Shown in pieces: positions 1-64,000 of a DNA stretch of 64,000 bases (positions are counted from its first letter, which is position 1; the number at the start of each line of letters is the position of its first letter). The DNA is from a virus. The notes beneath the pieces were generated by a model that saw only the letters and a list, made by a program, of their open reading frames with translations, did no database searches and was not told the DNA's origin. The stretch spans positions 32,001-96,000 of the IMG/VR virus record IMGVR_UViG_3300032046_000005, one strand, 5' to 3'. The translations under genes were made by a program, and so were the position numbers.

Positions 1-2
1 GA

Positions 3-317
3 AAAATTAAGATATGGAAAAGCATTCGTTTTGCTTTAGATGATCCAAAATTAATTCCTATTGTTGAAAAAAAATTCGTGTTGTTAAAAAATTTAGGATT
101 TTCAACATCAACTTTCTTTTTTTATGTATTAATTGGATATAATACAACAGAAAAAGAAGATTTTGAACGAGTTGAATTTTTAAAACAATACAAATGCTCT
201 ATTTTTATCATGCCATATAAAAAAACATTTTATACTCAAAAATTTGCTCGTTGGGTTAATAGAATGTTTTATAAGTATGAAACTTTTCAAGAATATTTAC
301 AAGGGAAAAGAACCTGA
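3..317 (+). CDS. C-terminal part of phage-type radical SAM-like protein (5' truncated by window edge)
   Basis: Frame is open from nt 3; RFALD...YVLIGY..TE.ED..RV..L...IMPY...FARWVN resembles the C-terminus of viral radical SAM-like proteins; the CxxxCxxC motif is not in the window. Confidence 0.5.
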   Translation, partial: KIKIWKSIRFALDDPKLIPIVEKKFVLLKNLGFSTSTFFFYVLIGYNTTEKEDFERVEFLKQYKCSIFIMPYKKTFYTQKFARWVNRMFYKYETFQEYLQGKRT

Positions 318-416
318 TTTTTAACTTGTTATATTTATTCATTTTAATATACATTTTAAAATGTTCTTGACTTAATAAAATAGTTTATTTTCTATGTTTT
401 CTATTGTTACATAGAG

Positions 417-785
417 ATGAGTTTTGTAGCAAAGAAAATTCAAAACGAGATCCAAACGAGCAATTTAACAAGCGAAATACTTGATATTTTGAATTGTTCA
501 AAAAATTTGTTTTTCTCAGCAAAAAGCGTTCGTTTTGAATATTTCAAGAGAAATGGAGTGTTGTTGAGAGGAAGATCGAATTCTTATAACAATATTTACA
601 ACGATCAACGATTACGAACGGTTTTGGGAGTTAAGATTGGGCATGTCACGCGAAAGTTGAATAGATTAGGATACATTGAACGCGTGAATCGAAACGTGTG
701 GAAAAAAATCAAGATAATCGATCAAAACGATGTAATGTTATATGGTCTAAAAGAACGAGATGATTTAAATGTCGCTTGTAATTAA
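417..785 (+). CDS. putative winged-HTH DNA-binding protein, paralogue of 42498..42866
   Basis: LG.KIGHVTRKLNRLGYIERVNRNVWK resembles LGKQLNHCFREFETNKYISKYSNRFWK. Confidence 0.5.
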   Translation: MSFVAKKIQNEIQTSNLTSEILDILNCSKNLFFSAKSVRFEYFKRNGVLLRGRSNSYNNIYNDQRLRTVLGVKIGHVTRKLNRLGYIERVNRNVWKKIKIIDQNDVMLYGLKERDDLNVACN

Positions 786-1122
786 CGATATGATCGAGAA
801 TAGTAAGGGGAGAAAAAAAGAAATCTTGCTTGAATTAAAGAAGTTGAACTTAGATGCTTGGGTATTCATGCGTTTGAATTGGCGACACTATAAAGAAAAA
901 TACAACGATCTTCAACAAACTGATATTTGGAAAGATGCTAGAAAATTACTTGTAGAATATTTCACATATGATAACATTTTCACATGTGGAAAATGTGGTA
1001 AAGTGATGGATTACCGATATTGTTCTCTTCATCATAAATTATATGTTGTCGAGGAGTGCTTTACTCCTGAACATGTAATGTTTGTTTGTTCAGGTTGTCA
1101 CGAAAAAATTCATAATAAATGA
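769..1122 (+). CDS. HNH endonuclease-like protein
   Basis: CGKCG...LHHKLY...VCSGCHEKIH. Confidence 0.7.
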   Translation: MSLVINDMIENSKGRKKEILLELKKLNLDAWVFMRLNWRHYKEKYNDLQQTDIWKDARKLLVEYFTYDNIFTCGKCGKVMDYRYCSLHHKLYVVEECFTPEHVMFVCSGCHEKIHNK

Positions 1123-1216
1123 TTTTTGTTTTTTACTTGAAAACATAAATTTATAAACGAATGAAAATATATATATATTAACAAAGTAGTAAAATAAATG
1201 GAGACGATATGACATT

Positions 1217-1501
1217 ATGACAAAAGTATATTTTATTGATGGAAAAAAACTTGATCTTGATTCTTCAGAATGGGAATTAATCTATTCTGATGGTCGATGG
1301 TCGAGTAGAGGAGTTAATCTTTACTTTCGAAAGAAGGATAACAAGTTCATCTTAGAAAATTGGACAAATTGGCAAGGAGAAAATAGTACGATTGAATTAC
1401 TTGATTCAAAAGGAGTACTTGAATTTTTAACGAATGAACCTCATCCTGCAAGAGCAAATGAAACTATTGAACAATTAGGACTTAAAATAGAAGAGTTTTA
1501 A
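1217..1501 (+). CDS. hypothetical viral protein
   Basis: ORF with GAGACGA RBS and upstream TATA; LYFRKKDNKFILENWTNWQGE. Confidence 0.6.
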   Translation: MTKVYFIDGKKLDLDSSEWELIYSDGRWSSRGVNLYFRKKDNKFILENWTNWQGENSTIELLDSKGVLEFLTNEPHPARANETIEQLGLKIEEF

Positions 1502-1558
1502 ATCTTAACTTATTTTTTTTCTTTTTTTCTTATAAACTAACTTATTTTTTACCAAACA

Positions 1559-1571
1559 AAACATTTAAATA
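1559..1571 (+). promoter_or_regulatory. archaeal BRE-TATA promoter AAACATTTAAATA (exact copies also at 7242, 55315 minus strand, 58056, 63233)
   Basis: Identical 13-mer recurs in intergenic regions upstream of accessory/early genes. Confidence 0.7.
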
Positions 1572-1634
1572 TTATAATACTTTTCATATTATTAACAATA
1601 TTAATATTATTTAAAATATGAAATGAGGTAAAAA

Positions 1635-1778
1635 ATGATAAAACATATTTTAGTAAAGGAAAATATCCATAGAGTAATAAAAGCAGCAGCAGGGAAGTAT
1701 GATTGCACGCTTGGAAAAGTTATAGAGAAATTAATCAATAAAGAAATTGACTTATCAAGTGAGATGAAAAATGCCTGA
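1635..1778 (+). CDS. small ribbon-helix-helix protein (47 aa, below ORF-track cutoff)
   Basis: MIKHILVKENIHRVIKAAAGKYDCTLGKVIEKLI; GAGGTA RBS; overlaps the next start. Confidence 0.6.
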   Translation: MIKHILVKENIHRVIKAAAGKYDCTLGKVIEKLINKEIDLSSEMKNA

Positions 1779-2337
1779 AAAAAAATGGACAGATAACATA
1801 AATTCTAATGTTGCAAAGGAAATTGATGAATATGTAAGAGGTAAATATGAACTTACAGACGATGAAATTAATACTACAATGCCTAAAGTTGTGGAATTTT
1901 ATAACAAGCATCCAGATGATAAAGATGTATATAGAGATTCAAACGGATGCATTTTGTTGATTCAGACGCCAAAGGTTATTGTAAACGATAAAAATGATGT
2001 AGTGAACAAGTTAATGCCTTTTGATTCCGAATATTCGAAAGACCAGAATTTTTTGCTTAAGGATTGCAAGTTTAGAATTAATGGAGATACGAAAACGATT
2101 GGTTTGTTTGCAACAAAAGAAAAATGGACGCTTATTGAAGGAATTTACGATAAAACTGCATTTATAAAAGTTCCTACATTGACAATGCGATATAAAAAGC
2201 TTGGAGAAAAAGACGATAAAATCAAACCAATGGCATTGAGTAAATTCTTGCAACATTACAAGATAAAATCGCTTGATGAGATTCCAAACGAGTGGTTTGT
2301 TTACTATTCTGCTAACATTACTCAGGTGATAAAGTAA
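1771..2337 (+). CDS. hypothetical protein, possibly SSB/OB-fold
   Basis: Position in recombination operon and beta-rich C-terminal half; function inferred from context only. Confidence 0.4.
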   Translation: MPEKKWTDNINSNVAKEIDEYVRGKYELTDDEINTTMPKVVEFYNKHPDDKDVYRDSNGCILLIQTPKVIVNDKNDVVNKLMPFDSEYSKDQNFLLKDCKFRINGDTKTIGLFATKEKWTLIEGIYDKTAFIKVPTLTMRYKKLGEKDDKIKPMALSKFLQHYKIKSLDEIPNEWFVYYSANITQVIK

Positions 2338-2339
2338 AA

Positions 2340-2846
2340 ATGTCTAAATGGGAAAAAGGATTGACTATCAAGATTGATGACATGTTTGGAGGTTCTAAAG
2401 AAGATAAGAAAGAAGAACCGAAAAAAGAACCTGAGAAATCAGAAAAAGCATCAGATGAAGACATAGAATTGGTAAGATTGGGAATAGTTCCTGAAATAAT
2501 GGATGCGTTTAGAAAAAAATACAATAGAAATGTTTTTTATACTGGAAAACTCACGAAAGGAGCTTTCGAATGGTATTTATTGAATGCAAAAAAAACTGAT
2601 TTGAAATCAATTGAAAGAGAAAAAATACCTTCTGAATTCAAGACATTATTAGAAAAAACATTAGGAGAAGAAAATGCTTACTTGTTAAAACAGATTGAAG
2701 ACGAAAAAGCATATGGTAAAAAGATGCGAGAAGCGTTGATTTGGCTTTATGAATTTATGAGCGACGAGATGAAATGTGGTCTTTCTAATGCTATAACTGA
2801 AGATGATATAAAAAAAGTAACTATAATTAAAGAGATGATTGATTAA
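2340..2846 (+). CDS. hypothetical protein
   Basis: Tightly packed ORF in + strand operon. Confidence 0.6.
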   Translation: MSKWEKGLTIKIDDMFGGSKEDKKEEPKKEPEKSEKASDEDIELVRLGIVPEIMDAFRKKYNRNVFYTGKLTKGAFEWYLLNAKKTDLKSIEREKIPSEFKTLLEKTLGEENAYLLKQIEDEKAYGKKMREALIWLYEFMSDEMKCGLSNAITEDDIKKVTIIKEMID

Positions 2847-4180
2847 TGGGAGATTTGTTAGAAAGAATGAAACAAAAAGAACAACCAAAAAAAACATCTA
2901 AAGAAATCATTGAAGAACAAATGAAAGTAATGACTATTCCTATTGATGTAAAAGCATTTAATGAAAGAGCTATGAACAAACCAATTTTAGATCCTTTTGC
3001 AAAAGCAAAACAAACTAAACCAACAATTGAAGAAAAAAAAGAACTTAAAGATCGAATTACACTTGCTAATTCAGATGGAATAGATGCAATTCATGTATTT
3101 GAAGGAAAAGAAATATTTATTCGTTATCTTCCTCACAATACTTGCATGGTTTGTAATAAAAACGAAAGATTTGTATGTGGAGAATCAGCAGGATGTCCTG
3201 TATGTGATAAACTTATGACTGAACAAGAATATCAAGAGTTTGAAAAAAAAATTCAATCTGAAAAACCTAAAATGTTAAATGTTTTTGCTGAAAGTAAAAA
3301 AAAAGAAGAAAAGATCGAACAAAAAGATGTTTTTGTTGAGAAAAAAACTATTCTACCACAGCAAACAAGCACATTTGATTTCAAGACACATCCCATCATT
3401 GCATTATTATGGGGATACGATGGAACAAGTAAATCGGAACAAATCATAAAATTTGAACCTAGAAAAGACACGTTGATATTTGATTTGGAAGATAAACTAA
3501 GACCTCAAGCATCAAAATTAAAATTTCCTCAAGAGAATATTATTAATGCTCGAAAATACAACGAAAAATACAACATTAATGGACCAGATACTTTAGATGC
3601 AATTAGAAAAATCATAGATGAAGTTAAGGAATGTAAAAGAACAGATTCTGGAAGATTTAAAAACATAAAATCAGTAGCAATTGATGGAATTTCAGACATT
3701 AGACCTTATGCTGAACTTGAATGGCTTGAAGAACATCCAGAAAGAAAAAGACCAATGAATGCAGGAGATTGGGGAGAAATCAATGATAAGGTTAGGGATA
3801 TTTGTTTTTCGATGATTAACATGGGAATTGTAACAAACACGAACATATTTTTCACGGCACAAATTGGTTATGATTACAACGAGAAAAAAGAAATTCCAGA
3901 ATGTAAACCGTGGATATGGCATAACATACAACACAAGTTCAAGTTTCGAAGAGATGATGATAATCATCGATTTTATGCGTATTGCGAAAAGAGTTATTAC
4001 GATCCTTTTTTTGATATTGATTTAACCGATTTTTCGAGTGAAAGAAACGAAAAACCCTCGCTTTTGAACATGTTGCAAGATCCTGAGTTGCTAGAAAAGC
4101 ATAAACAAAAATCAGTTGAAAGTTTGAAGGAAATCAGTAAAAAAAAACTTGATAATGTGTTTGGAACTCTAAACAAATAA
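2846..4180 (+). CDS. AAA_24/Sak4-like (RecA-fold) recombinase ATPase with N-terminal Zn ribbon
   Basis: Walker A-like LLWGYDGTSKS, LIFDLE, Walker B VAIDGISD, DWGEIN, FFTAQ; CMVC..CPVC. Confidence 0.7.
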   Translation: MGDLLERMKQKEQPKKTSKEIIEEQMKVMTIPIDVKAFNERAMNKPILDPFAKAKQTKPTIEEKKELKDRITLANSDGIDAIHVFEGKEIFIRYLPHNTCMVCNKNERFVCGESAGCPVCDKLMTEQEYQEFEKKIQSEKPKMLNVFAESKKKEEKIEQKDVFVEKKTILPQQTSTFDFKTHPIIALLWGYDGTSKSEQIIKFEPRKDTLIFDLEDKLRPQASKLKFPQENIINARKYNEKYNINGPDTLDAIRKIIDEVKECKRTDSGRFKNIKSVAIDGISDIRPYAELEWLEEHPERKRPMNAGDWGEINDKVRDICFSMINMGIVTNTNIFFTAQIGYDYNEKKEIPECKPWIWHNIQHKFKFRRDDDNHRFYAYCEKSYYDPFFDIDLTDFSSERNEKPSLLNMLQDPELLEKHKQKSVESLKEISKKKLDNVFGTLNK

Positions 4181-4222
4181 ATGTTTTTTTTAATTTTTTT
4201 AATTTTTAATAAGGTAAAAAAT

Positions 4223-4402
4223 ATGAAAATATATATAGAAATGAAAAACAATTGTTATGTTTTTACGATTTATAATGATAATTATTATAAAGAAATTTAT
4301 AATTTTATATTAACTGAAGAAGAATTCATAGATTTTTATGTTCAAATTGAAAAAATCCAAGATTTAAGAATTAATAAAATGATAGAGAAATCGAAAATAT
4401 GA
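4223..4402 (+). CDS. hypothetical protein
   Basis: ATG after AAGGTA RBS; overlaps the next gene. Confidence 0.45.
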   Translation: MKIYIEMKNNCYVFTIYNDNYYKEIYNFILTEEEFIDFYVQIEKIQDLRINKMIEKSKI

Positions 4403-5328
4403 TTGAAATACAAATACCTAAGAATTTTGATGTGAATGCTTTTGAATGCCTTCATGAAGGATATGAAGCAGATCTTAAGAAAGGAAACAACATCATTGGA
4501 GCTTCTGAAATTCCATATGGTATGAAAAAGATCGTGATAAAGAAATTGAAAAGTATTGATGATGATACTAATTTTGACAATGAAGGAAACGCAAAAATGT
4601 TGGCAGGAAAGATGTTTGAAGATGCCGTTTGTAAACCTAATGTTTTGGCTAATTTGATTGGAAAAATTAATCAACAATTGAACATCAATCCCAAAAGTAT
4701 GGGAATAGGTTTGAAAGTATCAAAATTAGTAGAAATAGAACCTGGATATTTTTTCAGAATAAGTCCAGATATTCTTACTAATTATTATATTATTGAAATA
4801 AAGACAACGGGAATTTATGCAAGGGAATGGATAAAAGAATTAGCATCACATCAAGTGGCACAGTTGAATGCTCAATTGGGAGTTTTCAACATTGATTTAG
4901 GATTCATATTGAAGGTTAATACTCGTTGGGAACAAGCAAACATAAAAGAAACAGACGATTATTGGAAAAAATTATGGGATTCTTACGGATACTTGATTCC
5001 TTGGAGATTTAATAAAGAACTTTACGATAAAATGATTGAACGATTGATAATTGTAATTGATCACATAAAAGAGAAAAGATGGGATGATGTGCCTTGTCCT
5101 GAATTTCCTTGGGAATGTTATTATTGTAATGAAAACATACGAAAGATATGTGGTAAGGAAGAATATCAATGTTCTGCTCCAAAATGTTATAGGAAAATGT
5201 ATGAATATCCTCGCGAATTAGCTAGAACATTTATCGATTTTCCTCAATGTGAAAACTGTTTCGTGAAAGCTAATCCACATTCAAAATATGCAAAATATAA
5301 ATATTTGAATTACAAGGATAATGAATAA
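4399..5328 (+). CDS. Cas4-like PD-(D/E)XK exonuclease
   Basis: SPDILTNYYIIEIKT, QxxQL motif, C-terminal ECYYC...C; adjacent to Sak4-like ATPase. Confidence 0.75.
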   Translation: MIEIQIPKNFDVNAFECLHEGYEADLKKGNNIIGASEIPYGMKKIVIKKLKSIDDDTNFDNEGNAKMLAGKMFEDAVCKPNVLANLIGKINQQLNINPKSMGIGLKVSKLVEIEPGYFFRISPDILTNYYIIEIKTTGIYAREWIKELASHQVAQLNAQLGVFNIDLGFILKVNTRWEQANIKETDDYWKKLWDSYGYLIPWRFNKELYDKMIERLIIVIDHIKEKRWDDVPCPEFPWECYYCNENIRKICGKEEYQCSAPKCYRKMYEYPRELARTFIDFPQCENCFVKANPHSKYAKYKYLNYKDNE

Positions 5329-5983
5329 ACACATGAACGCAAACAATAAAAATTGTGTTAATATATCAATTTCTACTCAACCAGATATAATTGATCGGAT
5401 TAATAAATATACAACATATAAAACAAACAACAAATATGCAACAGGAGCAAGCGTGCATTTACCAAGATTTCAAACGAATTATTATTCTGATGTTCCTAAA
5501 GGAGATAAATCGGTTGTTTTTACTAGAATAATAGATAAATATCTTAAAAAATTAGAAAAAAAAGATTTCGAAAAATTGTTTTTATCTAGAAGTGAATTGA
5601 TACGAATGGCAATTACGGACGATATGTTACAACCAATGAGAAAACAAGCATTAACGGAATATTTTAAAGAACAAACATCAAATGAATGTTTATTAAAAAA
5701 ATTTCTTGAATTGTTTCCTTTCCCAATAAGAAAAAGAAAAATGAATTATAACAAACACGTGATATTAGGCAATAGATATCATCCTAATGGTTTGTGGAAA
5801 AAAAATCACGATAAACACGATTTAGAAAAGTTTCAAAGGTTTTGCATAATTCGAGACAAGTTAAAAGATCGAGTTTCTGAAACGGTTTTAAGAAACGATT
5901 TTGAAAAGTTTAACAAACTTTATCAAGACGGAAAAATAGACGATTTAAAACTTTACGATCAACAAAATGAGACGATTAAATAA
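5321..5983 (+). CDS. RHH/CopG-containing regulator
   Basis: SRSELIRMAI motif; N-terminal NISIST beta strand. Confidence 0.5.
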   Translation: MNKHMNANNKNCVNISISTQPDIIDRINKYTTYKTNNKYATGASVHLPRFQTNYYSDVPKGDKSVVFTRIIDKYLKKLEKKDFEKLFLSRSELIRMAITDDMLQPMRKQALTEYFKEQTSNECLLKKFLELFPFPIRKRKMNYNKHVILGNRYHPNGLWKKNHDKHDLEKFQRFCIIRDKLKDRVSETVLRNDFEKFNKLYQDGKIDDLKLYDQQNETIK

Positions 5984-6235
5984 ATGATAGATGAAAAAAA
6001 GAATTACATGAAAGTAATAAAAAAAGAAGGCAATATAATCGTATTTGAACACGATTTAACTGAAAAATATGACATGTTTATTGAATTAGGATATGCGTTT
6101 GTAGAAAACACGAATTTAGATGATAAACATTCTTTTGACTTGATTTGTAATGGAGGAACATATTGTTCGCCTGGATATAACTTTCCAATACCAGATGCTA
6201 AAAAATTAAAGATTACAATAGAAGTTTTGAAATGA
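5984..6235 (+). CDS. hypothetical protein
   Basis: Operon ORF with RBS. Confidence 0.5.
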   Translation: MIDEKKNYMKVIKKEGNIIVFEHDLTEKYDMFIELGYAFVENTNLDDKHSFDLICNGGTYCSPGYNFPIPDAKKLKITIEVLK

Positions 6236-6468
6236 TAAATAATATTAGAAAGAAGATGAGTAAAATGAACGATTATGAATTTACCATGTCATTTAGAATA
6301 AAATGGACTCCTTTCAAAAGATGTGACGAATGTTATAAAAGAAAAATTACGAGTTCTTTATACGAAATTCACGACAATGGATTGAATGCTCATATTGATG
6401 CATTTGTTTGTTTAAAATGCACAAGAGAAGCAAAAAAAAGAGCAAAAAGTGAAAATGAAGATGATTAA
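6232..6468 (+). CDS. small Zn-finger protein
   Basis: CDEC...CLKC. Confidence 0.5.
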   Translation: MINNIRKKMSKMNDYEFTMSFRIKWTPFKRCDECYKRKITSSLYEIHDNGLNAHIDAFVCLKCTREAKKRAKSENEDD

Positions 6469-6787
6469 AATGGAATTAAGAAAAATAAAAATCATAACTC
6501 TATGCGGATCTTCTCGATTTGAAGATGATTTTCATAGAATAAATTCAGAATTAACGCTTGAAGGAAACATTGTATTATCGCTAGGAGTGTGGAGACATCA
6601 ATATAAAAGAGAATTGTTTAAAGAAGAAACGGATTTGTTAGATTTATTGCATTACATGAGAATAGACATGTCGGATGCTATTTATGTGGTGAATAAAGAT
6701 GGATATATGGGAGAATCAACAAAGAAAGAAATAATGTATGCTAAAATGAAAGGAAAAGAAGTATATTATATGGAGGAAATTGTATAA
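6449..6787 (+). CDS. nucleoside 2-deoxyribosyltransferase-like (DUF4406-type) Rossmannoid protein
   Basis: IITLCGSSRF...RIDMSDAIYVVN.DGYMGEST..EI.YA. Confidence 0.65.
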   Translation: MKMKMIKMELRKIKIITLCGSSRFEDDFHRINSELTLEGNIVLSLGVWRHQYKRELFKEETDLLDLLHYMRIDMSDAIYVVNKDGYMGESTKKEIMYAKMKGKEVYYMEEIV

Positions 6788-7187
6788 TATGGAAGATTTA
6801 AGATTTTACATTATAGTAAGAACTGATGTTGCATTTAGTATTGGAAAACTACTAGTTCACGTAGGACATTTATGCAGTAAATTAGCAAGTGATTTTTTGT
6901 TTGAATTAGAAAAAGACGATGAAACATATTTGGATCTTCTCAAACGATATACAACATGGTATGGAAATGGAACAACTCAAACCAAGATTGTTTTGAAAGA
7001 ATATGGACTTGAAGATGTAATGTATTACTACGAAAAAGCAAAGCAAAAGAAATTTCCTGCATATTGCATAGAAGATGCTGGATTCTACGAAGTTGAAAAA
7101 GGAACAGTTTTAATGGTTGGAATTGGTCCCATTTCGAAAGAAGAAGCAAAAGAAATTGGATTAGATACGTTGAAACTTTACAAATAA
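6780..7187 (+). CDS. pth2: peptidyl-tRNA hydrolase, archaeal/eukaryotic PTH2 type
   Basis: IIVRTD..SIGKL..HVGH, QTKIVLK, IEDAG.YEV..GT..VGIGP, C-terminal LKLY. Confidence 0.9.
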   Translation: MYNMEDLRFYIIVRTDVAFSIGKLLVHVGHLCSKLASDFLFELEKDDETYLDLLKRYTTWYGNGTTQTKIVLKEYGLEDVMYYYEKAKQKKFPAYCIEDAGFYEVEKGTVLMVGIGPISKEEAKEIGLDTLKLYK

Positions 7188-7288
7188 TTTTTTCAGTTTT
7201 TTCTTTTTTTTTTTAACATTTTAAACTTTTTATAGAAATACAAACATTTAAATATTCACATTCATATATATTTCTTAGTGATTTTGAT

Positions 7289-7543
7289 ATGAATTCTAAA
7301 ATGAATACTTATTTGAATGTTATTGTCGAAGAATTATTGTTTGCAGAAGTTCACGATGATAACGAAAATTTGAAATGGCTTCGATGTGAACTTACCATTC
7401 AATTGCAACCAATACTTATTAATAACATGTTTGAAAATGCTCTTCGAATGGTTAATAGTGATATATTTAAGATGAAAATGAAAGAAGATTTACAAAAAAT
7501 AAGAGAAGAATTAAATAAAGAGAAAAAGAAAAATGTTAAATGA
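7289..7543 (+). CDS. hypothetical protein
   Basis: First ORF after the TATA box at 7242. Confidence 0.5.
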   Translation: MNSKMNTYLNVIVEELLFAEVHDDNENLKWLRCELTIQLQPILINNMFENALRMVNSDIFKMKMKEDLQKIREELNKEKKKNVK

Positions 7544-7799
7544 ACCAAAAAAAATATCGTGTTGTAAGAAATGTGGAAAACCTTTAACTCGTTTAGAATC
7601 GATTGAACGAGGTATGGGTCCAATATGTTTTGGAGAAAATTACAAGAAATCAACTATTAAACGCGAAAAAAAGACATCTTCAAAAAGTAAGAGAAATATA
7701 CGAAGAAAAAAAACTATTGAAAAAAACGATAAAAAACAATTGAATTTAGACATTTTTTTATTTGATGATGAAATAAACAAAAAAAGAAGTGAAACATGA
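7533..7799 (+). CDS. DUF6011-like Zn-finger protein
   Basis: CKKCGKPLT..ESIERGMGPIC. Confidence 0.7.
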   Translation: MLNEPKKISCCKKCGKPLTRLESIERGMGPICFGENYKKSTIKREKKTSSKSKRNIRRKKTIEKNDKKQLNLDIFLFDDEINKKRSET

Positions 7800-7987
7800 A
7801 AATGGTTGGTAATCAAAATTCAGGAAGAAGATCGATCTTCAATAATCCAATTGATGTTCGATTTCAAATGGAAAAAGAAGATGTTGACAAGTTAAATGCA
7901 ATAGCAGAGAAATACACTAAAAACAATCGTTCTGAATTGATAATGAAAACATTAAAGAAGATGATTGATAAATATGAGTCTAGATAA
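7796..7987 (+). CDS. ribbon-helix-helix regulator
   Basis: VRFQM...KLNAIA...NRSELI. Confidence 0.65.
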   Translation: MKMVGNQNSGRRSIFNNPIDVRFQMEKEDVDKLNAIAEKYTKNNRSELIMKTLKKMIDKYESR

Positions 7988-8270
7988 TTTTTTGAACGAT
8001 GTTTTTGGTAATACGAGTGAAAATGGACGAAATAAACAAAAAATTGAGAAAACAAAACAACAATATAAAAAACAAGTATCAAAATCAATAAGAATATCAG
8101 AAAGCGATTGCAACGATCTTATTATAGCATTAAATTACGCTATTAATTCGATTAAAAATAAAGATGATGTTAAGAAATGTGTTATAAATTCAACAAGATA
8201 TGAATTTTTTCTCCGATGGACAAAGATTCGAGAAAAATTTAAAAAAATAAAAGAAAATAAAAAAAATTAA
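7965..8270 (+). CDS. hypothetical protein
   Basis: Last ORF of + strand operon, converges on late genes. Confidence 0.5.
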   Translation: MINMSLDNFLNDVFGNTSENGRNKQKIEKTKQQYKKQVSKSIRISESDCNDLIIALNYAINSIKNKDDVKKCVINSTRYEFFLRWTKIREKFKKIKENKKN

Positions 8271-8509
8271 TTTATAATTGTAGATTCTTTCTTTGCTTTT
8301 GCTTCTTTTAATATTGAAACAGCTTCTCCATTTCTTCGTAATGCGGTTAACATTGTTGCTATAGAAACAAACATGTATGGAGTTATAATCCAATTATTTG
8401 CCGACCACATTGCTAAAAATTCAAACAATGCAATTAGAAACGAAAATAATAATGTTCCATAACTGATTTCAACATTTGCATCAATTTTGATTTTTTTTGA
8501 TAAATCCAT
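8267..8509 (-). CDS. small two-TM membrane protein (holin-like candidate)
   Basis: Two hydrophobic helices, basic C-tail, at end of morphogenesis module. Confidence 0.5.
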   Translation of the reverse strand: MDLSKKIKIDANVEISYGTLLFSFLIALFEFLAMWSANNWIITPYMFVSIATMLTALRRNGEAVSILKEAKAKKESTIIN

Positions 8510-8568
8510 TTTTCATCTTTTTCGTGCGATTTTATATTAATTGTATATTTTTTTGACTATTATTCTTA

Positions 8569-8910
8569 TTATTTCTTTTTAAGCAATTCAAGTTCTTTTT
8601 CTAGTTTTATGATAGTATCGTTTGATTCTAGTATTCGATTGAACAAATATGCAACAATTGCCATTATATAAAGCGACAACATTACATATCCAATAGTAGA
8701 TGCAACAAGCAAAAAATCTCTTACAACATAAAATATTGAACTTTCACCCACGCCACGAGCCATGTAAAGAGTAATGACATAAAGCATTAATTCTATTGAT
8801 ATATACATCATTGCTAGAGCTAATAATTGAAAATTCTTTTTACTACTTAGTTTATACCAAGTTTTATGCTTTTTTTCTTTTTTTGTTGTTTCTTCTTTTT
8901 TTTCGCTCAT
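8569..8910 (-). CDS. two-TM membrane protein (lysis candidate)
   Basis: Two hydrophobic segments plus C-terminal coiled coil. Confidence 0.5.
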   Translation of the reverse strand: MSEKKEETTKKEKKHKTWYKLSSKKNFQLLALAMMYISIELMLYVITLYMARGVGESSIFYVVRDFLLVASTIGYVMLSLYIMAIVAYLFNRILESNDTIIKLEKELELLKKK

Positions 8911-8918
8911 TTATTTCA

Positions 8919-9806
8919 CTAAATGTTTTTTACACTATTCATTGCTTTGATTTCTCCATTAATCTTTGCTTTTTCAGTTGTTAAGACGTTGATTTGAGTT
9001 TCTACTGTTTTTGAAAGATCTTTCAAGTTGTTTTTATGAATTTGTTCTTCTGTAAATGTAGATCCTGAAGGAGCTATTTTTATTACATTGTTATTATTAC
9101 ATTTAGTTAAGTCTAATTCGTAATAGACATGAACTCCTTCAATGATGAACATTTGCAAGAGATCAAGTTGTGCTTGAATTTCAGCTTCTGTATTAGGAAC
9201 TAAACATTTAAATACAGCCATCAAGAATTTAATGATTCCAATCATTTGAGAACTTAAAATAACCATTATTACAGCTATGCCAGAAATAACGATTGCATCG
9301 ACATACCAAACAAAAAACCATCCTTCGTTTATTGCTAATATGTTATATACAAAATATCCCCATATGATGAGAATCTGATATACTGTGAGATGTCCATTTG
9401 GTAATTTCTTTAATAAATCCCATAACCGATCCATTTTTGTTTTTAATGTTTCTTTACCATCAACAATCTTGTTGAAAAGATCTACTATACTTACCCATTT
9501 TGATACGGCATCGTTTAGAATTTGTCGTATGAGAGTTTGTTTTGATATGGTTGGAATTGTTGGATTTGTTAGAATATCATAAGTTCGTGTGACAACTGGT
9601 TCTAAATCTCTTAGATCTTCAGCCAATAAACATATTATCGTATAAAGAGTACAAGCAGCAGATATTTTTAACATTATCGATGGATCTAAGTTTAACATCG
9701 TTGATATTGTAATAAGAATCGCAATGTTTGTTGCTAATGTGGTTAAAGCTCCGGAAAAACCAATTTCTCTTTGTTGAATTTTTACTAAACTGTTTTTTAT
9801 AGTCAT
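8919..9806 (-). CDS. four-TM membrane protein with apparent internal duplication
   Basis: Two TM-hairpin plus soluble-helix units, C-terminal coiled coil. Confidence 0.55.
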   Translation of the reverse strand: MTIKNSLVKIQQREIGFSGALTTLATNIAILITISTMLNLDPSIMLKISAACTLYTIICLLAEDLRDLEPVVTRTYDILTNPTIPTISKQTLIRQILNDAVSKWVSIVDLFNKIVDGKETLKTKMDRLWDLLKKLPNGHLTVYQILIIWGYFVYNILAINEGWFFVWYVDAIVISGIAVIMVILSSQMIGIIKFLMAVFKCLVPNTEAEIQAQLDLLQMFIIEGVHVYYELDLTKCNNNNVIKIAPSGSTFTEEQIHKNNLKDLSKTVETQINVLTTEKAKINGEIKAMNSVKNI

Positions 9807-10073
9807 GAATATTCACGTGTGTTTGTAATGTATATAAATATTTTTTTTGTACTATTTCTTTTATTATTTTTTTTGAAAACATTATGATTTTTTCTTTTAA
9901 ATTAACATTATTTTTTGATAACAACTCTTTCAATTTATTTTTAACAACGAGTCTATAAGATGGACCTCTCGCGGCTTTTACTCTAACTTTATTTTCAAAT
10001 ACTCCTCTATTTTTGTTGTTTTTAACTCAATCTTTAAATAATTGCTTGTGTATATATTATTTGACAATCTTAT

Positions 10074-10661
10074 TCACGCGTGCCACAAATATACCGCAAA
10101 AAAATACAATGCGCTTGCTCCCTCATTGGCGTCCTTTCCCCAACTCCCCGCCAGCAAGTCTCCAAGCGTTGCGCTGAACGCGCTTGATGTCGTGTATAAA
10201 TATTGATTTCCTACAACATGAATTAAATCGAAATTTATTCCGTTGAAAATGTTTGTATCAGAATAAGTTTCTCCCGAACCAGCTGCGCCTAAATACAATT
10301 TTCCAGAATTAGAAACAATTCCACTATTAACTGTAACTAAAGTAATTTTCCAATCGTTTCTCGTCTCGGGAACGACGAAGTTAAACTGCATGTACGCGTT
10401 CACGTCGGAACTTGCCACGCTCCACGATTCTGCTCCTGCCATCGCGAACCCCTCCATTCCATACATTAAGGTTGGTGATATATAATTATTCATTAATGTT
10501 AATATAGCAACTATTTTGTCGTAAATAGCGTTTTTACTCGGTGCAATTGCAGTAATAGTATCCCAACTTGCCGCGTATGCCGTATCTGATACTAATTGTG
10601 TGAGTAATTGGGACACTTCTTCAAGTTTTCTTTCCAAGTTTTTTATCCTATTTTCTGACAT
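10074..10661 (-). CDS. tail fibre / receptor-binding protein
   Basis: N-terminal coiled coil, DTAYAASWD..TAIAPSKNAIYDKI fibre motif, beta-rich C-terminal head; follows hub gene. Confidence 0.6.
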   Translation of the reverse strand: MSENRIKNLERKLEEVSQLLTQLVSDTAYAASWDTITAIAPSKNAIYDKIVAILTLMNNYISPTLMYGMEGFAMAGAESWSVASSDVNAYMQFNFVVPETRNDWKITLVTVNSGIVSNSGKLYLGAAGSGETYSDTNIFNGINFDLIHVVGNQYLYTTSSAFSATLGDLLAGSWGKDANEGASALYFFAVYLWHA

Positions 10662-10670
10662 TGATTAACC

Positions 10671-13600
10671 TCATTTTAACTCGAATATCAATCCGTTTGA
10701 TGCTATTATCATGCATTGTTCCGATTTGGCTTCTATCTTTATTCTATCGATGGTAAAAGTGTCTTCTGTTATGGACACATCTGTCGTGGTAAACTTGAAT
10801 GTGAACACTTGTCCAGGTTGTATGAAACCAAGATCTCCTATTTCTGGTTGACAGTCGATCGTGGTTATGGCAGTCGTTCGAGCAATGATGGCATCTGCTT
10901 TTGCATTACATAATGCTGTAGTATTAAGTGTTGCATCTCTTACAATCAATAGAATGACTCCATTCTTTTGTTGGTCTTCTAAGTTAATACCATGTTCTGT
11001 TTCTGATTCAATTCCTATTGATCCTCGAACAATAACTTGATTTACTTCAGAACTTAAGAAATAACCATTAGCATCTTCAATAGGATCAAAGTAAGTAGTA
11101 CCATCATATTGTATCGCTACTAATGTATCCAATTCACCATTGTTATAATACAATTCTCCAGTAGGAGTCAAATACCAAGTAAATGTATCAATATCTTTGA
11201 AATTATCAATTAAAGTTCTCCAAGTCTTGTCTCCTGCTAATGTAAGTGTTCCCATTGCTGTTCCTGCTGTTAAAGTTCCCATCGAAATGTAAGCAATACC
11301 GTTCAAATCGTTGTTCATGTCAGTAATGATCTCGTCAGTCCTTCCTGCTTTCGAACCAGAAGGTTTGACTTGATCCATCTCTTTTGCTGGACTTTCTAAC
11401 CTTACCACTCTTAATGTTCTCGCATCATAAGCTTTTACCAAGCCTTCGAAACACACTTGATCAGGCGTTCCTTTTGCCACATGAAGGTTGTCACCTTCCA
11501 CATAATCGTTATCCCAGATCTCTGCAGGAGCGGAAAGGTATGTAGAATTTGCTACATTTTCTTGACAATCTATTCTTACTTTACTTATATTTGCAACTAC
11601 AGTTCTAAATTCTCCTCCTGTAACTCGTATTGTTTCATTGATATATAAATCAAAAGTATCTGTGGTACAATTGAACGCTACTTTAAAATGATCTAAATTT
11701 CCATCAGTTGGAACTACTCCTACAATTTCTATGGCTGCATTAACAAGATTATAATAATAATATTTATCATTGTCTATTTGTAATAATATTGCCATTGTTC
11801 CAACAGAATCGTAAAAAATGATATTTGTCATATCTGAAGCATCTTCATTTCCCCAATAGAATTCATAGGTTTCTACAGTTTGAACTACTGCAAAATTATG
11901 TACAACATAAGGATCACTTGCTCCTCCATCGTGTGTAACTTTCAATACATTTTTCATGTTATCATATTCATCTACAAGTTCACAACTACAAGTATTAGGC
12001 AAATTAATATCATCAATCCAATCTATGTCTCCAGCAATTGTTATAACTTTAGGCGTTTCGTCGTTAAAGGAGTCTGGAGAGTGCTTATAATACATGGCGT
12101 TTCCGTTTGCTGTATAATATCCAATGAGTTGCATTAACATGTTCTTCGCCACATTAATGTAGTTGCTCCTAAGCAACACCTCAGCAACAGGATAATCCTC
12201 TTTTGGATGGTCAACCCACCACTCCACGATGTAAGGCATCATGTCTTGATACTTGTAAAGCGTTCCAGCGTCTGTTATTAAATAAGTATCCGATATGGCA
12301 ATAATCACATCGTCAAAATCTTGCACGGAAATTAACCATAAATTACCTCTCGATTTTGAGATTTGATATACTTTGTCTTCGGTTAAAGAAAAACCTTTTT
12401 CTGTATTAAATCCTATATCATTTGAGGTATCACAATTACGATCTAGCATTAAAATAATATCATACTCTCCTTTCTTAGTGAATGTGTCACCTCCAATTGA
12501 ATAGGTGCAATAATAATAATCGGGATCATAAAAGAGCGTAAAAGATATAACATCTGAATTGTCGTATGTGATCGTTCTCTTATCGATTGTTGCCGGTAAT
12601 TCAGTTCCTGCACCGCAATCGCAAACTTCTATGATAGTTCCACCAGTATTGTTATAGCACCAGATTTCAACGTTCTCGTCTGACCATGCCCATAAAAAAT
12701 ATGTTTCAGTTGCGGATTTTACCATCATTTGGCTTGCATCGTAAGTTCTCCCAGCTGGAGAGCCCATGTCGTTCGAATGTTTGGCAGAAGTAGTGAGATT
12801 TTCTACATTCAAGAAATATTGTTCGTTCCCGTAAAATCTCACGGTATTGTAAACGCATCCAACTTTGATCTTGGGATAATAATGACATATTACATACATT
12901 TCTTCAAATGTTATAGTTCCTCCCCCAGTAACAGTGGGAGATGTATATTTTATCTGCAAACCATCAAGTTGTGCTTGAGTTATTGAAAGACCAGTCCAAT
13001 GTTGATGTGTCCAACCGGTTGAACTACCAAATTCAAACGTTTTCGTTCCTAACCAAGCTCCTGCATATACATTGACTTGGGCATCGTTATTAGAACATTT
13101 GTTTTTGCCATTAATCCATACTTCAATTTCACTAACATTGGTATTGGTTGGAAGCGTGATTGTATTCATATCAAGTATTTCTACTTCATTTGCAGTAGCC
13201 GTATATATAAATTTATTTGTTGGAAAATCGCCAGTTTCTGCAAGACACGACCAATGTGTGGTTGTATCAGGTGATTCGTCCCAAGTAATTGAAGAATCAC
13301 CATTAGGATGGAAATGTGAAGGAGTAACTTCAGTTCCTTTATTGAATTCTAAATTAACCTGAAAAGTGTCTAAATCTGAATCTATTAACGATAAACCCGA
13401 CCAAGTTACAGTATGCCATGCAGCAGTAGCGGTGGGAGTTATCGTTTTTGATGCAGTTGTTCCAGTTGCAGACCCTGTGACATGAATAGTGCCACCTGTA
13501 GAAGTGTCTGCTTTACAATATATATTTGTAGTTATTTCGTAGATTTCTCCAGAATCGTAAGCAGATAAATCGATTTCAGTAAAGTTAAAATTATCGTCTG

Positions 13601-14141
13601 CACCATCAGTTTGGGTATAAATCTCTTCGGTAAAAGAAGGTGCGGCAGGTGCGTCGTCAACTTCAGTATAATGATTAGCTCCAGTAGATGTCCATTCTGT
13701 CGTTACATCGGGAGCTTCTGGAGTCATTGTTGTTTCTTCTAATGTATATCCCCCCGCCTCAAAGTAATTAACGAACATCGTAGTTCCTATTTTAAAAATG
13801 TCGAACACATCACAATCAGCAAAAGATTTCACTTCTGTTATTGAATCGTCGCTTATTAAGAGAGACCAACAAAAACTCGTCCCGCCGTCGTAGTTACAAT
13901 CTATAAAATAGATTTTATCGTTTGTCCGGTCAAACCAACATCTTGCTATATTCTTAGTTCGTGTGATTATTAACGATTCAGTATCGGTCGAGACTATAAA
14001 TTTATATAATTTCGTTTGATCTATAGAATCCACATAGTATAAAGTATCAGAATCAACTTCTATGAATAAATGAGTATTTTCTGGAAGATGGGATAATGTT
14101 AGACCAGTTGATTGATAATTATAATACTTGTAACTTGTCGT
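10671..14141 (-). CDS. large baseplate hub/Tal-like protein with adhesin (propeller/LamG-like) domains; probable start ACG at 14141 (track start GTG 14033)
   Basis: C-terminal FEGLV..WYLTPTGELYY..VNQVIVRG..IQPGQVFTF is hub-like; T/D/G-rich beta domains; frame is open 36 codons upstream to an ACG preceded by GAGGCGA. Confidence 0.65.
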   Translation of the reverse strand, partial: TTSYKYYNYQSTGLTLSHLPENTHLFIEVDSDTLYYVDSIDQTKLYKFIVSTDTESLIITRTKNIARCWFDRTNDKIYFIDCNYDGGTSFCWSLLISDDSITEVKSFADCDVFDIFKIGTTMFVNYFEAGGYTLEETTMTPEAPDVTTEWTSTGANHYTEVDDAPAAPSFTEEIYTQTDGADDNFNFTEIDLSAYDSGEIYEITTNIYCKADTSTGGTIHVTGSATGTTASKTITPTATAAWHTVTWSGLSLIDSDLDTFQVNLEFNKGTEVTPSHFHPNGDSSITWDESPDTTTHWSCLAETGDFPTNKFIYTATANEVEILDMNTITLPTNTNVSEIEVWINGKNKCSNNDAQVNVYAGAWLGTKTFEFGSSTGWTHQHWTGLSITQAQLDGLQIKYTSPTVTGGGTITFEEMYVICHYYPKIKVGCVYNTVRFYGNEQYFLNVENLTTSAKHSNDMGSPAGRTYDASQMMVKSATETYFLWAWSDENVEIWCYNNTGGTIIEVCDCGAGTELPATIDKRTITYDNSDVISFTLFYDPDYYYCTYSIGGDTFTKKGEYDIILMLDRNCDTSNDIGFNTEKGFSLTEDKVYQISKSRGNLWLISVQDFDDVIIAISDTYLITDAGTLYKYQDMMPYIVEWWVDHPKEDYPVAEVLLRSNYINVAKNMLMQLIGYYTANGNAMYYKHSPDSFNDETPKVITIAGDIDWIDDINLPNTCSCELVDEYDNMKNVLKVTHDGGASDPYVVHNFAVVQTVETYEFYWGNEDASDMTNIIFYDSVGTMAILLQIDNDKYYYYNLVNAAIEIVGVVPTDGNLDHFKVAFNCTTDTFDLYINETIRVTGGEFRTVVANISKVRIDCQENVANSTYLSAPAEIWDNDYVEGDNLHVAKGTPDQVCFEGLVKAYDARTLRVVRLESPAKEMDQVKPSGSKAGRTDEIITDMNNDLNGIAYISMGTLTAGTAMGTLTLAGDKTWRTLIDNFKDIDTFTWYLTPTGELYYNNGELDTLVAIQYDGTTYFDPIEDANGYFLSSEVNQVIVRGSIGIESETEHGINLEDQQKNGVILLIVRDATLNTTALCNAKADAIIARTTAITTIDCQPEIGDLGFIQPGQVFTFKFTTTDVSITEDTFTIDRIKIEAKSEQCMIIASNGLIFELK

Positions 14142-14634
14142 TAAATCGCCTCGATATTATCTTATACAATCCAACCGTAAAAATGCTCATCATGACTATA
14201 AATAAGAAAATTATTATAGAATAAAACAATTGATAATTTGGATGTAAAAACGATAACATAAACTGTGTACCATCTCCTTTTTCGCTTCCAAACATTAAAT
14301 AGAATAAATTATAAATAATCGAAATAAAGGTTCCTATAAAAAAATCGTAGTTTTTTATAACATAAGAAAGTACCATCATGAATAATCCAATAAAACTAAC
14401 AAATAATACACCACTTATATCTATAAATCGCATATCGTTAGGTGAAATAGAACCAACTTTTTCCCAATAAGTATAAAATGCAGTTAGAGTAAATTCGAAA
14501 TGAAGAAATATATTTTTTGTCATAATAATTGCAATTATGTGTCCTATTTCGTGAATAAAACAATATACAAAAAATAATATAATACAAATAAAATTGATTC
14601 TTACTATTCTTAATATTTTCCTAATTTTGTTCAT
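14119..14634 (-). CDS. M50B-like membrane metallopeptidase
   Basis: TM helices with HEIGH and downstream GDG. Confidence 0.7.
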   Translation of the reverse strand: MNKIRKILRIVRINFICIILFFVYCFIHEIGHIIAIIMTKNIFLHFEFTLTAFYTYWEKVGSISPNDMRFIDISGVLFVSFIGLFMMVLSYVIKNYDFFIGTFISIIYNLFYLMFGSEKGDGTQFMLSFLHPNYQLFYSIIIFLFIVMMSIFTVGLYKIISRRFNDKLQVL

Positions 14635-14806
14635 TTTTTTCTTTTTCCTCCGCGCTTTTCAGTCCCAATTCCTGCTCTATTTCTGCTTTTATAGCGTTCC
14701 TTGCGATCTCGCTCAAGTTTACCTCTGGATTTAACCTTCTTAATACTTTTATGTCTTCGTAATCCAATGTCAACGCTATTTTTTTATAATTGCGACCACT
14801 TTTCAT
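14621..14806 (-). CDS. RHH/antitoxin-like small regulator
   Basis: KIALTLD...VNLSEIARNAI; own TATA at about 14828-14847. Confidence 0.6.
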   Translation of the reverse strand: MKSGRNYKKIALTLDYEDIKVLRRLNPEVNLSEIARNAIKAEIEQELGLKSAEEKEKNEQN

Positions 14807-14854
14807 TATACTATTAATATATTGGTAGGTATTTATGTTTATCGTTTTAAGAAG

Positions 14855-15289
14855 TCACCCGCATTGTTCTAATAGCACGCCATCAATTTTCCAATATTGC
14901 GTTTCTCCTTCTACTTTTCCTCCTCTTTTCAACCCATTCTTAGCGATTGCCATCGTGAGCGAACTTGCGTCTGCTCCAGCATTGTAAAAATGCACCACGT
15001 TAGTTCCTCCTGTATCTCGATATATCGAAACAGTAAAACCTCCTGCGTCGTGCCAATCGATTAAATAGTGTTGAAAGTCGTACCAATCTTGGTGCGATTC
15101 AAGAAATATGCCTTCTGCAAGCACGTTCCAAAACCGTTTTTCTAAATCATAGAACATGTGTCCTCCTCCCCCATAATGTTTAAACGTCGGATCTATGTTA
15201 AGCCAATAGTAGATGTCTTTTACTTTTATTTTCAAGTAATCAGTTCCATCGGTAATCCATAAATATCCTCCAGAAATGTAATCGGTCAT
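14855..15289 (-). CDS. distal tail (Dit)-like protein
   Basis: Immediately downstream of TMP; size and beta content fit. Confidence 0.5.
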   Translation of the reverse strand: MTDYISGGYLWITDGTDYLKIKVKDIYYWLNIDPTFKHYGGGGHMFYDLEKRFWNVLAEGIFLESHQDWYDFQHYLIDWHDAGGFTVSIYRDTGGTNVVHFYNAGADASSLTMAIAKNGLKRGGKVEGETQYWKIDGVLLEQCG

Positions 15290-15290
15290 A

Positions 15291-16253
15291 TTATCTCAAT
15301 CTCTTGAATCGATATTCGTTTCTTTGCATTTCAGCCATTTCTTCTAATAACGCGTTGTTTTGTTCTAATAACCGCAATTGTTGCGATCCTCCGCCTAATT
15401 CTTCGTTTGCTCTTTTATCGTTAAGAGGAATAACTTTTTCTGGTCCAGCTTCTCCTAACATTGCTAATGTGGGTCCTGTTACTAATCCTCCCTTTTGTAA
15501 ATAAGCAAATGTAGGCAATGCTTTTCCTCCAAATGCAGTAATTAGAGTATTCAATGCAGAAATGAATCCGTTAATTATCCATAATATTCCGTTGATTATT
15601 CCTTTGATTGCAACCCAAACCGTGTTAAATACGGTTATTAATCCATTTTTAATCATTATAATAACTCCCCACCAAAAATCCATGCTTAATAATAATCCTA
15701 CAATCATATCAGTTACTTTATTAATTATCGGACTCATTTTATCGAGAGTTTTTATCAACGGATCTAATAAAGGCATTAATGGTATTAATACAGCTCCTAA
15801 AATCTTGAATAATACGGTTAAAGGTATTAATGCAATTTGCATTATCATTCCAACAATTTGTCCTACCAATTGAAATATAGGACTCAATGCAATGAACAAA
15901 TCCATGATTGGTTTCAAAGCCATCATCAAATATGGTAATATAGCTGCTCCCATTATTTCAAACCATGATTTCATGATGTCCCAAATAGCCATCAATGGTT
16001 CTAATGCTATGAGAAGTCCTGAAAAGAGATCTAATAACATTCCCATCGGAGTTATCGACAATCCCATTCCTCCGAGCATTTTGGTTATCCCCTCGGTTCC
16101 TTTTTTTGTTTTTTTATCGCCAAGTTCATCTAAAGTATCATCTAGGGGTGTGAGAGCGTCTGCTAACTTGCCTACTGCAACCGTGATTTCTTCTATTTTT
16201 TCTGCTAAAAAGAAAACTCTTTCGTCTTCAGGACTTATGGTTTCTCCCATCAT
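15291..16253 (-). CDS. short tape measure protein (320 aa)
   Basis: Amphipathic repeats (ALKPIMDLF, LSPIFQLV) and canonical C-terminal LQKGGLVTGPTLAMLGEAGPEKVIPL. Confidence 0.85.
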   Translation of the reverse strand: MMGETISPEDERVFFLAEKIEEITVAVGKLADALTPLDDTLDELGDKKTKKGTEGITKMLGGMGLSITPMGMLLDLFSGLLIALEPLMAIWDIMKSWFEIMGAAILPYLMMALKPIMDLFIALSPIFQLVGQIVGMIMQIALIPLTVLFKILGAVLIPLMPLLDPLIKTLDKMSPIINKVTDMIVGLLLSMDFWWGVIIMIKNGLITVFNTVWVAIKGIINGILWIINGFISALNTLITAFGGKALPTFAYLQKGGLVTGPTLAMLGEAGPEKVIPLNDKRANEELGGGSQQLRLLEQNNALLEEMAEMQRNEYRFKRLR

Positions 16254-16634
16254 TTACCTCTTTTCTTTTTTAATATATTTTGGGATTTGTTGTTCTTTTA
16301 GCCATTTATCGATATCTGTATGTGAATATTGAGTGTTAAGAAATGGTTTTTTTGTAACTCCAACTGGAGTTTGAAAATTCGAAGTTCCATCTTTATTTTG
16401 ATATGGTAAATCAGATCTTCTTAATGCATATGTAGTCCAACAATAATTTAACACATGAAAATATGTTTCGAGATCCATTTCGTTTATTTCTTCAATCGAA
16501 AGATGTAAGATATCTCTCATTAGAAATTCTTGATATGGTTCTGGAACTATGGCAGAATCTGGTTTTTGAATACAGTCGCAAAACACTCTCGCAACGCGTG
16601 TTGCTTCTTTTATTGCATTGGAGAGTTCTTTCCT
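16254..16634 (-). CDS. tail assembly chaperone T extension (GT fusion via -1 frameshift)
   Basis: The -1 frame is open from the slippery site to 16254; EEINEMDL motif typical of gpT; lies between gpG and TMP. Confidence 0.75.
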   Translation of the reverse strand, partial: RKELSNAIKEATRVARVFCDCIQKPDSAIVPEPYQEFLMRDILHLSIEEINEMDLETYFHVLNYCWTTYALRRSDLPYQNKDGTSNFQTPVGVTKKPFLNTQYSHTDIDKWLKEQQIPKYIKKEKR

Positions 16635-16933
16635 AAAAAACCTGATCGAAGAGCTTCAGCAAATACTGATATTACTTCAAATATATCGGATTCTAAACCA
16701 ACTTTTTCTCCATCTAGTATCATTGAATTAGAAATTCTCAAGATCATTTTCCAATCTAGATCAAATGGAATCTTTTTTATTTTTTCTTTTGGAATCAAGT
16801 CAGTTATATTTATTTTGTTTTTGATCGCTTCTCGAACTGTTAATTTATCTCGAAAAGTTCTTTTTCCGATCAGTTTTGAAGGCGTTTCAGGTATATTAGA
16901 TTCTTCAATAGCTACCTTTTTTTCTTCAGACAT
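16610..16933 (-). CDS. tail assembly chaperone G
   Basis: Between tail tube and TMP; ends just after a slippery heptamer. Confidence 0.75.
   Translation of the reverse strand: MSEEKKVAIEESNIPETPSKLIGKRTFRDKLTVREAIKNKINITDLIPKEKIKKIPFDLDWKMILRISNSMILDGEKVGLESDIFEVISVFAEALRSGFLGKNSPMQ
16634..16640 (-). promoter_or_regulatory. -1 programmed frameshift heptamer T TTT TTA
   Basis: GGT TTT TTA GGA; slip gives AGG AAA GAA CTC..., in frame with 16586 (48 nt upstream of it). Confidence 0.8.
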
Positions 16934-16964
16934 TTTTTAACCTCTTACTTATTTTGAATAAAAA

Positions 16965-18029
16965 TCACACATCTACATGTTTTATGTAGTTATGAGGACT
17001 TGTAGTTTCGTTTCCTGTCCAACTATACGATAACACGGGATTAGCTCCTGCTACAATTTCGTAAACTGTTTCTGGAGCTTTTCCTCCTTCATCAATTCCT
17101 ATATTTGAAATATTTTTCAAATATGTATTCGTACAAACCAATTGTTTATTTGTTGCGTGCGCTACTGTTAATGGAGCAAGTGTTTTTGTCGAATATCCTA
17201 ACAATGCTTGAGCTATGTTTGTGTCAGTTGTCATTATTCCTTTAAATGTTGCTTTAAAAGGAGGTCTTGGCGCGTCATAACTACTTCCAACAGTAAGTGA
17301 ATTTAACAACCAATTTCGAGTTTTAGGTGTTTCAATTACAATTTCTCCACTCTGTATCGATAATCCTGAAAGATATGTATGTGATATCGTTACATCTTTT
17401 GAAAGAGCTACTTTTGAAGCGATATTATAAGCTTGTCCATCCCATAATGACCATCCCCCATCTGCTCCAGAAACCGCATCATTAAAACTTGCATCGTCAA
17501 GTCCATCGTCCATATCTACTATGTCAGGCGTACTTTCCGTGCATTCTACAAACATCATTGTTGCTTCTTCAATTAATGCTCCAGGTTCAAGAATCCACTT
17601 GTAAGTTGTCAATTCTCCTCCATCAAACAAAAGATTCACATCGTTCGTTCCATCAATATAGCCGTGGTGTTCAATCCATAAATTATTATTTCTATAAGTA
17701 TCTACTGACATGTTAGCTGTTATAACATCATTACTGCCATCCCATGTAGTTGTCAATGTTTTATTCGTAAAAAGCGTTAATAATAAAAACGGATCTCTAT
17801 ACATTGTTCTTATTGTTATTCCATATTCGTCGATCTTATTATCAAATAAGATCTGTGGATCTAGTTTGTTATATAAATGAATTACTTCTTGATCATATGT
17901 CAATAAATCACATTCAAACGATTTCATTGGATTGAATGGAATATGTTTATCAGTTGCTGGAACTCCTCCTTTAAACGTGTCGTTCCATCCCCAGAATGTG
18001 TAACTTCCTACTCCTTTTATATTTCCCAT
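16965..18029 (-). CDS. major tail tube protein
   Basis: Position upstream of TAC/TMP; N-terminal FWGWNDTF..GVPA, beta-rich; no sheath gene nearby. Confidence 0.7.
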   Translation of the reverse strand: MGNIKGVGSYTFWGWNDTFKGGVPATDKHIPFNPMKSFECDLLTYDQEVIHLYNKLDPQILFDNKIDEYGITIRTMYRDPFLLLTLFTNKTLTTTWDGSNDVITANMSVDTYRNNNLWIEHHGYIDGTNDVNLLFDGGELTTYKWILEPGALIEEATMMFVECTESTPDIVDMDDGLDDASFNDAVSGADGGWSLWDGQAYNIASKVALSKDVTISHTYLSGLSIQSGEIVIETPKTRNWLLNSLTVGSSYDAPRPPFKATFKGIMTTDTNIAQALLGYSTKTLAPLTVAHATNKQLVCTNTYLKNISNIGIDEGGKAPETVYEIVAGANPVLSYSWTGNETTSPHNYIKHVDV

Positions 18030-18107
18030 TTTTTATTTTTTTTTGTTTGATTTTTATATGTTAATTTGTAATATTTAATTTCTAAATCTAATTTTTTTAT
18101 CATAATT

Positions 18108-18470
18108 TTAAGGAATCAAAATAACAGTCATTCGATAAATTTTTTTATTTCGATATATGATTGGTTTTGGATTTTTTATGATTGGTCTATTTGATGATGC
18201 AAGAAAAATTGCTTTTATATCCTTAAATATATTATCTCGATTGGTATTGTTTGATGTGTAAAGTTCTAATTCACAACTTGTTTGTTCGTCATAAATTTTA
18301 ACATTATTGTAAGCATATATGGGTGTTTCATCTATATCTCTTAATGTAATACCTTTATTAATTGATCCTCTTTTTGAAGTTTTTTGTAATACTAATACAT
18401 CAGGAACAGAACCATAATTTGTCCATGTTCCATCTTGTAAGATGGTTTGAACAGATTCAGCGCACGTCAT
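18108..18470 (-). CDS. tail terminator / neck protein
   Basis: 120 aa, upstream of tail tube, ELELYT...RDNIFKDIK pattern. Confidence 0.55.
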   Translation of the reverse strand: MTCAESVQTILQDGTWTNYGSVPDVLVLQKTSKRGSINKGITLRDIDETPIYAYNNVKIYDEQTSCELELYTSNNTNRDNIFKDIKAIFLASSNRPIIKNPKPIIYRNKKIYRMTVILIP

Positions 18471-18473
18471 GAT

Positions 18474-18836
18474 TTATCCTATATTTCCAACTAATTTATA
18501 TCCTAATAAAACTCCAATTCGATGCAAGCGATCTCGGTCTCGTTCATGTAAATAATCTTTAGGAACATATGTCATTGTATTTTCGCCACGATTTCTTCCT
18601 TCTTCTTCGTCAATCATTAATGATATTCCTCTTCCACATATATTTCTTAGAATTTTAGCATAAGTCGTGCTTGAAATTTCAGTTCCAGTCGTATTACCCA
18701 TCTCGTCATCCATCAATCCAGACATGTCTTCAAGCATATCGTCAAGTCCTGCTTCAGTTGGATATTCTTTATCATAAACTGCCCAACTTGCATATCCTTC
18801 TTTTTTTGCCCACTCGTCTTTGCTGCAATATACCAT
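18474..18836 (-). CDS. head-tail adaptor
   Basis: N-terminal MVYCSKDE, helical, position. Confidence 0.6.
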   Translation of the reverse strand: MVYCSKDEWAKKEGYASWAVYDKEYPTEAGLDDMLEDMSGLMDDEMGNTTGTEISSTTYAKILRNICGRGISLMIDEEEGRNRGENTMTYVPKDYLHERDRDRLHRIGVLLGYKLVGNIG

Positions 18837-18992
18837 TTTTATTAACTAGAAGCTTTTGCCATTTTTTTTAACTCGAAATATAATGATAATATAATATAAT
18901 TATTTTTTTGAAACTAATATGTTAATTTTTTTTAACTAATAATTTGATTAAAATATTAGTTTATATCATCTTATAACAAAATAAAAAAAGTT

Positions 18993-19397
18993 TTAATTTG
19001 ATTGTTTTTTGATGCCTTTCCCATACAACTTTCTAAAACTTTCAAAATCTGAAATATTGTTTAGAAAGTTATAAAACATCAATCCATTCATGCTTAGATG
19101 TTTTGCTACATCTTTTACATTTACTTTTGGATGTGGTTCTAGATGCATTTTATCTTTCAAATACAAGCATCCCATTGGCAAACCAGCTTTTCCAATTGCT
19201 TCGTCAATCGTAGCACATTCAGGATATATTTTTTTCCGATTTTTGTATTCCTTACATGACATTGTTTTTGTGTCTAAAAACTTGCAGTGTTGGTTATCAA
19301 GTATGATGTTATATCCTTCGATTAACCAACTATGAAAGCAACATCTTCCTCTTAGTTTTGAATTACAGTTTAGGCAAAGATTCTTTTCGTTCTTCAT
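18993..19397 (-). CDS. YkgJ/UPF0153-like Cys-cluster protein
   Basis: CLNC..GRCC...CKFLD..CKEYKNR...C. Confidence 0.65.
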   Translation of the reverse strand: MKNEKNLCLNCNSKLRGRCCFHSWLIEGYNIILDNQHCKFLDTKTMSCKEYKNRKKIYPECATIDEAIGKAGLPMGCLYLKDKMHLEPHPKVNVKDVAKHLSMNGLMFYNFLNNISDFESFRKLYGKGIKKQSN

Positions 19398-19974
19398 ATG
19401 TATGCGTTTTCATGTGATTTGCTAATCCAGCAGGTGAACCACATTTTTTCTTGCAAACATTACAAATCATATCCTTACTTTTTTCAATCGTTTTTTCAAG
19501 CGTTTTTTTGAACTGTTCTCTGTCTTTTATAAGTTGTTTTTCAAGTTTTTCAAGTTCATCGTTGATTTTTTGTCGATCTTCTTTAAGTTTTTCTATTTTT
19601 TTTGAATACAAATCTCCTGGAATTAACGCGTGTATTTTAGAACTGATTCTGTTTTTTTTATCATGTTCCAATGGAGAAGGCATTTGTCGTTCGTCGTGAA
19701 AGTATGCCAATGCTGTATGAATTGCTCGTAATTCATCTTCAGTTTTTATTTTCAATTCAATATCCAAGTTTTCTTTTCCAATCTTAACGTTTCCTTTTTC
19801 ATTTTCCCATTTTATCTTCACATTTGAATTAGGATAGTTCTTTTCGTAATAATCAATAACTTTTAACAAGAATTCTTTCGCTTCGATATCAAGTTTTTGT
19901 TCTACATCTTCTCGTTCTTTTTGTTTTACTTCAGAAAGCGATGGGATATATTTGTTCGTTTCGTATTTTTCCAT
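19363..19974 (-). CDS. coiled-coil protein with C-terminal C2H2 Zn finger
   Basis: CNVCKKKCGSPAGLANHMKTH. Confidence 0.65.
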   Translation of the reverse strand: MEKYETNKYIPSLSEVKQKEREDVEQKLDIEAKEFLLKVIDYYEKNYPNSNVKIKWENEKGNVKIGKENLDIELKIKTEDELRAIHTALAYFHDERQMPSPLEHDKKNRISSKIHALIPGDLYSKKIEKLKEDRQKINDELEKLEKQLIKDREQFKKTLEKTIEKSKDMICNVCKKKCGSPAGLANHMKTHTYEERKESLPKL

Positions 19975-20075
19975 GTTATCACTTCATTTTTAAATGTTTT
20001 ATATATAATATGATACTAAATGTTATATCAATATTATATAGTTCATTGTTTCTAAAAAAATTAGTAAAAAAGAAA

Positions 20076-20750
20076 CTATTTCATATAAAAAAGATTATGC
20101 GCTTCTGATTGAGTTCTTCTTGGAATATTGAAATATTCCATATTATTTCGAATAGTTGTTTCGTTTGTGTTTTTTAACTTAGCAATTTCAATAGCAGATT
20201 TTTGATTTTTTTCAAGTGTTCTTTCTTTCATATTTTTTTCTGTTAGCCAATATAATTCAATTAATTCTTTTTTTGTGAAATTTACACATTCATTTTGTTT
20301 CATATATTGTAATTTCTTTGATTCTCTTTGAGTTCTTTCTTTCATGTTAAAATTTTTCATATTTCTTAAAATTGTTTGTTTTGTACAATTTTTAATTTTT
20401 CCTATTTCATTGTTTGTTTTCTGATTAATATCTAAAATATTATGTTCCATATTATATTCAGAAATCCAATATAGTTTGATTAATTCTTCTCTTGAAAATA
20501 AAAAGATTTTTTTCTTTCTATCATTATGACATTTATCACATTTTTCTGTATAATCTTTTATATCTCTAGTATATGGATTAGGATGTTTGTTGAATGTCCA
20601 ACTTGTTCTGACTCTTCTTCCACAAATTTCGCATATTCCTTTTCTTGGATAATTTCTATTTAACCATATATGAATTGAATTATTACCTGCTTTATCTCCT
20701 TTCCAATTATGGTGGTTTTCTCTATATTTATATGACTTTTTCTTAATCAT
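20076..20750 (-). CDS. HNH-like homing endonuclease-related protein with two HTH modules
   Basis: NWKG...IHIWL..CEICG...CDKCH; two LIxLYW..E...EI.K...TI..N repeats; real ATG at 20750 (track extension is low-complexity). Confidence 0.6.
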   Translation of the reverse strand: MIKKKSYKYRENHHNWKGDKAGNNSIHIWLNRNYPRKGICEICGRRVRTSWTFNKHPNPYTRDIKDYTEKCDKCHNDRKKKIFLFSREELIKLYWISEYNMEHNILDINQKTNNEIGKIKNCTKQTILRNMKNFNMKERTQRESKKLQYMKQNECVNFTKKELIELYWLTEKNMKERTLEKNQKSAIEIAKLKNTNETTIRNNMEYFNIPRRTQSEAHNLFYMK

Positions 20751-20885
20751 ATATATAAAAACAACATCATCTAAGATTAATTTGATGATTATAAAATAAA
20801 AATATAAAAAAAAGAAAAAAAATAAAAAAATTAATTTGGTTCTTTCAAACCAATATTTCAATTAATAGTATTGTTAGAATGCTTC

Positions 20886-21857
20886 CTAAGTTAATGTCAA
20901 AGTGCCCGTCCGTTGTATGGCAGTGCTATATCGTTCAATCAAGCGTCCTGACCATATTAATAACCATTCGTAATATGCATTGTTGGTTCCACCACTATGT
21001 TCCATGTGAATCCTAAAAGGATATCCTTGAACTAATTCTAAGGTTGGTACAATTCCTCTAGATCCTCTAGCTTCTCGTTGTTTTGGAGCAATCATTGCCA
21101 TGCGGTATTTAACTCCTGAGTAATCAATGAAGTTAGGACTTGTTTCCCAATTTTGAATGTATTTCTTTTCGAGTATTCGTTGATGTTCAGTAATACCTAC
21201 TGTTGAAAAGAAATGGTTTTCTAATTCAGCGTATTTTTCTGTAGTTAAGTCTGAGAAAATTGGATATTTTGGCAAGTTATGTCCTGCAGTTAGCAAGGCA
21301 TTTTTCATTGTAACAATTGTTGCTAAATAGTCCCCAGCAGTTTGCATGTCATCGTCTCCATCAATTCCTCCAGCAATCGTTGTTCCTCCATTGAATATTC
21401 CAGTGAACTCTCCTTTACCTTTGAAAGGATCCATAGTTGATACTGGATTTTTCATTTCGTCTCCCCAAGCTAAAAATTGATCTACTTGGTTAACCATCAC
21501 GGGAATAGTTCTCTTGACTGTTTCTTTTATCAAATCTCCATTAATCAATTGATTGTTTTTAAATTTATCAACATCTTGTAAGGAAATCTGAACTTTACAA
21601 GCCAAGTAAAGTAATCCAATTGTGGTCTCGCCGAAACGAGGTACGATTATGTTAGCATCGTGTATTGAACTTGACATCTGTGCTCCATCTGGTTTCTTCC
21701 AATCAAAGTATGTGAGTTTATCTATACCTTCTCCTATGTTTCTTACTAATCCATTCGTATTAAAAAAGTTCCATAATGTCGGTTGTACAAGAACGAATTC
21801 CCATACATACTTTTCTATCGTTTTGGATAGTAATTCATTAAACATTTCGCCTACCAT
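20886..21857 (-). CDS. major capsid protein (HK97 fold, encapsulin/linocin-like)
   Basis: 323 aa, downstream of scaffold and decoration protein; QFLAWGD..TGIFNG spine-helix motif; C-terminal GRLIERYSTAI. Confidence 0.85.
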   Translation of the reverse strand: MVGEMFNELLSKTIEKYVWEFVLVQPTLWNFFNTNGLVRNIGEGIDKLTYFDWKKPDGAQMSSSIHDANIIVPRFGETTIGLLYLACKVQISLQDVDKFKNNQLINGDLIKETVKRTIPVMVNQVDQFLAWGDEMKNPVSTMDPFKGKGEFTGIFNGGTTIAGGIDGDDDMQTAGDYLATIVTMKNALLTAGHNLPKYPIFSDLTTEKYAELENHFFSTVGITEHQRILEKKYIQNWETSPNFIDYSGVKYRMAMIAPKQREARGSRGIVPTLELVQGYPFRIHMEHSGGTNNAYYEWLLIWSGRLIERYSTAIQRTGTLTLT

Positions 21858-21861
21858 GTGT

Positions 21862-22353
21862 TTAGTTCTTCACCCATCTGGCATAAAAGTATTTTCGAGT
21901 AGCGCTTGCACCTGTTACGGCTTCTAAAGCAATCATTTGAAAGTTATCGTTTGTATCTGCAACGGCAAACACTCCATCAACGCATTTGAGTTTATTCCCT
22001 TTCGCAATTGTAGTATTCGTTTCAGATAAAACAAGAATATCTATTCCTTGTTTTGGAACTCCTACACGAATCCACGAATTATCAGCAAAGGGATGATCAT
22101 AGTCTCTATAAAATATTCCAGTTGCATCAATTGTTTCTACTTGTGGCATATATTGTAATGCAAATCCAAAAATAGCTTCATTTTCTCCACATAAATCGAT
22201 ATCAGATTGTCCTGCTTCGCCATATTCTGTCACAGCCATACCAATTGCTATATCAGAACCAGTACATTGTCTATCAACCACTCTTTCCCATTGTCCCTTA
22301 TAAAGTAAAGTACTAATTGCTAAACCTATAAGAGTCGTTCCTAATGATACCAT
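21862..22353 (-). CDS. capsid decoration/cement protein
   Basis: IAIGMAV...FGFA...TIAKGNKL beta-tulip-like pattern, between scaffold and MCP. Confidence 0.7.
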   Translation of the reverse strand: MVSLGTTLIGLAISTLLYKGQWERVVDRQCTGSDIAIGMAVTEYGEAGQSDIDLCGENEAIFGFALQYMPQVETIDATGIFYRDYDHPFADNSWIRVGVPKQGIDILVLSETNTTIAKGNKLKCVDGVFAVADTNDNFQMIALEAVTGASATRKYFYARWVKN

Positions 22354-22359
22354 TTTTTA

Positions 22360-23562
22360 TTATGCCTCTAGAAAGTAACGTTTTTTCATATCATCTGCCA
22401 TAGATTTGAAGTCTTCTTCCTTTAATTCCGGTTCGATAAGATCTTCAGTATCTCTTTTGATTGCCATTTCAAATCGTTTTTCTAATTTTTCTAGTTCTTG
22501 AATCGAATCGTTTTTCAACTCTTCTACAGGAATTTGAAAATCGTTAGAAATTCTTTTTACGATTTCTTGTCGTTTAGCTTCTTTTTCTTTAGTTTCTTTT
22601 TCGTCAACTTTAGCCTTGAATGCAAGAAAGTCTTTTTTGAACGAATCTAATTCTTTATCAGCTTTTTCTTTATCAGCTTTTAAGGTTTTTAATTCTTCAT
22701 ATTTTGATTTCAAGAAATCGTATTCTTTAGCGCACACTTCAACAGTGTCACCTTTTTCTTTCTTTTCTCCAGGTTTTTCAGTTTCTGGTTCTTCCTCTTC
22801 TTCTTCCTCTTCTTTTTCAGGTTCTTTTTCTTCTTTAGTCATGTCTTTCTTTTCAGGTTCTTTTTCTTCTTTAATATCGCTTGTATTCGTATTTTCTGAT
22901 CCTTGTTTTTTCATTTTACTTTTCACTTCTTTCGCACACTGCTCCCTAGACTTTTTGGTTTGTTCCATGCATTGGGAAATTCTTCGTTCCATCATTGCCG
23001 TGGAACCATCCGGTTTAGTCTCGGAAGTTTGTGTCATTTCGAAATCCGTTTTACTTTCGCCTTTTGTTTCATTCTTAATAGCGTTTGTTTCGTTTTTACT
23101 CAAATTCGAATCGTCAACAATTCCATCTATTTCATCAAGCAACATGTCATCGGTAAAGTCTTTCTTACCTCTCATTGTCTTGAAAGCTTTAGCAAGTTTT
23201 GCTTTTGCTTGAATTGATTTACTATCTGAATTCAATCCAGCTTCTATGCATTTATCGCCTACTTTACCATCCTTTCCCATCAAACCTTTCGATTTACACC
23301 AAACTCTAAACGAACCTGGTTCTTTTACGGTTTCAGAAGGCAATGTTTCAGATTCAGAATCTTCGGAATTATCTTGTTCGTTCTCGTTAATAATATTGCT
23401 CAAATCTTTAGTTTCGATCACATCATCAGATTGACAATTGCAATCTTCAGTAGTATCTTCTTTCTTGAGATCCAACTTGTATATTTCATCGTCTTTGTCA
23501 ACATAGTAAAGATCGTTCTCTACTTGGTAAAAACGATGTTCTGAGTCTTTTACTTCAGACAT
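22360..23562 (-). CDS. capsid scaffolding protein
   Basis: Acidic, KEEKEPEK repeats, coiled coil, between protease and MCP. Confidence 0.75.
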   Translation of the reverse strand: MSEVKDSEHRFYQVENDLYYVDKDDEIYKLDLKKEDTTEDCNCQSDDVIETKDLSNIINENEQDNSEDSESETLPSETVKEPGSFRVWCKSKGLMGKDGKVGDKCIEAGLNSDSKSIQAKAKLAKAFKTMRGKKDFTDDMLLDEIDGIVDDSNLSKNETNAIKNETKGESKTDFEMTQTSETKPDGSTAMMERRISQCMEQTKKSREQCAKEVKSKMKKQGSENTNTSDIKEEKEPEKKDMTKEEKEPEKEEEEEEEEPETEKPGEKKEKGDTVEVCAKEYDFLKSKYEELKTLKADKEKADKELDSFKKDFLAFKAKVDEKETKEKEAKRQEIVKRISNDFQIPVEELKNDSIQELEKLEKRFEMAIKRDTEDLIEPELKEEDFKSMADDMKKRYFLEA

Positions 23563-23809
23563 TTATTTTTTGTCTTTTGGTTATTTAAAACAAATAGTAT
23601 ATTGTTATAAATAGATAATAATTTGTTTATATCTAATAGATTAATTGATTTTTTTTGTTCTTTTTTTCGTTTGAAATAGATTTTTTCAAGTTACAAAGAT
23701 CTTTTTCAGTTGTATCAAGACTTTTTTCGATTGAATCTCGAATCGTTATTTCTTGTTCGCGCATATAAATATATTAATACTTTTTTTAATCTAATATTTT
23801 TATTATTGA

Positions 23810-24646
23810 TTAATTATTAATGGTTTTTTTTACGCTTACAACACACGGTATGCCATTAGCGGTCGAGCAGCGATCCAAATCGGCGTTGGAGAGCGAAATT
23901 GCGAGGTGATCCAAATAAAGGATTTTCTGAATTCCGTTTTCAACTTCATCCTTAAACCCAATGCTCACATTATAACCACCTCTTTTCGGATTGAGTAAAT
24001 CTGTTACTTCGGCTATGTTTTTAAACATTACAACATCTCCATACATTACTTCTTTTTCATCATCAGGAGACCAGTTTGCAGCATAGCCAATGACTTCTGC
24101 AGCGTGGGCATTTTTTTCTATTGATCCTTTTAATGGAATATAATCAGTTTTTCCAAATACATCTTTGATATTATTCCATTCTTTCTTCAATATTATTTTT
24201 TGTCCGTCTTTTGTGTATTCAAATTCATTTGCTCGTGTAAGAATTCCATGTAAAACTGTGAAGTCCTCGTTCATTTTCTCGTTGAAGTCTTTCGTGATGT
24301 CGTTGAACGTGTCAATTTCAACGAAGTCTTCGGTCATATTATCAACGAAATCTTTTCTTGCACATTCGTCTCTACAAATTTCTTGTAAATCGCTCAAGAA
24401 ATGTGTAAATTCTTTTTGTAAATTTAGATCATTTTTAATTTCATCCCAATCGAGATGAAGTAAAGTATCATTATATACATCTATCGTTTCTCTTAAATCT
24501 TCAAGAAATATTTTGCTTTCTCCTCTCACATGTTCTTTTACTGAATGTTCGATTCCTTTTTTTGATGTTCGCTCATATTCAGAAACAGGATAATCTTCAG
24601 TAAAATCATTAATATTTCCAATGCATTTAGCGATTATCTTTTTCAT
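23810..24646 (-). CDS. DUF2213-like prohead maturation protease
   Basis: LTRANEFEY, H, NVSIGF, IQKILYLDHLAI..RC motifs; position in head module. Confidence 0.7.
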   Translation of the reverse strand: MKKIIAKCIGNINDFTEDYPVSEYERTSKKGIEHSVKEHVRGESKIFLEDLRETIDVYNDTLLHLDWDEIKNDLNLQKEFTHFLSDLQEICRDECARKDFVDNMTEDFVEIDTFNDITKDFNEKMNEDFTVLHGILTRANEFEYTKDGQKIILKKEWNNIKDVFGKTDYIPLKGSIEKNAHAAEVIGYAANWSPDDEKEVMYGDVVMFKNIAEVTDLLNPKRGGYNVSIGFKDEVENGIQKILYLDHLAISLSNADLDRCSTANGIPCVVSVKKTINN

Positions 24647-24957
24647 ATTATTTCATTACACTGTATATATTATGTGAATTATCAGGTTTTTTCTTTATGC
24701 ACGATCTTCCTTCGTAATGAACTCGACCACATTTTCTGCATTCTTTTTTTATTGTTGCTTTTTCCATTTTTACATCTTCATTTTTTTGTTAATTTTTAAA
24801 TGATTTTTAATTACTAATAATTTAATTCTTTTTATCTTCAACATCAACAATTCTTGCAATTCCCATCTTGACTAATTGTTGAGCTTGTTCTTCAGTAATA
24901 TCTTTTTCAATTATTGCTGAATCAAAAAAGATTTTATCGTTTTCTTTAAACTTGATT

Positions 24958-27360
24958 TCAATTATTCTTTTCATATTTTTTCATTCTTTCTCTAAAAAAT
25001 TTACTTATTTCCGGAAAGTATTGGTATTGTTTTTTATTTTCTTTCCAACTTTCCCAAATATATAAAGGTTTTTTTACTTCATAATATCGTTTAAAACTTT
25101 CAGCAAACAATTCTTGAACATCGTTAGCTTCATATCTCAATCCTTCAGCCATATTTTTTTTATATTCGTATTCAAAACTTCCTTTTTTATCATCTGCTTC
25201 TTTTTCCCAAATATCAGCATCATGTAACATTATTTTTTTGTATTTTTTATGAATGCTTTTAAAGATTTCTTGATCGTGCAGAGTTAATCCATACCAAACC
25301 GAATGTCCAAGTTCGTGTCTAGTAGTTGATGGCATTGCTTTTCTGTTTAATATTATATTATTGTTTCCAATCAAATAAACTCCTTCAATATCGTTATATT
25401 TTCTAGTCCAACCAACTTTTTTATATGCTTCTGGAACTTTTCCATTGTCATCTTTCATATTTGGGTCATCAGTTATTTGGTTATAAACTCTTACCTCATT
25501 TACCATTGCTTTTAATCGAAACGGAAAACTTCTGATTGTTTCGTCAATTACTCGAATTTCCCAAGGATCTCTCGTTAAATCTATGTTTTTATCAACCTTC
25601 AAACTTAATTCTGATTTTTGGTAAGGTTCGTCTGAAAAATAACCTTTATACAATATTGCATTCAATTCTTCTGGAGTATAATATTTTGGTTTAGGAGGAT
25701 TTCTAATCTTGTATAAATGTTGCCTTCCTACGGTTGAATTGAACCAATGATATGATTGACAAAATGTGCAAAAATATTTACGTTTCAAATCTTCGGTTAA
25801 ATCGTTAAAATCATTCAATTGCAAAACATTGAATTCATGAAAGTCAATGCGGGGCAATCCCAACACTCCTCCACCAGTTCTAAATCCTTTAATCTTCATT
25901 TCTCTCATTCCTTCTCTTGCTTGAAGCCATTTTTCGACTCTTGAACCAATGTCGGGATTTTGAGTTGGATTAGGAGTTGTTCGTTTCATTTGTCTTACAA
26001 TTTCGTCAAACTTCTTGACTCTTGTAACGGGAACTCGATTCGAAACCGTGTATGGAACTAATGATGCTGTTGTTCCTCCAATCGTTTTAATTTCTGGATG
26101 AAAATATGCGGGACCTAATTTTGATGATGTTACTTTTTCTCCTGCTTGATGTCCTCTAAGATTTTTCCACACCCAACGACCAGGAGAACCGCTTTTAAGA
26201 AGGGATTTCCACGCTTCTTCTGCTACTTCTGGAGATTGGAATTTATATCGATATGTTCTTTGAGGAGTTAACCCTTTTGGGTGAAATTGAACAAGTAATT
26301 CGTTATTGAATTGTCCTCCAGCTTTAACGTTTGTACTTGAAACAGGAGTGAGTTGTTTTGTGTATTTTTCGAGGTTTTCTAGTATTTCTCCTTGAATTTC
26401 AGCGCCAGTTTCTGTATTGGTTAACGAAAATGGAACAGTTATACTTTGAACTGGTCCAACTTCAAATGCTTCCTCGCCAAGTTGTGATCGAATCGATTTA
26501 CCAACGGTCGTTCGTTTAGCTCCAGAAATCATTGCACTAGGAGTTCCTTTCTTCAAACCTCTTATGTCTTCAGTGAAATCGTTTATTGTGTCAAATGTGT
26601 TTGCAATGTCTTCTAATGTTTCGCTTAATGATTTAGGTAAGGGATAATCTTCAACAAAATTATAAGCAATTATTCCTTTTTTGAGATAATAATCATTAAA
26701 TGTTTTTGAAGCAAATGCTTTATCAATAACAAGAGTTGGAATATTCAACAATCTTGCTAAAGTAATATCTCCTCTTCGTAAAAGATCAATATCTTTCCAA
26801 TCTTTTCTGGCTTTTTCTTTTACTGAAATAATTAATGGACTAATTCTTTTTGAACTTTCTATGATATCATACTTATCTCCATAAAATTCTTTCAAAAATA
26901 TATCTTTATCTAATTTTTCAATTTCTTTTATTAGATTTTCAGCAACTCCTTCAAAAGTTTCTGGAGGCAAATCTTTTATATCAACTTGTTTAGATAAAGT
27001 AGGAATTCCTATTGATTGTAAATAACAATCAAAACCTATAACTCCTATATTTGTTTCAAGAGCTTTTTTTAATTGTCTTCCACAAATTTCACATTTTGCG
27101 TGATATTCTTTTTTTATGATAATTTTATTTACTTTTATATTTTGTTTATTCTTTATAAGTTCTTTGTCTTTTTCAACTTTTTCTTTTTTATATTCTTCGA
27201 GTTTAATGATTTTGTTCTGTAATTGATTATGTAAATGTTCTTTACCAACATCAGAATCAAAGTAATGATTAGACTTGCAGATGTTACAAAAATATGTATT
27301 CTTGTTATCTAGAGCAATTTCTCCAATGCTTTCTAGATGTATTGGTTTATAAACTTTCAT
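24958..27360 (-). CDS. polyvalent head-associated protein: two Zn fingers, DUF6011-like finger, KTSC domain, C-terminal zincin metallopeptidase
   Basis: YFCNICKSNH..GKEHL; CEICGRQL..GFDC; VSSTNV..ELLVQF..TYRY..SGSPGRWVWKNLR; HELGH...ELFAESF; ATG 27360 follows GAGATA RBS. Confidence 0.7.
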   Translation of the reverse strand: MKVYKPIHLESIGEIALDNKNTYFCNICKSNHYFDSDVGKEHLHNQLQNKIIKLEEYKKEKVEKDKELIKNKQNIKVNKIIIKKEYHAKCEICGRQLKKALETNIGVIGFDCYLQSIGIPTLSKQVDIKDLPPETFEGVAENLIKEIEKLDKDIFLKEFYGDKYDIIESSKRISPLIISVKEKARKDWKDIDLLRRGDITLARLLNIPTLVIDKAFASKTFNDYYLKKGIIAYNFVEDYPLPKSLSETLEDIANTFDTINDFTEDIRGLKKGTPSAMISGAKRTTVGKSIRSQLGEEAFEVGPVQSITVPFSLTNTETGAEIQGEILENLEKYTKQLTPVSSTNVKAGGQFNNELLVQFHPKGLTPQRTYRYKFQSPEVAEEAWKSLLKSGSPGRWVWKNLRGHQAGEKVTSSKLGPAYFHPEIKTIGGTTASLVPYTVSNRVPVTRVKKFDEIVRQMKRTTPNPTQNPDIGSRVEKWLQAREGMREMKIKGFRTGGGVLGLPRIDFHEFNVLQLNDFNDLTEDLKRKYFCTFCQSYHWFNSTVGRQHLYKIRNPPKPKYYTPEELNAILYKGYFSDEPYQKSELSLKVDKNIDLTRDPWEIRVIDETIRSFPFRLKAMVNEVRVYNQITDDPNMKDDNGKVPEAYKKVGWTRKYNDIEGVYLIGNNNIILNRKAMPSTTRHELGHSVWYGLTLHDQEIFKSIHKKYKKIMLHDADIWEKEADDKKGSFEYEYKKNMAEGLRYEANDVQELFAESFKRYYEVKKPLYIWESWKENKKQYQYFPEISKFFRERMKKYEKNN

Positions 27361-28939
27361 TATCTCGTAAATTTCCCACACGAATCATTTTCACTTTCTT
27401 GAAATCTTTCTTATTTTTTGGTTCGAGAATCGTTTGAACCTTGAACTTGCCGTTCACGCGACAACCAACTGCTTTTTTACCTTTTCCAATGTTGAATGTT
27501 CGATATGTACCTTCTTCACATTCAGAAGGATCAAACTGTTGTTTTCGTATGAAGTTTTCAGTTTCGTGAATTTTTATCGTGTCTTTTGCAAATTTATGTT
27601 TGGCTCTTTCCTTTTCTTCCTCATATTCCATTTTCTGATGCTGTTTATGAGTTTCTTTATCAAGTTTTTCAAATTTTTTAGTTAATTTTGGATTATGGAC
27701 AATTTCTTCTTTTGTTTCTCCTTTAATTCCTTGTAATTCGTTCATTTCTCTTTCCAATTTCTTGATTTCGTGAATCAATCGAACTCTTTTTTCTATTTTC
27801 AAGTTTTTAGCTTTTTTGATTCTTTCATAATATTTAGCAAATGGAACGAGTGTTTTTTTCTTATGCGCTATGATATCCATCAAGATCATTATCAGTTCTT
27901 TAAGAACACTCTTAATGTTTGGATCGTTATCAGATAAGTGTCGTAATGTATCAACGCGTTTGTTAACTGCCTCTTGTTTTCTTTTCACGCGATAATTTTT
28001 CCATTCTTGATCTTTTTCTTTCTTTATTGATTCTTTTTTTGGATGTTCTTTATTGTGTTCTGATTCTGCTCGTTCTCGTTCGTATCCGGTTTGTTCGATC
28101 AACTTTTGAACTCCTTTTTCGCGTTCAGAAAGTTCTTTTTCTTTCTTGGTTGGTTTTTTAGGTTGTTTTGGTTCACTTGGTTCTTTCTTAATTACTTTCT
28201 TTTTCTTTACTTTTTCTTCTTTCAAGCCTTCGTAAAACTTTTTCTTGCTTTCTTCTTTTTCTCGTGGCGTTCTTTCCTTTTCCTTGTTTGCTATAAAGTT
28301 CTTAATTGCCTGTGCTTGAGTCTCTCCTTCGTTCATGCACACGTGTGTTCCTCTTATGGTTATCCAGTTGCATTTCGATGCGTCAAAATCTGTTTTTGAT
28401 TCAAAAACATTATTGATTTGCCATAAATTATTTTTTGGTAATTTGATTTTTGAAAATGCTTTAAATATGACTGCATATCTTATACTATCTTTATCTTCAT
28501 CTACTTTTTGAAATTCAATGTTCTTAATATCTTGTTTTGCAAGTTCATGTTCAAATTCTTCTTCATGACCTTTATCAATCCACACATCAATTTCTGTTTC
28601 TTTAAGTTCTTTTTTTTGTTTAACCAACTGTCTTTTTTCTCGTTGTTTTTCGAGTATTTCTCCTGTTTTTTCCCAAGACTGTTTCCATTCTGGTTGATTG
28701 TATTGTTCAAGTGATTTTTGACTCTTGTTCAAATGTTCTCTTCCTTTTTCAGAATCATAAAAATGATTGCTTTTACATATGTTGCAATAATAAGTATTTT
28801 TATTATCTTCCACAAAATCCTCGTCAAGATCCTTGAACACTTCCTCAAGCAAATCGCGCTCGTCAAAATCTGGATGTATTTTCTTTAATTCGTTGTATTT
28901 CCGAATTATCGTTTCGTGTTTGAAATCTGTTTCTAACAT
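27347..28939 (-). CDS. multimodular head-associated protein (Zn finger, WITIRGTHV module, RKQQFDP module)
   Basis: YYCNICKSNH..GREHL; WITIRGTHV resembles the WITxNGxH motif of phage head proteins; Lys/Glu-rich. Confidence 0.6.
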   Translation of the reverse strand: MLETDFKHETIIRKYNELKKIHPDFDERDLLEEVFKDLDEDFVEDNKNTYYCNICKSNHFYDSEKGREHLNKSQKSLEQYNQPEWKQSWEKTGEILEKQREKRQLVKQKKELKETEIDVWIDKGHEEEFEHELAKQDIKNIEFQKVDEDKDSIRYAVIFKAFSKIKLPKNNLWQINNVFESKTDFDASKCNWITIRGTHVCMNEGETQAQAIKNFIANKEKERTPREKEESKKKFYEGLKEEKVKKKKVIKKEPSEPKQPKKPTKKEKELSEREKGVQKLIEQTGYERERAESEHNKEHPKKESIKKEKDQEWKNYRVKRKQEAVNKRVDTLRHLSDNDPNIKSVLKELIMILMDIIAHKKKTLVPFAKYYERIKKAKNLKIEKRVRLIHEIKKLEREMNELQGIKGETKEEIVHNPKLTKKFEKLDKETHKQHQKMEYEEEKERAKHKFAKDTIKIHETENFIRKQQFDPSECEEGTYRTFNIGKGKKAVGCRVNGKFKVQTILEPKNKKDFKKVKMIRVGNLRDNESL

Positions 28940-29013
28940 TATAAGTGTAAAATTTTAACAATAAAATATTTTAATGATAATAAGTAAGAATATTGAAACT
29001 AATATTTTTATCA

Positions 29014-29850
29014 TTAGATTGTTTCATTATTTTTTTCAATTTCTTTCAATCGATTGCATAATGGTTGATTTTTGTTCAATACAGACGAATATACTTGCCA
29101 ATTTCGTTCAGAAGGATTGATTGGAATCATTATAGGACGACCAAACGAGGGAAAATTCAAGAAATCTAACATTTCGTTGAAAGTTGATATTGTATAATTG
29201 TTCAAGTCTTCTAATCTGAATTTCTTGCATCTTGGATCGTTAATTTCTTTACCATATACAAGTTGATAATGTTCTTCAGTTTTTCTCATTGCAGTTTCTC
29301 TTTGTTCTCCAGTCCATTCTACATTAAAGTATAATTCATGTGCTTTTATCATTGTATCGTGATCTCTTTGAACGATTACAACTCTATCGTATTGATTTTC
29401 ATCTGGATCTTTTTTGTTTAAAAGTGCTTGAGGATCAACGTTATATACATTATTCCATTTTTTAGGCAATGGCAATCGGTTTCTTGTAGCGATCAAAGCA
29501 GAAATTTCGGTATTTTTTTTGGTTACGAATTCGATTGGAATGCCAAACATTGATTCATGAATATTGCTCAAAATTTTAATGATCCAACTGATTCCACACC
29601 TTTCTTGACTTACAAAAATTGTGTTGAGTTCATAAGGAAGCTTATTATTTAACTTTGGAAGATATGGTTTAATGTAATCTCTTCTCAAGTATAAATAATT
29701 CTCTTTTGAAATCCAATTATGCAATCTACATTCTAAATTAACACATTCTACATCAAAAAACAATTCTCCATTGCTATCAATTGCTTGTTTCAATAATAGA
29801 GGGTTTAATATTTCTCCACAATTTTTACATTTCATGATATAACACTTCAT
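29014..29850 (-). CDS. Zn ribbon plus sulfotransferase-like domain
   Basis: IFVSQERCGISW (5'-PSB-like), VVIVQRD (3'-PB-like), LEDLNNYT. Confidence 0.55.
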   Translation of the reverse strand: MKCYIMKCKNCGEILNPLLLKQAIDSNGELFFDVECVNLECRLHNWISKENYLYLRRDYIKPYLPKLNNKLPYELNTIFVSQERCGISWIIKILSNIHESMFGIPIEFVTKKNTEISALIATRNRLPLPKKWNNVYNVDPQALLNKKDPDENQYDRVVIVQRDHDTMIKAHELYFNVEWTGEQRETAMRKTEEHYQLVYGKEINDPRCKKFRLEDLNNYTISTFNEMLDFLNFPSFGRPIMIPINPSERNWQVYSSVLNKNQPLCNRLKEIEKNNETI

Positions 29851-30583
29851 AATCTCTTTTCATTTGTTCTGCAGTCAAGTTTCTCCATGTAATTTTATTC
29901 TTATTTTCGTTTTGTTTCATTAGTAAATCACGATCAAAAACTTTTGATCCGGCATAATGAATTATATGCGAATCAAATCGATTAGGAGAAAAATATGTTA
30001 TATGATTAAATTTATAACTTAGATTATAAATCTCAAACCTTAGTTTTCTAATCATATAATTTAAATAATCTTGTTCTGGAGTAACAATACCATTTATTTT
30101 TTGTACATTATTTATTTCTTCTATTGTTGTATTAAAGATTTCTTTATGTTGTCTAGAAGCAACTATAACTCCTGCGTTCATATAACCTGATTTCCAATTT
30201 AAATCACCCAAATGTTTTTGTATGTTTATAATTCGTTCATTTCTGTTTGATTCTGGTATTCCTTCATCTTCAAAAATGCCACCAATTTTATTTTCTGGAA
30301 CAATTTCAAATATATTTGGACAATTAGGAGTAATAATAACATCATAATCCAATCTAAGTATCCTATCGTATTTATCAAAAAGTTCATATATTTGATTCTT
30401 TTCAAACAAATTAATATTAGAATAAGTATCAAATGGTTCTATGTTATATTTCATTTGTGTTATAATTTCTAAATGCAAGTTATATTTTTCACAATACTTT
30501 AAAACTGATGGTTTACAAACTTCCCACTCTTTACTTTCTCCAATTACTATTGGAACAACAACATTAACAGGCTTATTTCTCAT
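29825..30583 (-). CDS. GT8-like glycosyltransferase
   Basis: ILRLDYD, YMNAGV, EQDYLN, IIHYAG. Confidence 0.85.
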   Translation of the reverse strand: MRNKPVNVVVPIVIGESKEWEVCKPSVLKYCEKYNLHLEIITQMKYNIEPFDTYSNINLFEKNQIYELFDKYDRILRLDYDVIITPNCPNIFEIVPENKIGGIFEDEGIPESNRNERIINIQKHLGDLNWKSGYMNAGVIVASRQHKEIFNTTIEEINNVQKINGIVTPEQDYLNYMIRKLRFEIYNLSYKFNHITYFSPNRFDSHIIHYAGSKVFDRDLLMKQNENKNKITWRNLTAEQMKRDYEVLYHEM

Positions 30584-30734
30584 GTTTTATCATCATTCAA
30601 ATAAAATTTCCCATCTTTTTCTTTCCAACAAAAATGTTCTGGAGGATATTCTTTATTGATTGCCCGATATAAATCTTCTTTATTCCTTATTATTTTTTCT
30701 AGTTCTTTCAATAACTTTCCTTTTTCATTTTTCA

Positions 30735-31439
30735 TTATTTACTACTCCTCGCTGAAAAGTTTGTAAAATCAATCATGTTTGAACCTTTTTCAACAACTAA
30801 AAAATATTCGTAAAATCTAAAAGGTAATTTATTTGTAAAATTTTTATTTGAAAAATCTCCTCGCTTTAAGAAATAATATTCTGACAACATTTTATGATTT
30901 TTTTCGTTTAATTGAGTTTGTAATTCAATTACATCAGTAAATGAATTAGGATGTCCTTTTTTTTTAGCTAATATTTCAGCATTACGAGCTAATTTATCAT
31001 TTCCGAAATAATTTATATTTTTTCCGGTAATTAATAATTTCCCACCTATTTTCAAAACTCTTAACATTTCAGAAAGCGATTTTTCTTGTTCTAAAGCGTC
31101 AAATGTTGCCATGCATATTACACGATCAAAAAAATCACTATGAAATGGAAGTCTTTCTGCTTCAGTCTTTATTATTTCAACGGTATTATCATTTGAATGT
31201 TTTTTTGCTTCATTTATCATTTTTTCTGAAATATCGATTGCATATACTTTTACATCAAGTTTTGAATAATATTGAAACAATCTTCCAAAACCACATCCGA
31301 CTTCCAAAACTTTACCTTGTATGTTTGTTTGGCTAATCATCCATTCAATAACATCATCATTAGGAACTTCTTTTATATTTTTTACTTTTTCTTTCCAATA
31401 ATCGTAATAATTGTTCCAATATTCTTCTTTACTATTCAT
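30735..31439 (-). CDS. class I SAM-dependent methyltransferase
   Basis: VLEVGCGFG, AIDIS, AERLPF..FD, RVLKIGG. Confidence 0.9.
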   Translation of the reverse strand: MNSKEEYWNNYYDYWKEKVKNIKEVPNDDVIEWMISQTNIQGKVLEVGCGFGRLFQYYSKLDVKVYAIDISEKMINEAKKHSNDNTVEIIKTEAERLPFHSDFFDRVICMATFDALEQEKSLSEMLRVLKIGGKLLITGKNINYFGNDKLARNAEILAKKKGHPNSFTDVIELQTQLNEKNHKMLSEYYFLKRGDFSNKNFTNKLPFRFYEYFLVVEKGSNMIDFTNFSARSSK

Positions 31440-32745
31440 GTAAAACCCTTCTTTTTATTGTATTAGAATCAACATCTAAAACAACGATTTCAGTCATACC
31501 ATTATCTGTATTAGAAGCAATTCCTATTTTATCTATTGCTTTTTTAGGAAGCGTATAAAAATCAAAAGTGAAAGTCCACCAATTATCACTACGATAATCC
31601 AAATTTTGCCAAATGTATTCACCAGATTTAGTTTTGATTGCAAGAAAAGGTTGAGTTCCAAATATGTTATTTTCTGATATTACATTTAATCTTGAAGAAT
31701 CAAAAGTAAGACTGAATTTGGGAGGGTTTAAATTGGTCGTGTTTGTGACATTTCTTATTCCTTCATTGGCATTACAATATCTAAATTTAACATCTGGATA
31801 TTCTCCTGATACAATTCGTATCATATTTTGTGTTCTATTAATTTCCTTTTTCATATTTCTATAATCGTGATCAGCAAACGAAATCAAGGTTGGTAAACCT
31901 TCTGAAGCTCGTTTGAATCCATCTCTAAAATCATTAATTGAAATTTCTTTTACTCTCGCTTCCATATTCAAACATCTTGCAATCAAACGATGACAATTTC
32001 CTTTTTCTTGATAATCTCTATAATCTGGATGATACGGCATCCATTCTAAAGGAGCATGTCGCCAATCTCCAAAACGTCCATCAGATAAATCAAATTGTTC
32101 TGATGTATTTATTTTCATTGAACTGTTTCCATAAACAAAAGGAATCCATTGTTCAAAAAAATAAGATAAGTCTGGTCTTTCTATACCAGAACGAACTGCA
32201 GAAGGAAACCACAAACGATCTATTATCTTTCTTGCCAATGTTTCATATATTATGGGAGAATAAGTATTTCCTGTTAAGTGAGCATCTTTCTTTATTGAAA
32301 TGGGATGAAAATGAAACTGAATTTCGTCTTCTTTATATTTAAGGTAATGATCGAAAATGTTATGAAATCCCATATCTCGTCTTCGTGGATTTTCTCCCAT
32401 AAAACCGACCCAATCGATACAAAACCAAGTATATTTCCATCCATTTTCAAACGAATCTGGAAAATTATGTCTAAAATCTTTTGATGTAATTTCATTTAAC
32501 ATCACATCTATTTTATCCCAAGTATCGTTATAATCTAAGAGTTCTAGAGAAACCATTTCGGCAATTGCCTTATCTTTTCCCTGTCTTAACATTTCTAAGT
32601 TTTGGAGAGTAGGTTCATACTTTACTCCAAAAATATCATAAATTCGTTCAAATGTAGCTTCTGAAGATTCATATAATGGTCCTTCTGTATCTACACAATG
32701 AACAATATTTACTATTTTTTCATTCTGGATATTCGGAACGAACAC
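31432..32745 (-). CDS. polysaccharide deacetylase-like (NodB-type barrel) protein
   Basis: HCVDTEG, TWF, FHFHP, VRSG, DWR motifs. Confidence 0.6.
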   Translation of the reverse strand: MFVPNIQNEKIVNIVHCVDTEGPLYESSEATFERIYDIFGVKYEPTLQNLEMLRQGKDKAIAEMVSLELLDYNDTWDKIDVMLNEITSKDFRHNFPDSFENGWKYTWFCIDWVGFMGENPRRRDMGFHNIFDHYLKYKEDEIQFHFHPISIKKDAHLTGNTYSPIIYETLARKIIDRLWFPSAVRSGIERPDLSYFFEQWIPFVYGNSSMKINTSEQFDLSDGRFGDWRHAPLEWMPYHPDYRDYQEKGNCHRLIARCLNMEARVKEISINDFRDGFKRASEGLPTLISFADHDYRNMKKEINRTQNMIRIVSGEYPDVKFRYCNANEGIRNVTNTTNLNPPKFSLTFDSSRLNVISENNIFGTQPFLAIKTKSGEYIWQNLDYRSDNWWTFTFDFYTLPKKAIDKIGIASNTDNGMTEIVVLDVDSNTIKRRVLHE

Positions 32746-33617
32746 GATTTACACACATCAATTAAATGAGATTTTTTTTCATCCATCAGTTTTCGAATTT
32801 GAGCAAATTCTTTTCCTAACCAAACATCTTCAATTGTATCTGTATTGATATCTCCTAAGATTTTGTTATCTCCACGCGTTCCACAACATAATACCATTTT
32901 TCCATCTGCTCTTATTGTCATTCGTTGATATATGCTTTCACAAAAGAAATCAGAAGGGTTTTCCATATTGCGAAGATTAATATAATCTTCACAATATGGA
33001 CTTATTCTAATAACATCAGCATAATGCTTCCAAAACTCTTCATATTCTCCTGATTCTATTTCTTCTTTATTCAATGCCATGAGAATTGCTTGAATTTGTA
33101 TTCGGGGTTTTTTTGATTGGTATTCTTTTCGTAATCTGTTTAGTCCATTTAAACCATTAATTACTTTGTTTAAATCTCCATTTACTCGTAATTTTTTATA
33201 TGTTTCTTGGATAAGCGAATCAATTGAAAAAATAATGAGGTCTAAACCACTTTTTATTAATTTAGAAGATATTATATCAGTTAATAAAGTTCCATTTGTT
33301 GCTAACATTACATCGACAATTCCTTTATCTTTTGCATATTTAATTGCTTTTCCTAAGTTTTTATATAATAAAGGTTCTCCAAGATAGCACAATTTAACAG
33401 AAGAACCGCCTTTTTCAGCAAATTCGTCTATTATTTTTTCATACATTTCAAATGGCATATCAAGTAATTCTGGAGGATGTGATGTGTGTTCGCAAAATGC
33501 ACATGAAAGATTGCATCGTGTTGTGATTTCAATATCTGTGTGGATTGGAGTTTTATCTACAATTCGTAGTTTAGGATAATTTTCCCATTTCCAACGATAA
33601 GTTTCATAATCAGTCAT
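32712..33617 (-). CDS. radical SAM/SPASM protein
   Basis: CNLSCAFC, GEPLL, TNG, SID, C-terminal C...DG..LCC...CKSC. Confidence 0.9.
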   Translation of the reverse strand: MTDYETYRWKWENYPKLRIVDKTPIHTDIEITTRCNLSCAFCEHTSHPPELLDMPFEMYEKIIDEFAEKGGSSVKLCYLGEPLLYKNLGKAIKYAKDKGIVDVMLATNGTLLTDIISSKLIKSGLDLIIFSIDSLIQETYKKLRVNGDLNKVINGLNGLNRLRKEYQSKKPRIQIQAILMALNKEEIESGEYEEFWKHYADVIRISPYCEDYINLRNMENPSDFFCESIYQRMTIRADGKMVLCCGTRGDNKILGDINTDTIEDVWLGKEFAQIRKLMDEKKSHLIDVCKSCSFRISRMKK

Positions 33618-33618
33618 T

Positions 33619-34512
33619 TTATAACAATCCTAATATTTTCAAAGCATCTGGCATTAGTTCTCTATAAATTCTAAAAGATCTACAATGTTGTAATTTATAT
33701 TCTTCTGGAGTTAACACATAAGGGTTTGGAAGAGTGGGATCGTGCGTAAATTGAGTATATTCCATTTTTTTGTTCGGATCTCCTTTTTCTTCCATTTTTA
33801 AGAAATCTCCTTTTGCATATTCACCAGTAGGATCTTGATTTTGAATGTCAATACTCATGGGATCTAAACCCCAATCTTTTGCTATTTGACACGACATTAC
33901 GTTCCAATTCCTTAATGGAGTATTGAAAGGAACTAAGCAAGATCGTATTGGATTGTCTTTCAAATATTGCAATATTTGGTTTTTATCCATTTCGTTCAAA
34001 TGAGTTTCGACATGATTAATTACATCTGGATATGTGTGTTTTGGATATTCTAAGAAGTCTAGTAAATCGCTAAATGTTGGTTCTGTATAGTTGTTTAAAT
34101 TACCTAAATCAACTAAATACATTCGAGGATCTTTAAATTCGTGATTATAACACAAATCATAGTAAAATTCGCATTCTTTCAAGAAATCAGGACATTTTTT
34201 CAATGTTTCATCATAAGTTAATTCAGGACATCTATATATTTGCATTGCTTTCATATAACTCTCTTTATCTCGTTTTATAATGATGATTTTATCGTATGGT
34301 CTATTCAAGAGTTTCAAGGGATTTATCAGCAAAACTTCGTTAAATCCTTTTGGAAAATAATATTTATCAATAGTTGCTAAAATTCTACTAATTCCAAAGT
34401 TCCAATTCATTATTTCTCCATACATTTTTTTATGAATTTCTGATATGATGCCACATACCCATGATGCTCCACATCTTTCTACACTTACTATAATTATGTT
34501 TTTTTTAATCAT
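33619..34512 (-). CDS. sulfotransferase-like protein
   Basis: IIVSVERCGASW, IIIIKRD, NLNNYT; paralogue of 29014..29850. Confidence 0.55.
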   Translation of the reverse strand: MIKKNIIIVSVERCGASWVCGIISEIHKKMYGEIMNWNFGISRILATIDKYYFPKGFNEVLLINPLKLLNRPYDKIIIIKRDKESYMKAMQIYRCPELTYDETLKKCPDFLKECEFYYDLCYNHEFKDPRMYLVDLGNLNNYTEPTFSDLLDFLEYPKHTYPDVINHVETHLNEMDKNQILQYLKDNPIRSCLVPFNTPLRNWNVMSCQIAKDWGLDPMSIDIQNQDPTGEYAKGDFLKMEEKGDPNKKMEYTQFTHDPTLPNPYVLTPEEYKLQHCRSFRIYRELMPDALKILGLL

Positions 34513-37500
34513 TTTCTAACTTTACCTATTTTATATTGATTCCATTTTTCTATTATTAATTCTCCCCAATTAGGATTATGTTGCCAGGTAAAAGCTAAAA
34601 TCTGTGATAGAACCTGTCCCCATTTGGTTAAACATACTTCTATTGGAGCCCAACACACTTCTTTTGTTATTTCATCAGGTTGAGTATATTTTACTAGTCC
34701 ATGCCATTGCATGAACATTGTATCTTTTTCATTAAATGTTTGTTTTGTTTCAAGTATTTGATGAACATGCCATGCCCATACTTTTTTGTACTTAAAACCA
34801 TTTTGTTTACATCTTGATTGAAAAATCAAATCTTCATTTCTATAAATAAAATCGTCTTCAATTTCATCAATCAAATCTTTTATTGATTCCTTCTGTATCA
34901 ATTGAAATCCAGAATATGATCTTTTTGTATAATGCGTTTTACCTCGTTTGTATGTTTTTCCATCAAAAAATATTCTTTCAGATTCAATAATTCCAATATC
35001 TGGTTTTGCATGTTTTTGCATTACTCTAAAACTTCCTTTAGTAAGTCTTACATCTGAATGAACGAAGACAAACCAATTTTGGACGAGTTTCATTAATTCA
35101 ACAAGACACATTCCAAGTGTTTTGTATTTTCTTTGATCTATTACTTGTATTTCGATATTAGGTGGAATAATGGGTCGTATTTTATATTTGATAACTTCTT
35201 CAAAATCAAAATCTTTAATTGATCTATTTATTCCAAATATGATGCGTTTGACTGGAATTTCTTTTATCCATGATTTCACATTATCAACAAAAAAATCGGT
35301 ATTAATCCAATAAACAGGACAAATCACATCAAATTTTTCTTTGTCTAATATTTTTAATGTGTCAATAGTAGTCAAAAACGGATTCATTGTGAATGTTTCT
35401 CCTTTTTGCATTTCTTTTTCCATTGGAGTTGTTTCATAACCTTCAGTTTCTTCAGTAGTAATGTAATCTATCGCAGGAGTTATTGTTTTTTTATTTGTTT
35501 TGAATTCTAGTTTTGTATTACTATATTTTGAATGAAGTTTTTGTAATCTTTCGTTGATTAAATCTCCAGCATTAAAATCTGCTGAAAATGCTTCCCACAC
35601 TCGTTCTGGTGTATTTACAGGAATGATGATTGGTCTTCCTTCTTTTGGAAAATCTAAAAAATTAAATATTTCAGTAAATGTAGCTACTGTATAATTGTTT
35701 AAATCTTCTATATATATTCGCAATACTTTTGGAGAATCAATTTCATCATATGTTTGATTGTAATATTCTGCTATTCTATCAAACCATACTTTATATTCCG
35801 GATTATCTTTATCTGTTTTATAGTCAAGATTAGGTTTATATTCATTATAATAGTAGAACAACATTGATTCTTTCCAAGATTCGAATTTTCTTTGCAATAA
35901 AATGATTCGATCATGTGGTTTTTTTACTATATCTTTAATTGGAACATAATTTACAGCATTCCAACCTTTAGGAGAAGGATAATCAGGATGAGCAACTTCT
36001 AATCTACTTATCCTCGTGTTCCATACTTTTCTTTTTTTATACATTTTTTCATATATTAATGAAACATATCGGCAAAACCAAGAAAGTCCACATCGTTCAG
36101 TTGTAGAAATTAATATGTTCAAATCTCCAGGATCATTTTTATATTCAATTGTTCTGTTTTTAAGGATGTTTGGAGTTAATTTAAAGAATAGTTTTGTAAT
36201 ATATTTTGCATTTTCGATATATGTATTATCTTTTAATATTTTTTTATATGCATTTTCTACAATTTCTTGTTTGTTTTGAGTTTGATCATATACTTCTTTG
36301 ATTTCATTTAATGCTTTTATAGCAATATAATGTTTTCCAGCAATAAAACCAGCATTTTCTAGTATTTGTTTATGCGTTTCATTTTCTAATTTAATAATAC
36401 ACAATGTCTTACATGCCATAGTTTCATATATTTTATGTGAAAGGTATTGTTGAGTAGCTATATTAACAAACAATGCTTCACATTTTGGTAGTATTTCTCT
36501 ATATTCAATGTTAGAAATCGGAGTATCAAAACATCGAAATCCTAATTTTTTAAATTCTTCCCATTCGTTATATAAGATGTGAGCAATGGGAACCATCGTG
36601 ATTTCATTTGCTTTTTCTATATATTCTATGGTTTCTCGAAATCCAATTCCGGTTATTCTATCGTATTTCTTTTCTTCTGGATGGTATATTTCAGTGTCAA
36701 TGGCAAGAGGTATGATTTCATGATATGGAACATTATACATCCAAAAAGGAGCAAAAATTTTTTCGAAATAATTCATTACAACTCCATGCCAAAGAAATAT
36801 CACATCAGGATAATCAACTTCTGGAGGTCTTTTGTATTCCCTATGATGATAAAAAACAGGAATGCTTACATCATTTTTCCACAAAAAATTACATTCATCA
36901 ATTAGAATGAGATCTGGATAAAAAGAATATTTTTGTAATATGATTGATAATGGATAATGTTTTTGTTGCATCCAATGTCTATCAAAATATTCGTCATACA
37001 AATCGTGAGGAGAAATATATTTTACTTCTTTTCCTAATTTTTCAAAAGCAATTTTAATACCTTCAGAAAAATGACACGATTCAGCAATAGAGGGACCTAT
37101 TATAAGTATTTTGTTTAATACTATAACTTTTGATATTTTTTCAATTTTTTGTTTTATTTCTTTTTGTTTAATTTCTTCTTTTTTTTGTTTTATTTCTTCT
37201 AATGTAGATTTTGATTTTTCTTCAATTTTTTGCTTTTCTTCTGTTATGTGTTTTATTTCAATTTTTTTTTCAAAGACTTTCAAATCTTCTTTAATTTTAG
37301 GAATTGATGTATAAGTATTACTTATTAACCATTTCAATCTGTCACGCAAATTATTATCAAGATTATATTTTATAAAAATACCCATGCAATATAATAGATT
37401 TTGTTCTATAACTTCATTTGTCCAATTAATTTTTTGAAATTCTGGATCATCAAATCCACTTGGATCTATGTTATCTGCTATATTTTCTAATTCTTTTTTA

Positions 37501-37604
37501 TGATTATCATTATCAAGTTTAAACCTACTAATATGACGCAATATAGAACCTATTTCTTTCTTAGCTTTGTTTTTTAAAATCTTTCTTTCTTCTAATGTTG
37601 CCAT
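34509..37604 (-). CDS. multidomain GT-B (CgeB-like) plus sulfotransferase-like plus GT2-like glycosyltransferase
   Basis: PLAIDTEIY..KIYETMAC..HY..NTY; ISTTERCGLSW..EDLNNYT; DVICPV..FVFVHSD..NED. Confidence 0.7.
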   Translation of the reverse strand: MATLEERKILKNKAKKEIGSILRHISRFKLDNDNHKKELENIADNIDPSGFDDPEFQKINWTNEVIEQNLLYCMGIFIKYNLDNNLRDRLKWLISNTYTSIPKIKEDLKVFEKKIEIKHITEEKQKIEEKSKSTLEEIKQKKEEIKQKEIKQKIEKISKVIVLNKILIIGPSIAESCHFSEGIKIAFEKLGKEVKYISPHDLYDEYFDRHWMQQKHYPLSIILQKYSFYPDLILIDECNFLWKNDVSIPVFYHHREYKRPPEVDYPDVIFLWHGVVMNYFEKIFAPFWMYNVPYHEIIPLAIDTEIYHPEEKKYDRITGIGFRETIEYIEKANEITMVPIAHILYNEWEEFKKLGFRCFDTPISNIEYREILPKCEALFVNIATQQYLSHKIYETMACKTLCIIKLENETHKQILENAGFIAGKHYIAIKALNEIKEVYDQTQNKQEIVENAYKKILKDNTYIENAKYITKLFFKLTPNILKNRTIEYKNDPGDLNILISTTERCGLSWFCRYVSLIYEKMYKKRKVWNTRISRLEVAHPDYPSPKGWNAVNYVPIKDIVKKPHDRIILLQRKFESWKESMLFYYYNEYKPNLDYKTDKDNPEYKVWFDRIAEYYNQTYDEIDSPKVLRIYIEDLNNYTVATFTEIFNFLDFPKEGRPIIIPVNTPERVWEAFSADFNAGDLINERLQKLHSKYSNTKLEFKTNKKTITPAIDYITTEETEGYETTPMEKEMQKGETFTMNPFLTTIDTLKILDKEKFDVICPVYWINTDFFVDNVKSWIKEIPVKRIIFGINRSIKDFDFEEVIKYKIRPIIPPNIEIQVIDQRKYKTLGMCLVELMKLVQNWFVFVHSDVRLTKGSFRVMQKHAKPDIGIIESERIFFDGKTYKRGKTHYTKRSYSGFQLIQKESIKDLIDEIEDDFIYRNEDLIFQSRCKQNGFKYKKVWAWHVHQILETKQTFNEKDTMFMQWHGLVKYTQPDEITKEVCWAPIEVCLTKWGQVLSQILAFTWQHNPNWGELIIEKWNQYKIGKVRK

Positions 37605-38177
37605 TTAGTCAAAATTCCTAATTTTTTCTCTCATTCCTATTTTTTTGCAAGGAGAACCGACGTAAATCGTCCAAGGTTCTAAGTCTTTTAACGCCAATGA
37701 ATTAGAACCGAGTATTGCTCCATCTCCAACCGTGATACAAGGATGAACGATTGAATTAGTTCCTATGACTACATCTTTACCAATATACATTCTTCCTCTT
37801 TTTATATTTTGTTGATTATTTGGAACAGATGCAGTCATGTGAAAGCCTCCTTGATGCAAGTTTGAACCTGTAACCAAACGAGAACCAGCGGCTAATGCGC
37901 TATAATCTCCCATTTCTAATTCCCCTCCTCCTACTATGCTTACAAACGATGCAATATGAACATATTTTCCAATCTTGATTCCCATTCCTCCGTAAAGAAA
38001 TGTAAAATCGTCAATCATGGAATAATCTCCGATTTCTATGACTTCTGGATTTACAAACTTAGCCTGTGGAAAAATTTTTACATTCTTTCCAAAACTTTTG
38101 AAATCATTTGACATTAATTTACGATATCCGTTTTCTAATTTTATTTTTGTTAGGCAATCGATTATTTCATTTGGCAT
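37605..38177 (-). CDS. hexapeptide-repeat (LbH) sugar acyltransferase
   Basis: IEIGDYSMI, IKIGKYVHI, IGKDVVIG, VGDGAILG, GSPCK. Confidence 0.9.
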   Translation of the reverse strand: MPNEIIDCLTKIKLENGYRKLMSNDFKSFGKNVKIFPQAKFVNPEVIEIGDYSMIDDFTFLYGGMGIKIGKYVHIASFVSIVGGGELEMGDYSALAAGSRLVTGSNLHQGGFHMTASVPNNQQNIKRGRMYIGKDVVIGTNSIVHPCITVGDGAILGSNSLALKDLEPWTIYVGSPCKKIGMREKIRNFD

Positions 38178-39004
38178 TTTTTCTCTCCTTTCATATCTCT
38201 TAATATTTTACTTTCTGATTTAGTTCTTATTGTTATATCATATTTTATGAGATTTTGTCTAATAGTTCCATAATTACAATTGTTTTCTTTAGCTATTTCT
38301 AATATACCTTTTTGTAATTTATTTAATTGCTTATTTTTCATACATTTTTCTGAAGTCCAATATTCTATAATTAAATATATTCTACTAAAAAAACATCTAA
38401 TTCTATGATTTGTTATTTCTTTAGAAATTTTTTTTCCTTTTTCCCATTGATGATAACATTTTAATGAACAAAAATGATGACAACTATTTTTATTATATTT
38501 ACAACCTTTTTTTATTACTTCTTTTCCACAATGATCACAATTATATTTATGTTCAATTCCTCCATCTTTCCAATTTGGATTATCTTTACCATTATATTTT
38601 CCTTTTCTCATTTCACTTATTTTTTTCTTTGTTTCAAATGTATGTTTTCCATTATTTCCTCCACATTTAAGATTATAACCATAAGAATGATCTAATGTAT
38701 TATATTTTTGAATGTAAAAATCTTCTTTTCTATTTAATTCATTTTGGCTAATTGCAGAATCAATAATTTTAAATTCAAAATTATTAATTTCATATTTTTT
38801 TAAACTATTACATAAATATGAATTAAAATTATAATTGCGTAATAATTCATTTAATTTACAAGAACGACTTCTAAAACCTCGTTTATTTACTGTTTGACCA
38901 ATATATCTTTTATTATTTATTTTGTTTCTAATTTGATAAATATATCCATAAGGATTTAAAAAATCTTCTAATGTTATCATTCGGCTTTCATTTTTAATTT
39001 CCAA
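38162..39004 (-). CDS. GIY-YIG homing endonuclease (NUMOD3, Zn finger, HTH)
   Basis: GYIY..N..NNKRYIGQT, E..YI..GYNL..GG, HTFETKKKISE..KG..NPNWK. Confidence 0.85.
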   Translation of the reverse strand: MEIKNESRMITLEDFLNPYGYIYQIRNKINNKRYIGQTVNKRGFRSRSCKLNELLRNYNFNSYLCNSLKKYEINNFEFKIIDSAISQNELNRKEDFYIQKYNTLDHSYGYNLKCGGNNGKHTFETKKKISEMRKGKYNGKDNPNWKDGGIEHKYNCDHCGKEVIKKGCKYNKNSCHHFCSLKCYHQWEKGKKISKEITNHRIRCFFSRIYLIIEYWTSEKCMKNKQLNKLQKGILEIAKENNCNYGTIRQNLIKYDITIRTKSESKILRDMKGEKKCQMK

Positions 39005-40011
39005 TATCCATCACCATTCTTTTCTAATATTTTACGATTTGCAAATTTATCTATTGTTTTTAGAAACAATTCTTTTGAAATATTCAAACCACTACAAAAA
39101 TCTTCTTCCATCACTAGATCTTTCTGCCAGTCATATTTATTAACTCTTTTGACGGCTTCTTTTCTACTCATTTCACCGTGTCTTACCATATTACTACAAT
39201 GTTCTGTTGTGGCTCCAAATCCAAATTTGATGAATTTGCAAAATTCATTAATAAGATATCCGACAGTATCCACTTGGCAATATTCAAATCCTTGATATCC
39301 TTCACGATCCCATTCGTTTGTATCGTTTAATCCTTTGAAACCGTATTGTTTTGCAAATTCATATCTCTTTATTAGACTCTTCCAAGGAACATAATAACTT
39401 GTAAATATTACATCAAGATCTTTAAATTCATTAGAATCTTTAAGTAATATTTTAGCATTTGGAGTTTCTTTTTCATTCTTATTTCCAATAGTTATATTTG
39501 TGTTTTCTCCCCAAATAACTAATTTAATACCCATTTTCTGTGCTATTTCTAATGGTTTTTTATAAAGAATTTCATCCCAATATTTTTCTGGATGTAAATA
39601 ATTTAAAAAATCTTCTCTTGTTCTTTTTATAATTTCTTTTCTATTTGGAGTAAAAGTAATGATATCAATTCCAAAACGTTCGCTTAAATTATCAAAATTT
39701 TTTCTTCCAGTATTGGTCCAACTAAAATTATCAATCATTATTCCTAATGGATTCATTAAAAGTTTTTCTTTAAATAAATAAACCAAATAATGAGAATCTT
39801 TTCCTGAACTAATACAAATAATGCAATCATAATTTCCATCATTTCGTTTATATTTTTTACATAATTCTTCAAGTTCTTTCCATCTTTCATTCCAATCTAT
39901 TTTTTTACTTTCTTCAAATTGAACACACGAATTACATATTCCTTCTTTTGTAAACGAAAGATTCAATCTTTGATTAGTCATCACACATCTTTTACAACGC
40001 AAAAATTTCAT
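38977..40011 (-). CDS. N-acetyl sugar amidotransferase (WbpG/PseA-like)
   Basis: CKRC..GICNSC, YDCII.ISSGKDS PP-loop, KFIKFGFG, RHG.MSR.EA. Confidence 0.85.
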   Translation of the reverse strand: MKFLRCKRCVMTNQRLNLSFTKEGICNSCVQFEESKKIDWNERWKELEELCKKYKRNDGNYDCIICISSGKDSHYLVYLFKEKLLMNPLGIMIDNFSWTNTGRKNFDNLSERFGIDIITFTPNRKEIIKRTREDFLNYLHPEKYWDEILYKKPLEIAQKMGIKLVIWGENTNITIGNKNEKETPNAKILLKDSNEFKDLDVIFTSYYVPWKSLIKRYEFAKQYGFKGLNDTNEWDREGYQGFEYCQVDTVGYLINEFCKFIKFGFGATTEHCSNMVRHGEMSRKEAVKRVNKYDWQKDLVMEEDFCSGLNISKELFLKTIDKFANRKILEKNGDGYWKLKMKAE

Positions 40012-40491
40012 TTAAATCAACTTCTTTATAGTATATTGATTGTTGCATATTCCTAAATCCCAATCTTTTTTTGTGTGACAAGAATGACATAACCATTCAT
40101 AATCTTCAATATTTCGTGTATAATTTCCTTTTGAATGATCAAAACTTAATTCTATTTTTCTTTCTTTTCTACATTTCATGCAATATATTGGTTTGGAATA
40201 ATTGGTATTTAACCATATATGAATTGCTTTTTGTCCAGCATTATTTCCTTTCCATAAATAATGTTTTTCTCTTCCTAAAAACCCTTTTAATCCTTTATTC
40301 CAAGGTATTTTTCCTTTTAAATATTTTATTTTTTGAGATTCAGAAAGATTTCTTATTTTTATGTTAAAGCGTACTAACCAATTAAAAACAGTTGTAGGAC
40401 TATTTACATTACATAAATGTGCTATTTCTACAGTTGAATTTTTTTTAATTATATACTGATCATATAACCAATTTTTATCTTTATAACTCAA
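40012..40491 (-). CDS. HTH plus NUMOD plus HNH-like homing endonuclease-related protein
   Basis: YKDKNWLYDQY..EIA; PWNKG; WKG..IHIWL..CMKC..WLCHSCH. Confidence 0.65.
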   Translation of the reverse strand: MSYKDKNWLYDQYIIKKNSTVEIAHLCNVNSPTTVFNWLVRFNIKIRNLSESQKIKYLKGKIPWNKGLKGFLGREKHYLWKGNNAGQKAIHIWLNTNYSKPIYCMKCRKERKIELSFDHSKGNYTRNIEDYEWLCHSCHTKKDWDLGICNNQYTIKKLI

Positions 40492-41354
40492 TCTATTTCA
40501 CTCCACTTTTCATATTCATTAGGAATTATCCAATATTTAGGATTCACATCATTAGAAATCAAGATTTCATAATCAGAAATAAGTTTTTCGTGTAATTTTT
40601 CTCCTAATCGATTACCAATTATTTCGATAGGATAATCTTTTCCCACTATTTCTTGAATAACATCTATTAGTTTTTGTTCTCTAAGTTTCGGAACCCATAT
40701 TTCTCCATTTTTACCTTCTATAAATGCTTTCGTGATGAAATCAATCATTTCTTTAGGATACATGAAAAACCGTTCCATATCTATATTTGTAAGTAATATG
40801 GGTTCTTTTTTTTCTTTTTTTTCTTTAGCAATTTGAACTATTGAACCTCTAGAACCATATATATTTCCTAGTCTCACACAAACCATTTGAATCAGAGGAT
40901 CTTGACTCCATCTTACCTGTAGCAATCTTTCACTTATTTTTTTTGAACATCCCATTAAGGATGAAGGTTCAATTGCCTTATCTGTACTAATATGTAATAA
41001 TTTCTTGATTTTATGTTCAATAGAAGCAGTAATAATGTTATCAAGTCCCATAATATTTACAGAAACTGCTTCCATAGGATTATATTCACAAAAGGGAACA
41101 TGTTTGATTGCGGCACAATTTATTGCATAATTTACTCCTTTCAATGCTCTACGAACTCTTTCTAAGTTTCTTACATCACCCAACAAACACCGAATTCTGT
41201 TATTATTCCATTTTTGTTGACATTCCCATAAAGAATTTTCATCATTACTGAATACTCGTATTGAATATGGTTTTTGTTTTAATAGATATTCAACAATGAG
41301 AGAACCAATAGATCCTGTTCCTCCAAATACACATGTTGTCTTATCTTTAAACAT
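40488..41354 (-). CDS. UDP-GlcNAc 4,6-dehydratase (PseB/CapD/PglF family)
   Basis: GGTGSIG, AAIKHVP, STDKA, MGCSK, RLGNIYGSRGS, GEKLHE. Confidence 0.9.
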   Translation of the reverse strand: MFKDKTTCVFGGTGSIGSLIVEYLLKQKPYSIRVFSNDENSLWECQQKWNNNRIRCLLGDVRNLERVRRALKGVNYAINCAAIKHVPFCEYNPMEAVSVNIMGLDNIITASIEHKIKKLLHISTDKAIEPSSLMGCSKKISERLLQVRWSQDPLIQMVCVRLGNIYGSRGSIVQIAKEKKEKKEPILLTNIDMERFFMYPKEMIDFITKAFIEGKNGEIWVPKLREQKLIDVIQEIVGKDYPIEIIGNRLGEKLHEKLISDYEILISNDVNPKYWIIPNEYEKWSEID

Positions 41355-41367
41355 TTCTAAATCTTTT

Positions 41368-41610
41368 TCAATCGTCTTTTTTACCCATATCTTTTTTTTT
41401 AATATCAGTTATTTCTTTTAATCCAATTACTTTTTTTAAAAACAACCAAGAAACTGTAGCTTCGTGAATTTGAGAAGTGATTGACATTCCGGTAGTTTCT
41501 TTATAATTCTTTAATAAAGAATATATTTTCAATGGAATTCGCAAACGAATGTATTTATTGTCTGGATTTATCTTCTTTCCTTTTATTCTTCTGCTTTTTT
41601 TGGATTGCAT
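41368..41610 (-). CDS. RHH regulator
   Basis: IRLRIP..IY..LK.Y..TGMSITSQI; tandem paralogue of the next gene. Confidence 0.65.
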   Translation of the reverse strand: MQSKKSRRIKGKKINPDNKYIRLRIPLKIYSLLKNYKETTGMSITSQIHEATVSWLFLKKVIGLKEITDIKKKDMGKKDD

Positions 41611-41789
41611 TTTATTTCCTTATATTTTATTTTTTCATCTGTAAAATCTAAAAATCCAACATTTATTAGATATTCATTCAAACCCATTTGAATGATTGAT
41701 GATATTGAAATACCACTAAATTTTTTATATTTTTGTAGTATTTTATATATATTAGTTGGAATTGAAACAATTATTCTTTTTTTCTTCAT
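41583..41789 (-). CDS. RHH regulator
   Basis: IIVSIP..IY..LQKY..SGISISSII. Confidence 0.65.
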   Translation of the reverse strand: MKKKRIIVSIPTNIYKILQKYKKFSGISISSIIQMGLNEYLINVGFLDFTDEKIKYKEIKCNPKKAEE

Positions 41790-41807
41790 TTTAAATCATT
41801 TATGAGT

Positions 41808-42269
41808 TTAAGTGTAAAAATCTAAACAAGGATTTTTTATATCTATTTCTCGTTCATTATTAGGAGGTTTTACAATTTTTTCATATTCTTCAATTTCTTC
41901 TTCGGAAATATCTGAATCTTTGTTGTTTATTCCTTTTGCTAGGAGTTTGAGAAATAGTTCACACCAACTTTCAATTCCTTCCATAAATTTATACATGCCC
42001 ATTTCATACATCTTTAACTTTTTTAGCACATATAAACTAGTTACTCTAAAATTTTGCATACAATGAGCACGATCATCATTAGTACAAGTACTACAATCTA
42101 GATTACATTCAAAACAATCTTTAATTTCATTGTTTATGGCATCAAAGAAATCGAATTCTTGTTCAAAATCATTTTTTACTTTTGTCAATTCATCCATTTT
42201 TGCTATTATTTTATCAGTCAATTCTTGTTTCTTTTCATTACTTAAACGATTCCATTTTTTTCTTCCCAT
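41808..42269 (-). CDS. hypothetical Cys-containing protein
   Basis: CFEC..CSTC..C. Confidence 0.5.
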   Translation of the reverse strand: MGRKKWNRLSNEKKQELTDKIIAKMDELTKVKNDFEQEFDFFDAINNEIKDCFECNLDCSTCTNDDRAHCMQNFRVTSLYVLKKLKMYEMGMYKFMEGIESWCELFLKLLAKGINNKDSDISEEEIEEYEKIVKPPNNEREIDIKNPCLDFYT

Positions 42270-42517
42270 CGTTGTTTACTCTCCTTTTCGTTAATAATCA
42301 AATGTTCGATATCAAAATTAAGTTGTCCTATAAGATTCCAGATTTCTATCATCGAACCAACAATATCATATAAAATTGGTTTGAGTTCTATCATTGAAAG
42401 TTTGGGAGTTTCTTCAAGAAATTTCAGATTAGTCTCTAAAGCATTCTTTACTTCTTCTATGAGATCTTTCCTTTTTTCAATTTTTTCTGAATATTCTTCA
42501 ATTTTTTTTTCCAACAT
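42242..42517 (-). CDS. hypothetical helical protein
   Basis: Overlapping operon ORF. Confidence 0.5.
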   Translation of the reverse strand: MLEKKIEEYSEKIEKRKDLIEEVKNALETNLKFLEETPKLSMIELKPILYDIVGSMIEIWNLIGQLNFDIEHLIINEKESKQRWEEKNGIV

Positions 42518-42866
42518 TTTTCATGATCTCCTTATTAATTTTCCAAAACCGATTGCTGTATTTACTAATGTATTTATTTGTTTCAAATTCACGAAAACAA
42601 TGGTTTAATTGCTTTCCTAAGCGTTTTTGAAAAGGACTATATTCAGATTCAGTAAATAAATATCTTTCAGGAACATTGAATATATCAACAATGATTTTAT
42701 CTCTCAATTGTCGCAATGAAAAATATTTGTTAAAGTGATCTGAAAGCAAAATTCTTGTTGCTAATACTTTCACATCGTCTAAATTTAAGTTTGATTTATT
42801 TATTTTTTCGCTATTATACAATGAAATTTTTATACATCTCTTCATATGATTTTTTTTCTTTATCAT
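42498..42866 (-). CDS. putative winged-HTH protein
   Basis: Paralogue of 417..785. Confidence 0.5.
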   Translation of the reverse strand: MIKKKNHMKRCIKISLYNSEKINKSNLNLDDVKVLATRILLSDHFNKYFSLRQLRDKIIVDIFNVPERYLFTESEYSPFQKRLGKQLNHCFREFETNKYISKYSNRFWKINKEIMKNVGKKN

Positions 42867-43110
42867 TCACATAATATGGAACATGTGTTGTTTCATTTGA
42901 TTGTTCAAAAGTAATGACCATCAACCAACCGTTTTTATAATTCTTGAATTCGACTTCCTTTATTTTATTTTCAATATAAGGAAAAAAACATTCAAAAAAA
43001 TATGGTTCTGGAAATGTTCCTATGATTGTAAATCCATGATGCCACATTATTGACAACCAATTTTTCAAATTTTCCATATTTTTTTTCATATTTTTTCTGA
43101 TAATTATCAT
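42814..43110 (-). CDS. hypothetical protein
   Basis: ORF downstream of portal with its own promoter motif. Confidence 0.5.
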   Translation of the reverse strand: MIIIRKNMKKNMENLKNWLSIMWHHGFTIIGTFPEPYFFECFFPYIENKIKEVEFKNYKNGWLMVITFEQSNETTHVPYYVNDKEKKSYEEMYKNFIV

Positions 43111-43139
43111 AGAATTATGATAGTTTTATAGTTCATTGT

Positions 43140-45077
43140 TTATTTTTTGACTTTTTTATCAAAATCTTTTCGTTGATACATATAACTTGGACTATTTTCT
43201 ATTTGTTTTTGTAATCGTTCGCTTCGTTCTCGTAATCTATCCATCGTTTCGTTCCATTCGTCCATTCTTTCTTTAAAAAAGTTTTTGTTATGCATCATGA
43301 TTTCCATAAATCGTTGATTTTCTAACGATTCTTGTATCCAATCAATGTTATCAAAATCTTGTATTCCTTTCACTGGTTTATTTCTAACAGCTTTTTCTGG
43401 TTTGCCCGTTCTCACGGTTTTTGTTCGTTCAGGAGTGATTTTTTGATCTTCATTTACTTTTTTTTCTACTTTTTCTCCTTTTCCTTGTCCTTGTTCATTA
43501 CCTTGTCCTTGTGGTGGCAATAACAACTGTGGATTTTTCTTGAATTGTTCGAATTGCATCATAGCTTGCTCGTATTGCATGCCCATTAATTTCTTTTGAA
43601 TTTTGACCATTTTTGTTTGAACTTTTGCTTGTTCTAGTTGTTCTCGCATTAATTGTTCAGTTAATCGTTGCTGTTCGGTTTTATGCAAGTCCAAGTTCCA
43701 ACGCAATGTCACATTACCTAAGTCTGGAAAATGACACATGTTCTGCAAAATATCCATTATGTCATCCGTTATGTCCATTTGTAATGTAGACAGGTTTGAA
43801 GCCAAGTAATCTTCTTTTGAAACTAACGCACCTGCGCCTTCAAGACCCCCACCTTCCGCTCTTCCAAATAATTGGTTCTTAGGTATGATCCAAGCACTCG
43901 AAATGTCTTCTCTCAAGAATTCGAGATATGAATCAATACCTTCTCCAATCTTGCCTGCCGCATTCATGAGTTTAAAATCCATGTTCTTTCCAAATATATA
44001 GAACTTGTTTGCTCTCATTTTAGCAAATAAATCGAGATATTTCTGAGTCAATTCAGCAGAAGGATATTCTTGAGCTACAGTTGCTCCCACTAATACTGTT
44101 CCAAGTTGAGATAATGATCGTAATATGTAATAACAAGTATTTAGATAACAGATTAACGGAATCCAACACAATTCCGGTATTGCAATACCTCTCAAACCTC
44201 CTTCTACTTTTCTTGTTTCTAAAACATGAACTCTTGAATGATGTATGGTCGTTTGAGTAGGCACTCCACCAATATAATCCCATTTCGATTTGTCATAATC
44301 TAATCTTGCGTTATCAAAAATGTTCATTGGAGTCATATAATAACAACTAAACGCATCAAAATCAATTGGTCTGGTTCTAGGAGCAGATTTATCCATTCTC
44401 TCTACTCCTTTTTCTCCTCTATAATATCCAATCAAATGTCCTAATCCGGTCATTCGTTCGAAATAAACCGTATCAGTTATGTGATCCCATAAATGTGTCT
44501 GATTCATCCATTTCAAAATAGTCATTATTTCAGGAGTTTTGATTTCTTTATCAGGATCATCATAATTCACGAAAGAAAAACGATTTCTAAACGCATCCTT
44601 CGCTACTGAATAACAACCTCTATGTGCAACTCCCAATCGTTGAGTACACATTACCACGAGATGAGAAACGGGAATTCTTCCATAGTCGTAAACATAATCT
44701 CCTCCTCCTGGAGTTCCGTAAAAATCGTCAAGAGGAGTATAATAAGATTGAAAGTCTGATGTAATGCTTTCAAATTTTTCTTTAATTCCATCTCCTAACG
44801 GAATCCGGTAATCTTTTCCATAACCTTGAGGAATTCCTAAAAACTTGTAAAAATCTTTAGTTAATCCCCATTCGTCCGTTTTTTCGTTTTCTTGTTTAAG
44901 TTTGCTTTTAATAAGTGCTTCGTCTAAAACTTCAATGTAGTCTCGTGGTTTCTTGATTTCATCTGAAAAACCGTATTCTTTCGCAACTTTATCGTGTCGC
45001 TTTTTTACATCAGAAGAAGTGAATCCGCCTAGTTTAGATTGAAATCCTTTCGAACCTTTTTTACTTATACCTGTCAT
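43140..45077 (-). CDS. portal protein (DUF1073-like) with long N- and C-terminal extensions
   Basis: IHHSRV, G.AI, ISSAWIIPKNQLFG..GGL, EDY, LRWN motifs typical of DUF1073 portals. Confidence 0.85.
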   Translation of the reverse strand: MTGISKKGSKGFQSKLGGFTSSDVKKRHDKVAKEYGFSDEIKKPRDYIEVLDEALIKSKLKQENEKTDEWGLTKDFYKFLGIPQGYGKDYRIPLGDGIKEKFESITSDFQSYYTPLDDFYGTPGGGDYVYDYGRIPVSHLVVMCTQRLGVAHRGCYSVAKDAFRNRFSFVNYDDPDKEIKTPEIMTILKWMNQTHLWDHITDTVYFERMTGLGHLIGYYRGEKGVERMDKSAPRTRPIDFDAFSCYYMTPMNIFDNARLDYDKSKWDYIGGVPTQTTIHHSRVHVLETRKVEGGLRGIAIPELCWIPLICYLNTCYYILRSLSQLGTVLVGATVAQEYPSAELTQKYLDLFAKMRANKFYIFGKNMDFKLMNAAGKIGEGIDSYLEFLREDISSAWIIPKNQLFGRAEGGGLEGAGALVSKEDYLASNLSTLQMDITDDIMDILQNMCHFPDLGNVTLRWNLDLHKTEQQRLTEQLMREQLEQAKVQTKMVKIQKKLMGMQYEQAMMQFEQFKKNPQLLLPPQGQGNEQGQGKGEKVEKKVNEDQKITPERTKTVRTGKPEKAVRNKPVKGIQDFDNIDWIQESLENQRFMEIMMHNKNFFKERMDEWNETMDRLRERSERLQKQIENSPSYMYQRKDFDKKVKK

Positions 45078-45380
45078 TTATGATACTTTTAATTGATAAT
45101 TATTAAACAGATTATCCCACGATTTGGTGTCTTTAAAATTTGCTACTATTTTAGCACATAAATGAAATGGTTTTATCACTTCAGTTGAAAACGTATCATT
45201 AAATTCATAATCTAATATGACTCCATATTCATCTTTGTTCAAATTTCTTTCTTCAATAGGTATGATTGATATTTTAAACGAATCTAAAATCTGTTTTTCT
45301 ATTATCTTTTTCATGTGTTCTATAATAGCTTTAAAACTTGGACTTTCTTTTTCTAGTAATTTTTCATTTGCATTATTCAT
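45078..45380 (-). CDS. hypothetical protein, paralogue of 59044..59364
   Basis: NE.LL..PS.KAII...IE..ILDSF.(I/V)SI.P...DY.FN...PFH.C.KI..N.KD...WD.LF shared with 59044..59364. Confidence 0.7.
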   Translation of the reverse strand: MNNANEKLLEKESPSFKAIIEHMKKIIEKQILDSFKISIIPIEERNLNKDEYGVILDYEFNDTFSTEVIKPFHLCAKIVANFKDTKSWDNLFNNYQLKVS

Positions 45381-45662
45381 AATCTTTCTTTATCTCTTTG
45401 TTCATATACATAAAATGCTAATTTTTTCTCAAAATCTAAAACATCTTCATCAAGTTGATGCAAGAATGTTGGATCATATTGAATATCATCAAAACATATT
45501 CCATCAATAATATGGTGATGTTTTTGAGTTTTAATAGACATTTTACACGTATTAGTATTTTTTAGTATGTTAATCAAAAATCATACTAAATCTAAATAAT
45601 TCATTGTTTCAAAAAAGTTAAATAATATGAAAAATTATACAATATAAAAGTAAGGCAAAAAA

Positions 45663-45863
45663 ATGTGGTTTAAAAACAAAAAAAGAATAGATAATTTAGG
45701 AAAAAAATGTTTAGAATGCGATGGATATTTAAAAATTAAAGAAACTGTTTACTCTGAATCAAGATATAAATTTTTTGTGGGATTAGAATGTAAGAAATGC
45801 AAAAAACAATACTATGTTGAATTAATTAGTCCTGCAAAAATGCCATATAAAAAAATAGAATAA
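45663..45863 (+). CDS. small Zn-ribbon protein
   Basis: CLECDG...ECKKC. Confidence 0.55.
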   Translation: MWFKNKKRIDNLGKKCLECDGYLKIKETVYSESRYKFFVGLECKKCKKQYYVELISPAKMPYKKIE

Positions 45864-45875
45864 AAAAGTAAAAAA

Positions 45876-46043
45876 TTAATAACAAGGACAATCAGGATAA
45901 GGATAATCTCCATTTCCGCATTCATCCCAAGCATCATTACAACATTTCTTAGAACAATAATAATCGCATCCATAACCTGCTGACCAAGTATGCTTTTCAA
46001 CATTGTAAATTTTTCCACAATGATCGCATTTATCTTTAGTCAT
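45876..46043 (-). CDS. small TRASH/MYM-type Zn-finger protein (55 aa, not in track)
   Basis: MTKDKCDHCG...YYCSKKCC; upstream TATA at about 46066-46078. Confidence 0.55.
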   Translation of the reverse strand: MTKDKCDHCGKIYNVEKHTWSAGYGCDYYCSKKCCNDAWDECGNGDYPYPDCPCY

Positions 46044-46119
46044 AAATAATATATATGATTATAAGTATTTAAAGTTTTCTAAAAAAATAAGAAAAAAAAG
46101 AATTGTTTAATTTAGTTTT

Positions 46120-46551
46120 TTAACTTATATAAATCATATAATTATTTCTGTTGTTTTTTCCTGTTTTTAAATTATTTATATGGTTTATTTTTTTCAATAT
46201 TCTTTCAAAATCATAATCCATAAAAACTTCAATATATTCTAAATTTTTTTCACGATCTTTTGAATCTCTATAATCATCTCCATAACTTAAATGAAGATCT
46301 TTACCAATTTCAAATTTAAAATAATCAAGAAGTTCTTTAAAATTTTTAATTTTTTTTTCATTTATTTTTTTTGATTCTTGTTCATTTTCTTTTTTCTTAG
46401 ACTTTGTAGCAGAAAGAATCTTTCCTGCTTGTTCATCTGCTTCTTTTTTACCAATTCCTTTTTCTTTTTGCAATCGAGAAGAGATTTCATCAAATGCAGT
46501 ATCACTTTTCAAATTTCCTATATATTTTACTTTGACTTTTTTTTCTGACAC
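46120..46551 (-). CDS. hypothetical basic protein
   Basis: FDEISSRLQKEKGIGKKEADEQAGKI resembles small head-protein modules. Confidence 0.45.
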   Translation of the reverse strand: MSEKKVKVKYIGNLKSDTAFDEISSRLQKEKGIGKKEADEQAGKILSATKSKKKENEQESKKINEKKIKNFKELLDYFKFEIGKDLHLSYGDDYRDSKDREKNLEYIEVFMDYDFERILKKINHINNLKTGKNNRNNYMIYIS

Positions 46552-46576
46552 AATTAGTATATATTTTTACTCATAT

Positions 46577-46846
46577 TTAAATCTTTTCTTTTTCTAGTTT
46601 TCTTGTTTCATTGTCAATTCCATTGAAAGTTTCAACAGATAAAGGTTTAATTCCTTTTATGTTTTGTTTCAATTTGATCGTTTTCCATTTCTTTTCTTTT
46701 TTCCTTTTTGCCGTTTCGAACAAATTATCGGAATGTTTTTTGGCAATATTGTCAACAGGACAATATCTTAACGTGTTGGGATATTCGTTTTCACACTTGA
46801 AACAAGTCCAAGTGTGCGATTTTTCGGGTTTTTTATCTAATATCAT
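46577..46846 (-). CDS. Zn-ribbon protein
   Basis: WTCFKCENE...YCP. Confidence 0.5.
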   Translation of the reverse strand: MILDKKPEKSHTWTCFKCENEYPNTLRYCPVDNIAKKHSDNLFETAKRKKEKKWKTIKLKQNIKGIKPLSVETFNGIDNETRKLEKEKI

Positions 46847-47183
46847 GTCATAACAATATTTTTATGTTTATCTATGTATTGATTTATTGTTTTTTTTAAC
46901 TAATAATTTCATTATTTTATTGATTTTAGAATGTTCATTTTTAAATGATTTTAAAATACATGTAAAAATCATATCAATAAGTTTATATATTTTAGTTAAC
47001 TTTATATAATCATGACTTTAAAAAAGGACATTAGGAAGTGGATAATTCTAGATAATTTCACGAGACTTATTCTATGAAGATATTTAAAAATGCAATTTCA
47101 TTGTGAATCTTTACAATATGGAGCCTAACCTTAATTGAAAAGTCTAAAATTTAATTTAAAATGAGATGATATATATTAAAAAA

Positions 47184-47332
47184 GCAGAGGTGGTAGAGTG
47201 GACGAATACGCCAGACTTAAGATGTATATATCGGTTATGGGCGACACTAAGGACGAAACTCAAGTCCACCTTTAGTATCGTGAGAAATCTGGTACACAGG
47301 ACACATCGCAGGTTCAAATCCTGCCCTCTGCA
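47184..47332 (+). tRNA. trnL: tRNA-Leu(TAA) with 65-nt intron at canonical position 37/38 (47222..47286)
   Basis: Acceptor GCAGAGG/CCTCTGC, anticodon stem CCAGA/TCTGG, T-arm GCAGG TTCAAAT CCTGC, long variable region, discriminator A, no CCA; BHB central helix CTTA/TGAG with AGA and AAA bulges. Confidence 0.9.
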
Positions 47333-47342
47333 TGTTAATATT

Positions 47343-47490
47343 GGTAGAGTGTCAGAATGGTTAATGGGCTCGACTGGAAGTTTCGAATCGAAATTCTGAG
47401 AGAATCGAATTTCCGAGAACGCTATTCCCGAGAGTTGAAATCGAGTTGTCCCTTAAATGTGGATTGGAGGTTCAAGTCCTCCCTCTACCG
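47343..47490 (+). tRNA. trnS: tRNA-Ser(TGA) with 60-nt intron at non-canonical position 32/33 (47375..47434)
   Basis: Acceptor GGTAGAG/CTCTACC, stem CTCGA/TCGAG, T-arm GGAGG TTCAAGT CCTCC, long variable arm, discriminator G; helix CTCG/CGAG, inner helix GGAA/TTCC; spliced loop CT-TGA-AA. Confidence 0.85.
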
Positions 47491-47499
47491 TTTTTTTTT
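47491..47499 (+). terminator. archaeal oligo-T terminator after tRNA pair
   Basis: T9 immediately after the discriminator base. Confidence 0.6.
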
Positions 47500-47544
47500 G
47501 TTTGAACAAATAAATTCAAATATTAAATAAGATTATTAATATAT

Positions 47545-47874
47545 ATGAAAAGTCTAAAATTTACATTATTAAAAGAAAAATTAATTTCAGGAGAAAAAGA
47601 TCAAACGTTCCGATGTTTGTTTGTGCCTAATTACGATGTTGGAGAAGTAATTAACATAAAATTTCAAGATGAAATTTTGTATCAAGCAATTATAAAAGAA
47701 ATATATCCCAAACAGATAAAGGATTTGTCTTTTGAAGAAGCAAAACGAGATGGTTTTGATTCAATACAAGAAATGCAAGATAAAGTAATGGAATTGAACA
47801 AAGTAAAAAACTTGAATCGGTGGGGATTTGTAATACAATTTAAAAAAATACTTAGTATTGATACTTTTTTATGA
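47545..47874 (+). CDS. ASCH/PUA-like domain protein
   Basis: LISGEKDQTFR, VGE, LS.EEAKRDGF motifs. Confidence 0.8.
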   Translation: MKSLKFTLLKEKLISGEKDQTFRCLFVPNYDVGEVINIKFQDEILYQAIIKEIYPKQIKDLSFEEAKRDGFDSIQEMQDKVMELNKVKNLNRWGFVIQFKKILSIDTFL

Positions 47875-48049
47875 AAAACAATATATTTAAATATTATGAA
47901 TTATATATACTTATCATGATAAAAGAAAAATTATTGTTAAATTTAGCAGAATTAAATAGAGCATTGATTTTTCACAAAAACGAATTCAAGAAAAATGAAA
48001 TCAATTTCTTGAACTTGAAAAAAGAAAAAATAAAGAAGATGATAATCAA

Positions 48050-48322
48050 ATGAACGAAGAAAAAAAGCCTGGAAAAAAACCTGGATTCAAGAAAAAAGCT
48101 TCTGTTCTCTTGAACATGGAAAGAGAAGAGTTAGAAGCTCTTGATAACATGATTCAAAAACAAAACTTTGAATCATTGTATAAACTGAAAAATGACAAAG
48201 AATTTCCAACATTATCAAAAGCAAAAGCTAAGAAAAAAATTTCTGGATTGTTAATAAACAGAAACAAGCGAATCCGAAACTTAATTATAGATGAAACAAA
48301 CAAGTTTTCAGTAAAAAAATAA
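48050..48322 (+). CDS. hypothetical basic, RHH-like protein
   Basis: KPGKKPG, VLLNM..ELEALD. Confidence 0.45.
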   Translation: MNEEKKPGKKPGFKKKASVLLNMEREELEALDNMIQKQNFESLYKLKNDKEFPTLSKAKAKKKISGLLINRNKRIRNLIIDETNKFSVKK

Positions 48323-48332
48323 GGTATGAAAA

Positions 48333-48545
48333 ATGACAAACGAAAAGAAAACCATAATTACAAATCCTTTTAAAATATTGATTGACAACATGCATAAAAC
48401 CATACTTGATATTGTAAAAATATTAGAAAAAATGCCTGAAATGTTGTTAGAATCAGTTAAGAACAACAAGGATTATGTAATTGCAAGAATAAACAAGAAA
48501 ATGATCGAATATCGAAACTTAAAAAAATTCGTCAAGACATTGTGA
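48333..48545 (+). CDS. hypothetical protein
   Basis: AAGGTATGA RBS, operon ORF. Confidence 0.45.
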   Translation: MTNEKKTIITNPFKILIDNMHKTILDIVKILEKMPEMLLESVKNNKDYVIARINKKMIEYRNLKKFVKTL

Positions 48546-48847
48546 TCGATCTCATAAAATCGTTAAAAACGCTACAAATCAACGATCAAGATTTAGAAAA
48601 AAAACTAAATCAATTAAATAATTTTTTATTTTCTACTTTTGAAATCATCGATAATACGATTAAAAACGTTGATTTAAAGTTTGCAAAAACAATTCAAAAA
48701 ATCGACAATTTATTTTTTCAACTTAACATGATCGAAAATAAATATCAAAATAAAAAACAAATATTACAAAAACAAACTATTTTACAAAAAGAATTGCTTG
48801 ATTTATTAGAGAAAAGCATTCAAAAAAGAGAAAAAAAAGCTATTTAA
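48542..48847 (+). CDS. coiled-coil hypothetical protein
   Basis: Heptad pattern. Confidence 0.45.
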   Translation: MIDLIKSLKTLQINDQDLEKKLNQLNNFLFSTFEIIDNTIKNVDLKFAKTIQKIDNLFFQLNMIENKYQNKKQILQKQTILQKELLDLLEKSIQKREKKAI

Positions 48848-48850
48848 GAT

Positions 48851-49033
48851 TTAAGTAACATCAACATATCCTTCAAACTCTTCGATTTTACCAATTACTC
48901 TTGTGTGTTTTGCGTGAGTAACATTTTGAAAGTAATTGATTCGATTCAAGTTTTCAAGATCGTCAGGATCAATTTGAATGTAAACTTTACATTTATTACA
49001 AGCCACTACTCGAATTCCTTGTTTGTTTATCAT
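48851..49033 (-). CDS. small Zn-binding protein
   Basis: CNKC...HAKH. Confidence 0.5.
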   Translation of the reverse strand: MINKQGIRVVACNKCKVYIQIDPDDLENLNRINYFQNVTHAKHTRVIGKIEEFEGYVDVT

Positions 49034-49274
49034 TTTTGAACACCTACACTATTATTATTGGACATTGACACTTGTTATAATCAACCATTTTAGACTTCAA
49101 AAAACACCACACCCATTGTTTTCCATCGTGAGTACAGTGTTTTTTGGAATGTTTGCAAATTATTTCCAAAAAAATCACTTTTTTTTGTTGTTAAGTATAG
49201 TATATATAATTTGATATATAAATTTATGTTTTTTAAATCAAAACATATAAATATATCTTATTATTTAATAACAT

Positions 49275-50042
49275 GTGATACAAACAAACAAAATATACAA
49301 CATTGATTGTCAAGAAGGATTCAAACAATTGAACGATAATTCGATACATTTGATTGTTACATCTCCTCCTTACAATGTCAACAAAGAATACGAAGAAAAC
49401 CAAACATTTGATGATTGGTATGAACTAATGAAAGAAGTAATAAAAGAATCAAAACGAGTTCTCGTTTCTGGAGGAAGACTATGCATTAATGTAGCTAATA
49501 TTGCTCGAAAACCTTATATTCCTTTAAATTATTACATAATAGATATTTTACTTCAGATAAAATTTTTACTTAGAGGTATTATAATATGGGAAAAAGGAAT
49601 ATCTGGAGGAAAAAGTACAACTTGGGGATCTTGGAGATCTGCTTCTAATCCAGTTATTAGAGATGATTATGAATTTATTATTGTTTCTTGTAAAGATAAA
49701 TACAAACTTGAACCAAAAGGTATTAATTCAATTTCTTCAAAAGATTTTCTTTTTTGTTATAATGCAGTATGGCATATGAATGCAGAATCAAATCCTAATA
49801 TAAATCATCCTACTCCTTTTCCAATTAATTTACCAAAGCAATTAATAGAATTTTATACTTTTGAAAACAACATTATATTAGATCCTTTCATTGGATCAGG
49901 AACAACAGCAATTGCTGCCTTATTAACAAGAAGAAAGTTCATAGGATTCGAAAAAGAAAAAAAGTATGTTGACTTGGCAAATAAACGCATTTATCCATAC
50001 TTAGGACAACAAAAAATAACAGACTTTACCAGTCATCAATAA
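49275..50042 (+). CDS. beta-class N4-cytosine/N6-adenine DNA methyltransferase
   Basis: LIVTSPPY motif IV, HPTPFP, LDPFIGSGTT motif I. Confidence 0.92.
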   Translation: MIQTNKIYNIDCQEGFKQLNDNSIHLIVTSPPYNVNKEYEENQTFDDWYELMKEVIKESKRVLVSGGRLCINVANIARKPYIPLNYYIIDILLQIKFLLRGIIIWEKGISGGKSTTWGSWRSASNPVIRDDYEFIIVSCKDKYKLEPKGINSISSKDFLFCYNAVWHMNAESNPNINHPTPFPINLPKQLIEFYTFENNIILDPFIGSGTTAIAALLTRRKFIGFEKEKKYVDLANKRIYPYLGQQKITDFTSHQ

Positions 50043-51828
50043 CAACTCTGCTTTTACCTCTCCTTAATTGTCTCCTAATTTCTTCTTCTTTATCTTCGGG
50101 AGTTTTGATGTTTCTATGAGTTAGATTATCTTCAAAATCAGCATACACGCTCATAATTTCTACAAATGGATCTTCACTAAGAGCAACTGGTATTTTCTGA
50201 AGTTCGTATTCTGCATTTGCCAACGCATCAATGGCATCAAGTTTAGGATAATACGGAAACTTTAATATCTCGTTTGCAAGTTCAGAACGTTCTAATGTTG
50301 ACATCATGCTTATTAATTCGTTTTTAATGGGTAATAAAAGGCGATCTTTTATTCGTTGAATTTTCTCTCCAGTATTATGCAAGTCCATGATTTCAGCATA
50401 AATAGCAATCTTGTTTGTTATTTGTTTACCATCATGTATAAAATACACTCTAGAACGACACATTTCAATGAAATCATCTCCTCCTCCTTGTTTTTCAATT
50501 ATGATTATGATTCGTATGCTTTCGTATTTTTTCTTGAATTCAATCACAAAATCGTTAATCTTTATGAGCAACTCTTCAAGCGTGGTATGTTCTGTCCAAT
50601 CGTGTAATATGACTTTATGACCAGTGTTCATGTTTCTCAAACCAATCACACATCCGGTATAACTTGAAGATTGTTTCGTGGTTGTAGCTCGATCAATCGT
50701 TATGAAACAAATGTCATATTTCCGGTTAACTGGATCTTCAAGCAAGTTTATTGTCTTGATATGATCCCAAATTTCTCCTGTTATTGGGTGCGGATCTTGC
50801 TCATATTCAGAAAACCAAGCGTATTCTCCCACGTGTTTTCTAGTTGCTTCTAAATTTATCTTTTTCTTTTTAAGATCTTTTTCAAATGAAGGTAAACTTG
50901 GATGAGTGAATAGTTCAGGACATAATAACGATCCGTCTTCATTTCTTGTTTTTCTCTTATAAACAACTAAATCTTTACCAAATTTTTCTCCAATAAAATC
51001 AAAAAAGTCTCCTTCAAATTTATGAGTTCCCGTAAAACTCCACTTATCTGGATGAATTGGATAAAGCGAACTATTAAAATGAAGTTCAAGCGTTTCTTCT
51101 AAATGTCGTTCTTTCATGAATTTAGAATCAATAGGATCATCAACCGAAATCCATAATTTTCGTTCTATTTTTCGTTGTTCTTCAACATATCTCTTGATTT
51201 CTTTAGGATCAAAAGCTCCATCTTCGTTATCTTCAAACATCTTTACAAAATCGTCCCAATCTTCATTAGACATGTTTTCAAAACGGTCTTGTCGACCTAA
51301 TGAATGCATTCCTAGAGTATCTTTTGAAGTTATCAAATAACAATCAAACTTGCCTCCATTTACTAACCTAAAATGAAATGGAGATGTCCTTTTATCTTTC
51401 TCAACCAATCTTTGTCGTTCAAAAAAAACATAAACTGTATATGCAATTTCTTTTCTTCGATCAGTCCATCCTAACAAAAGAACATCGTAGTTTTGGTACC
51501 ACATTGCCCATTCGTATTTCCACGCGTATTCAATTGATTTCCCATGATTACGAGGAACAAGCGTTTCTTCAAATGTAGATTCCCAAGTTAAATCGTGATG
51601 TTCTTTTTGCCATTTGAACAAACCTCTGAATTTAGGATATGTAATATATCTACAAAACTTTTCAAATCCAGGATCTTTTGTTGGAAGTGGAATTAGTTCT
51701 TCGTCTAATTCTGATTCTTCTCCATCTTTCTTTTTCTTTTTCTTTTTAGGATCGTCTTTCTTGATTATGTTTCCATTTAAATCCCATAAACCAAGCACGG
51801 TTTGTGGAGCATATTCTTCTTTAGACAA
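50026..51828 (-). CDS. terL: terminase large subunit
   Basis: LFKWQ, Walker A VPRNHGKS, Walker B ISVDDPID, GT coupling motif, EYEQDP, nuclease ITIDRA, IEKQGGG, LDAIDALA. Confidence 0.88.
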   Translation of the reverse strand: MSKEEYAPQTVLGLWDLNGNIIKKDDPKKKKKKKDGEESELDEELIPLPTKDPGFEKFCRYITYPKFRGLFKWQKEHHDLTWESTFEETLVPRNHGKSIEYAWKYEWAMWYQNYDVLLLGWTDRRKEIAYTVYVFFERQRLVEKDKRTSPFHFRLVNGGKFDCYLITSKDTLGMHSLGRQDRFENMSNEDWDDFVKMFEDNEDGAFDPKEIKRYVEEQRKIERKLWISVDDPIDSKFMKERHLEETLELHFNSSLYPIHPDKWSFTGTHKFEGDFFDFIGEKFGKDLVVYKRKTRNEDGSLLCPELFTHPSLPSFEKDLKKKKINLEATRKHVGEYAWFSEYEQDPHPITGEIWDHIKTINLLEDPVNRKYDICFITIDRATTTKQSSSYTGCVIGLRNMNTGHKVILHDWTEHTTLEELLIKINDFVIEFKKKYESIRIIIIIEKQGGGDDFIEMCRSRVYFIHDGKQITNKIAIYAEIMDLHNTGEKIQRIKDRLLLPIKNELISMMSTLERSELANEILKFPYYPKLDAIDALANAEYELQKIPVALSEDPFVEIMSVYADFEDNLTHRNIKTPEDKEEEIRRQLRRGKSRVVIDDW

Positions 51829-51877
51829 AATTTCAACTTTTTGTATATTTAAACAATAATAAATGTGTATAGAATTC

Positions 51878-51894
51878 TATATATTTCATTGTTT
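51878..51894 (-). promoter_or_regulatory. putative late promoter AAACAATGAA-N-TAT (copies at 20033-20051, 43124-43141, 45595-45609)
   Basis: Same minus-strand motif upstream of four genes in the morphogenesis region. Confidence 0.5.
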
Positions 51895-51949
51895 AAATAA
51901 AAAAATAAAAAAAATCACAAGTTTAATCTAGTTTTCATAATAGATTTGG

Positions 51950-52609
51950 TCAAGCATTTTTAATGACTTTTTCTAAATCGTCAAATGAAATTGACCATTT
52001 GTTTTCCAAACAATCGTTGTTTAACTTGACGTGCTTTTCAAAATATCCTTGCCAAAAAGGAGTAAAATGTTTATAATTTAACACATATTCAAGTAAACAA
52101 CTACAAGACGTGTGATCCGAAATTCCATTAAATATTCTAAATAAATTTGAAGGATAATCAATAAATTTAGCTGGATATTTCGGAACACATAATAAATCAA
52201 TTCCATTCAAATAAACTTTTTCTGGTTCGTGATCATACGAAATAAAAAACGGTTTATCTGTTAAATCTACAAGATCAATTAATTCTTCGTTATTAGAATC
52301 TTTACAACGAATCTTGTAATAATTAACTCCAATTTTTTCACAAATTTCTATAGCTTCAGGATAATACATTGGAGTAAAAAACACTTCTTGTTCAATTGAC
52401 TTGCCATATTGAAACAATTCATTTGCTTTTTCATAGTCAAATATGATTGTTTTCAAAAAATCGTGATAAGGATTTCCTTGTATTTCATTTTCAGAAAAAA
52501 GTTGAAATTTAGACGCCCAACATCCAATTTCCTTGCTTCGTTTAATCATTTCTTTGGCTTCTTTCAAATTTTTGAAGTTACATCCACATTCTGCTATGAT
52601 CTTTAACAT
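51950..52609 (-). CDS. NeuB/PseI/LegI-like nonulosonate synthase (short, no SAF domain)
   Basis: IIAECGCN, KFQLF, FFTP, YKI, CVPKYP, GISDHT, FEKH. Confidence 0.85.
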   Translation of the reverse strand: MLKIIAECGCNFKNLKEAKEMIKRSKEIGCWASKFQLFSENEIQGNPYHDFLKTIIFDYEKANELFQYGKSIEQEVFFTPMYYPEAIEICEKIGVNYYKIRCKDSNNEELIDLVDLTDKPFFISYDHEPEKVYLNGIDLLCVPKYPAKFIDYPSNLFRIFNGISDHTSCSCLLEYVLNYKHFTPFWQGYFEKHVKLNNDCLENKWSISFDDLEKVIKNA

Positions 52610-53244
52610 TTTCTTCCCTTATTTCTTTTACCTAACCATATTATCTTATCTTTATCAATCAAAAAAGGTGCTTCGTAAACTCCTGATGAACTATTTGTGT
52701 AAAACTTTTTACAACAGGCAATCAATCCTAACAACTGATCGTGTGGTAAATTTGCATATGATTGATCTGGATTGGATCCAATAAATATTTCCTTAATTGT
52801 TGTTGTTTGATTATACAACACTAGATTGTAAGGTTCTTCAGGAACTTTAGACAAATCTATTTTAGAATCAAACAAGTGAATAGCTCCTATTATTTTCACG
52901 TTTGATTTTCTTCCAATTGATTTCAATATTTTTTTTGTAGTTTTTGCACATTTTTTACTTTCACACCATTGTTCGTTGCTCAAAATCGTGATACAATGCC
53001 TTAAATAATCGTCGTAGCAAGTTAAATACTTTTGTTTTACTCCTGTTCCGTAATGTATTATGTATTTATGTTTCATAAATGCTTCTAATGTCAAATCAAA
53101 TATTTCTTTTCGATCTCCAATTGCAATAAATATATCACAATTATCAATAGTATCTACAAACGAACAATCTTTTAATATCTGTTTCATGTTTTCAACTAAA
53201 ACTTTATCAGATCTCGAACTGAAAGGAATCATAATTTTTTTCAT
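52603..53244 (-). CDS. NeuC-like UDP-GlcNAc 2-epimerase (internally shortened)
   Basis: SRSD, GDRKE, DD..RH.IT.LS, N.D, NSSSG.YEAP, GKRN.GR. Confidence 0.75.
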   Translation of the reverse strand: MKKIMIPFSSRSDKVLVENMKQILKDCSFVDTIDNCDIFIAIGDRKEIFDLTLEAFMKHKYIIHYGTGVKQKYLTCYDDYLRHCITILSNEQWCESKKCAKTTKKILKSIGRKSNVKIIGAIHLFDSKIDLSKVPEEPYNLVLYNQTTTIKEIFIGSNPDQSYANLPHDQLLGLIACCKKFYTNSSSGVYEAPFLIDKDKIIWLGKRNKGRKC

Positions 53245-53582
53245 ATTAATAATGGTTCAATTTCTTGTTTATAATAAAAATCAAATTGTGTTCTTCCTAC
53301 TTTAACATACCGTTCTTGCCATTCAGGAGTCCATTCATTTTTTTTGTTTAAAAATGGTGCTTCTTCGAATCGTTTTTTTATTTCCGGAATATATCCTTGT
53401 AGAAAGTATTCAAACAATAGATTTTTACTTGTAAGTTTACAATACAAATATCTTTTCAATTCTCCAATTATTTTGTTAGGATTTTCAGTAGTTTCTTTAC
53501 TTGCAATTGCTTGTCCTGTTCTAGCTAAAAATAGAAATATTTTTACCTGTTCTTGTGGAACTCCAAATAATTTTTCATCCAT
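53241..53582 (-). CDS. hypothetical protein
   Basis: ATGA overlap with the NeuC-like gene. Confidence 0.5.
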   Translation of the reverse strand: MDEKLFGVPQEQVKIFLFLARTGQAIASKETTENPNKIIGELKRYLYCKLTSKNLLFEYFLQGYIPEIKKRFEEAPFLNKKNEWTPEWQERYVKVGRTQFDFYYKQEIEPLLI

Positions 53583-53712
53583 ATTATTTATGGACTTTCA
53601 TTTTTTGTCGAACTTTGTATTTGTTCAATCAAAAATCTAATTCTTTTGCTTGTTTTTTTATCAATAGTTTCAGCAGCAATATCAAATAACCGGTTAATAA
53701 TATCATCTATTT

Positions 53713-53955
53713 TCATTTTTCATCTTCCTTCATATTGTTCATTATTCCATACACACTTACAAGTGCCATGTATATGTAAGCAAAGAACATCAAATAAAGT
53801 TGATTGTACAACATTAAAATAGCACACATTACATCTCCAAACATGAAAATATACAAGTTAATTCGTCTGTAAAGCGAATTGTTCATTTTCTTCGATGCAA
53901 GTAATGTCGTTCCAATCATGAATATTAACATCGATATAATTTCAATAATTTCCAT
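53713..53955 (-). CDS. three-TM membrane protein (PnuC/YgjV-like)
   Basis: Three hydrophobic helices, YGI near C-terminus. Confidence 0.5.
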   Translation of the reverse strand: MEIIEIISMLIFMIGTTLLASKKMNNSLYRRINLYIFMFGDVMCAILMLYNQLYLMFFAYIYMALVSVYGIMNNMKEDEK

Positions 53956-54109
53956 ATTATGAATAATATTTTATTATATTTAAATTTTTTTTTAAATTTT
54001 TTTCTGGTTGGTTCTTCAATAGAAATTTCTAATAATTAAGTCCAGATCCTAGAACCATTAATCTGAGTAGGTTTTAGACTAATTATTATCACCAATTTCC
54101 AGTAAAAAT

Positions 54110-54451
54110 CTAATTCATTTGTAAATAATCTTTCATCATATTTAAAATTTTTTCATTATTATCATTTTTAGGAACAAATCGTTCAAATGATTCTACAAAC
54201 TTTATTACATCGCTCACATTCGTAAAAAATTGAGTATAAAAACCATGAATATTATAATGAGCAATAAAATTACAATGACAACATATATATTGATATAAAT
54301 TTTGAGTAAAAAAATGTCGATTAAATCCTGAATCTATGAATTTTTTAAAGATCTTGATGATATTAATTTCTTTTTTTTTCTTAGGTTTTTCTTCTTTTTC
54401 TTCTTTAATTTCAATTTTTTTAGATAAATTCAAGAATTTTTCTAAAATCAT
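54110..54451 (-). CDS. hypothetical viral protein
   Basis: FTQNLYQY...FIAHYNIHGFY motif. Confidence 0.55.
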   Translation of the reverse strand: MILEKFLNLSKKIEIKEEKEEKPKKKKEINIIKIFKKFIDSGFNRHFFTQNLYQYICCHCNFIAHYNIHGFYTQFFTNVSDVIKFVESFERFVPKNDNNEKILNMMKDYLQMN

Positions 54452-54452
54452 T

Positions 54453-54695
54453 TTATTTTCTCTTTATTTCGATGTTTTGATAAAGTAATAATAAATTATT
54501 GATTTCTAACATCAAACATTCTTGTTTGCAATAATGAAATTCTCGTAATTCATACATTTCATTTTTTCCTAATATTTTAATTAGAATAAGATACCAAGCA
54601 GTAGTTATATTTATTTCTTTTTTACAATGATCACATATATATTTGATTGTCATGATATATGTAATAATAATCAAATATTTAAATAGTTGATTCAA
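54453..54695 (-). CDS. small Zn-finger protein
   Basis: CDHCKKEI...HYCKQEC. Confidence 0.5.
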   Translation of the reverse strand: MNQLFKYLIIITYIMTIKYICDHCKKEINITTAWYLILIKILGKNEMYELREFHYCKQECLMLEINNLLLLYQNIEIKRK

Positions 54696-54728
54696 ATATT
54701 TAAAAAATTAGAAAAAAAAATTAGAAAT

Positions 54729-55292
54729 TTATAAAATTTTTGTTCCAAAAACACTTAAGTCTAACAATGAATATTGATGACCACATTTAGAACATTCAAA
54801 AAATATCCATTGCCTAATTGTTTCAGAAGTTTCAGAAAGTCCTTTTACAAACCATCCAGATGATCCGTGTTCATAATATTGACAATTAGAAGGATTAAAA
54901 GGCATTTCACAAAATTTACATTGTTTCTTATATTCACTTAATGAATTATAAATTCGATTAGCAATTTCAATAGGCATTGGTTTTATTTCTTCTGTTTTAG
55001 GAAAACGCTTTTCAATCCTTATTTTCTTTACGCATTCTGGACCAATACCTCTTTGAACCGATTCAAACACTGTCAATTCTCTTCCACAAATCTGACAATG
55101 ATTTGAAGGAGAAAAAGAACTCCATTCATATCTATGAGTATTTTCATTCTTTTTCCATTCCCTTGCTTCATAAGGAATGTTTTTTTTGTCAAATCTATGT
55201 GAAACGCTTGCAATTTCGCTTTTTGTCTTAACTTCTCTTCTAATAATTTTATCATTAGAAGAATTTTTAAATTCAATTTTATATTTAGTCAT
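54729..55292 (-). CDS. DUF6011-like plus second Zn-ribbon protein
   Basis: CQICGRELT..ESVQRGIGPEC; CKFC..YEH..GW..QWIFFECSKCGHQYSL. Confidence 0.65.
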   Translation of the reverse strand: MTKYKIEFKNSSNDKIIRREVKTKSEIASVSHRFDKKNIPYEAREWKKNENTHRYEWSSFSPSNHCQICGRELTVFESVQRGIGPECVKKIRIEKRFPKTEEIKPMPIEIANRIYNSLSEYKKQCKFCEMPFNPSNCQYYEHGSSGWFVKGLSETSETIRQWIFFECSKCGHQYSLLDLSVFGTKIL

Positions 55293-55377
55293 AATTAGTA
55301 TATATCATACTAACTATTTAAATGTTTTGTTTTTTTATAATAAAAAAAAGAAAAAAAATAAAATTTAGGTTAAATAA

Positions 55378-55488
55378 TTAAACATCTTCATCGTCTTCAA
55401 AATCCAAATCATCGTCTTCATCTTCATCATCTTCAAAATCTCCATCGTCTTCATCTTCTTGTTTGGGTTCTTTTTGTTTTTTTGCCAT
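55378..55488 (-). CDS. 36-aa highly acidic micropeptide (not in track)
   Basis: MAKKQKEPKQEDEDDGDFEDDEDEDDDLDFEDDEDV*; AAGTGA RBS; TATA at about 55562-55575. Confidence 0.65.
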   Translation of the reverse strand: MAKKQKEPKQEDEDDGDFEDDEDEDDDLDFEDDEDV

Positions 55489-55719
55489 TTTTTTCACTTT
55501 TATGTTTTTGTAATATGTTATTTAATCAAACTTCAAATTGTTGAAAATATAAAATAATTTTAAACATTTAAATGTTATCATTTTCGTTATCAATATCAAA
55601 AATGCGATTATATGTTTCACATCCTACACAGTAATCGTAATTGCAATAATCATCGGTTTCTTTGCAACATTCGTCACAATTCCAATTACTATAATAATAT
55701 GGACAGTCGTATGGAGGAT

Positions 55720-56043
55720 TCATTTTTCATCCTCTTCATCAAAATCAAAACAAATTGCCATTGCATTTTCTTTGAGTTTTTCGTAATCTTTTTTTAATTC
55801 AGAGTTTTCTTTTATTAATTCTTTAATTGTTTTAATTTTATCGTCAATTTCAGTTATCGCATCCTTTAATTGCTCTTTTAACTCCTTGATTTTATTGTTC
55901 AATTGGTTAAACGATTCCAAACATTGTTTATTAGCCAAATGGAAATTGTAATTGTCATCTTTCATCTCGGCATTTTCTTTCTCTAATTCTTTGATGTATC
56001 TATTTGCTTCTTCAGTAATATCCTTTTCGTAATTAAAGTTCAC
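55720..56043 (-). CDS. coiled-coil protein
   Basis: GGAGG RBS; heptads; LxKENxELK shared with 56067..56270. Confidence 0.55.
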   Translation of the reverse strand: MNFNYEKDITEEANRYIKELEKENAEMKDDNYNFHLANKQCLESFNQLNNKIKELKEQLKDAITEIDDKIKTIKELIKENSELKKDYEKLKENAMAICFDFDEEDEK

Positions 56044-56066
56044 TTCTTTTCCTCCAATTTTCCATT

Positions 56067-56270
56067 TTATTCAATTTCAATCAATCCATTTGGATCAAAT
56101 AAATCGTGTAATTTAAAAAAGCGAATTTTCCATTTTTCTTTTACTTGTTTCAAATGAAAGTTTTCTTGCTTGAGTTCGGCGTTCTCTTTTACTAACCGTT
56201 CTATATATGCCGCAGAATCAAGAATATCTTCATAACTTTTATAATGTTTTTCGCTCATTTTTATTATCAA
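56067..56270 (-). CDS. coiled-coil protein
   Basis: YIERLVKENAELK resembles YIKELEKENAEMK of the neighbouring gene. Confidence 0.5.
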   Translation of the reverse strand: MIIKMSEKHYKSYEDILDSAAYIERLVKENAELKQENFHLKQVKEKWKIRFFKLHDLFDPNGLIEIE

Positions 56271-56391
56271 CTCTTTTTCTCTTTTTTCTCTAACATTCGT
56301 AATTTGTTTTTAAGATTAACAATTTCGTTCAATTGAAATAGGATTATTCCTATTAAGGTAAAAGTCGTCAAATATATTAAAAATATTTCGC

Positions 56392-56796
56392 TCACTTCTC
56401 TCCCGCCTCCTTTTCTTTTATTCTTTCGTACATTTTCTTTAATTTTTCATATTCAACTTTAAAATCGTTCACATATTCATGCGAAGATTCTGGTACATTT
56501 TCAACAAGTTTTAAACATTCTTCCCAAGTTGGAATCCTTTTTTCACAATGATAAATCAAACCCATATGATCAAACAAGAATTCGTTTGGATCCCAATCAT
56601 AAATACAAACTTTATTATTAGTTGTGTTATAAATCCATTTTTTGTGTTTTTCGTTATCGTCCCACTTGACTTCAGCATTATAACCATCCCAATAATACAC
56701 TTTCTCTTCCACAAAAAATACAGGATTGTTTCCACACGAAACAACTGCATCTTGACTGCATTTTTGCAGTTCTTCGATCAATTCTTTAACTTTCAT
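56392..56796 (-). CDS. hypothetical viral protein
   Basis: MKVKELIEELQ..D..V and YYWDG motifs common in phage early proteins. Confidence 0.6.
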   Translation of the reverse strand: MKVKELIEELQKCSQDAVVSCGNNPVFFVEEKVYYWDGYNAEVKWDDNEKHKKWIYNTTNNKVCIYDWDPNEFLFDHMGLIYHCEKRIPTWEECLKLVENVPESSHEYVNDFKVEYEKLKKMYERIKEKEAGEK

Positions 56797-57166
56797 CTAT
56801 TCTATCTCTTACTTCTGTTATTTTTTCACATATTTCCCACAACAAACCAAGATGATTACAAGCTACTTTATTCTTAATAATATCGTTCCAATCTTTTTCT
56901 ATTTTTTGTTCAAGTTCTTTCAATCGTTTTTTGTTTTTTTCTTCTTCTGTTATTTTTTGTTTTTTATAATATGTTTTCATTTCTTTCTTAGTTAATAAAT
57001 CTTTAGGATACACGACAAATTGATTGTTTTGAGCAGTATAACAACACATATCATATTTTATAATTTTAAACTTCCCAGATACAAATAAAACTACTTTTAT
57101 AAGTTGATACTTTCTAAACTTAGGCAATAATTTCCGATCAATTGGATATTCATATATTATTTTCAT
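56786..57166 (-). CDS. hypothetical protein
   Basis: Overlapping operon ORF. Confidence 0.5.
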   Translation of the reverse strand: MKIIYEYPIDRKLLPKFRKYQLIKVVLFVSGKFKIIKYDMCCYTAQNNQFVVYPKDLLTKKEMKTYYKKQKITEEEKNKKRLKELEQKIEKDWNDIIKNKVACNHLGLLWEICEKITEVRDRIDES

Positions 57167-57558
57167 TTTTTATCGTCTTTATTTTCATTTTTATCTGTAA
57201 TTTCCCAAACAATGTAACAACTCTTATCTACAAGTTTCAATGCTTTTTCAATTGCTTCTTCTTCCGAATTTGCTTCAATATCGATTTTATCTTCAATCAT
57301 GACTCTATATTTGTCAGGTTTGTAAAAATCTTCAATATTCCATACTGGTTTTGAATATTCCCAATTACTAACAATTTTAAATATTTCATGTTTTTGGTCA
57401 TTTGTTAGTGTCTTGAATTCTTCTTTAAACTTCAAAACAAAATCATTTTTATCAATATCTTCTTCATAAAAACAATCAACCCACAAACATCTCCATTTTT
57501 TAAAATCTGGATCATAATCTAATGAATATTCTCCACATTTAGGACATTTCTTTACCAT
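57163..57558 (-). CDS. Zn-ribbon protein
   Basis: KCPKCGEYSL...WRCLWVDC; IEANSEEEAIEKA. Confidence 0.55.
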   Translation of the reverse strand: MVKKCPKCGEYSLDYDPDFKKWRCLWVDCFYEEDIDKNDFVLKFKEEFKTLTNDQKHEIFKIVSNWEYSKPVWNIEDFYKPDKYRVMIEDKIDIEANSEEEAIEKALKLVDKSCYIVWEITDKNENKDDKK

Positions 57559-57561
57559 AGT

Positions 57562-57747
57562 TCAGTTTCCACTTGGATCATCAAAACATATACCTTCACG
57601 ATCAGGACATTCTCCTTTATCATCTATGTAATAAATATTATTGTAAATTTTTCCATCAACTTCTTTTAATAAAGAATATCCTTTATTACATTTAGAAAAT
57701 ATATTGAATAAAATAGGTTTATATTTACAATCATTACAAGTTTTCAT
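57562..57747 (-). CDS. small Cys-rich protein
   Basis: CNDCKY..C..C. Confidence 0.5.
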   Translation of the reverse strand: MKTCNDCKYKPILFNIFSKCNKGYSLLKEVDGKIYNNIYYIDDKGECPDREGICFDDPSGN

Positions 57748-57807
57748 AACATTTAAATATAATGCATCTAAATATTTAAACTTTTCAATAAAAAAAAAAC
57801 AAAAAAA

Positions 57808-57990
57808 TTACAATCTATAAAGTTTTGTTATTAATGCAGATAAGTATCCTTTTCTCTCTTTTTTTGATTTAATTTCGATAAAAGCATCTACTAAATCAAT
57901 TAATCCGGTTTCTAATCCTTCAACTTTCCTTTTTAACTTTTCTATTTCTTTTTCAAGATCTTCTGTTGTTTTTTTGTTCACTTCTGACAT
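57808..57990 (-). CDS. small coiled-coil protein
   Basis: Heptad repeat. Confidence 0.5.
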   Translation of the reverse strand: MSEVNKKTTEDLEKEIEKLKRKVEGLETGLIDLVDAFIEIKSKKERKGYLSALITKLYRL

Positions 57991-58255
57991 TTTCTCATAT
58001 TATTAAGTTTTGATATGTTAAAAGTAAAACAAACATATAAAGTTTATTGATATACAAACATTTAAATATGAATAATTATATATACTAATTAGTGAAAAAT
58101 ATGATAAATGAAATCATAATTGATTTAAAAGCGTTAAAAATCTCACTTGAACGCGTTCCTAAAAATGTTGCTCCAAGTGAAGATAAAGAACTATATTTAG
58201 GAAAAGCACTTGAAGATTTGAAAGTGCTGATTCTTAAATATATGAAATTAAAGGA

Positions 58256-59041
58256 TTAATTTTTAACAAACAAAATCGCATTGGGATAATGAATCATCAA
58301 TCTTCCAGACCACACGAAAAGAAAATCAACCGTTTTTTGAAGGTTATGCGTGATTGGTTCAAATACAAACGAATAACCTTCATACAATTCAAATGTTTTG
58401 AATTTATGTTCATCCTTACCAATTGAAGTTGAAATCAAACAATATCCTTTTTCATGTTTATAATTTTCGAAATTAGGACTTGTAAAAACTGTTTTTATGT
58501 CTTCTGAAAGTTGTGGTATAAGAATATCAGGACTTACAAGCAAAACAAAAGGTAAATCATATCCATCGCCTTTCATTGTTTCTATTGATTCATTCAAATC
58601 AATTCTATAAAATCCGCCGTTAAATAAGCCATAGAATTCTCTACATTTCCATTCTCTCATTTTTTCAATCGTTTCTACTGGATCTAACATATCATCTCCC
58701 CAAGCAATGAATTGTTCGATTTGATCTTGCATTACCTTAACTACTTTCTTAAATTGTTCTTCATACAATTTATTATAATTATCCTTATATTCGTCAATCT
58801 TTTCAAATGAAATTTCAACTTTAGTAGCAAGATATAACATTGGAACAGTTGATTCACATCCAACATCTATCAATCCAGAATCTTTTTTCCAATCAAAATA
58901 TGTTAACTTATCAATTCCTTCTCCAAGTTGTTTAATCAATCCATTCTTTCTCAAGAAGCTGTAAAGATTGTCTTGATTTTCTATTTGTTCTTTCGTTCTT
59001 TCTTGTATTTTTTTTGATATTTCTTGTATTTTTTCTTCCGT
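58256..59041 (-). CDS. second, internally deleted major capsid protein paralogue; probable start ACG at 59041 (track start TTG 58954)
   Basis: GEGIDKLTYFDWKK identical to MCP; LYLA.KV.IS, QF.AWGD.M..PV, FNGG, TSPNF, EL..GY.F, WSGRL shared. Confidence 0.85.
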   Translation of the reverse strand, partial: TEEKIQEISKKIQERTKEQIENQDNLYSFLRKNGLIKQLGEGIDKLTYFDWKKDSGLIDVGCESTVPMLYLATKVEISFEKIDEYKDNYNKLYEEQFKKVVKVMQDQIEQFIAWGDDMLDPVETIEKMREWKCREFYGLFNGGFYRIDLNESIETMKGDGYDLPFVLLVSPDILIPQLSEDIKTVFTSPNFENYKHEKGYCLISTSIGKDEHKFKTFELYEGYSFVFEPITHNLQKTVDFLFVWSGRLMIHYPNAILFVKN

Positions 59042-59043
59042 TT

Positions 59044-59364
59044 TTAATCATCTTCTAAAGTATATTTTTCAAACAATTCGTCCCATTTATCTACATCTTT
59101 CGCATTAACTTGTATTTTGCTACAAACATGAAATGGTAATGGTAATGTTTCTGGATATTTTTCTCTAATTTCTAGATCAAATATTTTATTGTTAAAATAA
59201 TAATCAATAAGATATTCACGCGTGTCTTCTTTTTCTTGTTCTTCGTTTCTCATTGGTTCAATAGATACATCAAAAGAATCTAAAATTCTATGTTCAATGT
59301 TTCTTTTCACATCTTTAATGATTGCTTTCATGCTTGGTCTATTTAACAAATTTTCATTTGTCAT
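59044..59364 (-). CDS. paralogue of the gene upstream of the portal (45078..45380)
   Basis: End-to-end similarity by eye. Confidence 0.7.
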   Translation of the reverse strand: MTNENLLNRPSMKAIIKDVKRNIEHRILDSFDVSIEPMRNEEQEKEDTREYLIDYYFNNKIFDLEIREKYPETLPLPFHVCSKIQVNAKDVDKWDELFEKYTLEDD

Positions 59365-59440
59365 GATATATAGATTTTATGCTATATTTATATACTTCAT
59401 TATCAAAACGTTTAAATTATAACAAGTATAATTATATCAT

Positions 59441-59734
59441 ATGAACATAAATCTTAATTCAACAGAAAGAATAAGTATTGAAAAACCAGATCTAAAAGGT
59501 TGGTCTCATTGTTCTTGTAACGATCCAACCTGCAATCGAATGTTCTTTCAAAAATCTACATTACTTCATGTTTTGAAACCATATTTAGAAAAATGGAAGG
59601 ATTTGCCTTTAGATTTGGATCTTATGTCTTTTCATAATATTAATACTGGATTCATGACACTTGTTTTAACAATTTCTCAAACAGGAGATATTCAAGAAAG
59701 TGAATTGAAAAAAGCAATTGAAACCAAACGATGA
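59441..59734 (+). CDS. hypothetical protein
   Basis: Leaderless start after TATA at about 59410; HCSC..C. Confidence 0.5.
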   Translation: MNINLNSTERISIEKPDLKGWSHCSCNDPTCNRMFFQKSTLLHVLKPYLEKWKDLPLDLDLMSFHNINTGFMTLVLTISQTGDIQESELKKAIETKR

Positions 59735-60465
59735 TTGATCAACTTTATACCGAACAAGAAATCAAGAAATACGAGAAGTATTGTTTCAAATGTAAAAAGA
59801 CTTTGTATTATCATGAAGCTTTTGTTGAATTCATTAATAAAAAAATGAAAGAAGATGGATTTCGAGATAAAATGCCTTCTGAACTCAAACTACTTTTCAG
59901 AGATCAATTTAATGTTTGGTGGTTAAGCGATAAAATACAATTTTATTGTTGCAATTGTTATAATCAAGACAATAATCCTGCTCATTTACCATATTTCTTT
60001 AATCCTGATACGCGTGAATTTAATGCCGGAAGGAATGAATATAATAATGTTTCAATGACAGGAGATCTTTTAGCAACAGTCTTTTCTGCCATGCATATAT
60101 TTGAAGAATATTATTATCTTGATTTACATCATCGTTGTCGTCTTGATATTGAAATGAATTCTTATACATTGATACAATTTCAAATAGAAAATCATTATGA
60201 TACAATACTTGGATTGACAGAATTAGAACGAGTATCTGAAATGCCTTTTATCAGAAAAATAAACACAAACAACGATTTGCGAGAAAACAGAATTATATTC
60301 AAAACTAGCAATCTTCCAACTCCTCTTGTAATTAATGATTATAATCAATGGATAGAATATGATTTATATCATAACAATCCTATTGGACATCATGATGATT
60401 ATTATAGATATAGAGATCTTACAAAAAGAGAAATAGAAATTCACACGGGAATTTTGACTTTTTAA
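59731..60465 (+). CDS. Zn-finger domain fused to MCP-derived (A-domain-like) segment
   Basis: CFKC..FYCCNCY N-terminus; FNAG..GDLLATV..ENHYDTILGLTELERVSE vs MCP FNGG..GDYLATI..ENHFFSTVGITEHQRILE. Confidence 0.65.
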   Translation: MIDQLYTEQEIKKYEKYCFKCKKTLYYHEAFVEFINKKMKEDGFRDKMPSELKLLFRDQFNVWWLSDKIQFYCCNCYNQDNNPAHLPYFFNPDTREFNAGRNEYNNVSMTGDLLATVFSAMHIFEEYYYLDLHHRCRLDIEMNSYTLIQFQIENHYDTILGLTELERVSEMPFIRKINTNNDLRENRIIFKTSNLPTPLVINDYNQWIEYDLYHNNPIGHHDDYYRYRDLTKREIEIHTGILTF

Positions 60466-60475
60466 TGTTAAAAAA

Positions 60476-61594
60476 TTAAGTAATAAAATATTTTTTTAGA
60501 ATATTATAGATTTTCGTAATTGTTTTCTTATAATTTCCATACTTATTAGAAAAGAAATGCATGGTTGTTCGCTTGTCTACATTAATATCAAGATTGTTTT
60601 CCTTGTAAACTTTTACGATTTCGCGTTCAAACGCTTTTTCTTGGTTTATCAAGATGATTTGTAGTTCAATATATTGTTTGTAAAGCAAAATTTCGCTTTC
60701 AGAATACTCCTCTTCCAAGTAAGGTAAAATTGATTCGTAATCTAACACATAAAGATCTTCCGTAGCATTCAAAAGCGTGTTTCTTATTGCAATCTTAGCC
60801 ATTCGCATCGAACCACATAATGAGTGATGATATGATTCAATTGTTGGAGGTTTGAGCTTGTAAAGTTGAGTATAATGTTCTAAGTGACAATACCAAACCG
60901 CTCCTTCGCTCCCCTTGAACATGTTCTGGTCTCCAATTCGTTCAAGTTTTGTTTCTAAGTTGTTTTGCTCGCTTTTGTAATTATCAATCAAGTTCAAATT
61001 ATTATCATATGTCTTGAATAGTACTGGAATTGAAACTGAACCGTGTTTTAAGCATGATGGTGATATGATCAATCCATTTTCTTTCAAACCAAACAACAAA
61101 CATATCTCAATGTCTTTATCATAAACAATCGTGATTGGATTCAAATATCCATATAGTTCATAACTCAAATTACAACAATTTTCAAAAGGTAAAGTTGAAA
61201 TATCAGGATGTTTTGATAGTGTTTTATATAACAACACTTGAAAATCTTCTCTTGGAAACATCGTTAATCTAGTTTTATACGATACAAAAGACTTGAAATT
61301 TTGATCTTTATAAACAAACTGCAAAATATTGGTCCCATCTAGTTTTTCCCAACTAGTTATTAAATCAATATCAGGAGGAAAATGAAAGTTTCCTTCAAAA
61401 TCGTTGGGATAATTCATCTTAGGTGTCGTGGCAATTTCTTGATTACAAAACTCACCATTAATATTTGTTATTATCAATTTTGAATAATCACCTCTATGAA
61501 TGTATCCATTTAATACGTTTTGCTTGTTATATGGATCTTGTTCGTCTTTAAACTCAATCAGATTCTTTTTTTCGATTCTCATTTTCTTTTTCAC
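60476..61594 (-). CDS. ATP-dependent RNA ligase (T4 Rnl1/Rnl2-like)
   Basis: TPKMNY, motif I EKLDGTN, TR, III YELYG, IV EGAV, V LYKLK. Confidence 0.8.
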   Translation of the reverse strand: MKKKMRIEKKNLIEFKDEQDPYNKQNVLNGYIHRGDYSKLIITNINGEFCNQEIATTPKMNYPNDFEGNFHFPPDIDLITSWEKLDGTNILQFVYKDQNFKSFVSYKTRLTMFPREDFQVLLYKTLSKHPDISTLPFENCCNLSYELYGYLNPITIVYDKDIEICLLFGLKENGLIISPSCLKHGSVSIPVLFKTYDNNLNLIDNYKSEQNNLETKLERIGDQNMFKGSEGAVWYCHLEHYTQLYKLKPPTIESYHHSLCGSMRMAKIAIRNTLLNATEDLYVLDYESILPYLEEEYSESEILLYKQYIELQIILINQEKAFEREIVKVYKENNLDINVDKRTTMHFFSNKYGNYKKTITKIYNILKKYFIT

Positions 61595-61889
61595 TTTTTT
61601 TCCTATCTATTATGAATTTAAAACTACCCAAATGATGATAAGCAGCAGCTTTAGTGGGATCTGCTCTAGGAAAATCAATCATTAATGGACCAAAACTAGA
61701 ACAAGGAAAATTAATTAAAAATGCCATTTGTTTGATAAATTCAAAATAATTTTCTTCGTTCATTTGAATTGTAAAATCTAATTCTGTTTTGTCTATTTTA
61801 ACAATTTTCCCATGATATCTTTCAATTTCATAAAATAATAAATCTAAATTTTGTTCAAGTAATTCAATTATCTCTTTTTTATTCAACAC
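61554..61889 (-). CDS. hypothetical protein
   Basis: GGTGA RBS, operon ORF. Confidence 0.45.
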   Translation of the reverse strand: MLNKKEIIELLEQNLDLLFYEIERYHGKIVKIDKTELDFTIQMNEENYFEFIKQMAFLINFPCSSFGPLMIDFPRADPTKAAAYHHLGSFKFIIDRKKSEKENENRKKESD

Positions 61890-61892
61890 TAA

Positions 61893-62501
61893 TCACCAAT
61901 ATGCAAACTCATTCTTATAGTTTGGAAAGTTCTTTTTCATGTATTCTTTACATGATTCTCGCTCTTTATCGTCAAAACAACCTTTTTCAACTATTTCAGT
62001 TTTGAATAATATGTTATCATTAACAGTATCAACACAAATCACATATTTTTGCAAGTTGTGAAAATTATTAGGTTCTACAAACTTATCTTGTATTGCATAT
62101 CTGCATAAAAAACAAATAAACGCATTACAATCATAAAACGCACCTTTATAAAAAAAATTAGCCCGTTTTCTGTTTTTATCGTCAATCAAATTGTTCCACA
62201 TCGAATGTTCTGTATTTTCAATTCTCCAACCTTCAGGCAATTTCACTTCAAAAAACAAATCATCATATTCCTTGATTATCTCAATGTCTAATTTTTCATA
62301 TGCTTTTTTGATATCAGTATAACCCAAGTGCTTTCTTTCGTAAGGGTTATATTTCTTAGGCAATAATTGAAATTCCTTCACTTTCTTTTGTTCTCGTTTC
62401 TCTTGGTTCTCAATCGTTTGAGGAATGTTTTTTGTTGTCATTCCTTCAGTAAATACTTCTAAAAAACCTTCTTCTTTTTTATCATTTTTCATGTCTTTCA
62501 T
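61893..62501 (-). CDS. conserved hypothetical viral protein
   Basis: DDLF..V.LPEGW...TEHSMW..L.D..NR.RA.FFYK.AFYD motif. Confidence 0.65.
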   Translation of the reverse strand: MKDMKNDKKEEGFLEVFTEGMTTKNIPQTIENQEKREQKKVKEFQLLPKKYNPYERKHLGYTDIKKAYEKLDIEIIKEYDDLFFEVKLPEGWRIENTEHSMWNNLIDDKNRKRANFFYKGAFYDCNAFICFLCRYAIQDKFVEPNNFHNLQKYVICVDTVNDNILFKTEIVEKGCFDDKERESCKEYMKKNFPNYKNEFAYW

Positions 62502-62587
62502 GATTTATATATACAATTTATAATATTTAAACTTTTTTAATAATAAATAAAAAAAATAAAAAAAAGATTATTTCAAATATTCATTTA

Positions 62588-62932
62588 TTATCTTTTAGTT
62601 CTATGACCAAGTCCACAGCAACAACAACAAATCAATGCAAAACAACCCACGATAAGTATTCCAATCCAAGCAATTGATGTCGACAACATTTCGTTAAATC
62701 CAAGTCCAATTCCCATGTCTCTTACAACATTCCATAAAAACACGAAAAATAGAACAACAAAAATTATTCCTATAATTATTGCCATCAACAATAAAATAAA
62801 TCCTATGTTTTCCATCATAAAACTTGAAAACTTATGCAAACCATTTTTTAGTTTTCCATAAAACTGTTTCAATATCATTTTTATTTTTTCTATATATCGT
62901 TGTATTGTAGTTTTCTTTTCAACTTCTGTCAT
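62588..62932 (-). CDS. two-TM membrane protein with C-terminal CCCCC cluster
   Basis: Hydrophobic helices followed by ICCCCCG. Confidence 0.55.
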   Translation of the reverse strand: MTEVEKKTTIQRYIEKIKMILKQFYGKLKNGLHKFSSFMMENIGFILLLMAIIIGIIFVVLFFVFLWNVVRDMGIGLGFNEMLSTSIAWIGILIVGCFALICCCCCGLGHRTKR

Positions 62933-62936
62933 TTAT

Positions 62937-63140
62937 TCATACCTCTAAAATTTCCATTTTTTCAAGAATAGCAAAAATACCTATTATTATGATTATATAA
63001 ATCAAAATTGTTAGAAAAAGATATTCGATCCAAGTATTGTCATTAAACTCTTTATATGTACATACAATAAGAACTGGAAACAAAATCAATATAAAAACAA
63101 CCAAACCTATTGCAATCCATAATAATATTTCTATAAACAT
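62937..63140 (-). CDS. small two-TM membrane protein
   Basis: Two hydrophobic helices. Confidence 0.5.
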   Translation of the reverse strand: MFIEILLWIAIGLVVFILILFPVLIVCTYKEFNDNTWIEYLFLTILIYIIIIIGIFAILEKMEILEV

Positions 63141-63310
63141 TTCATATCATTTTTGTTAAATTTTTATATTGCTTAATAAATATCTTTCTTTTTATATAAA
63201 TTTAACTTTTTTTATTGATCAAAATCAAAAGAAAACATTTAAATATTTATAATTATTATATATATTAAAATCAAATTATGATTAAACAATAAAAAATAAA
63301 AAGTGAAAAA

Positions 63311-64000
63311 ATGGCAAATACATTACTAAATGATACAAATAATAACTCGATAGCAAAAAGAACTTATGAAAGTTGTATTTGTTGCGATAATTATGTAGGA
63401 ATTGAAGATTCATGCGCATTATATCCTTTAATTCGTATAAAAATAATCAATATCATTCATCCTTGTGGTCATTGTGATGACAATTTTAACAAACTTACTA
63501 TCGATCAAGCAGAACAAATCAAGTCAAAAGTTCTAAACAATCCAAACAAGAAATCGTTTCAAGATCTCTACAATGAAGTTGTTAATGTGAAAAACGAAGA
63601 TTGTAAAACTTGCATAAATTATTGTAATACTAATACTACAAACAAATACTGTAATTATTATAAAGATTCTAACGATGAAAATCAAAGTCGATATTTTCTT
63701 GTTAATAGTATCATAAAACCTTGCAAACATTACAATATAAAATTCAATTTTACTAAAGAAGAAGCAATTAAAATTTGTGTAGCTTTGAATTCAAGTTCAA
63801 CTCCAAAAAAAACATTCGAACAAATCATCAACGAAGTCAAGAATCAAACAGAAAATTGTAGATCTTGTAAAAATTATCATGACGAAAGTGGAGGAGCCGA
63901 ATTTTGTAAACTTTATTACGATAAAGATCATCCGGAAAAAACGTTATTCGTGGGATTGACTGCAATTACTAAACCTTGCGGATATCATGGATTAGAATTT
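63311..64000 (+). CDS. tandem Cys-repeat protein (3' truncated by window edge, not in track)
   Basis: Open frame from ATG 63311 to window end; three units CxxCxNY-x-C..Y-x-PC; AAGTGA RBS; TATA at 63233. Confidence 0.7.
   Translation, partial: MANTLLNDTNNNSIAKRTYESCICCDNYVGIEDSCALYPLIRIKIINIIHPCGHCDDNFNKLTIDQAEQIKSKVLNNPNKKSFQDLYNEVVNVKNEDCKTCINYCNTNTTNKYCNYYKDSNDENQSRYFLVNSIIKPCKHYNIKFNFTKEEAIKICVALNSSSTPKKTFEQIINEVKNQTENCRSCKNYHDESGGAEFCKLYYDKDHPEKTLFVGLTAITKPCGYHGLEF

Follow-up and report, generated by a model that had tools for sequence, protein, structure and literature searches.

Two viral tRNA genes with inserts in the anticodon arm

The DNA analyzed here (the window, 64,000 nt) comprises bases 32001–96000 of the 115.6-kb IMG/VR virus contig IMGVR_UViG_3300032046_000005, which has 29% GC and an estimated completeness of 71%. 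The virus is tailed, with a Phage_portal_3 portal encoded at 43140–45077. Rfam identified exactly two tRNAs in the window, and these are the sole two in the whole contig. Both are ~148 nt long owing to an insert in the anticodon arm. The first, tRNA-Leu(UAA), lies at 47184–47332 and scores 47.5 bits in Rfam; the second, tRNA-Ser, follows after a 10-nt spacer and occupies 47343–47490. Run by default, without introns, ARAGORN detected neither gene. With introns allowed (option -i), it called both at these same coordinates, as Leu(UAA) and Ser(GGA), with introns of 65 and 60 nt, respectively. Unless stated otherwise, coordinates are those of the window, and all tRNA, intron, half-site, hairpin and repeat features given below are on the plus strand.

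The tRNA-Ser gene is of class II. Its cloverleaf scores 40.6 bits against RF00005 (cut-off 29), the variable region is long (~20 nt, 47446–47465), the discriminator (position 73) is a G at 47490, and both anticodons considered below, UGA and GGA, are Ser anticodons. The tRNA-Leu discriminator is A; each residue fits the identity of its tRNA, and CCA is encoded by neither gene. A run of nine T's directly 3′ of tRNA-Ser (47491–47499) is likely the archaeal terminator of a Leu–Ser transcript. Between 47000 and 47700, Rfam returned no family besides tRNA at E ≤ 1, and we dropped the idea that the intron harbors a box C/D or other known RNA.

The tRNA pair lies in an accessory island

The two tRNA genes are flanked on both sides by copies of a perfect 18-nt direct repeat (23 nt at 91%). 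The upstream copy (47136–47153) opens a 9-codon remnant, and the downstream copy (47546–47563) overlaps the start of an ORF at 47545–47874, for which no relatives were found in IMG/VR. The bracketed tRNA-Leu/tRNA-Ser cassette measures 410 bp. A search of the 115.6-kb genome with two mismatches allowed gave no third copy of the repeat, and its restriction to these two places suggests that the tRNA pair may have arrived as an inserted cassette.

On a larger scale, the genes belong to a 3.2-kb plus-strand block (∼46850–50025) within a minus-strand block. Besides both tRNAs, this island contains six small ORFs and an N6_N4 DNA methyltransferase gene (49275–50042). We collected relatives of the virus by portal alignment, which gave 17 metagenome loci and one contig in a metagenome-assembled genome (MAG) labeled ‘PVC group bacterium’. 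The portal family thus sampled has many relatives, from sediment-type metagenomes and with 26–34% GC. In one of them (L007), homologs of ORF 50026 and ORF 46577 are directly adjacent and the island is absent; in L007 and a second relative (L010), the ORF 50026 homolog is located upstream of the portal. From this layout, the 3.2-kb block is an accessory island of this virus. No tRNA was found in any of the 18 portal-relative loci, either with Rfam or with ARAGORN allowing introns.

The contig from the ‘PVC group bacterium’ MAG (L020, JAAEQR010000285.1) is 15 kb long, and the portal that it encodes is 54% identical; its GC content of 33% resembles that of the virus. No EndA was found in that MAG, and the contig probably comes from a relative of this archaeal virus and was binned wrongly. 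Searches of IMG/VR with tRNA-Ser exon and junction patterns returned nothing, or random coding matches only, and GenBank phage records gave no match by DNA or by portal protein.

Predicted splice motifs in two tRNAs and one mRNA

We scanned all cut-site pairs for BHB motifs, defined by a 4-bp central helix (H) and 3-nt bulges cut after the second nucleotide, and recorded the flanking helices on the exon side (h) and on the intron side (h′). For tRNA-Leu, the scan placed the 65-nt intron at 47222–47286, at the canonical 37/38 position. This is a textbook 37/38 motif, with H formed by CUUA:UGAG, bulges AGA and AAA, the 6-bp anticodon stem as outer helix (h) and an h′ of 2 bp. Since both flanking helices are present, it is hBHBh′ in the strict sense. 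The tRNA-Leu intron also contains a second, weaker partner for the central helix, UGGG (q=47243, h′ 2 bp).

A further candidate intron lies in a protein-coding gene. Upstream of the window, a DNA methyltransferase gene (L021:17798–19271, genome coordinates) is split by a 22-nt insert at 17900–17921. The insert shows an H of 4/4, an h′ of 5–6 bp and no h, and is thus of HBh′ type. Its removal at the BHB sites joins the frame, otherwise closed by a stop after SPPY, into one ORF of 483 aa in which SPPY is followed directly by WFLRDY. From this sequence evidence, the insert is probably an intron of tRNA type within a viral mRNA, in which case the virus would appear reliant on host EndA and ligase for more than its tRNAs.

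The tRNA-Ser intron has the same architecture as this insert. Its sole 5′ half (47369–47379) consists of CUCG (47369–72, tRNA positions 27–30), the bulge ACU (47373–75) and GGAA (47376–79), with the cut predicted after C47374. The matching 3′ half (47425–47435) reads UUCC-CGAG-AGU, with the cut predicted after G47434. The central helix pairs CUCG with CGAG (47429–32), and the intron-side helix pairs GGAA with UUCC; all eight of these H and h′ pairs are Watson–Crick. The opposed bulges are ACU and AGU (47433–35). Joining 47374 to 47435 restores a normal anticodon arm, with the loop CUUGAAA closed by the 5-bp stem CUCGA:UCGAG. The scan therefore divides the gene into exon 1 (47343–47374), a predicted intron of 60 nt (47375–47434) and exon 2 (47435–47490). 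Of the flanking helices, h′ (4 bp) exceeds the 2-bp minimum required of at least one, and h amounts to one G–U pair only. The motif hence lacks the strict hBHBh′ form associated with EndA of the alpha4 or alpha′2 type, and we assign it to class HBh′. The normal anticodon stem competes with this 32/33 motif.

One 5′ half-site faces three 3′ half-sites

The original prediction described three tandem partners for CUCG, each followed by a purine pair and each preceded by UUC or UUCC, and the coordinates and pairings all proved correct. In the proximal half-site (47394–47403, UUC-UGAG-AGA), UGAG at 47397–400 is followed by AG; in the middle one (47410–47420, UUUC-CGAG-AAC), CGAG at 47414–17 is followed by AA; in the distal one, CGAG at 47429–32 is followed by AG. 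All three central helices are 4/4, and GGAA can pair with the preceding UUC, UUUC or UUCC over 3, 4 and 4 bp, respectively. The 60-nt intron does split into units of 28, 17 and 15 nt, as had been proposed.

Half-site quality climbs toward the distal, productive site. The proximal site is the weakest, with an h′ of only 3 bp and two G–U pairs, one in H and one in h′. The middle site has a single G–U pair, in h′, and the distal site none. Neither the proximal nor the middle site is productive: removal to 47434 is the only one that yields a 7-nt loop, which bears out an earlier claim.

When the intron interior was shuffled by dinucleotides, 5 of 5000 sequences had at least three such sites; when random window segments were put in its place, 1 of 5000 did. 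The triple half-site pattern exceeds chance, though the sites are not independent. Given the second partner in tRNA-Leu, single decoy partners are not unusual; the triple set in tRNA-Ser is.

Predicted folding energies were less discriminating. Constrained folds gave −38.1 kcal/mol with the distal site paired, −37.2 with the middle site, −33.1 with the proximal site and −39.9 with an intact anticodon stem. Without constraints, the fold reaches −41.9 kcal/mol and uses the middle partner in a shifted register; on this basis the middle site could be a real cryptic site. Most modeled conformers fall within ∼4 kcal/mol, a spread that is not decisive, and thermodynamics do not single out the distal one.

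Intron position and anticodon

Where the tRNA-Ser intron is cut determines the product: cuts from 31/32 to 33/34 yield UGA, and those from 34/35 to 38/39 yield GGA. Among 5′ cuts in 47360–47389, only p=47374 combines a 4/4 central helix with a valid mature tRNA, and only in combination with q=47434 does the 7-nt loop result. Codon use agrees with UGA, as TCA is the commonest viral Ser codon (31%) and TCC is the rarest (4%), with TCT at 27%. The neighboring Leu(UAA) likewise fits the virus, in which TTA makes up 43% of Leu codons. An intron at 32/33 and a mature UGA anticodon, both proposed earlier, are hence the best reading of motif geometry and codon use, and we regard UGA produced by 32/33 splicing as quite likely.

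The main competitor is an intron at the canonical position or directly beside it (37/38 or 38/39), giving Ser(GGA), as in the ARAGORN call with its 60-nt intron and in the Rfam alignment. At 37/38 the flanks are strong (h 6 bp, h′ 5 bp), and at 38/39 three of four central pairs form beside an h′ of 3 bp. The precursor that keeps its anticodon stem is also slightly stabler (−39.9 versus −38.1 kcal/mol), and GGA would read TCT besides TCC. Yet the central helix at 37/38 is only 2/4 (C–G, U·U, G·U, G·G), such that the bulges would merge into a 7 × 7 internal loop. Indeed, every GGA-yielding cut pair has a poor H, of 1–2/4, or of 3/4 at 38/39, whereas in both other introns of the virus the central helix is 4/4. 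The tRNA-Leu motif and the methyltransferase insert thereby act as two internal controls, and both favor the 4/4 rule. Moreover, intron placement in ARAGORN and Rfam rests on tRNA shape and takes no account of the splice motif, and TCC is the rarest Ser codon. We judge a GGA-bearing product unlikely.

A tandem duplication within the intron

The interior of the tRNA-Ser intron contains a 17-nt tandem duplication at 47385–47418. Tandem Repeats Finder reports a period of 17 with 2.0 copies and 88% matches; the copies are head-to-tail and identical at 15 of 17 positions. A genome search found this repeat nowhere else in the 115.6 kb. The third, 15-nt unit shares only an 11-mer with the other two, at 8–9 of 11 bases, so its half-site could resemble theirs through shared pairing constraints instead of common descent. 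An alternative source for the intron interior, decay of a whole anticodon-arm copy, was discarded: 12% of random genome segments and 65% of shuffles reached the same alignment score, so the similarity is not significant.

The two repeat units are predicted to pair with each other. In minimum-free-energy and constrained folds, GAAAUUC pairs with GAAUUUC in a hairpin spanning 47388–47416, and this hairpin is predicted to sequester the proximal and middle half-sites. One of the two differences between the units, A47393 versus U47410, replaces what would be a mismatch with an A–U pair and makes the hairpin perfect.

According to the original prediction, the three units are three introns (28, 17 and 15 nt) inserted successively at 32/33 and removed recursively or alternatively, with the CUCG-AC junction regenerated each time. 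The three half-sites are real, each with a 4/4 central helix and a purine pair; their arrangement is far from random; and the predicted energies of the middle and distal conformers nearly coincide. Some archaea are known to remove nested introns in a set order (PMC3728597, citing Tocchini-Valentini 2009). But the units lack 5′ halves of their own, and the sole GGAA lies in unit 1 and would be lost with the first excision. Proximal excision does regenerate the CUCG-AC junction, as was claimed, but not a usable motif for the next round: in-silico removal of 47375–47402 or 47375–47419 leaves an H of 4/4 with an h′ of 0–1 and an h of 0–1. A bare 4-bp central hairpin without flanks is not BHB-like under current classifications (rule quoted in preprint 10.64898/2026.10.13.758758), so not every unit forms a BHB-class motif, whether in the full precursor or once another unit has been removed. 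Further, the 88% identity of units 1 and 2 in tandem is a signature of slippage and indicates tandem duplication, not independent insertions. Unit-wise variation was absent among the relatives, but none of those carries the tRNA. With its single 5′ half, tandem-repeat units, self-pairing hairpin and flankless later rounds, the locus speaks against stacked introns with recursive splicing, which we consider improbable. A single intron rather than three is probably present.

Other ways to process the transcript

The tandem half-sites might instead be functional. Loop-like heptads lie at both ends of the intron, CUGGAAG at the 5′ end and GUUGAAA at the 3′ end, and the precursor might switch between two similarly stable folds and be spliced in more than one way. 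We hold this to be a long shot. If true, one gene might supply two Ser isoacceptors, UGA via 32/33 and GGA via a 37/38-type cut; in a second version, splicing would proceed through stepwise intermediates, and host EndA activity would tune the amount of usable viral tRNA-Ser.

Two nested introns are very unlikely. Here, an inner 32-nt intron (47388–47419) would leave first, and a compact 28-nt outer intron would then be cut at 47374/47434. The scan does give an inner motif at p=47387/q=47419, with H UUCG:CGAG of 4/4, an h of 3 bp and bulges AAU and AAC; a rod containing both motifs folds at −36.8 kcal/mol, near the alternatives; and nested archaeal tRNA introns are known (PMC3728597). However, the inner h′ is 0 unless the 5′ bulge is counted as 4 nt, the outer motif needs no prior removal of the inner one, comparative support is absent, and motifs this good are common by chance.

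Least probable is that the insert stays in, the gene being a decaying or non-functional tRNA copy or encoding a tRNA-shaped RNA with another role. Although the tRNA pair sits in an accessory island that the relatives lack, the cloverleaf shows no damage and its score clearly exceeds the Rfam cut-off, and a precise motif (4/4 plus 4 bp) restores a 7-nt loop. The gene also adjoins a tRNA-Leu with a canonical BHB and has a T-run downstream, its only Rfam matches (E ≤ 1) are to the tRNA family, and the 115.6-kb contig has no Ro60/TROVE gene.

Two other candidates were rejected: a group I intron, for which 60 nt is far too short and which has no Rfam match, and a Y-RNA-like arm, with no Rfam match and no TROVE domain (Ro60) in the viral genome.

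Host and splicing enzymes

The best host clue in the genome is the viral PCNA (L021:12687–13502). It is ∼60% identical to PCNAs named Hermod-, Thor-, Loki-, Prometh- and Hodarchaeota, and among the best 120 matches listed, all those with a name are from Asgard archaea or marine-sediment metagenomes. One metagenomic protein is 92% identical to it. The host is thus most likely an Asgard archaeon, as far as this protein sequence can tell, in keeping with the earlier view of a viral gene in an archaeal host. Between the PCNA gene and the gene for a 975-aa DnaG-type primase lies a GIY-YIG/NUMOD3 homing-endonuclease-like ORF (L021:13604–14887).

The 115.6-kb contig encodes neither EndA nor RtcB, and viral gene expression therefore appears to depend on the tRNA-splicing enzymes of the host. 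[quoted passage not shown] The original prediction drew the same conclusion about the host from the weak outer helix; with an h of one G–U pair only, this is reasonable, if indirect. Two EndA paralogs occur in 44 of 60 Asgard genomes (preprint 10.64898/2026.10.13.758758, 2026), and the EndA type that we ascribe to the host would follow by analogy with those other Asgard genomes. In Atabeya- and Freyarchaeia, 92–95% of tRNA genes have introns, often non-canonical ones (PMC11291895).

The genome also contains a Thg1-family tRNA-His guanylyltransferase-like gene (L022:7757–8485, E 1.8e-30) and a gene for an RlaP ‘RNA repair pathway’ nucleotidyltransferase (L022:4024–4797, E 1.8e-11). With these, the virus carries tRNA end-repair functions beside its intron-bearing tRNAs. 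A Pfam scan of 60476–61594 returned no match at E ≤ 0.001.

DISCUSSION

We favor, with moderate confidence, a single 60-nt archaeal-type intron (47375–47434) at position 32/33, of HBh′ class, whose 3′ half-site was triplicated by internal duplication. In the precursor, CUCG of the 5′ anticodon-stem strand would leave its normal partner and pair with the intronic CGAG at 47429–32. GGAA would pair with UUCC alongside, completing an HBh′ motif with a 4-bp center, bulges ACU and AGU and a 4-bp intron helix, in which the outer exon helix is missing. A host splicing endonuclease, most likely the two-subunit, broad-specificity EndA of an Asgard archaeon, would then cut after C47374 and G47434. Joining of the exons by a host ligase would give the loop CUUGAAA and the anticodon UGA rather than the GGA of ARAGORN. 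The two extra upstream partners would be by-products of the 17-nt tandem duplication, which may have placed further copies of the 3′ half-site inside the intron. Being weaker than the distal one and, by prediction, largely tied up in the inter-repeat hairpin, they would serve at most as cryptic, dead-end 3′ splice sites. The tandem repeat, its self-pairing and the gradient in site quality all point to a functional distal site accompanied by decaying or sequestered copies.

The viral tRNA-Ser intron most likely belongs to the known class of non-canonical archaeal tRNA introns. Introns with relaxed BHB motifs (HBh′ or hBH) have been described in Thermoproteales, Thaumarchaeota, Nanoarchaeota and Asgard archaea (Marck & Grosjean 2003; PMC4090602; PMC11291895). 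Like those, it has a 4-bp central helix and two 3-nt bulges that, cut after the second nucleotide, would restore a normal tRNA; it lacks one flanking helix, lies in the anticodon arm but not at 37/38, and requires a broad-specificity EndA. Unlike those, it resides in a gene encoded by a virus, its 3′ half-site occurs three times in tandem, and the apparent anticodon (GGA) differs from that predicted after splicing (UGA).

The locus also resembles the multi-intron and nested-intron pre-tRNAs of Crenarchaeota, which show ordered removal (Tocchini-Valentini et al. 2009, as cited in PMC3728597; Sugahara et al. 2007), in offering several candidate EndA sites and in that alternative precursor folds decide which motif is available. 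There, each crenarchaeal intron has both BHB halves, whether from the outset or once another intron is gone, and the introns occupy distinct positions. The viral tRNA-Ser, by contrast, has one 5′ half and three 3′ halves, and its later rounds would be flankless.

Protein-gene BHB introns of archaea, such as that in cbf5 of Crenarchaeota (PMC2738675), provide a parallel for the 22-nt HBh′ insert in the viral methyltransferase gene, the removal of which restores the frame. This insert differs from the tRNA-Ser intron in residing in an mRNA and in having a single pair of half-sites.

Among archaeal tailed viruses, HGTV-1 encodes 36 tRNAs as well as Rnl2-type ligases, for which a role in removing tRNA introns has been suggested (PMC8651126). 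As in viruses of that type, the tRNAs found here fit the virus's own codon use and are accompanied by tRNA-related enzymes (in this case Thg1-like and RlaP). The differences are that the host is Asgard-like versus haloarchaeal, and that there are only two tRNAs, both with introns of 60–65 nt.

For annotation, the tRNA-Ser gene is a case in which tRNA finders probably report the wrong anticodon, GGA in place of the likely UGA, because they position introns from the shape of the tRNA and ignore the splice motif. The same mis-annotation will recur in viruses and hosts rich in non-canonical introns. The triplicated 3′ half-site also provides a natural competition substrate for how a broad-specificity EndA picks among near-equivalent sites. 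How Asgard tRNA introns arise and grow is an open question (preprint 10.64898/2026.10.13.758758), for which this gene offers a concrete case of an archaeal tRNA intron that has seemingly grown by internal tandem duplication. For the virus itself, the picture is that of a large tailed virus with an Asgard-like PCNA, two intron-bearing tRNAs and a methyltransferase gene split by a probable intron, but with no gene for a splicing endonuclease or RtcB in its 115.6-kb contig.

Follow-up and report, generated by a model that had tools for sequence, protein, structure and literature searches.

A trimmed paralog of the major capsid protein beside a zinc-finger protein carrying capsid sequence in a large uncultured virus

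The genome of a large virus encodes, besides its major capsid protein (MCP1), a second protein of the same family (MCP2) and, close to it, a protein in which a zinc finger is joined to capsid-like sequence (ZnFA; Table 1). We conclude that MCP2 and ZnFA are both selected, lineage-specific derivatives of the virus's own HK97-fold capsid gene, MCP2 being a real capsid-fold protein, and that a zinc-finger family in this virus lineage carries copied head parts, namely half of the MCP twice and the decoration protein and a portal motif once. By analogy with known vertex proteins, we tentatively propose that MCP2 and the zinc-finger chimeras may be accessory proteins of the capsid, MCP2 being a minor subunit akin to a penton, a reading to which we assign a probability of roughly 35%. 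The stretch analysed, referred to as the window, is 64,000 nucleotides long (positions 32,001 to 96,000 of IMG/VR record IMGVR_UViG_3300032046_000005). The record carries portal, terminase and tail genes and thus represents a virus, which is uncultured and whose host is given as an AT-rich archaeon.

Table 1. Positions of the head genes and of the MCP2-ZnFA locus, numbered from the first letter of the window
Feature	Positions	Strand	Description
MCP1	20886..21857	minus	Major capsid protein of 323 aa, encoded in the head module; source of the derivatives
Decoration-like head protein	21862..22353	minus	163 aa; weak PHROG head-decoration match
Portal protein	43140..45077	minus	Pfam and PHROG portal matches
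ORF100	45078..45380	minus	Small gene abutting the portal start; paralog of ORF106
MCP2	58256..59041	minus	261-aa trimmed HK97-fold paralog of MCP1
ORF106	59044..59364	minus	Stop codon 2 bases upstream of ACG 59041; paralog of ORF100
Intergenic region	59365..59440		76 bp, A/T-rich, divergent; a TATA-like element some 30 nt ahead of either start codon
ORF97	59441..59734	plus	97 aa; first gene of the rightward pair; 4-nt overlap with the ZnFA start
ZnFA	59731..60465	plus	Zinc finger with five cysteines joined to an MCP 3' half
ZnFA residues 1-85	59731..59985	plus	Cys5 module, CxxC ... W W ... CCxC; common to ZnFB and ZnFC
ZnFA residues 86-244	59986..60465	plus	Diverged MCP 3' half: glycine loop, A-domain helices, natural C-terminal TGxLT tail

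MCP1 is encoded in a head module, with decoration-like and scaffold-like genes upstream, and its structural model has the HK97 fold (pLDDT 85). The MCP1 family comprises 27 clusters among 1.84 billion representatives, and a profile was built from 26 family members. An earlier, sequence-only reading of this DNA had described MCP2 as a second MCP sharing an identical stretch with MCP1, and both points hold: the proteins are 32% identical across 310 columns (BLASTP E 4e-38), and the 14 residues of GEGIDKLTYFDWKK, at the base of the E-loop, are the same in both. The family profile matches MCP2 with an E value of 2.5e-34 at positions 9-158 and 231-313, skipping positions 159-230. The shortening of the E-loop by about 12 residues and the absence of two further segments were also correctly described, as MCP2 is without 12 residues at the E-loop tip, the GGIDGDDDMQTAG loop and the ENHFF...QRI block. 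Also missing are the acidic glycine loop conserved in the family, the majority of the helices at the A-domain interface and the C-terminal tail, likewise conserved, and the near-invariant family residues G164 (glycine loop) and L320 (C-terminal tail) are gone. The N-arm helices, E-loop base, P-domain, spine helix and A-domain sheet are kept, and the large deletions map to the A-domain periphery. Identity to MCP1 is 36-52% in the N-arm, E-loop base, P strand, spine helix and linker, and 16-33% in the A-domain periphery, P hairpin and C-terminal part.

Pairwise alignment and AlphaFold modelling, both put forward earlier as checks, gave significant homology and a confident HK97 fold. The MCP2 model (pLDDT 86) contains all HK97 elements in order, and Foldseek matched it to encapsulins and phage MCPs at E values of 1e-10 to 1e-12 with a probability of 1.00. 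Judged by the alignments and this model, MCP2 is a true paralog of MCP1 with a predicted complete but trimmed HK97 fold. It shows the fold and the homology of an HK97-type MCP, but the place of such a protein in the head module is held by MCP1. The MCP2 gene lies 37 kb from that module (scaffold, decoration and MCP1 genes) and is surrounded by small unassigned genes.

Phylogenetic analysis placed MCP2 inside the subclade of MCP1 itself (support 99/97) on a branch of length 1.62, versus 0.13 for MCP1, as expected of a duplicate with an altered role. The codons of GEGIDKLTYFDWKK differ between the two genes at 7 of 42 nucleotides, and all seven differences are synonymous (none is non-synonymous). 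Together with the long branch, these differences rule out MCP2 as a recent copy or a product of gene conversion. The MCP2 frame has no ATG in this strain; its start is taken to be ACG at 59041, and the next canonical start is TTG at 58954. In a sister strain the ortholog, P0002, has ATG where this strain has ACG, and only 4 of 261 residues differ. Disruption of MCP2 in relatives had been named in advance as evidence against a function, and the frame is intact in the sister strain. There, MCP2 and ZnFA are both intact on one 3.7-kb contig.

ZnFA had been described as a zinc finger joined to the region missing from MCP2, and the searches agree with that description. The cysteines of its finger are residues 18, 21, 73, 74 and 76, and the finger is similar to those of two further proteins of the genome, ZnFB (E 1e-10) and ZnFC (E 5e-8), with the cysteines invariant. 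The C-terminal part of ZnFA matches MCP1 by BLASTP (E 2e-4) and by phmmer among the 671 ORFs of the genome (E 2e-4 and 2e-3 in the two directions). It matches the MCP family profile at positions 156-240 (E 9e-4; hhalign E 4.7e-5 with 68% probability). An ungapped match of 9 of 22 residues reported earlier is correct. ZnFA does not contain a complete HK97 fold, its similarity being confined to profile positions 156-240 and the C-terminal tail; its ESM Atlas model is poor (pLDDT 0.39), and no usable relative of it was found in that resource.

ZnFB, encoded about 65 kb from the MCP2-ZnFA locus and outside the window, is a better-preserved copy of the MCP half. It matches the family profile in the same region as ZnFA with an E value of 2e-12, and the glycine-loop motif of the MCP family is still present. 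The motif TG.LT occurs at the C-terminus of only 3 of the 671 ORFs: MCP1, ZnFA and ZnFB. With ZnFA by itself, the evidence that its back half corresponds to the MCP 3' half is modest (E about 1e-3 to 5e-5); by way of ZnFB it is strong, and the C-terminal motif adds to it. The alignments thus indicate that ZnFA consists of a zinc finger and an MCP 3' half derived from the virus's own HK97 capsid gene.

Other head proteins have been copied in the same manner. A 491-aa zinc-finger protein, encoded outside the window, contains a whole copy of the decoration-like protein (50% identity, E 2e-55). The portal N-terminal motif YYTPLDDFY (residue 112) is also found in this 491-aa protein; a regular expression for the motif matched only these 2 of the 671 ORFs, and BLASTP of the portal against the 491-aa protein gave an E value of 0.001. 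In a distant relative with a 46-kb genome, the MCP of which is 37% identical, a zinc-finger protein carries the MCP spine helix together with portal pieces. The zinc-finger family is small and previously undescribed, and it repeatedly borrows pieces of head proteins. As the finger is joined to several head-protein parts, both here and in the distant relative, we take the recurrence to point to a working principle and not to an accident. The earlier suggestion that these genes are exapted capsid pieces is in line with our results, since they derive from the virus's own HK97 gene, are intact and conserved in the sister strain, and belong to a wider set of head derivatives, found both in this genome and in the distant relative.

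The neighbouring genes show a parallel arrangement. ORF106, which adjoins MCP2, is a paralog of ORF100 (42% identity; BLASTP E 9e-22, phmmer E 8e-18), so that the pairs ORF100-portal and ORF106-MCP2 correspond to each other. A frameshift fusion of ORF106 with MCP2 was considered and rejected, as there is no slippery site ahead of the stop codon. ORF97 had no significant match to MCP1 (E 0.21) or to any other ORF of the genome. ORF106 and ORF97 were considered as additional pieces of MCP and rejected, the similarities being non-significant (E 0.008 over 29 residues and E 0.21, respectively). The genome is rich in internal paralogs. The divergent TATA-like elements noted earlier are present at about -30 of both start codons and may form a putative divergent promoter; a similar element, GTTTAAAT, can be read from the sequence at about -30 of the gene at 61893-62501. 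Searches of Pfam and PHROGs assigned no family to MCP1, MCP2, ZnFA, ZnFB, ZnFC, ORF97, ORF100 or ORF106, and sequence searches of the PDB gave no matches.

The distribution of MCP2 is narrow. Among the 1.84 billion representatives, no MCP2-type protein was found beyond near-identical strains. Word-based homolog searches with MCP2, ZnFA and the zinc-finger alignment recovered only the window's own or near-identical proteins, and scans of viral contigs with single proteins gave no matches. A profile scan detected one relative, the 46-kb genome, which is complete and has no MCP2 and no homolog of ORF100 or ORF106 before its portal gene; closer relatives are known as short contigs only. Scans of metagenomes and genomes yielded 25 loci with MCP1 relatives, the flanks of which contain no further MCP2, zinc-finger or MCP-fragment genes.

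If MCP2 is an accessory capsid protein, it would enter the MCP1 shell as a minor type of capsomer. The most plausible position would be the fivefold vertices, on the example of T4 gp24 and of Ccm from SaPIbov5. MCP2 is an MCP paralog that coexists with the MCP, as expected of a vertex protein. The N-terminal half of MCP2, which is better conserved, would contact the surrounding MCP1 hexamers, and the centre of the protein is remodelled; ORF106 might serve the MCP2 vertex as its paralog ORF100 would serve the portal vertex. In HK97-fold proteins, two A-domain helices form the main contacts between facet subunits (PMC8346489), and Ccm, a 24%-identical MCP homolog, occupies the pentamers of capsids in which the hexamers are made of the phage capsid protein (PMC8569155). 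The copied head parts of the chimeras may be docking handles, bringing the zinc finger to the shell or to free subunits. Several observations count against this reading: the distance of 37 kb from the head module, amid small unassigned genes; the confinement of the MCP2 type to near-identical strains, with none in the 46-kb relative; and the loss of the near-invariant family motifs around G164 and L320. The replacement of ATG by ACG would put an essential vertex protein at risk, unless translation can begin at ACG. A single docking logic is also not obvious, as a decoration-protein copy would belong on the exterior of the shell and an MCP half within the lattice.

Alternatively, the chimeras, and perhaps MCP2, may remain in the cytoplasm and imitate unassembled subunits, either occupying or misleading host sensors of capsid or portal proteins, or serving as regulators responsive to the pool of free head protein. 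We consider this rather unlikely. The copied parts come from the MCP, the portal and the decoration protein, and proteins of the first two classes are sensed in bacteria by known systems, CapRel and Avs among them. The locus lies among small accessory genes and possesses a divergent TATA-like region of its own. Between the two strains, 27 of 85 residues differ in the zinc finger of ZnFA and 3 of 159 in the MCP-like part (Fisher p 3e-11), with all cysteines kept, a pattern that would fit an arms race. However, the variable stretch adjoins a region that also differs upstream of MCP2 and may be a recombination tract, and in ZnFB the pattern is reversed, the finger core being unchanged. A full-fold MCP2 would be as likely to trigger a capsid sensor as to block one. 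No defence or anti-defence domain was matched in Pfam and PHROGs, the two collections searched, and we found no published precedent in the literature for a decoy of this kind. The decoy or interference function suggested in the sequence-only reading is without direct support, and the conservation agrees with a role as vertex protein or minor capsomer no less well than with a decoy. With similarly low confidence, one could envisage a new class of viral self-mimics, in which zinc-finger proteins bear sequence copied from the MCP (a half or the spine helix), the portal (a motif) and the decoration protein of the virus itself, with the trimmed MCP2 as partner. Such proteins would target free head subunits or the host sensors that recognise them, and the class would be common to distantly related archaeal tailed viruses by conservation and to large phages and giant viruses by convergence.

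It is quite improbable that these genes are leftover duplicates, recombination products drifting without function in a paralog-rich genome. The many internal paralogs, the missing ATG of MCP2 in this strain and the confinement of the family to a narrow lineage would agree with such an origin. On the other hand, the frames are intact in two strains, the differences in GEGIDKLTYFDWKK are synonymous only and the fold prediction for MCP2 is confident. None of the zinc ligands varies, conservation of the MCP-like part of ZnFA reaches 98% in the sister strain, and ZnFB keeps the family glycine-loop motif. A similar design also occurs in a virus whose MCP is only 37% identical.

The sequence-only reading presented MCP2 and ZnFA as complementary. 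At the sequence level this stands, and it extends to the C-terminal tail: MCP2 skips profile positions 159-230, ZnFA and ZnFB match 156-240, and the TGxLT tail absent from MCP2 is kept in both zinc-finger proteins. It does not hold throughout, because MCP2 retains a shortened copy of a helix and a strand that ZnFA also carries, so that the two are complementary only in part. A two-chain subunit, in which ZnFA supplies MCP2 with its missing A-domain helices, glycine loop and C-terminal tail and places zinc fingers at the capsomer centre, is very improbable in our view. The 76-bp divergent control region common to both genes and the linkage kept in the sister strain would suit it. Against it, MCP2 is predicted with confidence to be compact on its own (pLDDT 80-93 for residues 140-190), ZnFA carries elements that MCP2 still has, and the better-preserved ZnFB is encoded far from the locus. 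Prediction of a complex of MCP2 with ZnFA residues 85-244 gave a score of 0.00, the fold of the partner being uncertain, and weighs on neither side of the question of binding.

Even less credible is that MCP2 or the chimeras poison or resize the heads of co-infecting related viruses in the manner of the satellite protein Ccm. That diverged MCP homolog takes the pentamers and changes capsid shape (PMC8569155), and MCP2 retains its better-conserved N-terminal half, but the genes belong here to the virus itself instead of a satellite, which would make its own MCP1 the nearest target for poisoning; no flanking integrase or satellite-type genes were seen near the locus. An encapsulin-like compartment built by MCP2 in the infected cell is extremely improbable, for although encapsulin shells are the best structural matches of MCP2, MCP1 matches the same encapsulins equally well or better, which makes the likeness a property of the whole family and rules out a special link with MCP2, and no cargo-type gene or known enzyme family lies nearby.

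Second copies of capsid proteins are rare in tailed viruses, and those that have been studied (T4 gp24 and SaPIbov5 Ccm) decide vertex structure or capsid size. The T4 vertex protein gp24 is reportedly a paralog of the major capsid protein gp23. Like gp24, MCP2 has the HK97 fold and is a diverged additional paralog of the MCP of the large tailed virus that encodes it, and gp24 is the model on which the minor-capsomer reading is based. Gene 24 adjoins gene 23 in the late head cluster and is common to T4-like phages, whereas MCP2 lies 37 kb away and is known from one lineage only; unlike gp24, MCP2 has a trimmed A-domain and lacks the conserved tail.

Ccm resembles MCP2 in being an MCP homolog of weak similarity (24% identity) whose gene is not part of the phage head module, and it co-assembles with the phage capsid protein, filling the pentamers (PMC8569155). 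Ccm is satellite-borne and acts against the helper phage, whereas MCP2 is encoded in the virus's own genome and falls inside its own MCP subclade. The Family 1 encapsulins (PDB 8v4n, 9fy6 and 3dkt) are the best structural matches of MCP2 and share its similar size, compact fold and N-terminal helices, but MCP2 lacks the adjacent gene for a cargo protein with targeting peptide that is typical of them, and its setting is viral and not cellular. For the C-terminal part of ZnFA and ZnFB, the closest parallel is provided by the Family 4 A-domain encapsulins (DUF1884, PF08967), in which the HK97 A-domain exists as a separate small protein (PMC8346489). In ZnFA and ZnFB, too, only a portion of the MCP is present, the N-arm, the E-loop and the greater part of the P-domain being absent. 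No Pfam match to DUF1884/PF08967 was obtained for ZnFA or ZnFB at E 0.05-0.1. The DUF1884 type is a stand-alone protein of about 100 aa encoded in an enzyme operon; ZnFA and ZnFB instead are zinc-finger fusions of recent viral origin, as the retained motifs of the virus's own MCP indicate, and lie among small viral genes.

In the present virus, a trimmed capsid copy lies beside a zinc-finger protein built from the lost part, and the recurrence of such fusions suggests the use of head-protein pieces as address labels or mimics as a working principle. If the proteins are cytoplasmic, self-mimicry of virion proteins would be seen here for the first time, and they would offer a way into the study of capsid sensing by archaea. 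If they are part of the virion, as in our preferred reading of MCP2 as a minor capsomer, they would define a novel type of minor capsid component among archaeal viruses.

The protein encoded at MCP2 is a clear paralog of the major capsid protein MCP1 (32% identity, E 4e-38), in line with the sequence-only reading, which had called it a second MCP copy with an E-loop about 12 aa shorter and with segments missing. A search with HMMER through 1.84 billion representatives yielded an MCP family of 27 members, nearly all of 320-330 aa, in which the short type is represented by a single cluster, P0002, from a near-identical strain. In the family alignment MCP2 alone has gaps at the E-loop tip, where 12 residues are missing, at the acidic glycine-rich loop and at the block between A-domain strands, and the conserved C-terminal tail of the family is missing from it. 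When MCP2 was aligned to a family profile from which it had been left out, positions 9-158 and 231-313 were covered and 159-230 had no counterpart. The N-terminal half (N-arm, E-loop base, P strand, spine helix, linker) is 36-52% identical to MCP1; for the A-domain periphery, the P hairpin and the C-terminal part, the figure is 16-33%. In a maximum-likelihood tree, the subclade of MCP1 also includes MCP2 (support 99/97), whose branch is long (1.62 vs 0.13 changes per site for MCP1); MCP2 is thus a home-grown, fast-changing duplicate. The motif GEGIDKLTYFDWKK is the same in both proteins, although the two copies have different nucleotides at 7 of its 42 DNA positions, every change being synonymous; thus, the motif was kept by selection in both copies, and recent copying of MCP1 is ruled out. 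A 55-aa ORF convergent with MCP2 overlaps its stop codon by 4 nt; a search for relatives of this ORF found none.

Features of the capsid-derived genes and their surroundings (window positions unless stated; L003, L004 and L034 are stretches of the same genome outside the window, L005 and L007 of the 46.4-kb relative)
Feature	Location	Strand	Description
MCP1	20886-21857	-	major capsid protein
MCP2	58256-59041	-	trimmed paralog
ZnFA	59731-60465	+	finger + MCP-like part
ZnFB	L003:1036-1905	+	289 aa; finger + best-preserved MCP 3' half
ZnFC	L004:1105-2127	+	340 aa; ZnFA-type finger
ORF106	59044-59364		small gene before MCP2
ORF100	45078-45380		small gene before portal
55-aa ORF	58092-58259	+	convergent with MCP2
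Portal	43140-45077	-	motif at residues 112-121
Portal of 46.4-kb relative	L005:923-2542	+	motif at residues 80-90
Large terminase	50026-51828
Large protein	27350-28954	-	between portal and head genes
Large protein	24961-27384	-	between portal and head genes
Internal paralog pairs	38165-39010, 20079-20861, 40015-40497	-
Internal paralog pairs	genome 13589-14884	+
491-aa chimera	L034:1039-2514 (genome 22538-24013)	+	four parts
477-aa protein	L007:265-1698	-	divergent from terminase gene

The reading frame of MCP2, open as far back as 59047, has no ATG, GTG or TTG ahead of 58954, and its homology to MCP1 extends upstream of the TTG at that position. At 59041 stands an ACG codon with an A-rich spacer and GATGA ahead of it; the sister strain has ATG in its place. 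ACG codons head open frames at 59041 (-) and 14141 (-) in the window and at 6999 and 7996 (+) in the genome, and all four have a GGTGA, GATGA or GAGG element with an A/T-rich spacer on their upstream side. They may be sites of near-cognate initiation; whether ACG is used as a start bears on the amount of MCP2 made in this strain. The control region comprises 76 A/T-rich bases between two divergent gene pairs, with one TATA-like element per side, ~30 nt ahead of each flanking ATG; this is the putative divergent promoter proposed earlier. ORF106, whose stop codon lies just ahead of the MCP2 start, is a paralog of ORF100 (42% identity, E 9e-22), which is likewise placed directly at the portal start.

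ZnFA combines a zinc finger (cysteines at residues 18, 21, 73, 74 and 76) with a C-terminal part resembling MCP1 residues 103-240 (BLASTP E 2e-4). In phmmer searches run both ways across all 671 stop-to-stop ORFs of this genome, the two proteins found each other at 2e-4 and 2e-3; the MCP family profile matched ZnFA at positions 156-240 (E 9e-4), and hhalign gave E 4.7e-5 with 68% probability. The similarity seen with ZnFA alone is modest. The kinship is solid because the finger paralog ZnFB (BLASTP E 1e-10 to ZnFA) matches the MCP profile strongly (E 2e-12, positions 161-224) and because a tail is common to them. This tail of the MCP family, TGxLT, has only four occurrences in 70,818 residues and lies inside the last ten residues of exactly three of the 671 ORFs, namely MCP1, ZnFA and ZnFB. 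ZnFB also keeps the glycine-loop motif of the family, and the P hairpin is mostly gone from both fusions. The profile matches and tail thus indicate that ZnFA and ZnFB each consist of a zinc finger fused with the 3' half of an MCP gene, translated as far as the natural stop codon, and the MCP-derived region previously suspected in ZnFA is real. The second finger paralog in the genome, ZnFC, lies beyond the window like ZnFB, and its finger flanks (~115 and ~145 residues) have no detectable relative.

In the sister strain, MCP2 (P0002) and ZnFA (P0035) occur together on one 3,717-bp contig. MCP2 differs there at 4 of 261 residues, and ZnFA at 27 of 85 in the finger domain vs 3 of 159 in the MCP-like domain (Fisher p 3e-11), with all five cysteines conserved. 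As the sequence directly upstream of MCP2 also differs between strains, a single recombination tract may account for the variable stretch and would extend from the MCP2 start across the promoter region up to ZnFA residue 85; another possibility is diversifying selection on the finger. The finger's variability slightly favors the possibility that the chimeras, and perhaps MCP2, are decoys or self-mimics, which we still regard as unlikely. ZnFB shows 13 changes relative to its ortholog P0030, all of which lie outside the finger core. All copies of MCP2, ZnFA and ZnFB are intact in both strains, and drift of these copies ranks lower, as quite unlikely.

The MCP 3' half present in ZnFA and ZnFB, tail included, is the part missing from MCP2. 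The proposed complementarity of MCP2 and ZnFA stands for this lost region, but it is partial, because ZnFA also has one helix and one strand of which MCP2 still possesses shorter versions. That the two chains would together make up one capsid subunit seems a slim prospect.

AlphaFold predicts confident HK97 folds for MCP2 and MCP1 (pLDDT 86 and 85). We compared their elements by placing secondary-structure strings on the sequence alignment. The MCP2 model retains two N-arm helices, both E-loop strands, the P-domain strand, the long spine helix and the A-domain sheet. Its E-loop hairpin has 23 residues vs 35, MCP1 loop 162-175 is absent, about a third of helix 176-190 is gone, and the helix-hairpin-helix 204-229 is lost. 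In HK97-fold proteins, subunits of one facet contact each other mainly via two A-domain helices (PMC8346489). Interference with the heads of competing viruses is among the less likely readings and very improbable. Foldseek matched both models to encapsulin shells and phage capsid proteins (E 1e-10 to 1e-14); MCP1 matches the same encapsulins, so the likeness is a family trait and an encapsulin-like shell of MCP2 is barely credible.

The virus record spans 115,632 bp (completeness judged 71%); the window covers its bases 32001-96000 at a G+C content of ~28%. Its head module runs from a scaffold-like through a decoration-like gene to MCP1, whose closest relative in a genome collection sits on an 'uncultured archaeon' MAG contig. 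Duplicated modules are abundant in the genome, which contains several internal paralog pairs; one involves the 261-aa gene directly after MCP1, which has segments in common with glycan-cluster genes. Two large proteins encoded between portal and head genes have a common 26-residue N-terminal stretch (77% identity, E 4e-10) but otherwise resemble each other little; this stretch could be a targeting or processing signal.

A 491-aa chimera of this genome has four parts: a zinc ribbon, a YYTPVDDFY motif, the decoration-like protein copied in full (50% identity, E 2e-55) and a cysteine-rich C-terminus. Elsewhere among the ORFs of this genome, its motif is found only in the portal, as YYTPLDDFY. The distant relative IMGVR_UViG_3300005253_000064 is complete (46.4 kb, terminal repeats), and its MCP is only 37% identical. 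It encodes a 477-aa protein whose N-terminus corresponds to the P strand, spine helix and next motif of the MCP family (E 2.3e-7 genome-wide, 2.8e-9 single), whose middle resembles two colinear parts of its own virus's portal, a similar motif included (E 3e-4), and whose C-terminal end hits the finger profile (E 9.4e-4). Together with ZnFA and ZnFB, these proteins indicate that fusions of zinc fingers to copied head parts recur in the lineage, with parts differing each time. The aromatic-Pro-acidic motif lies ahead of the portal fold in both viruses (YYTPLDDFY and PYYKPSDDIY) and may be a short docking motif, since the same piece was copied into zinc-finger chimeras.

MCP2 and ZnFA derive from head genes, are intact and conserved, and belong to a recurrent kind. 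We infer, with a probability of only about 0.35, that MCP2 and the chimeras are capsid-associated accessory proteins. MCP2 would be a subunit of a minor capsomer, with the vertices as its most plausible place, a role that its better conserved N-terminal half, trimmed A-domain and more diverged C-terminal half would fit. The ORF100-portal and ORF106-MCP2 pairs could each serve one of two vertex kinds, and the zinc-finger chimeras would dock by way of their copied head-protein parts. Against this accessory role count MCP2's remote position, the ACG at its start, its loss of near-invariant family motifs and its absence from other known relatives.

We found in the literature neither a trimmed MCP paired with a fusion of zinc finger and MCP half nor a lineage-wide zinc-finger family carrying head-protein parts, and both appear undescribed. 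Stand-alone A-domains are already known from Family 4 encapsulins. A second MCP paralog is likewise of a known kind: T4 gp24 and Ccm, which takes the pentamer positions in a shell with hexamers built of phage capsid protein (PMC8569155), offer precedents for MCP2 as a minor capsomer.
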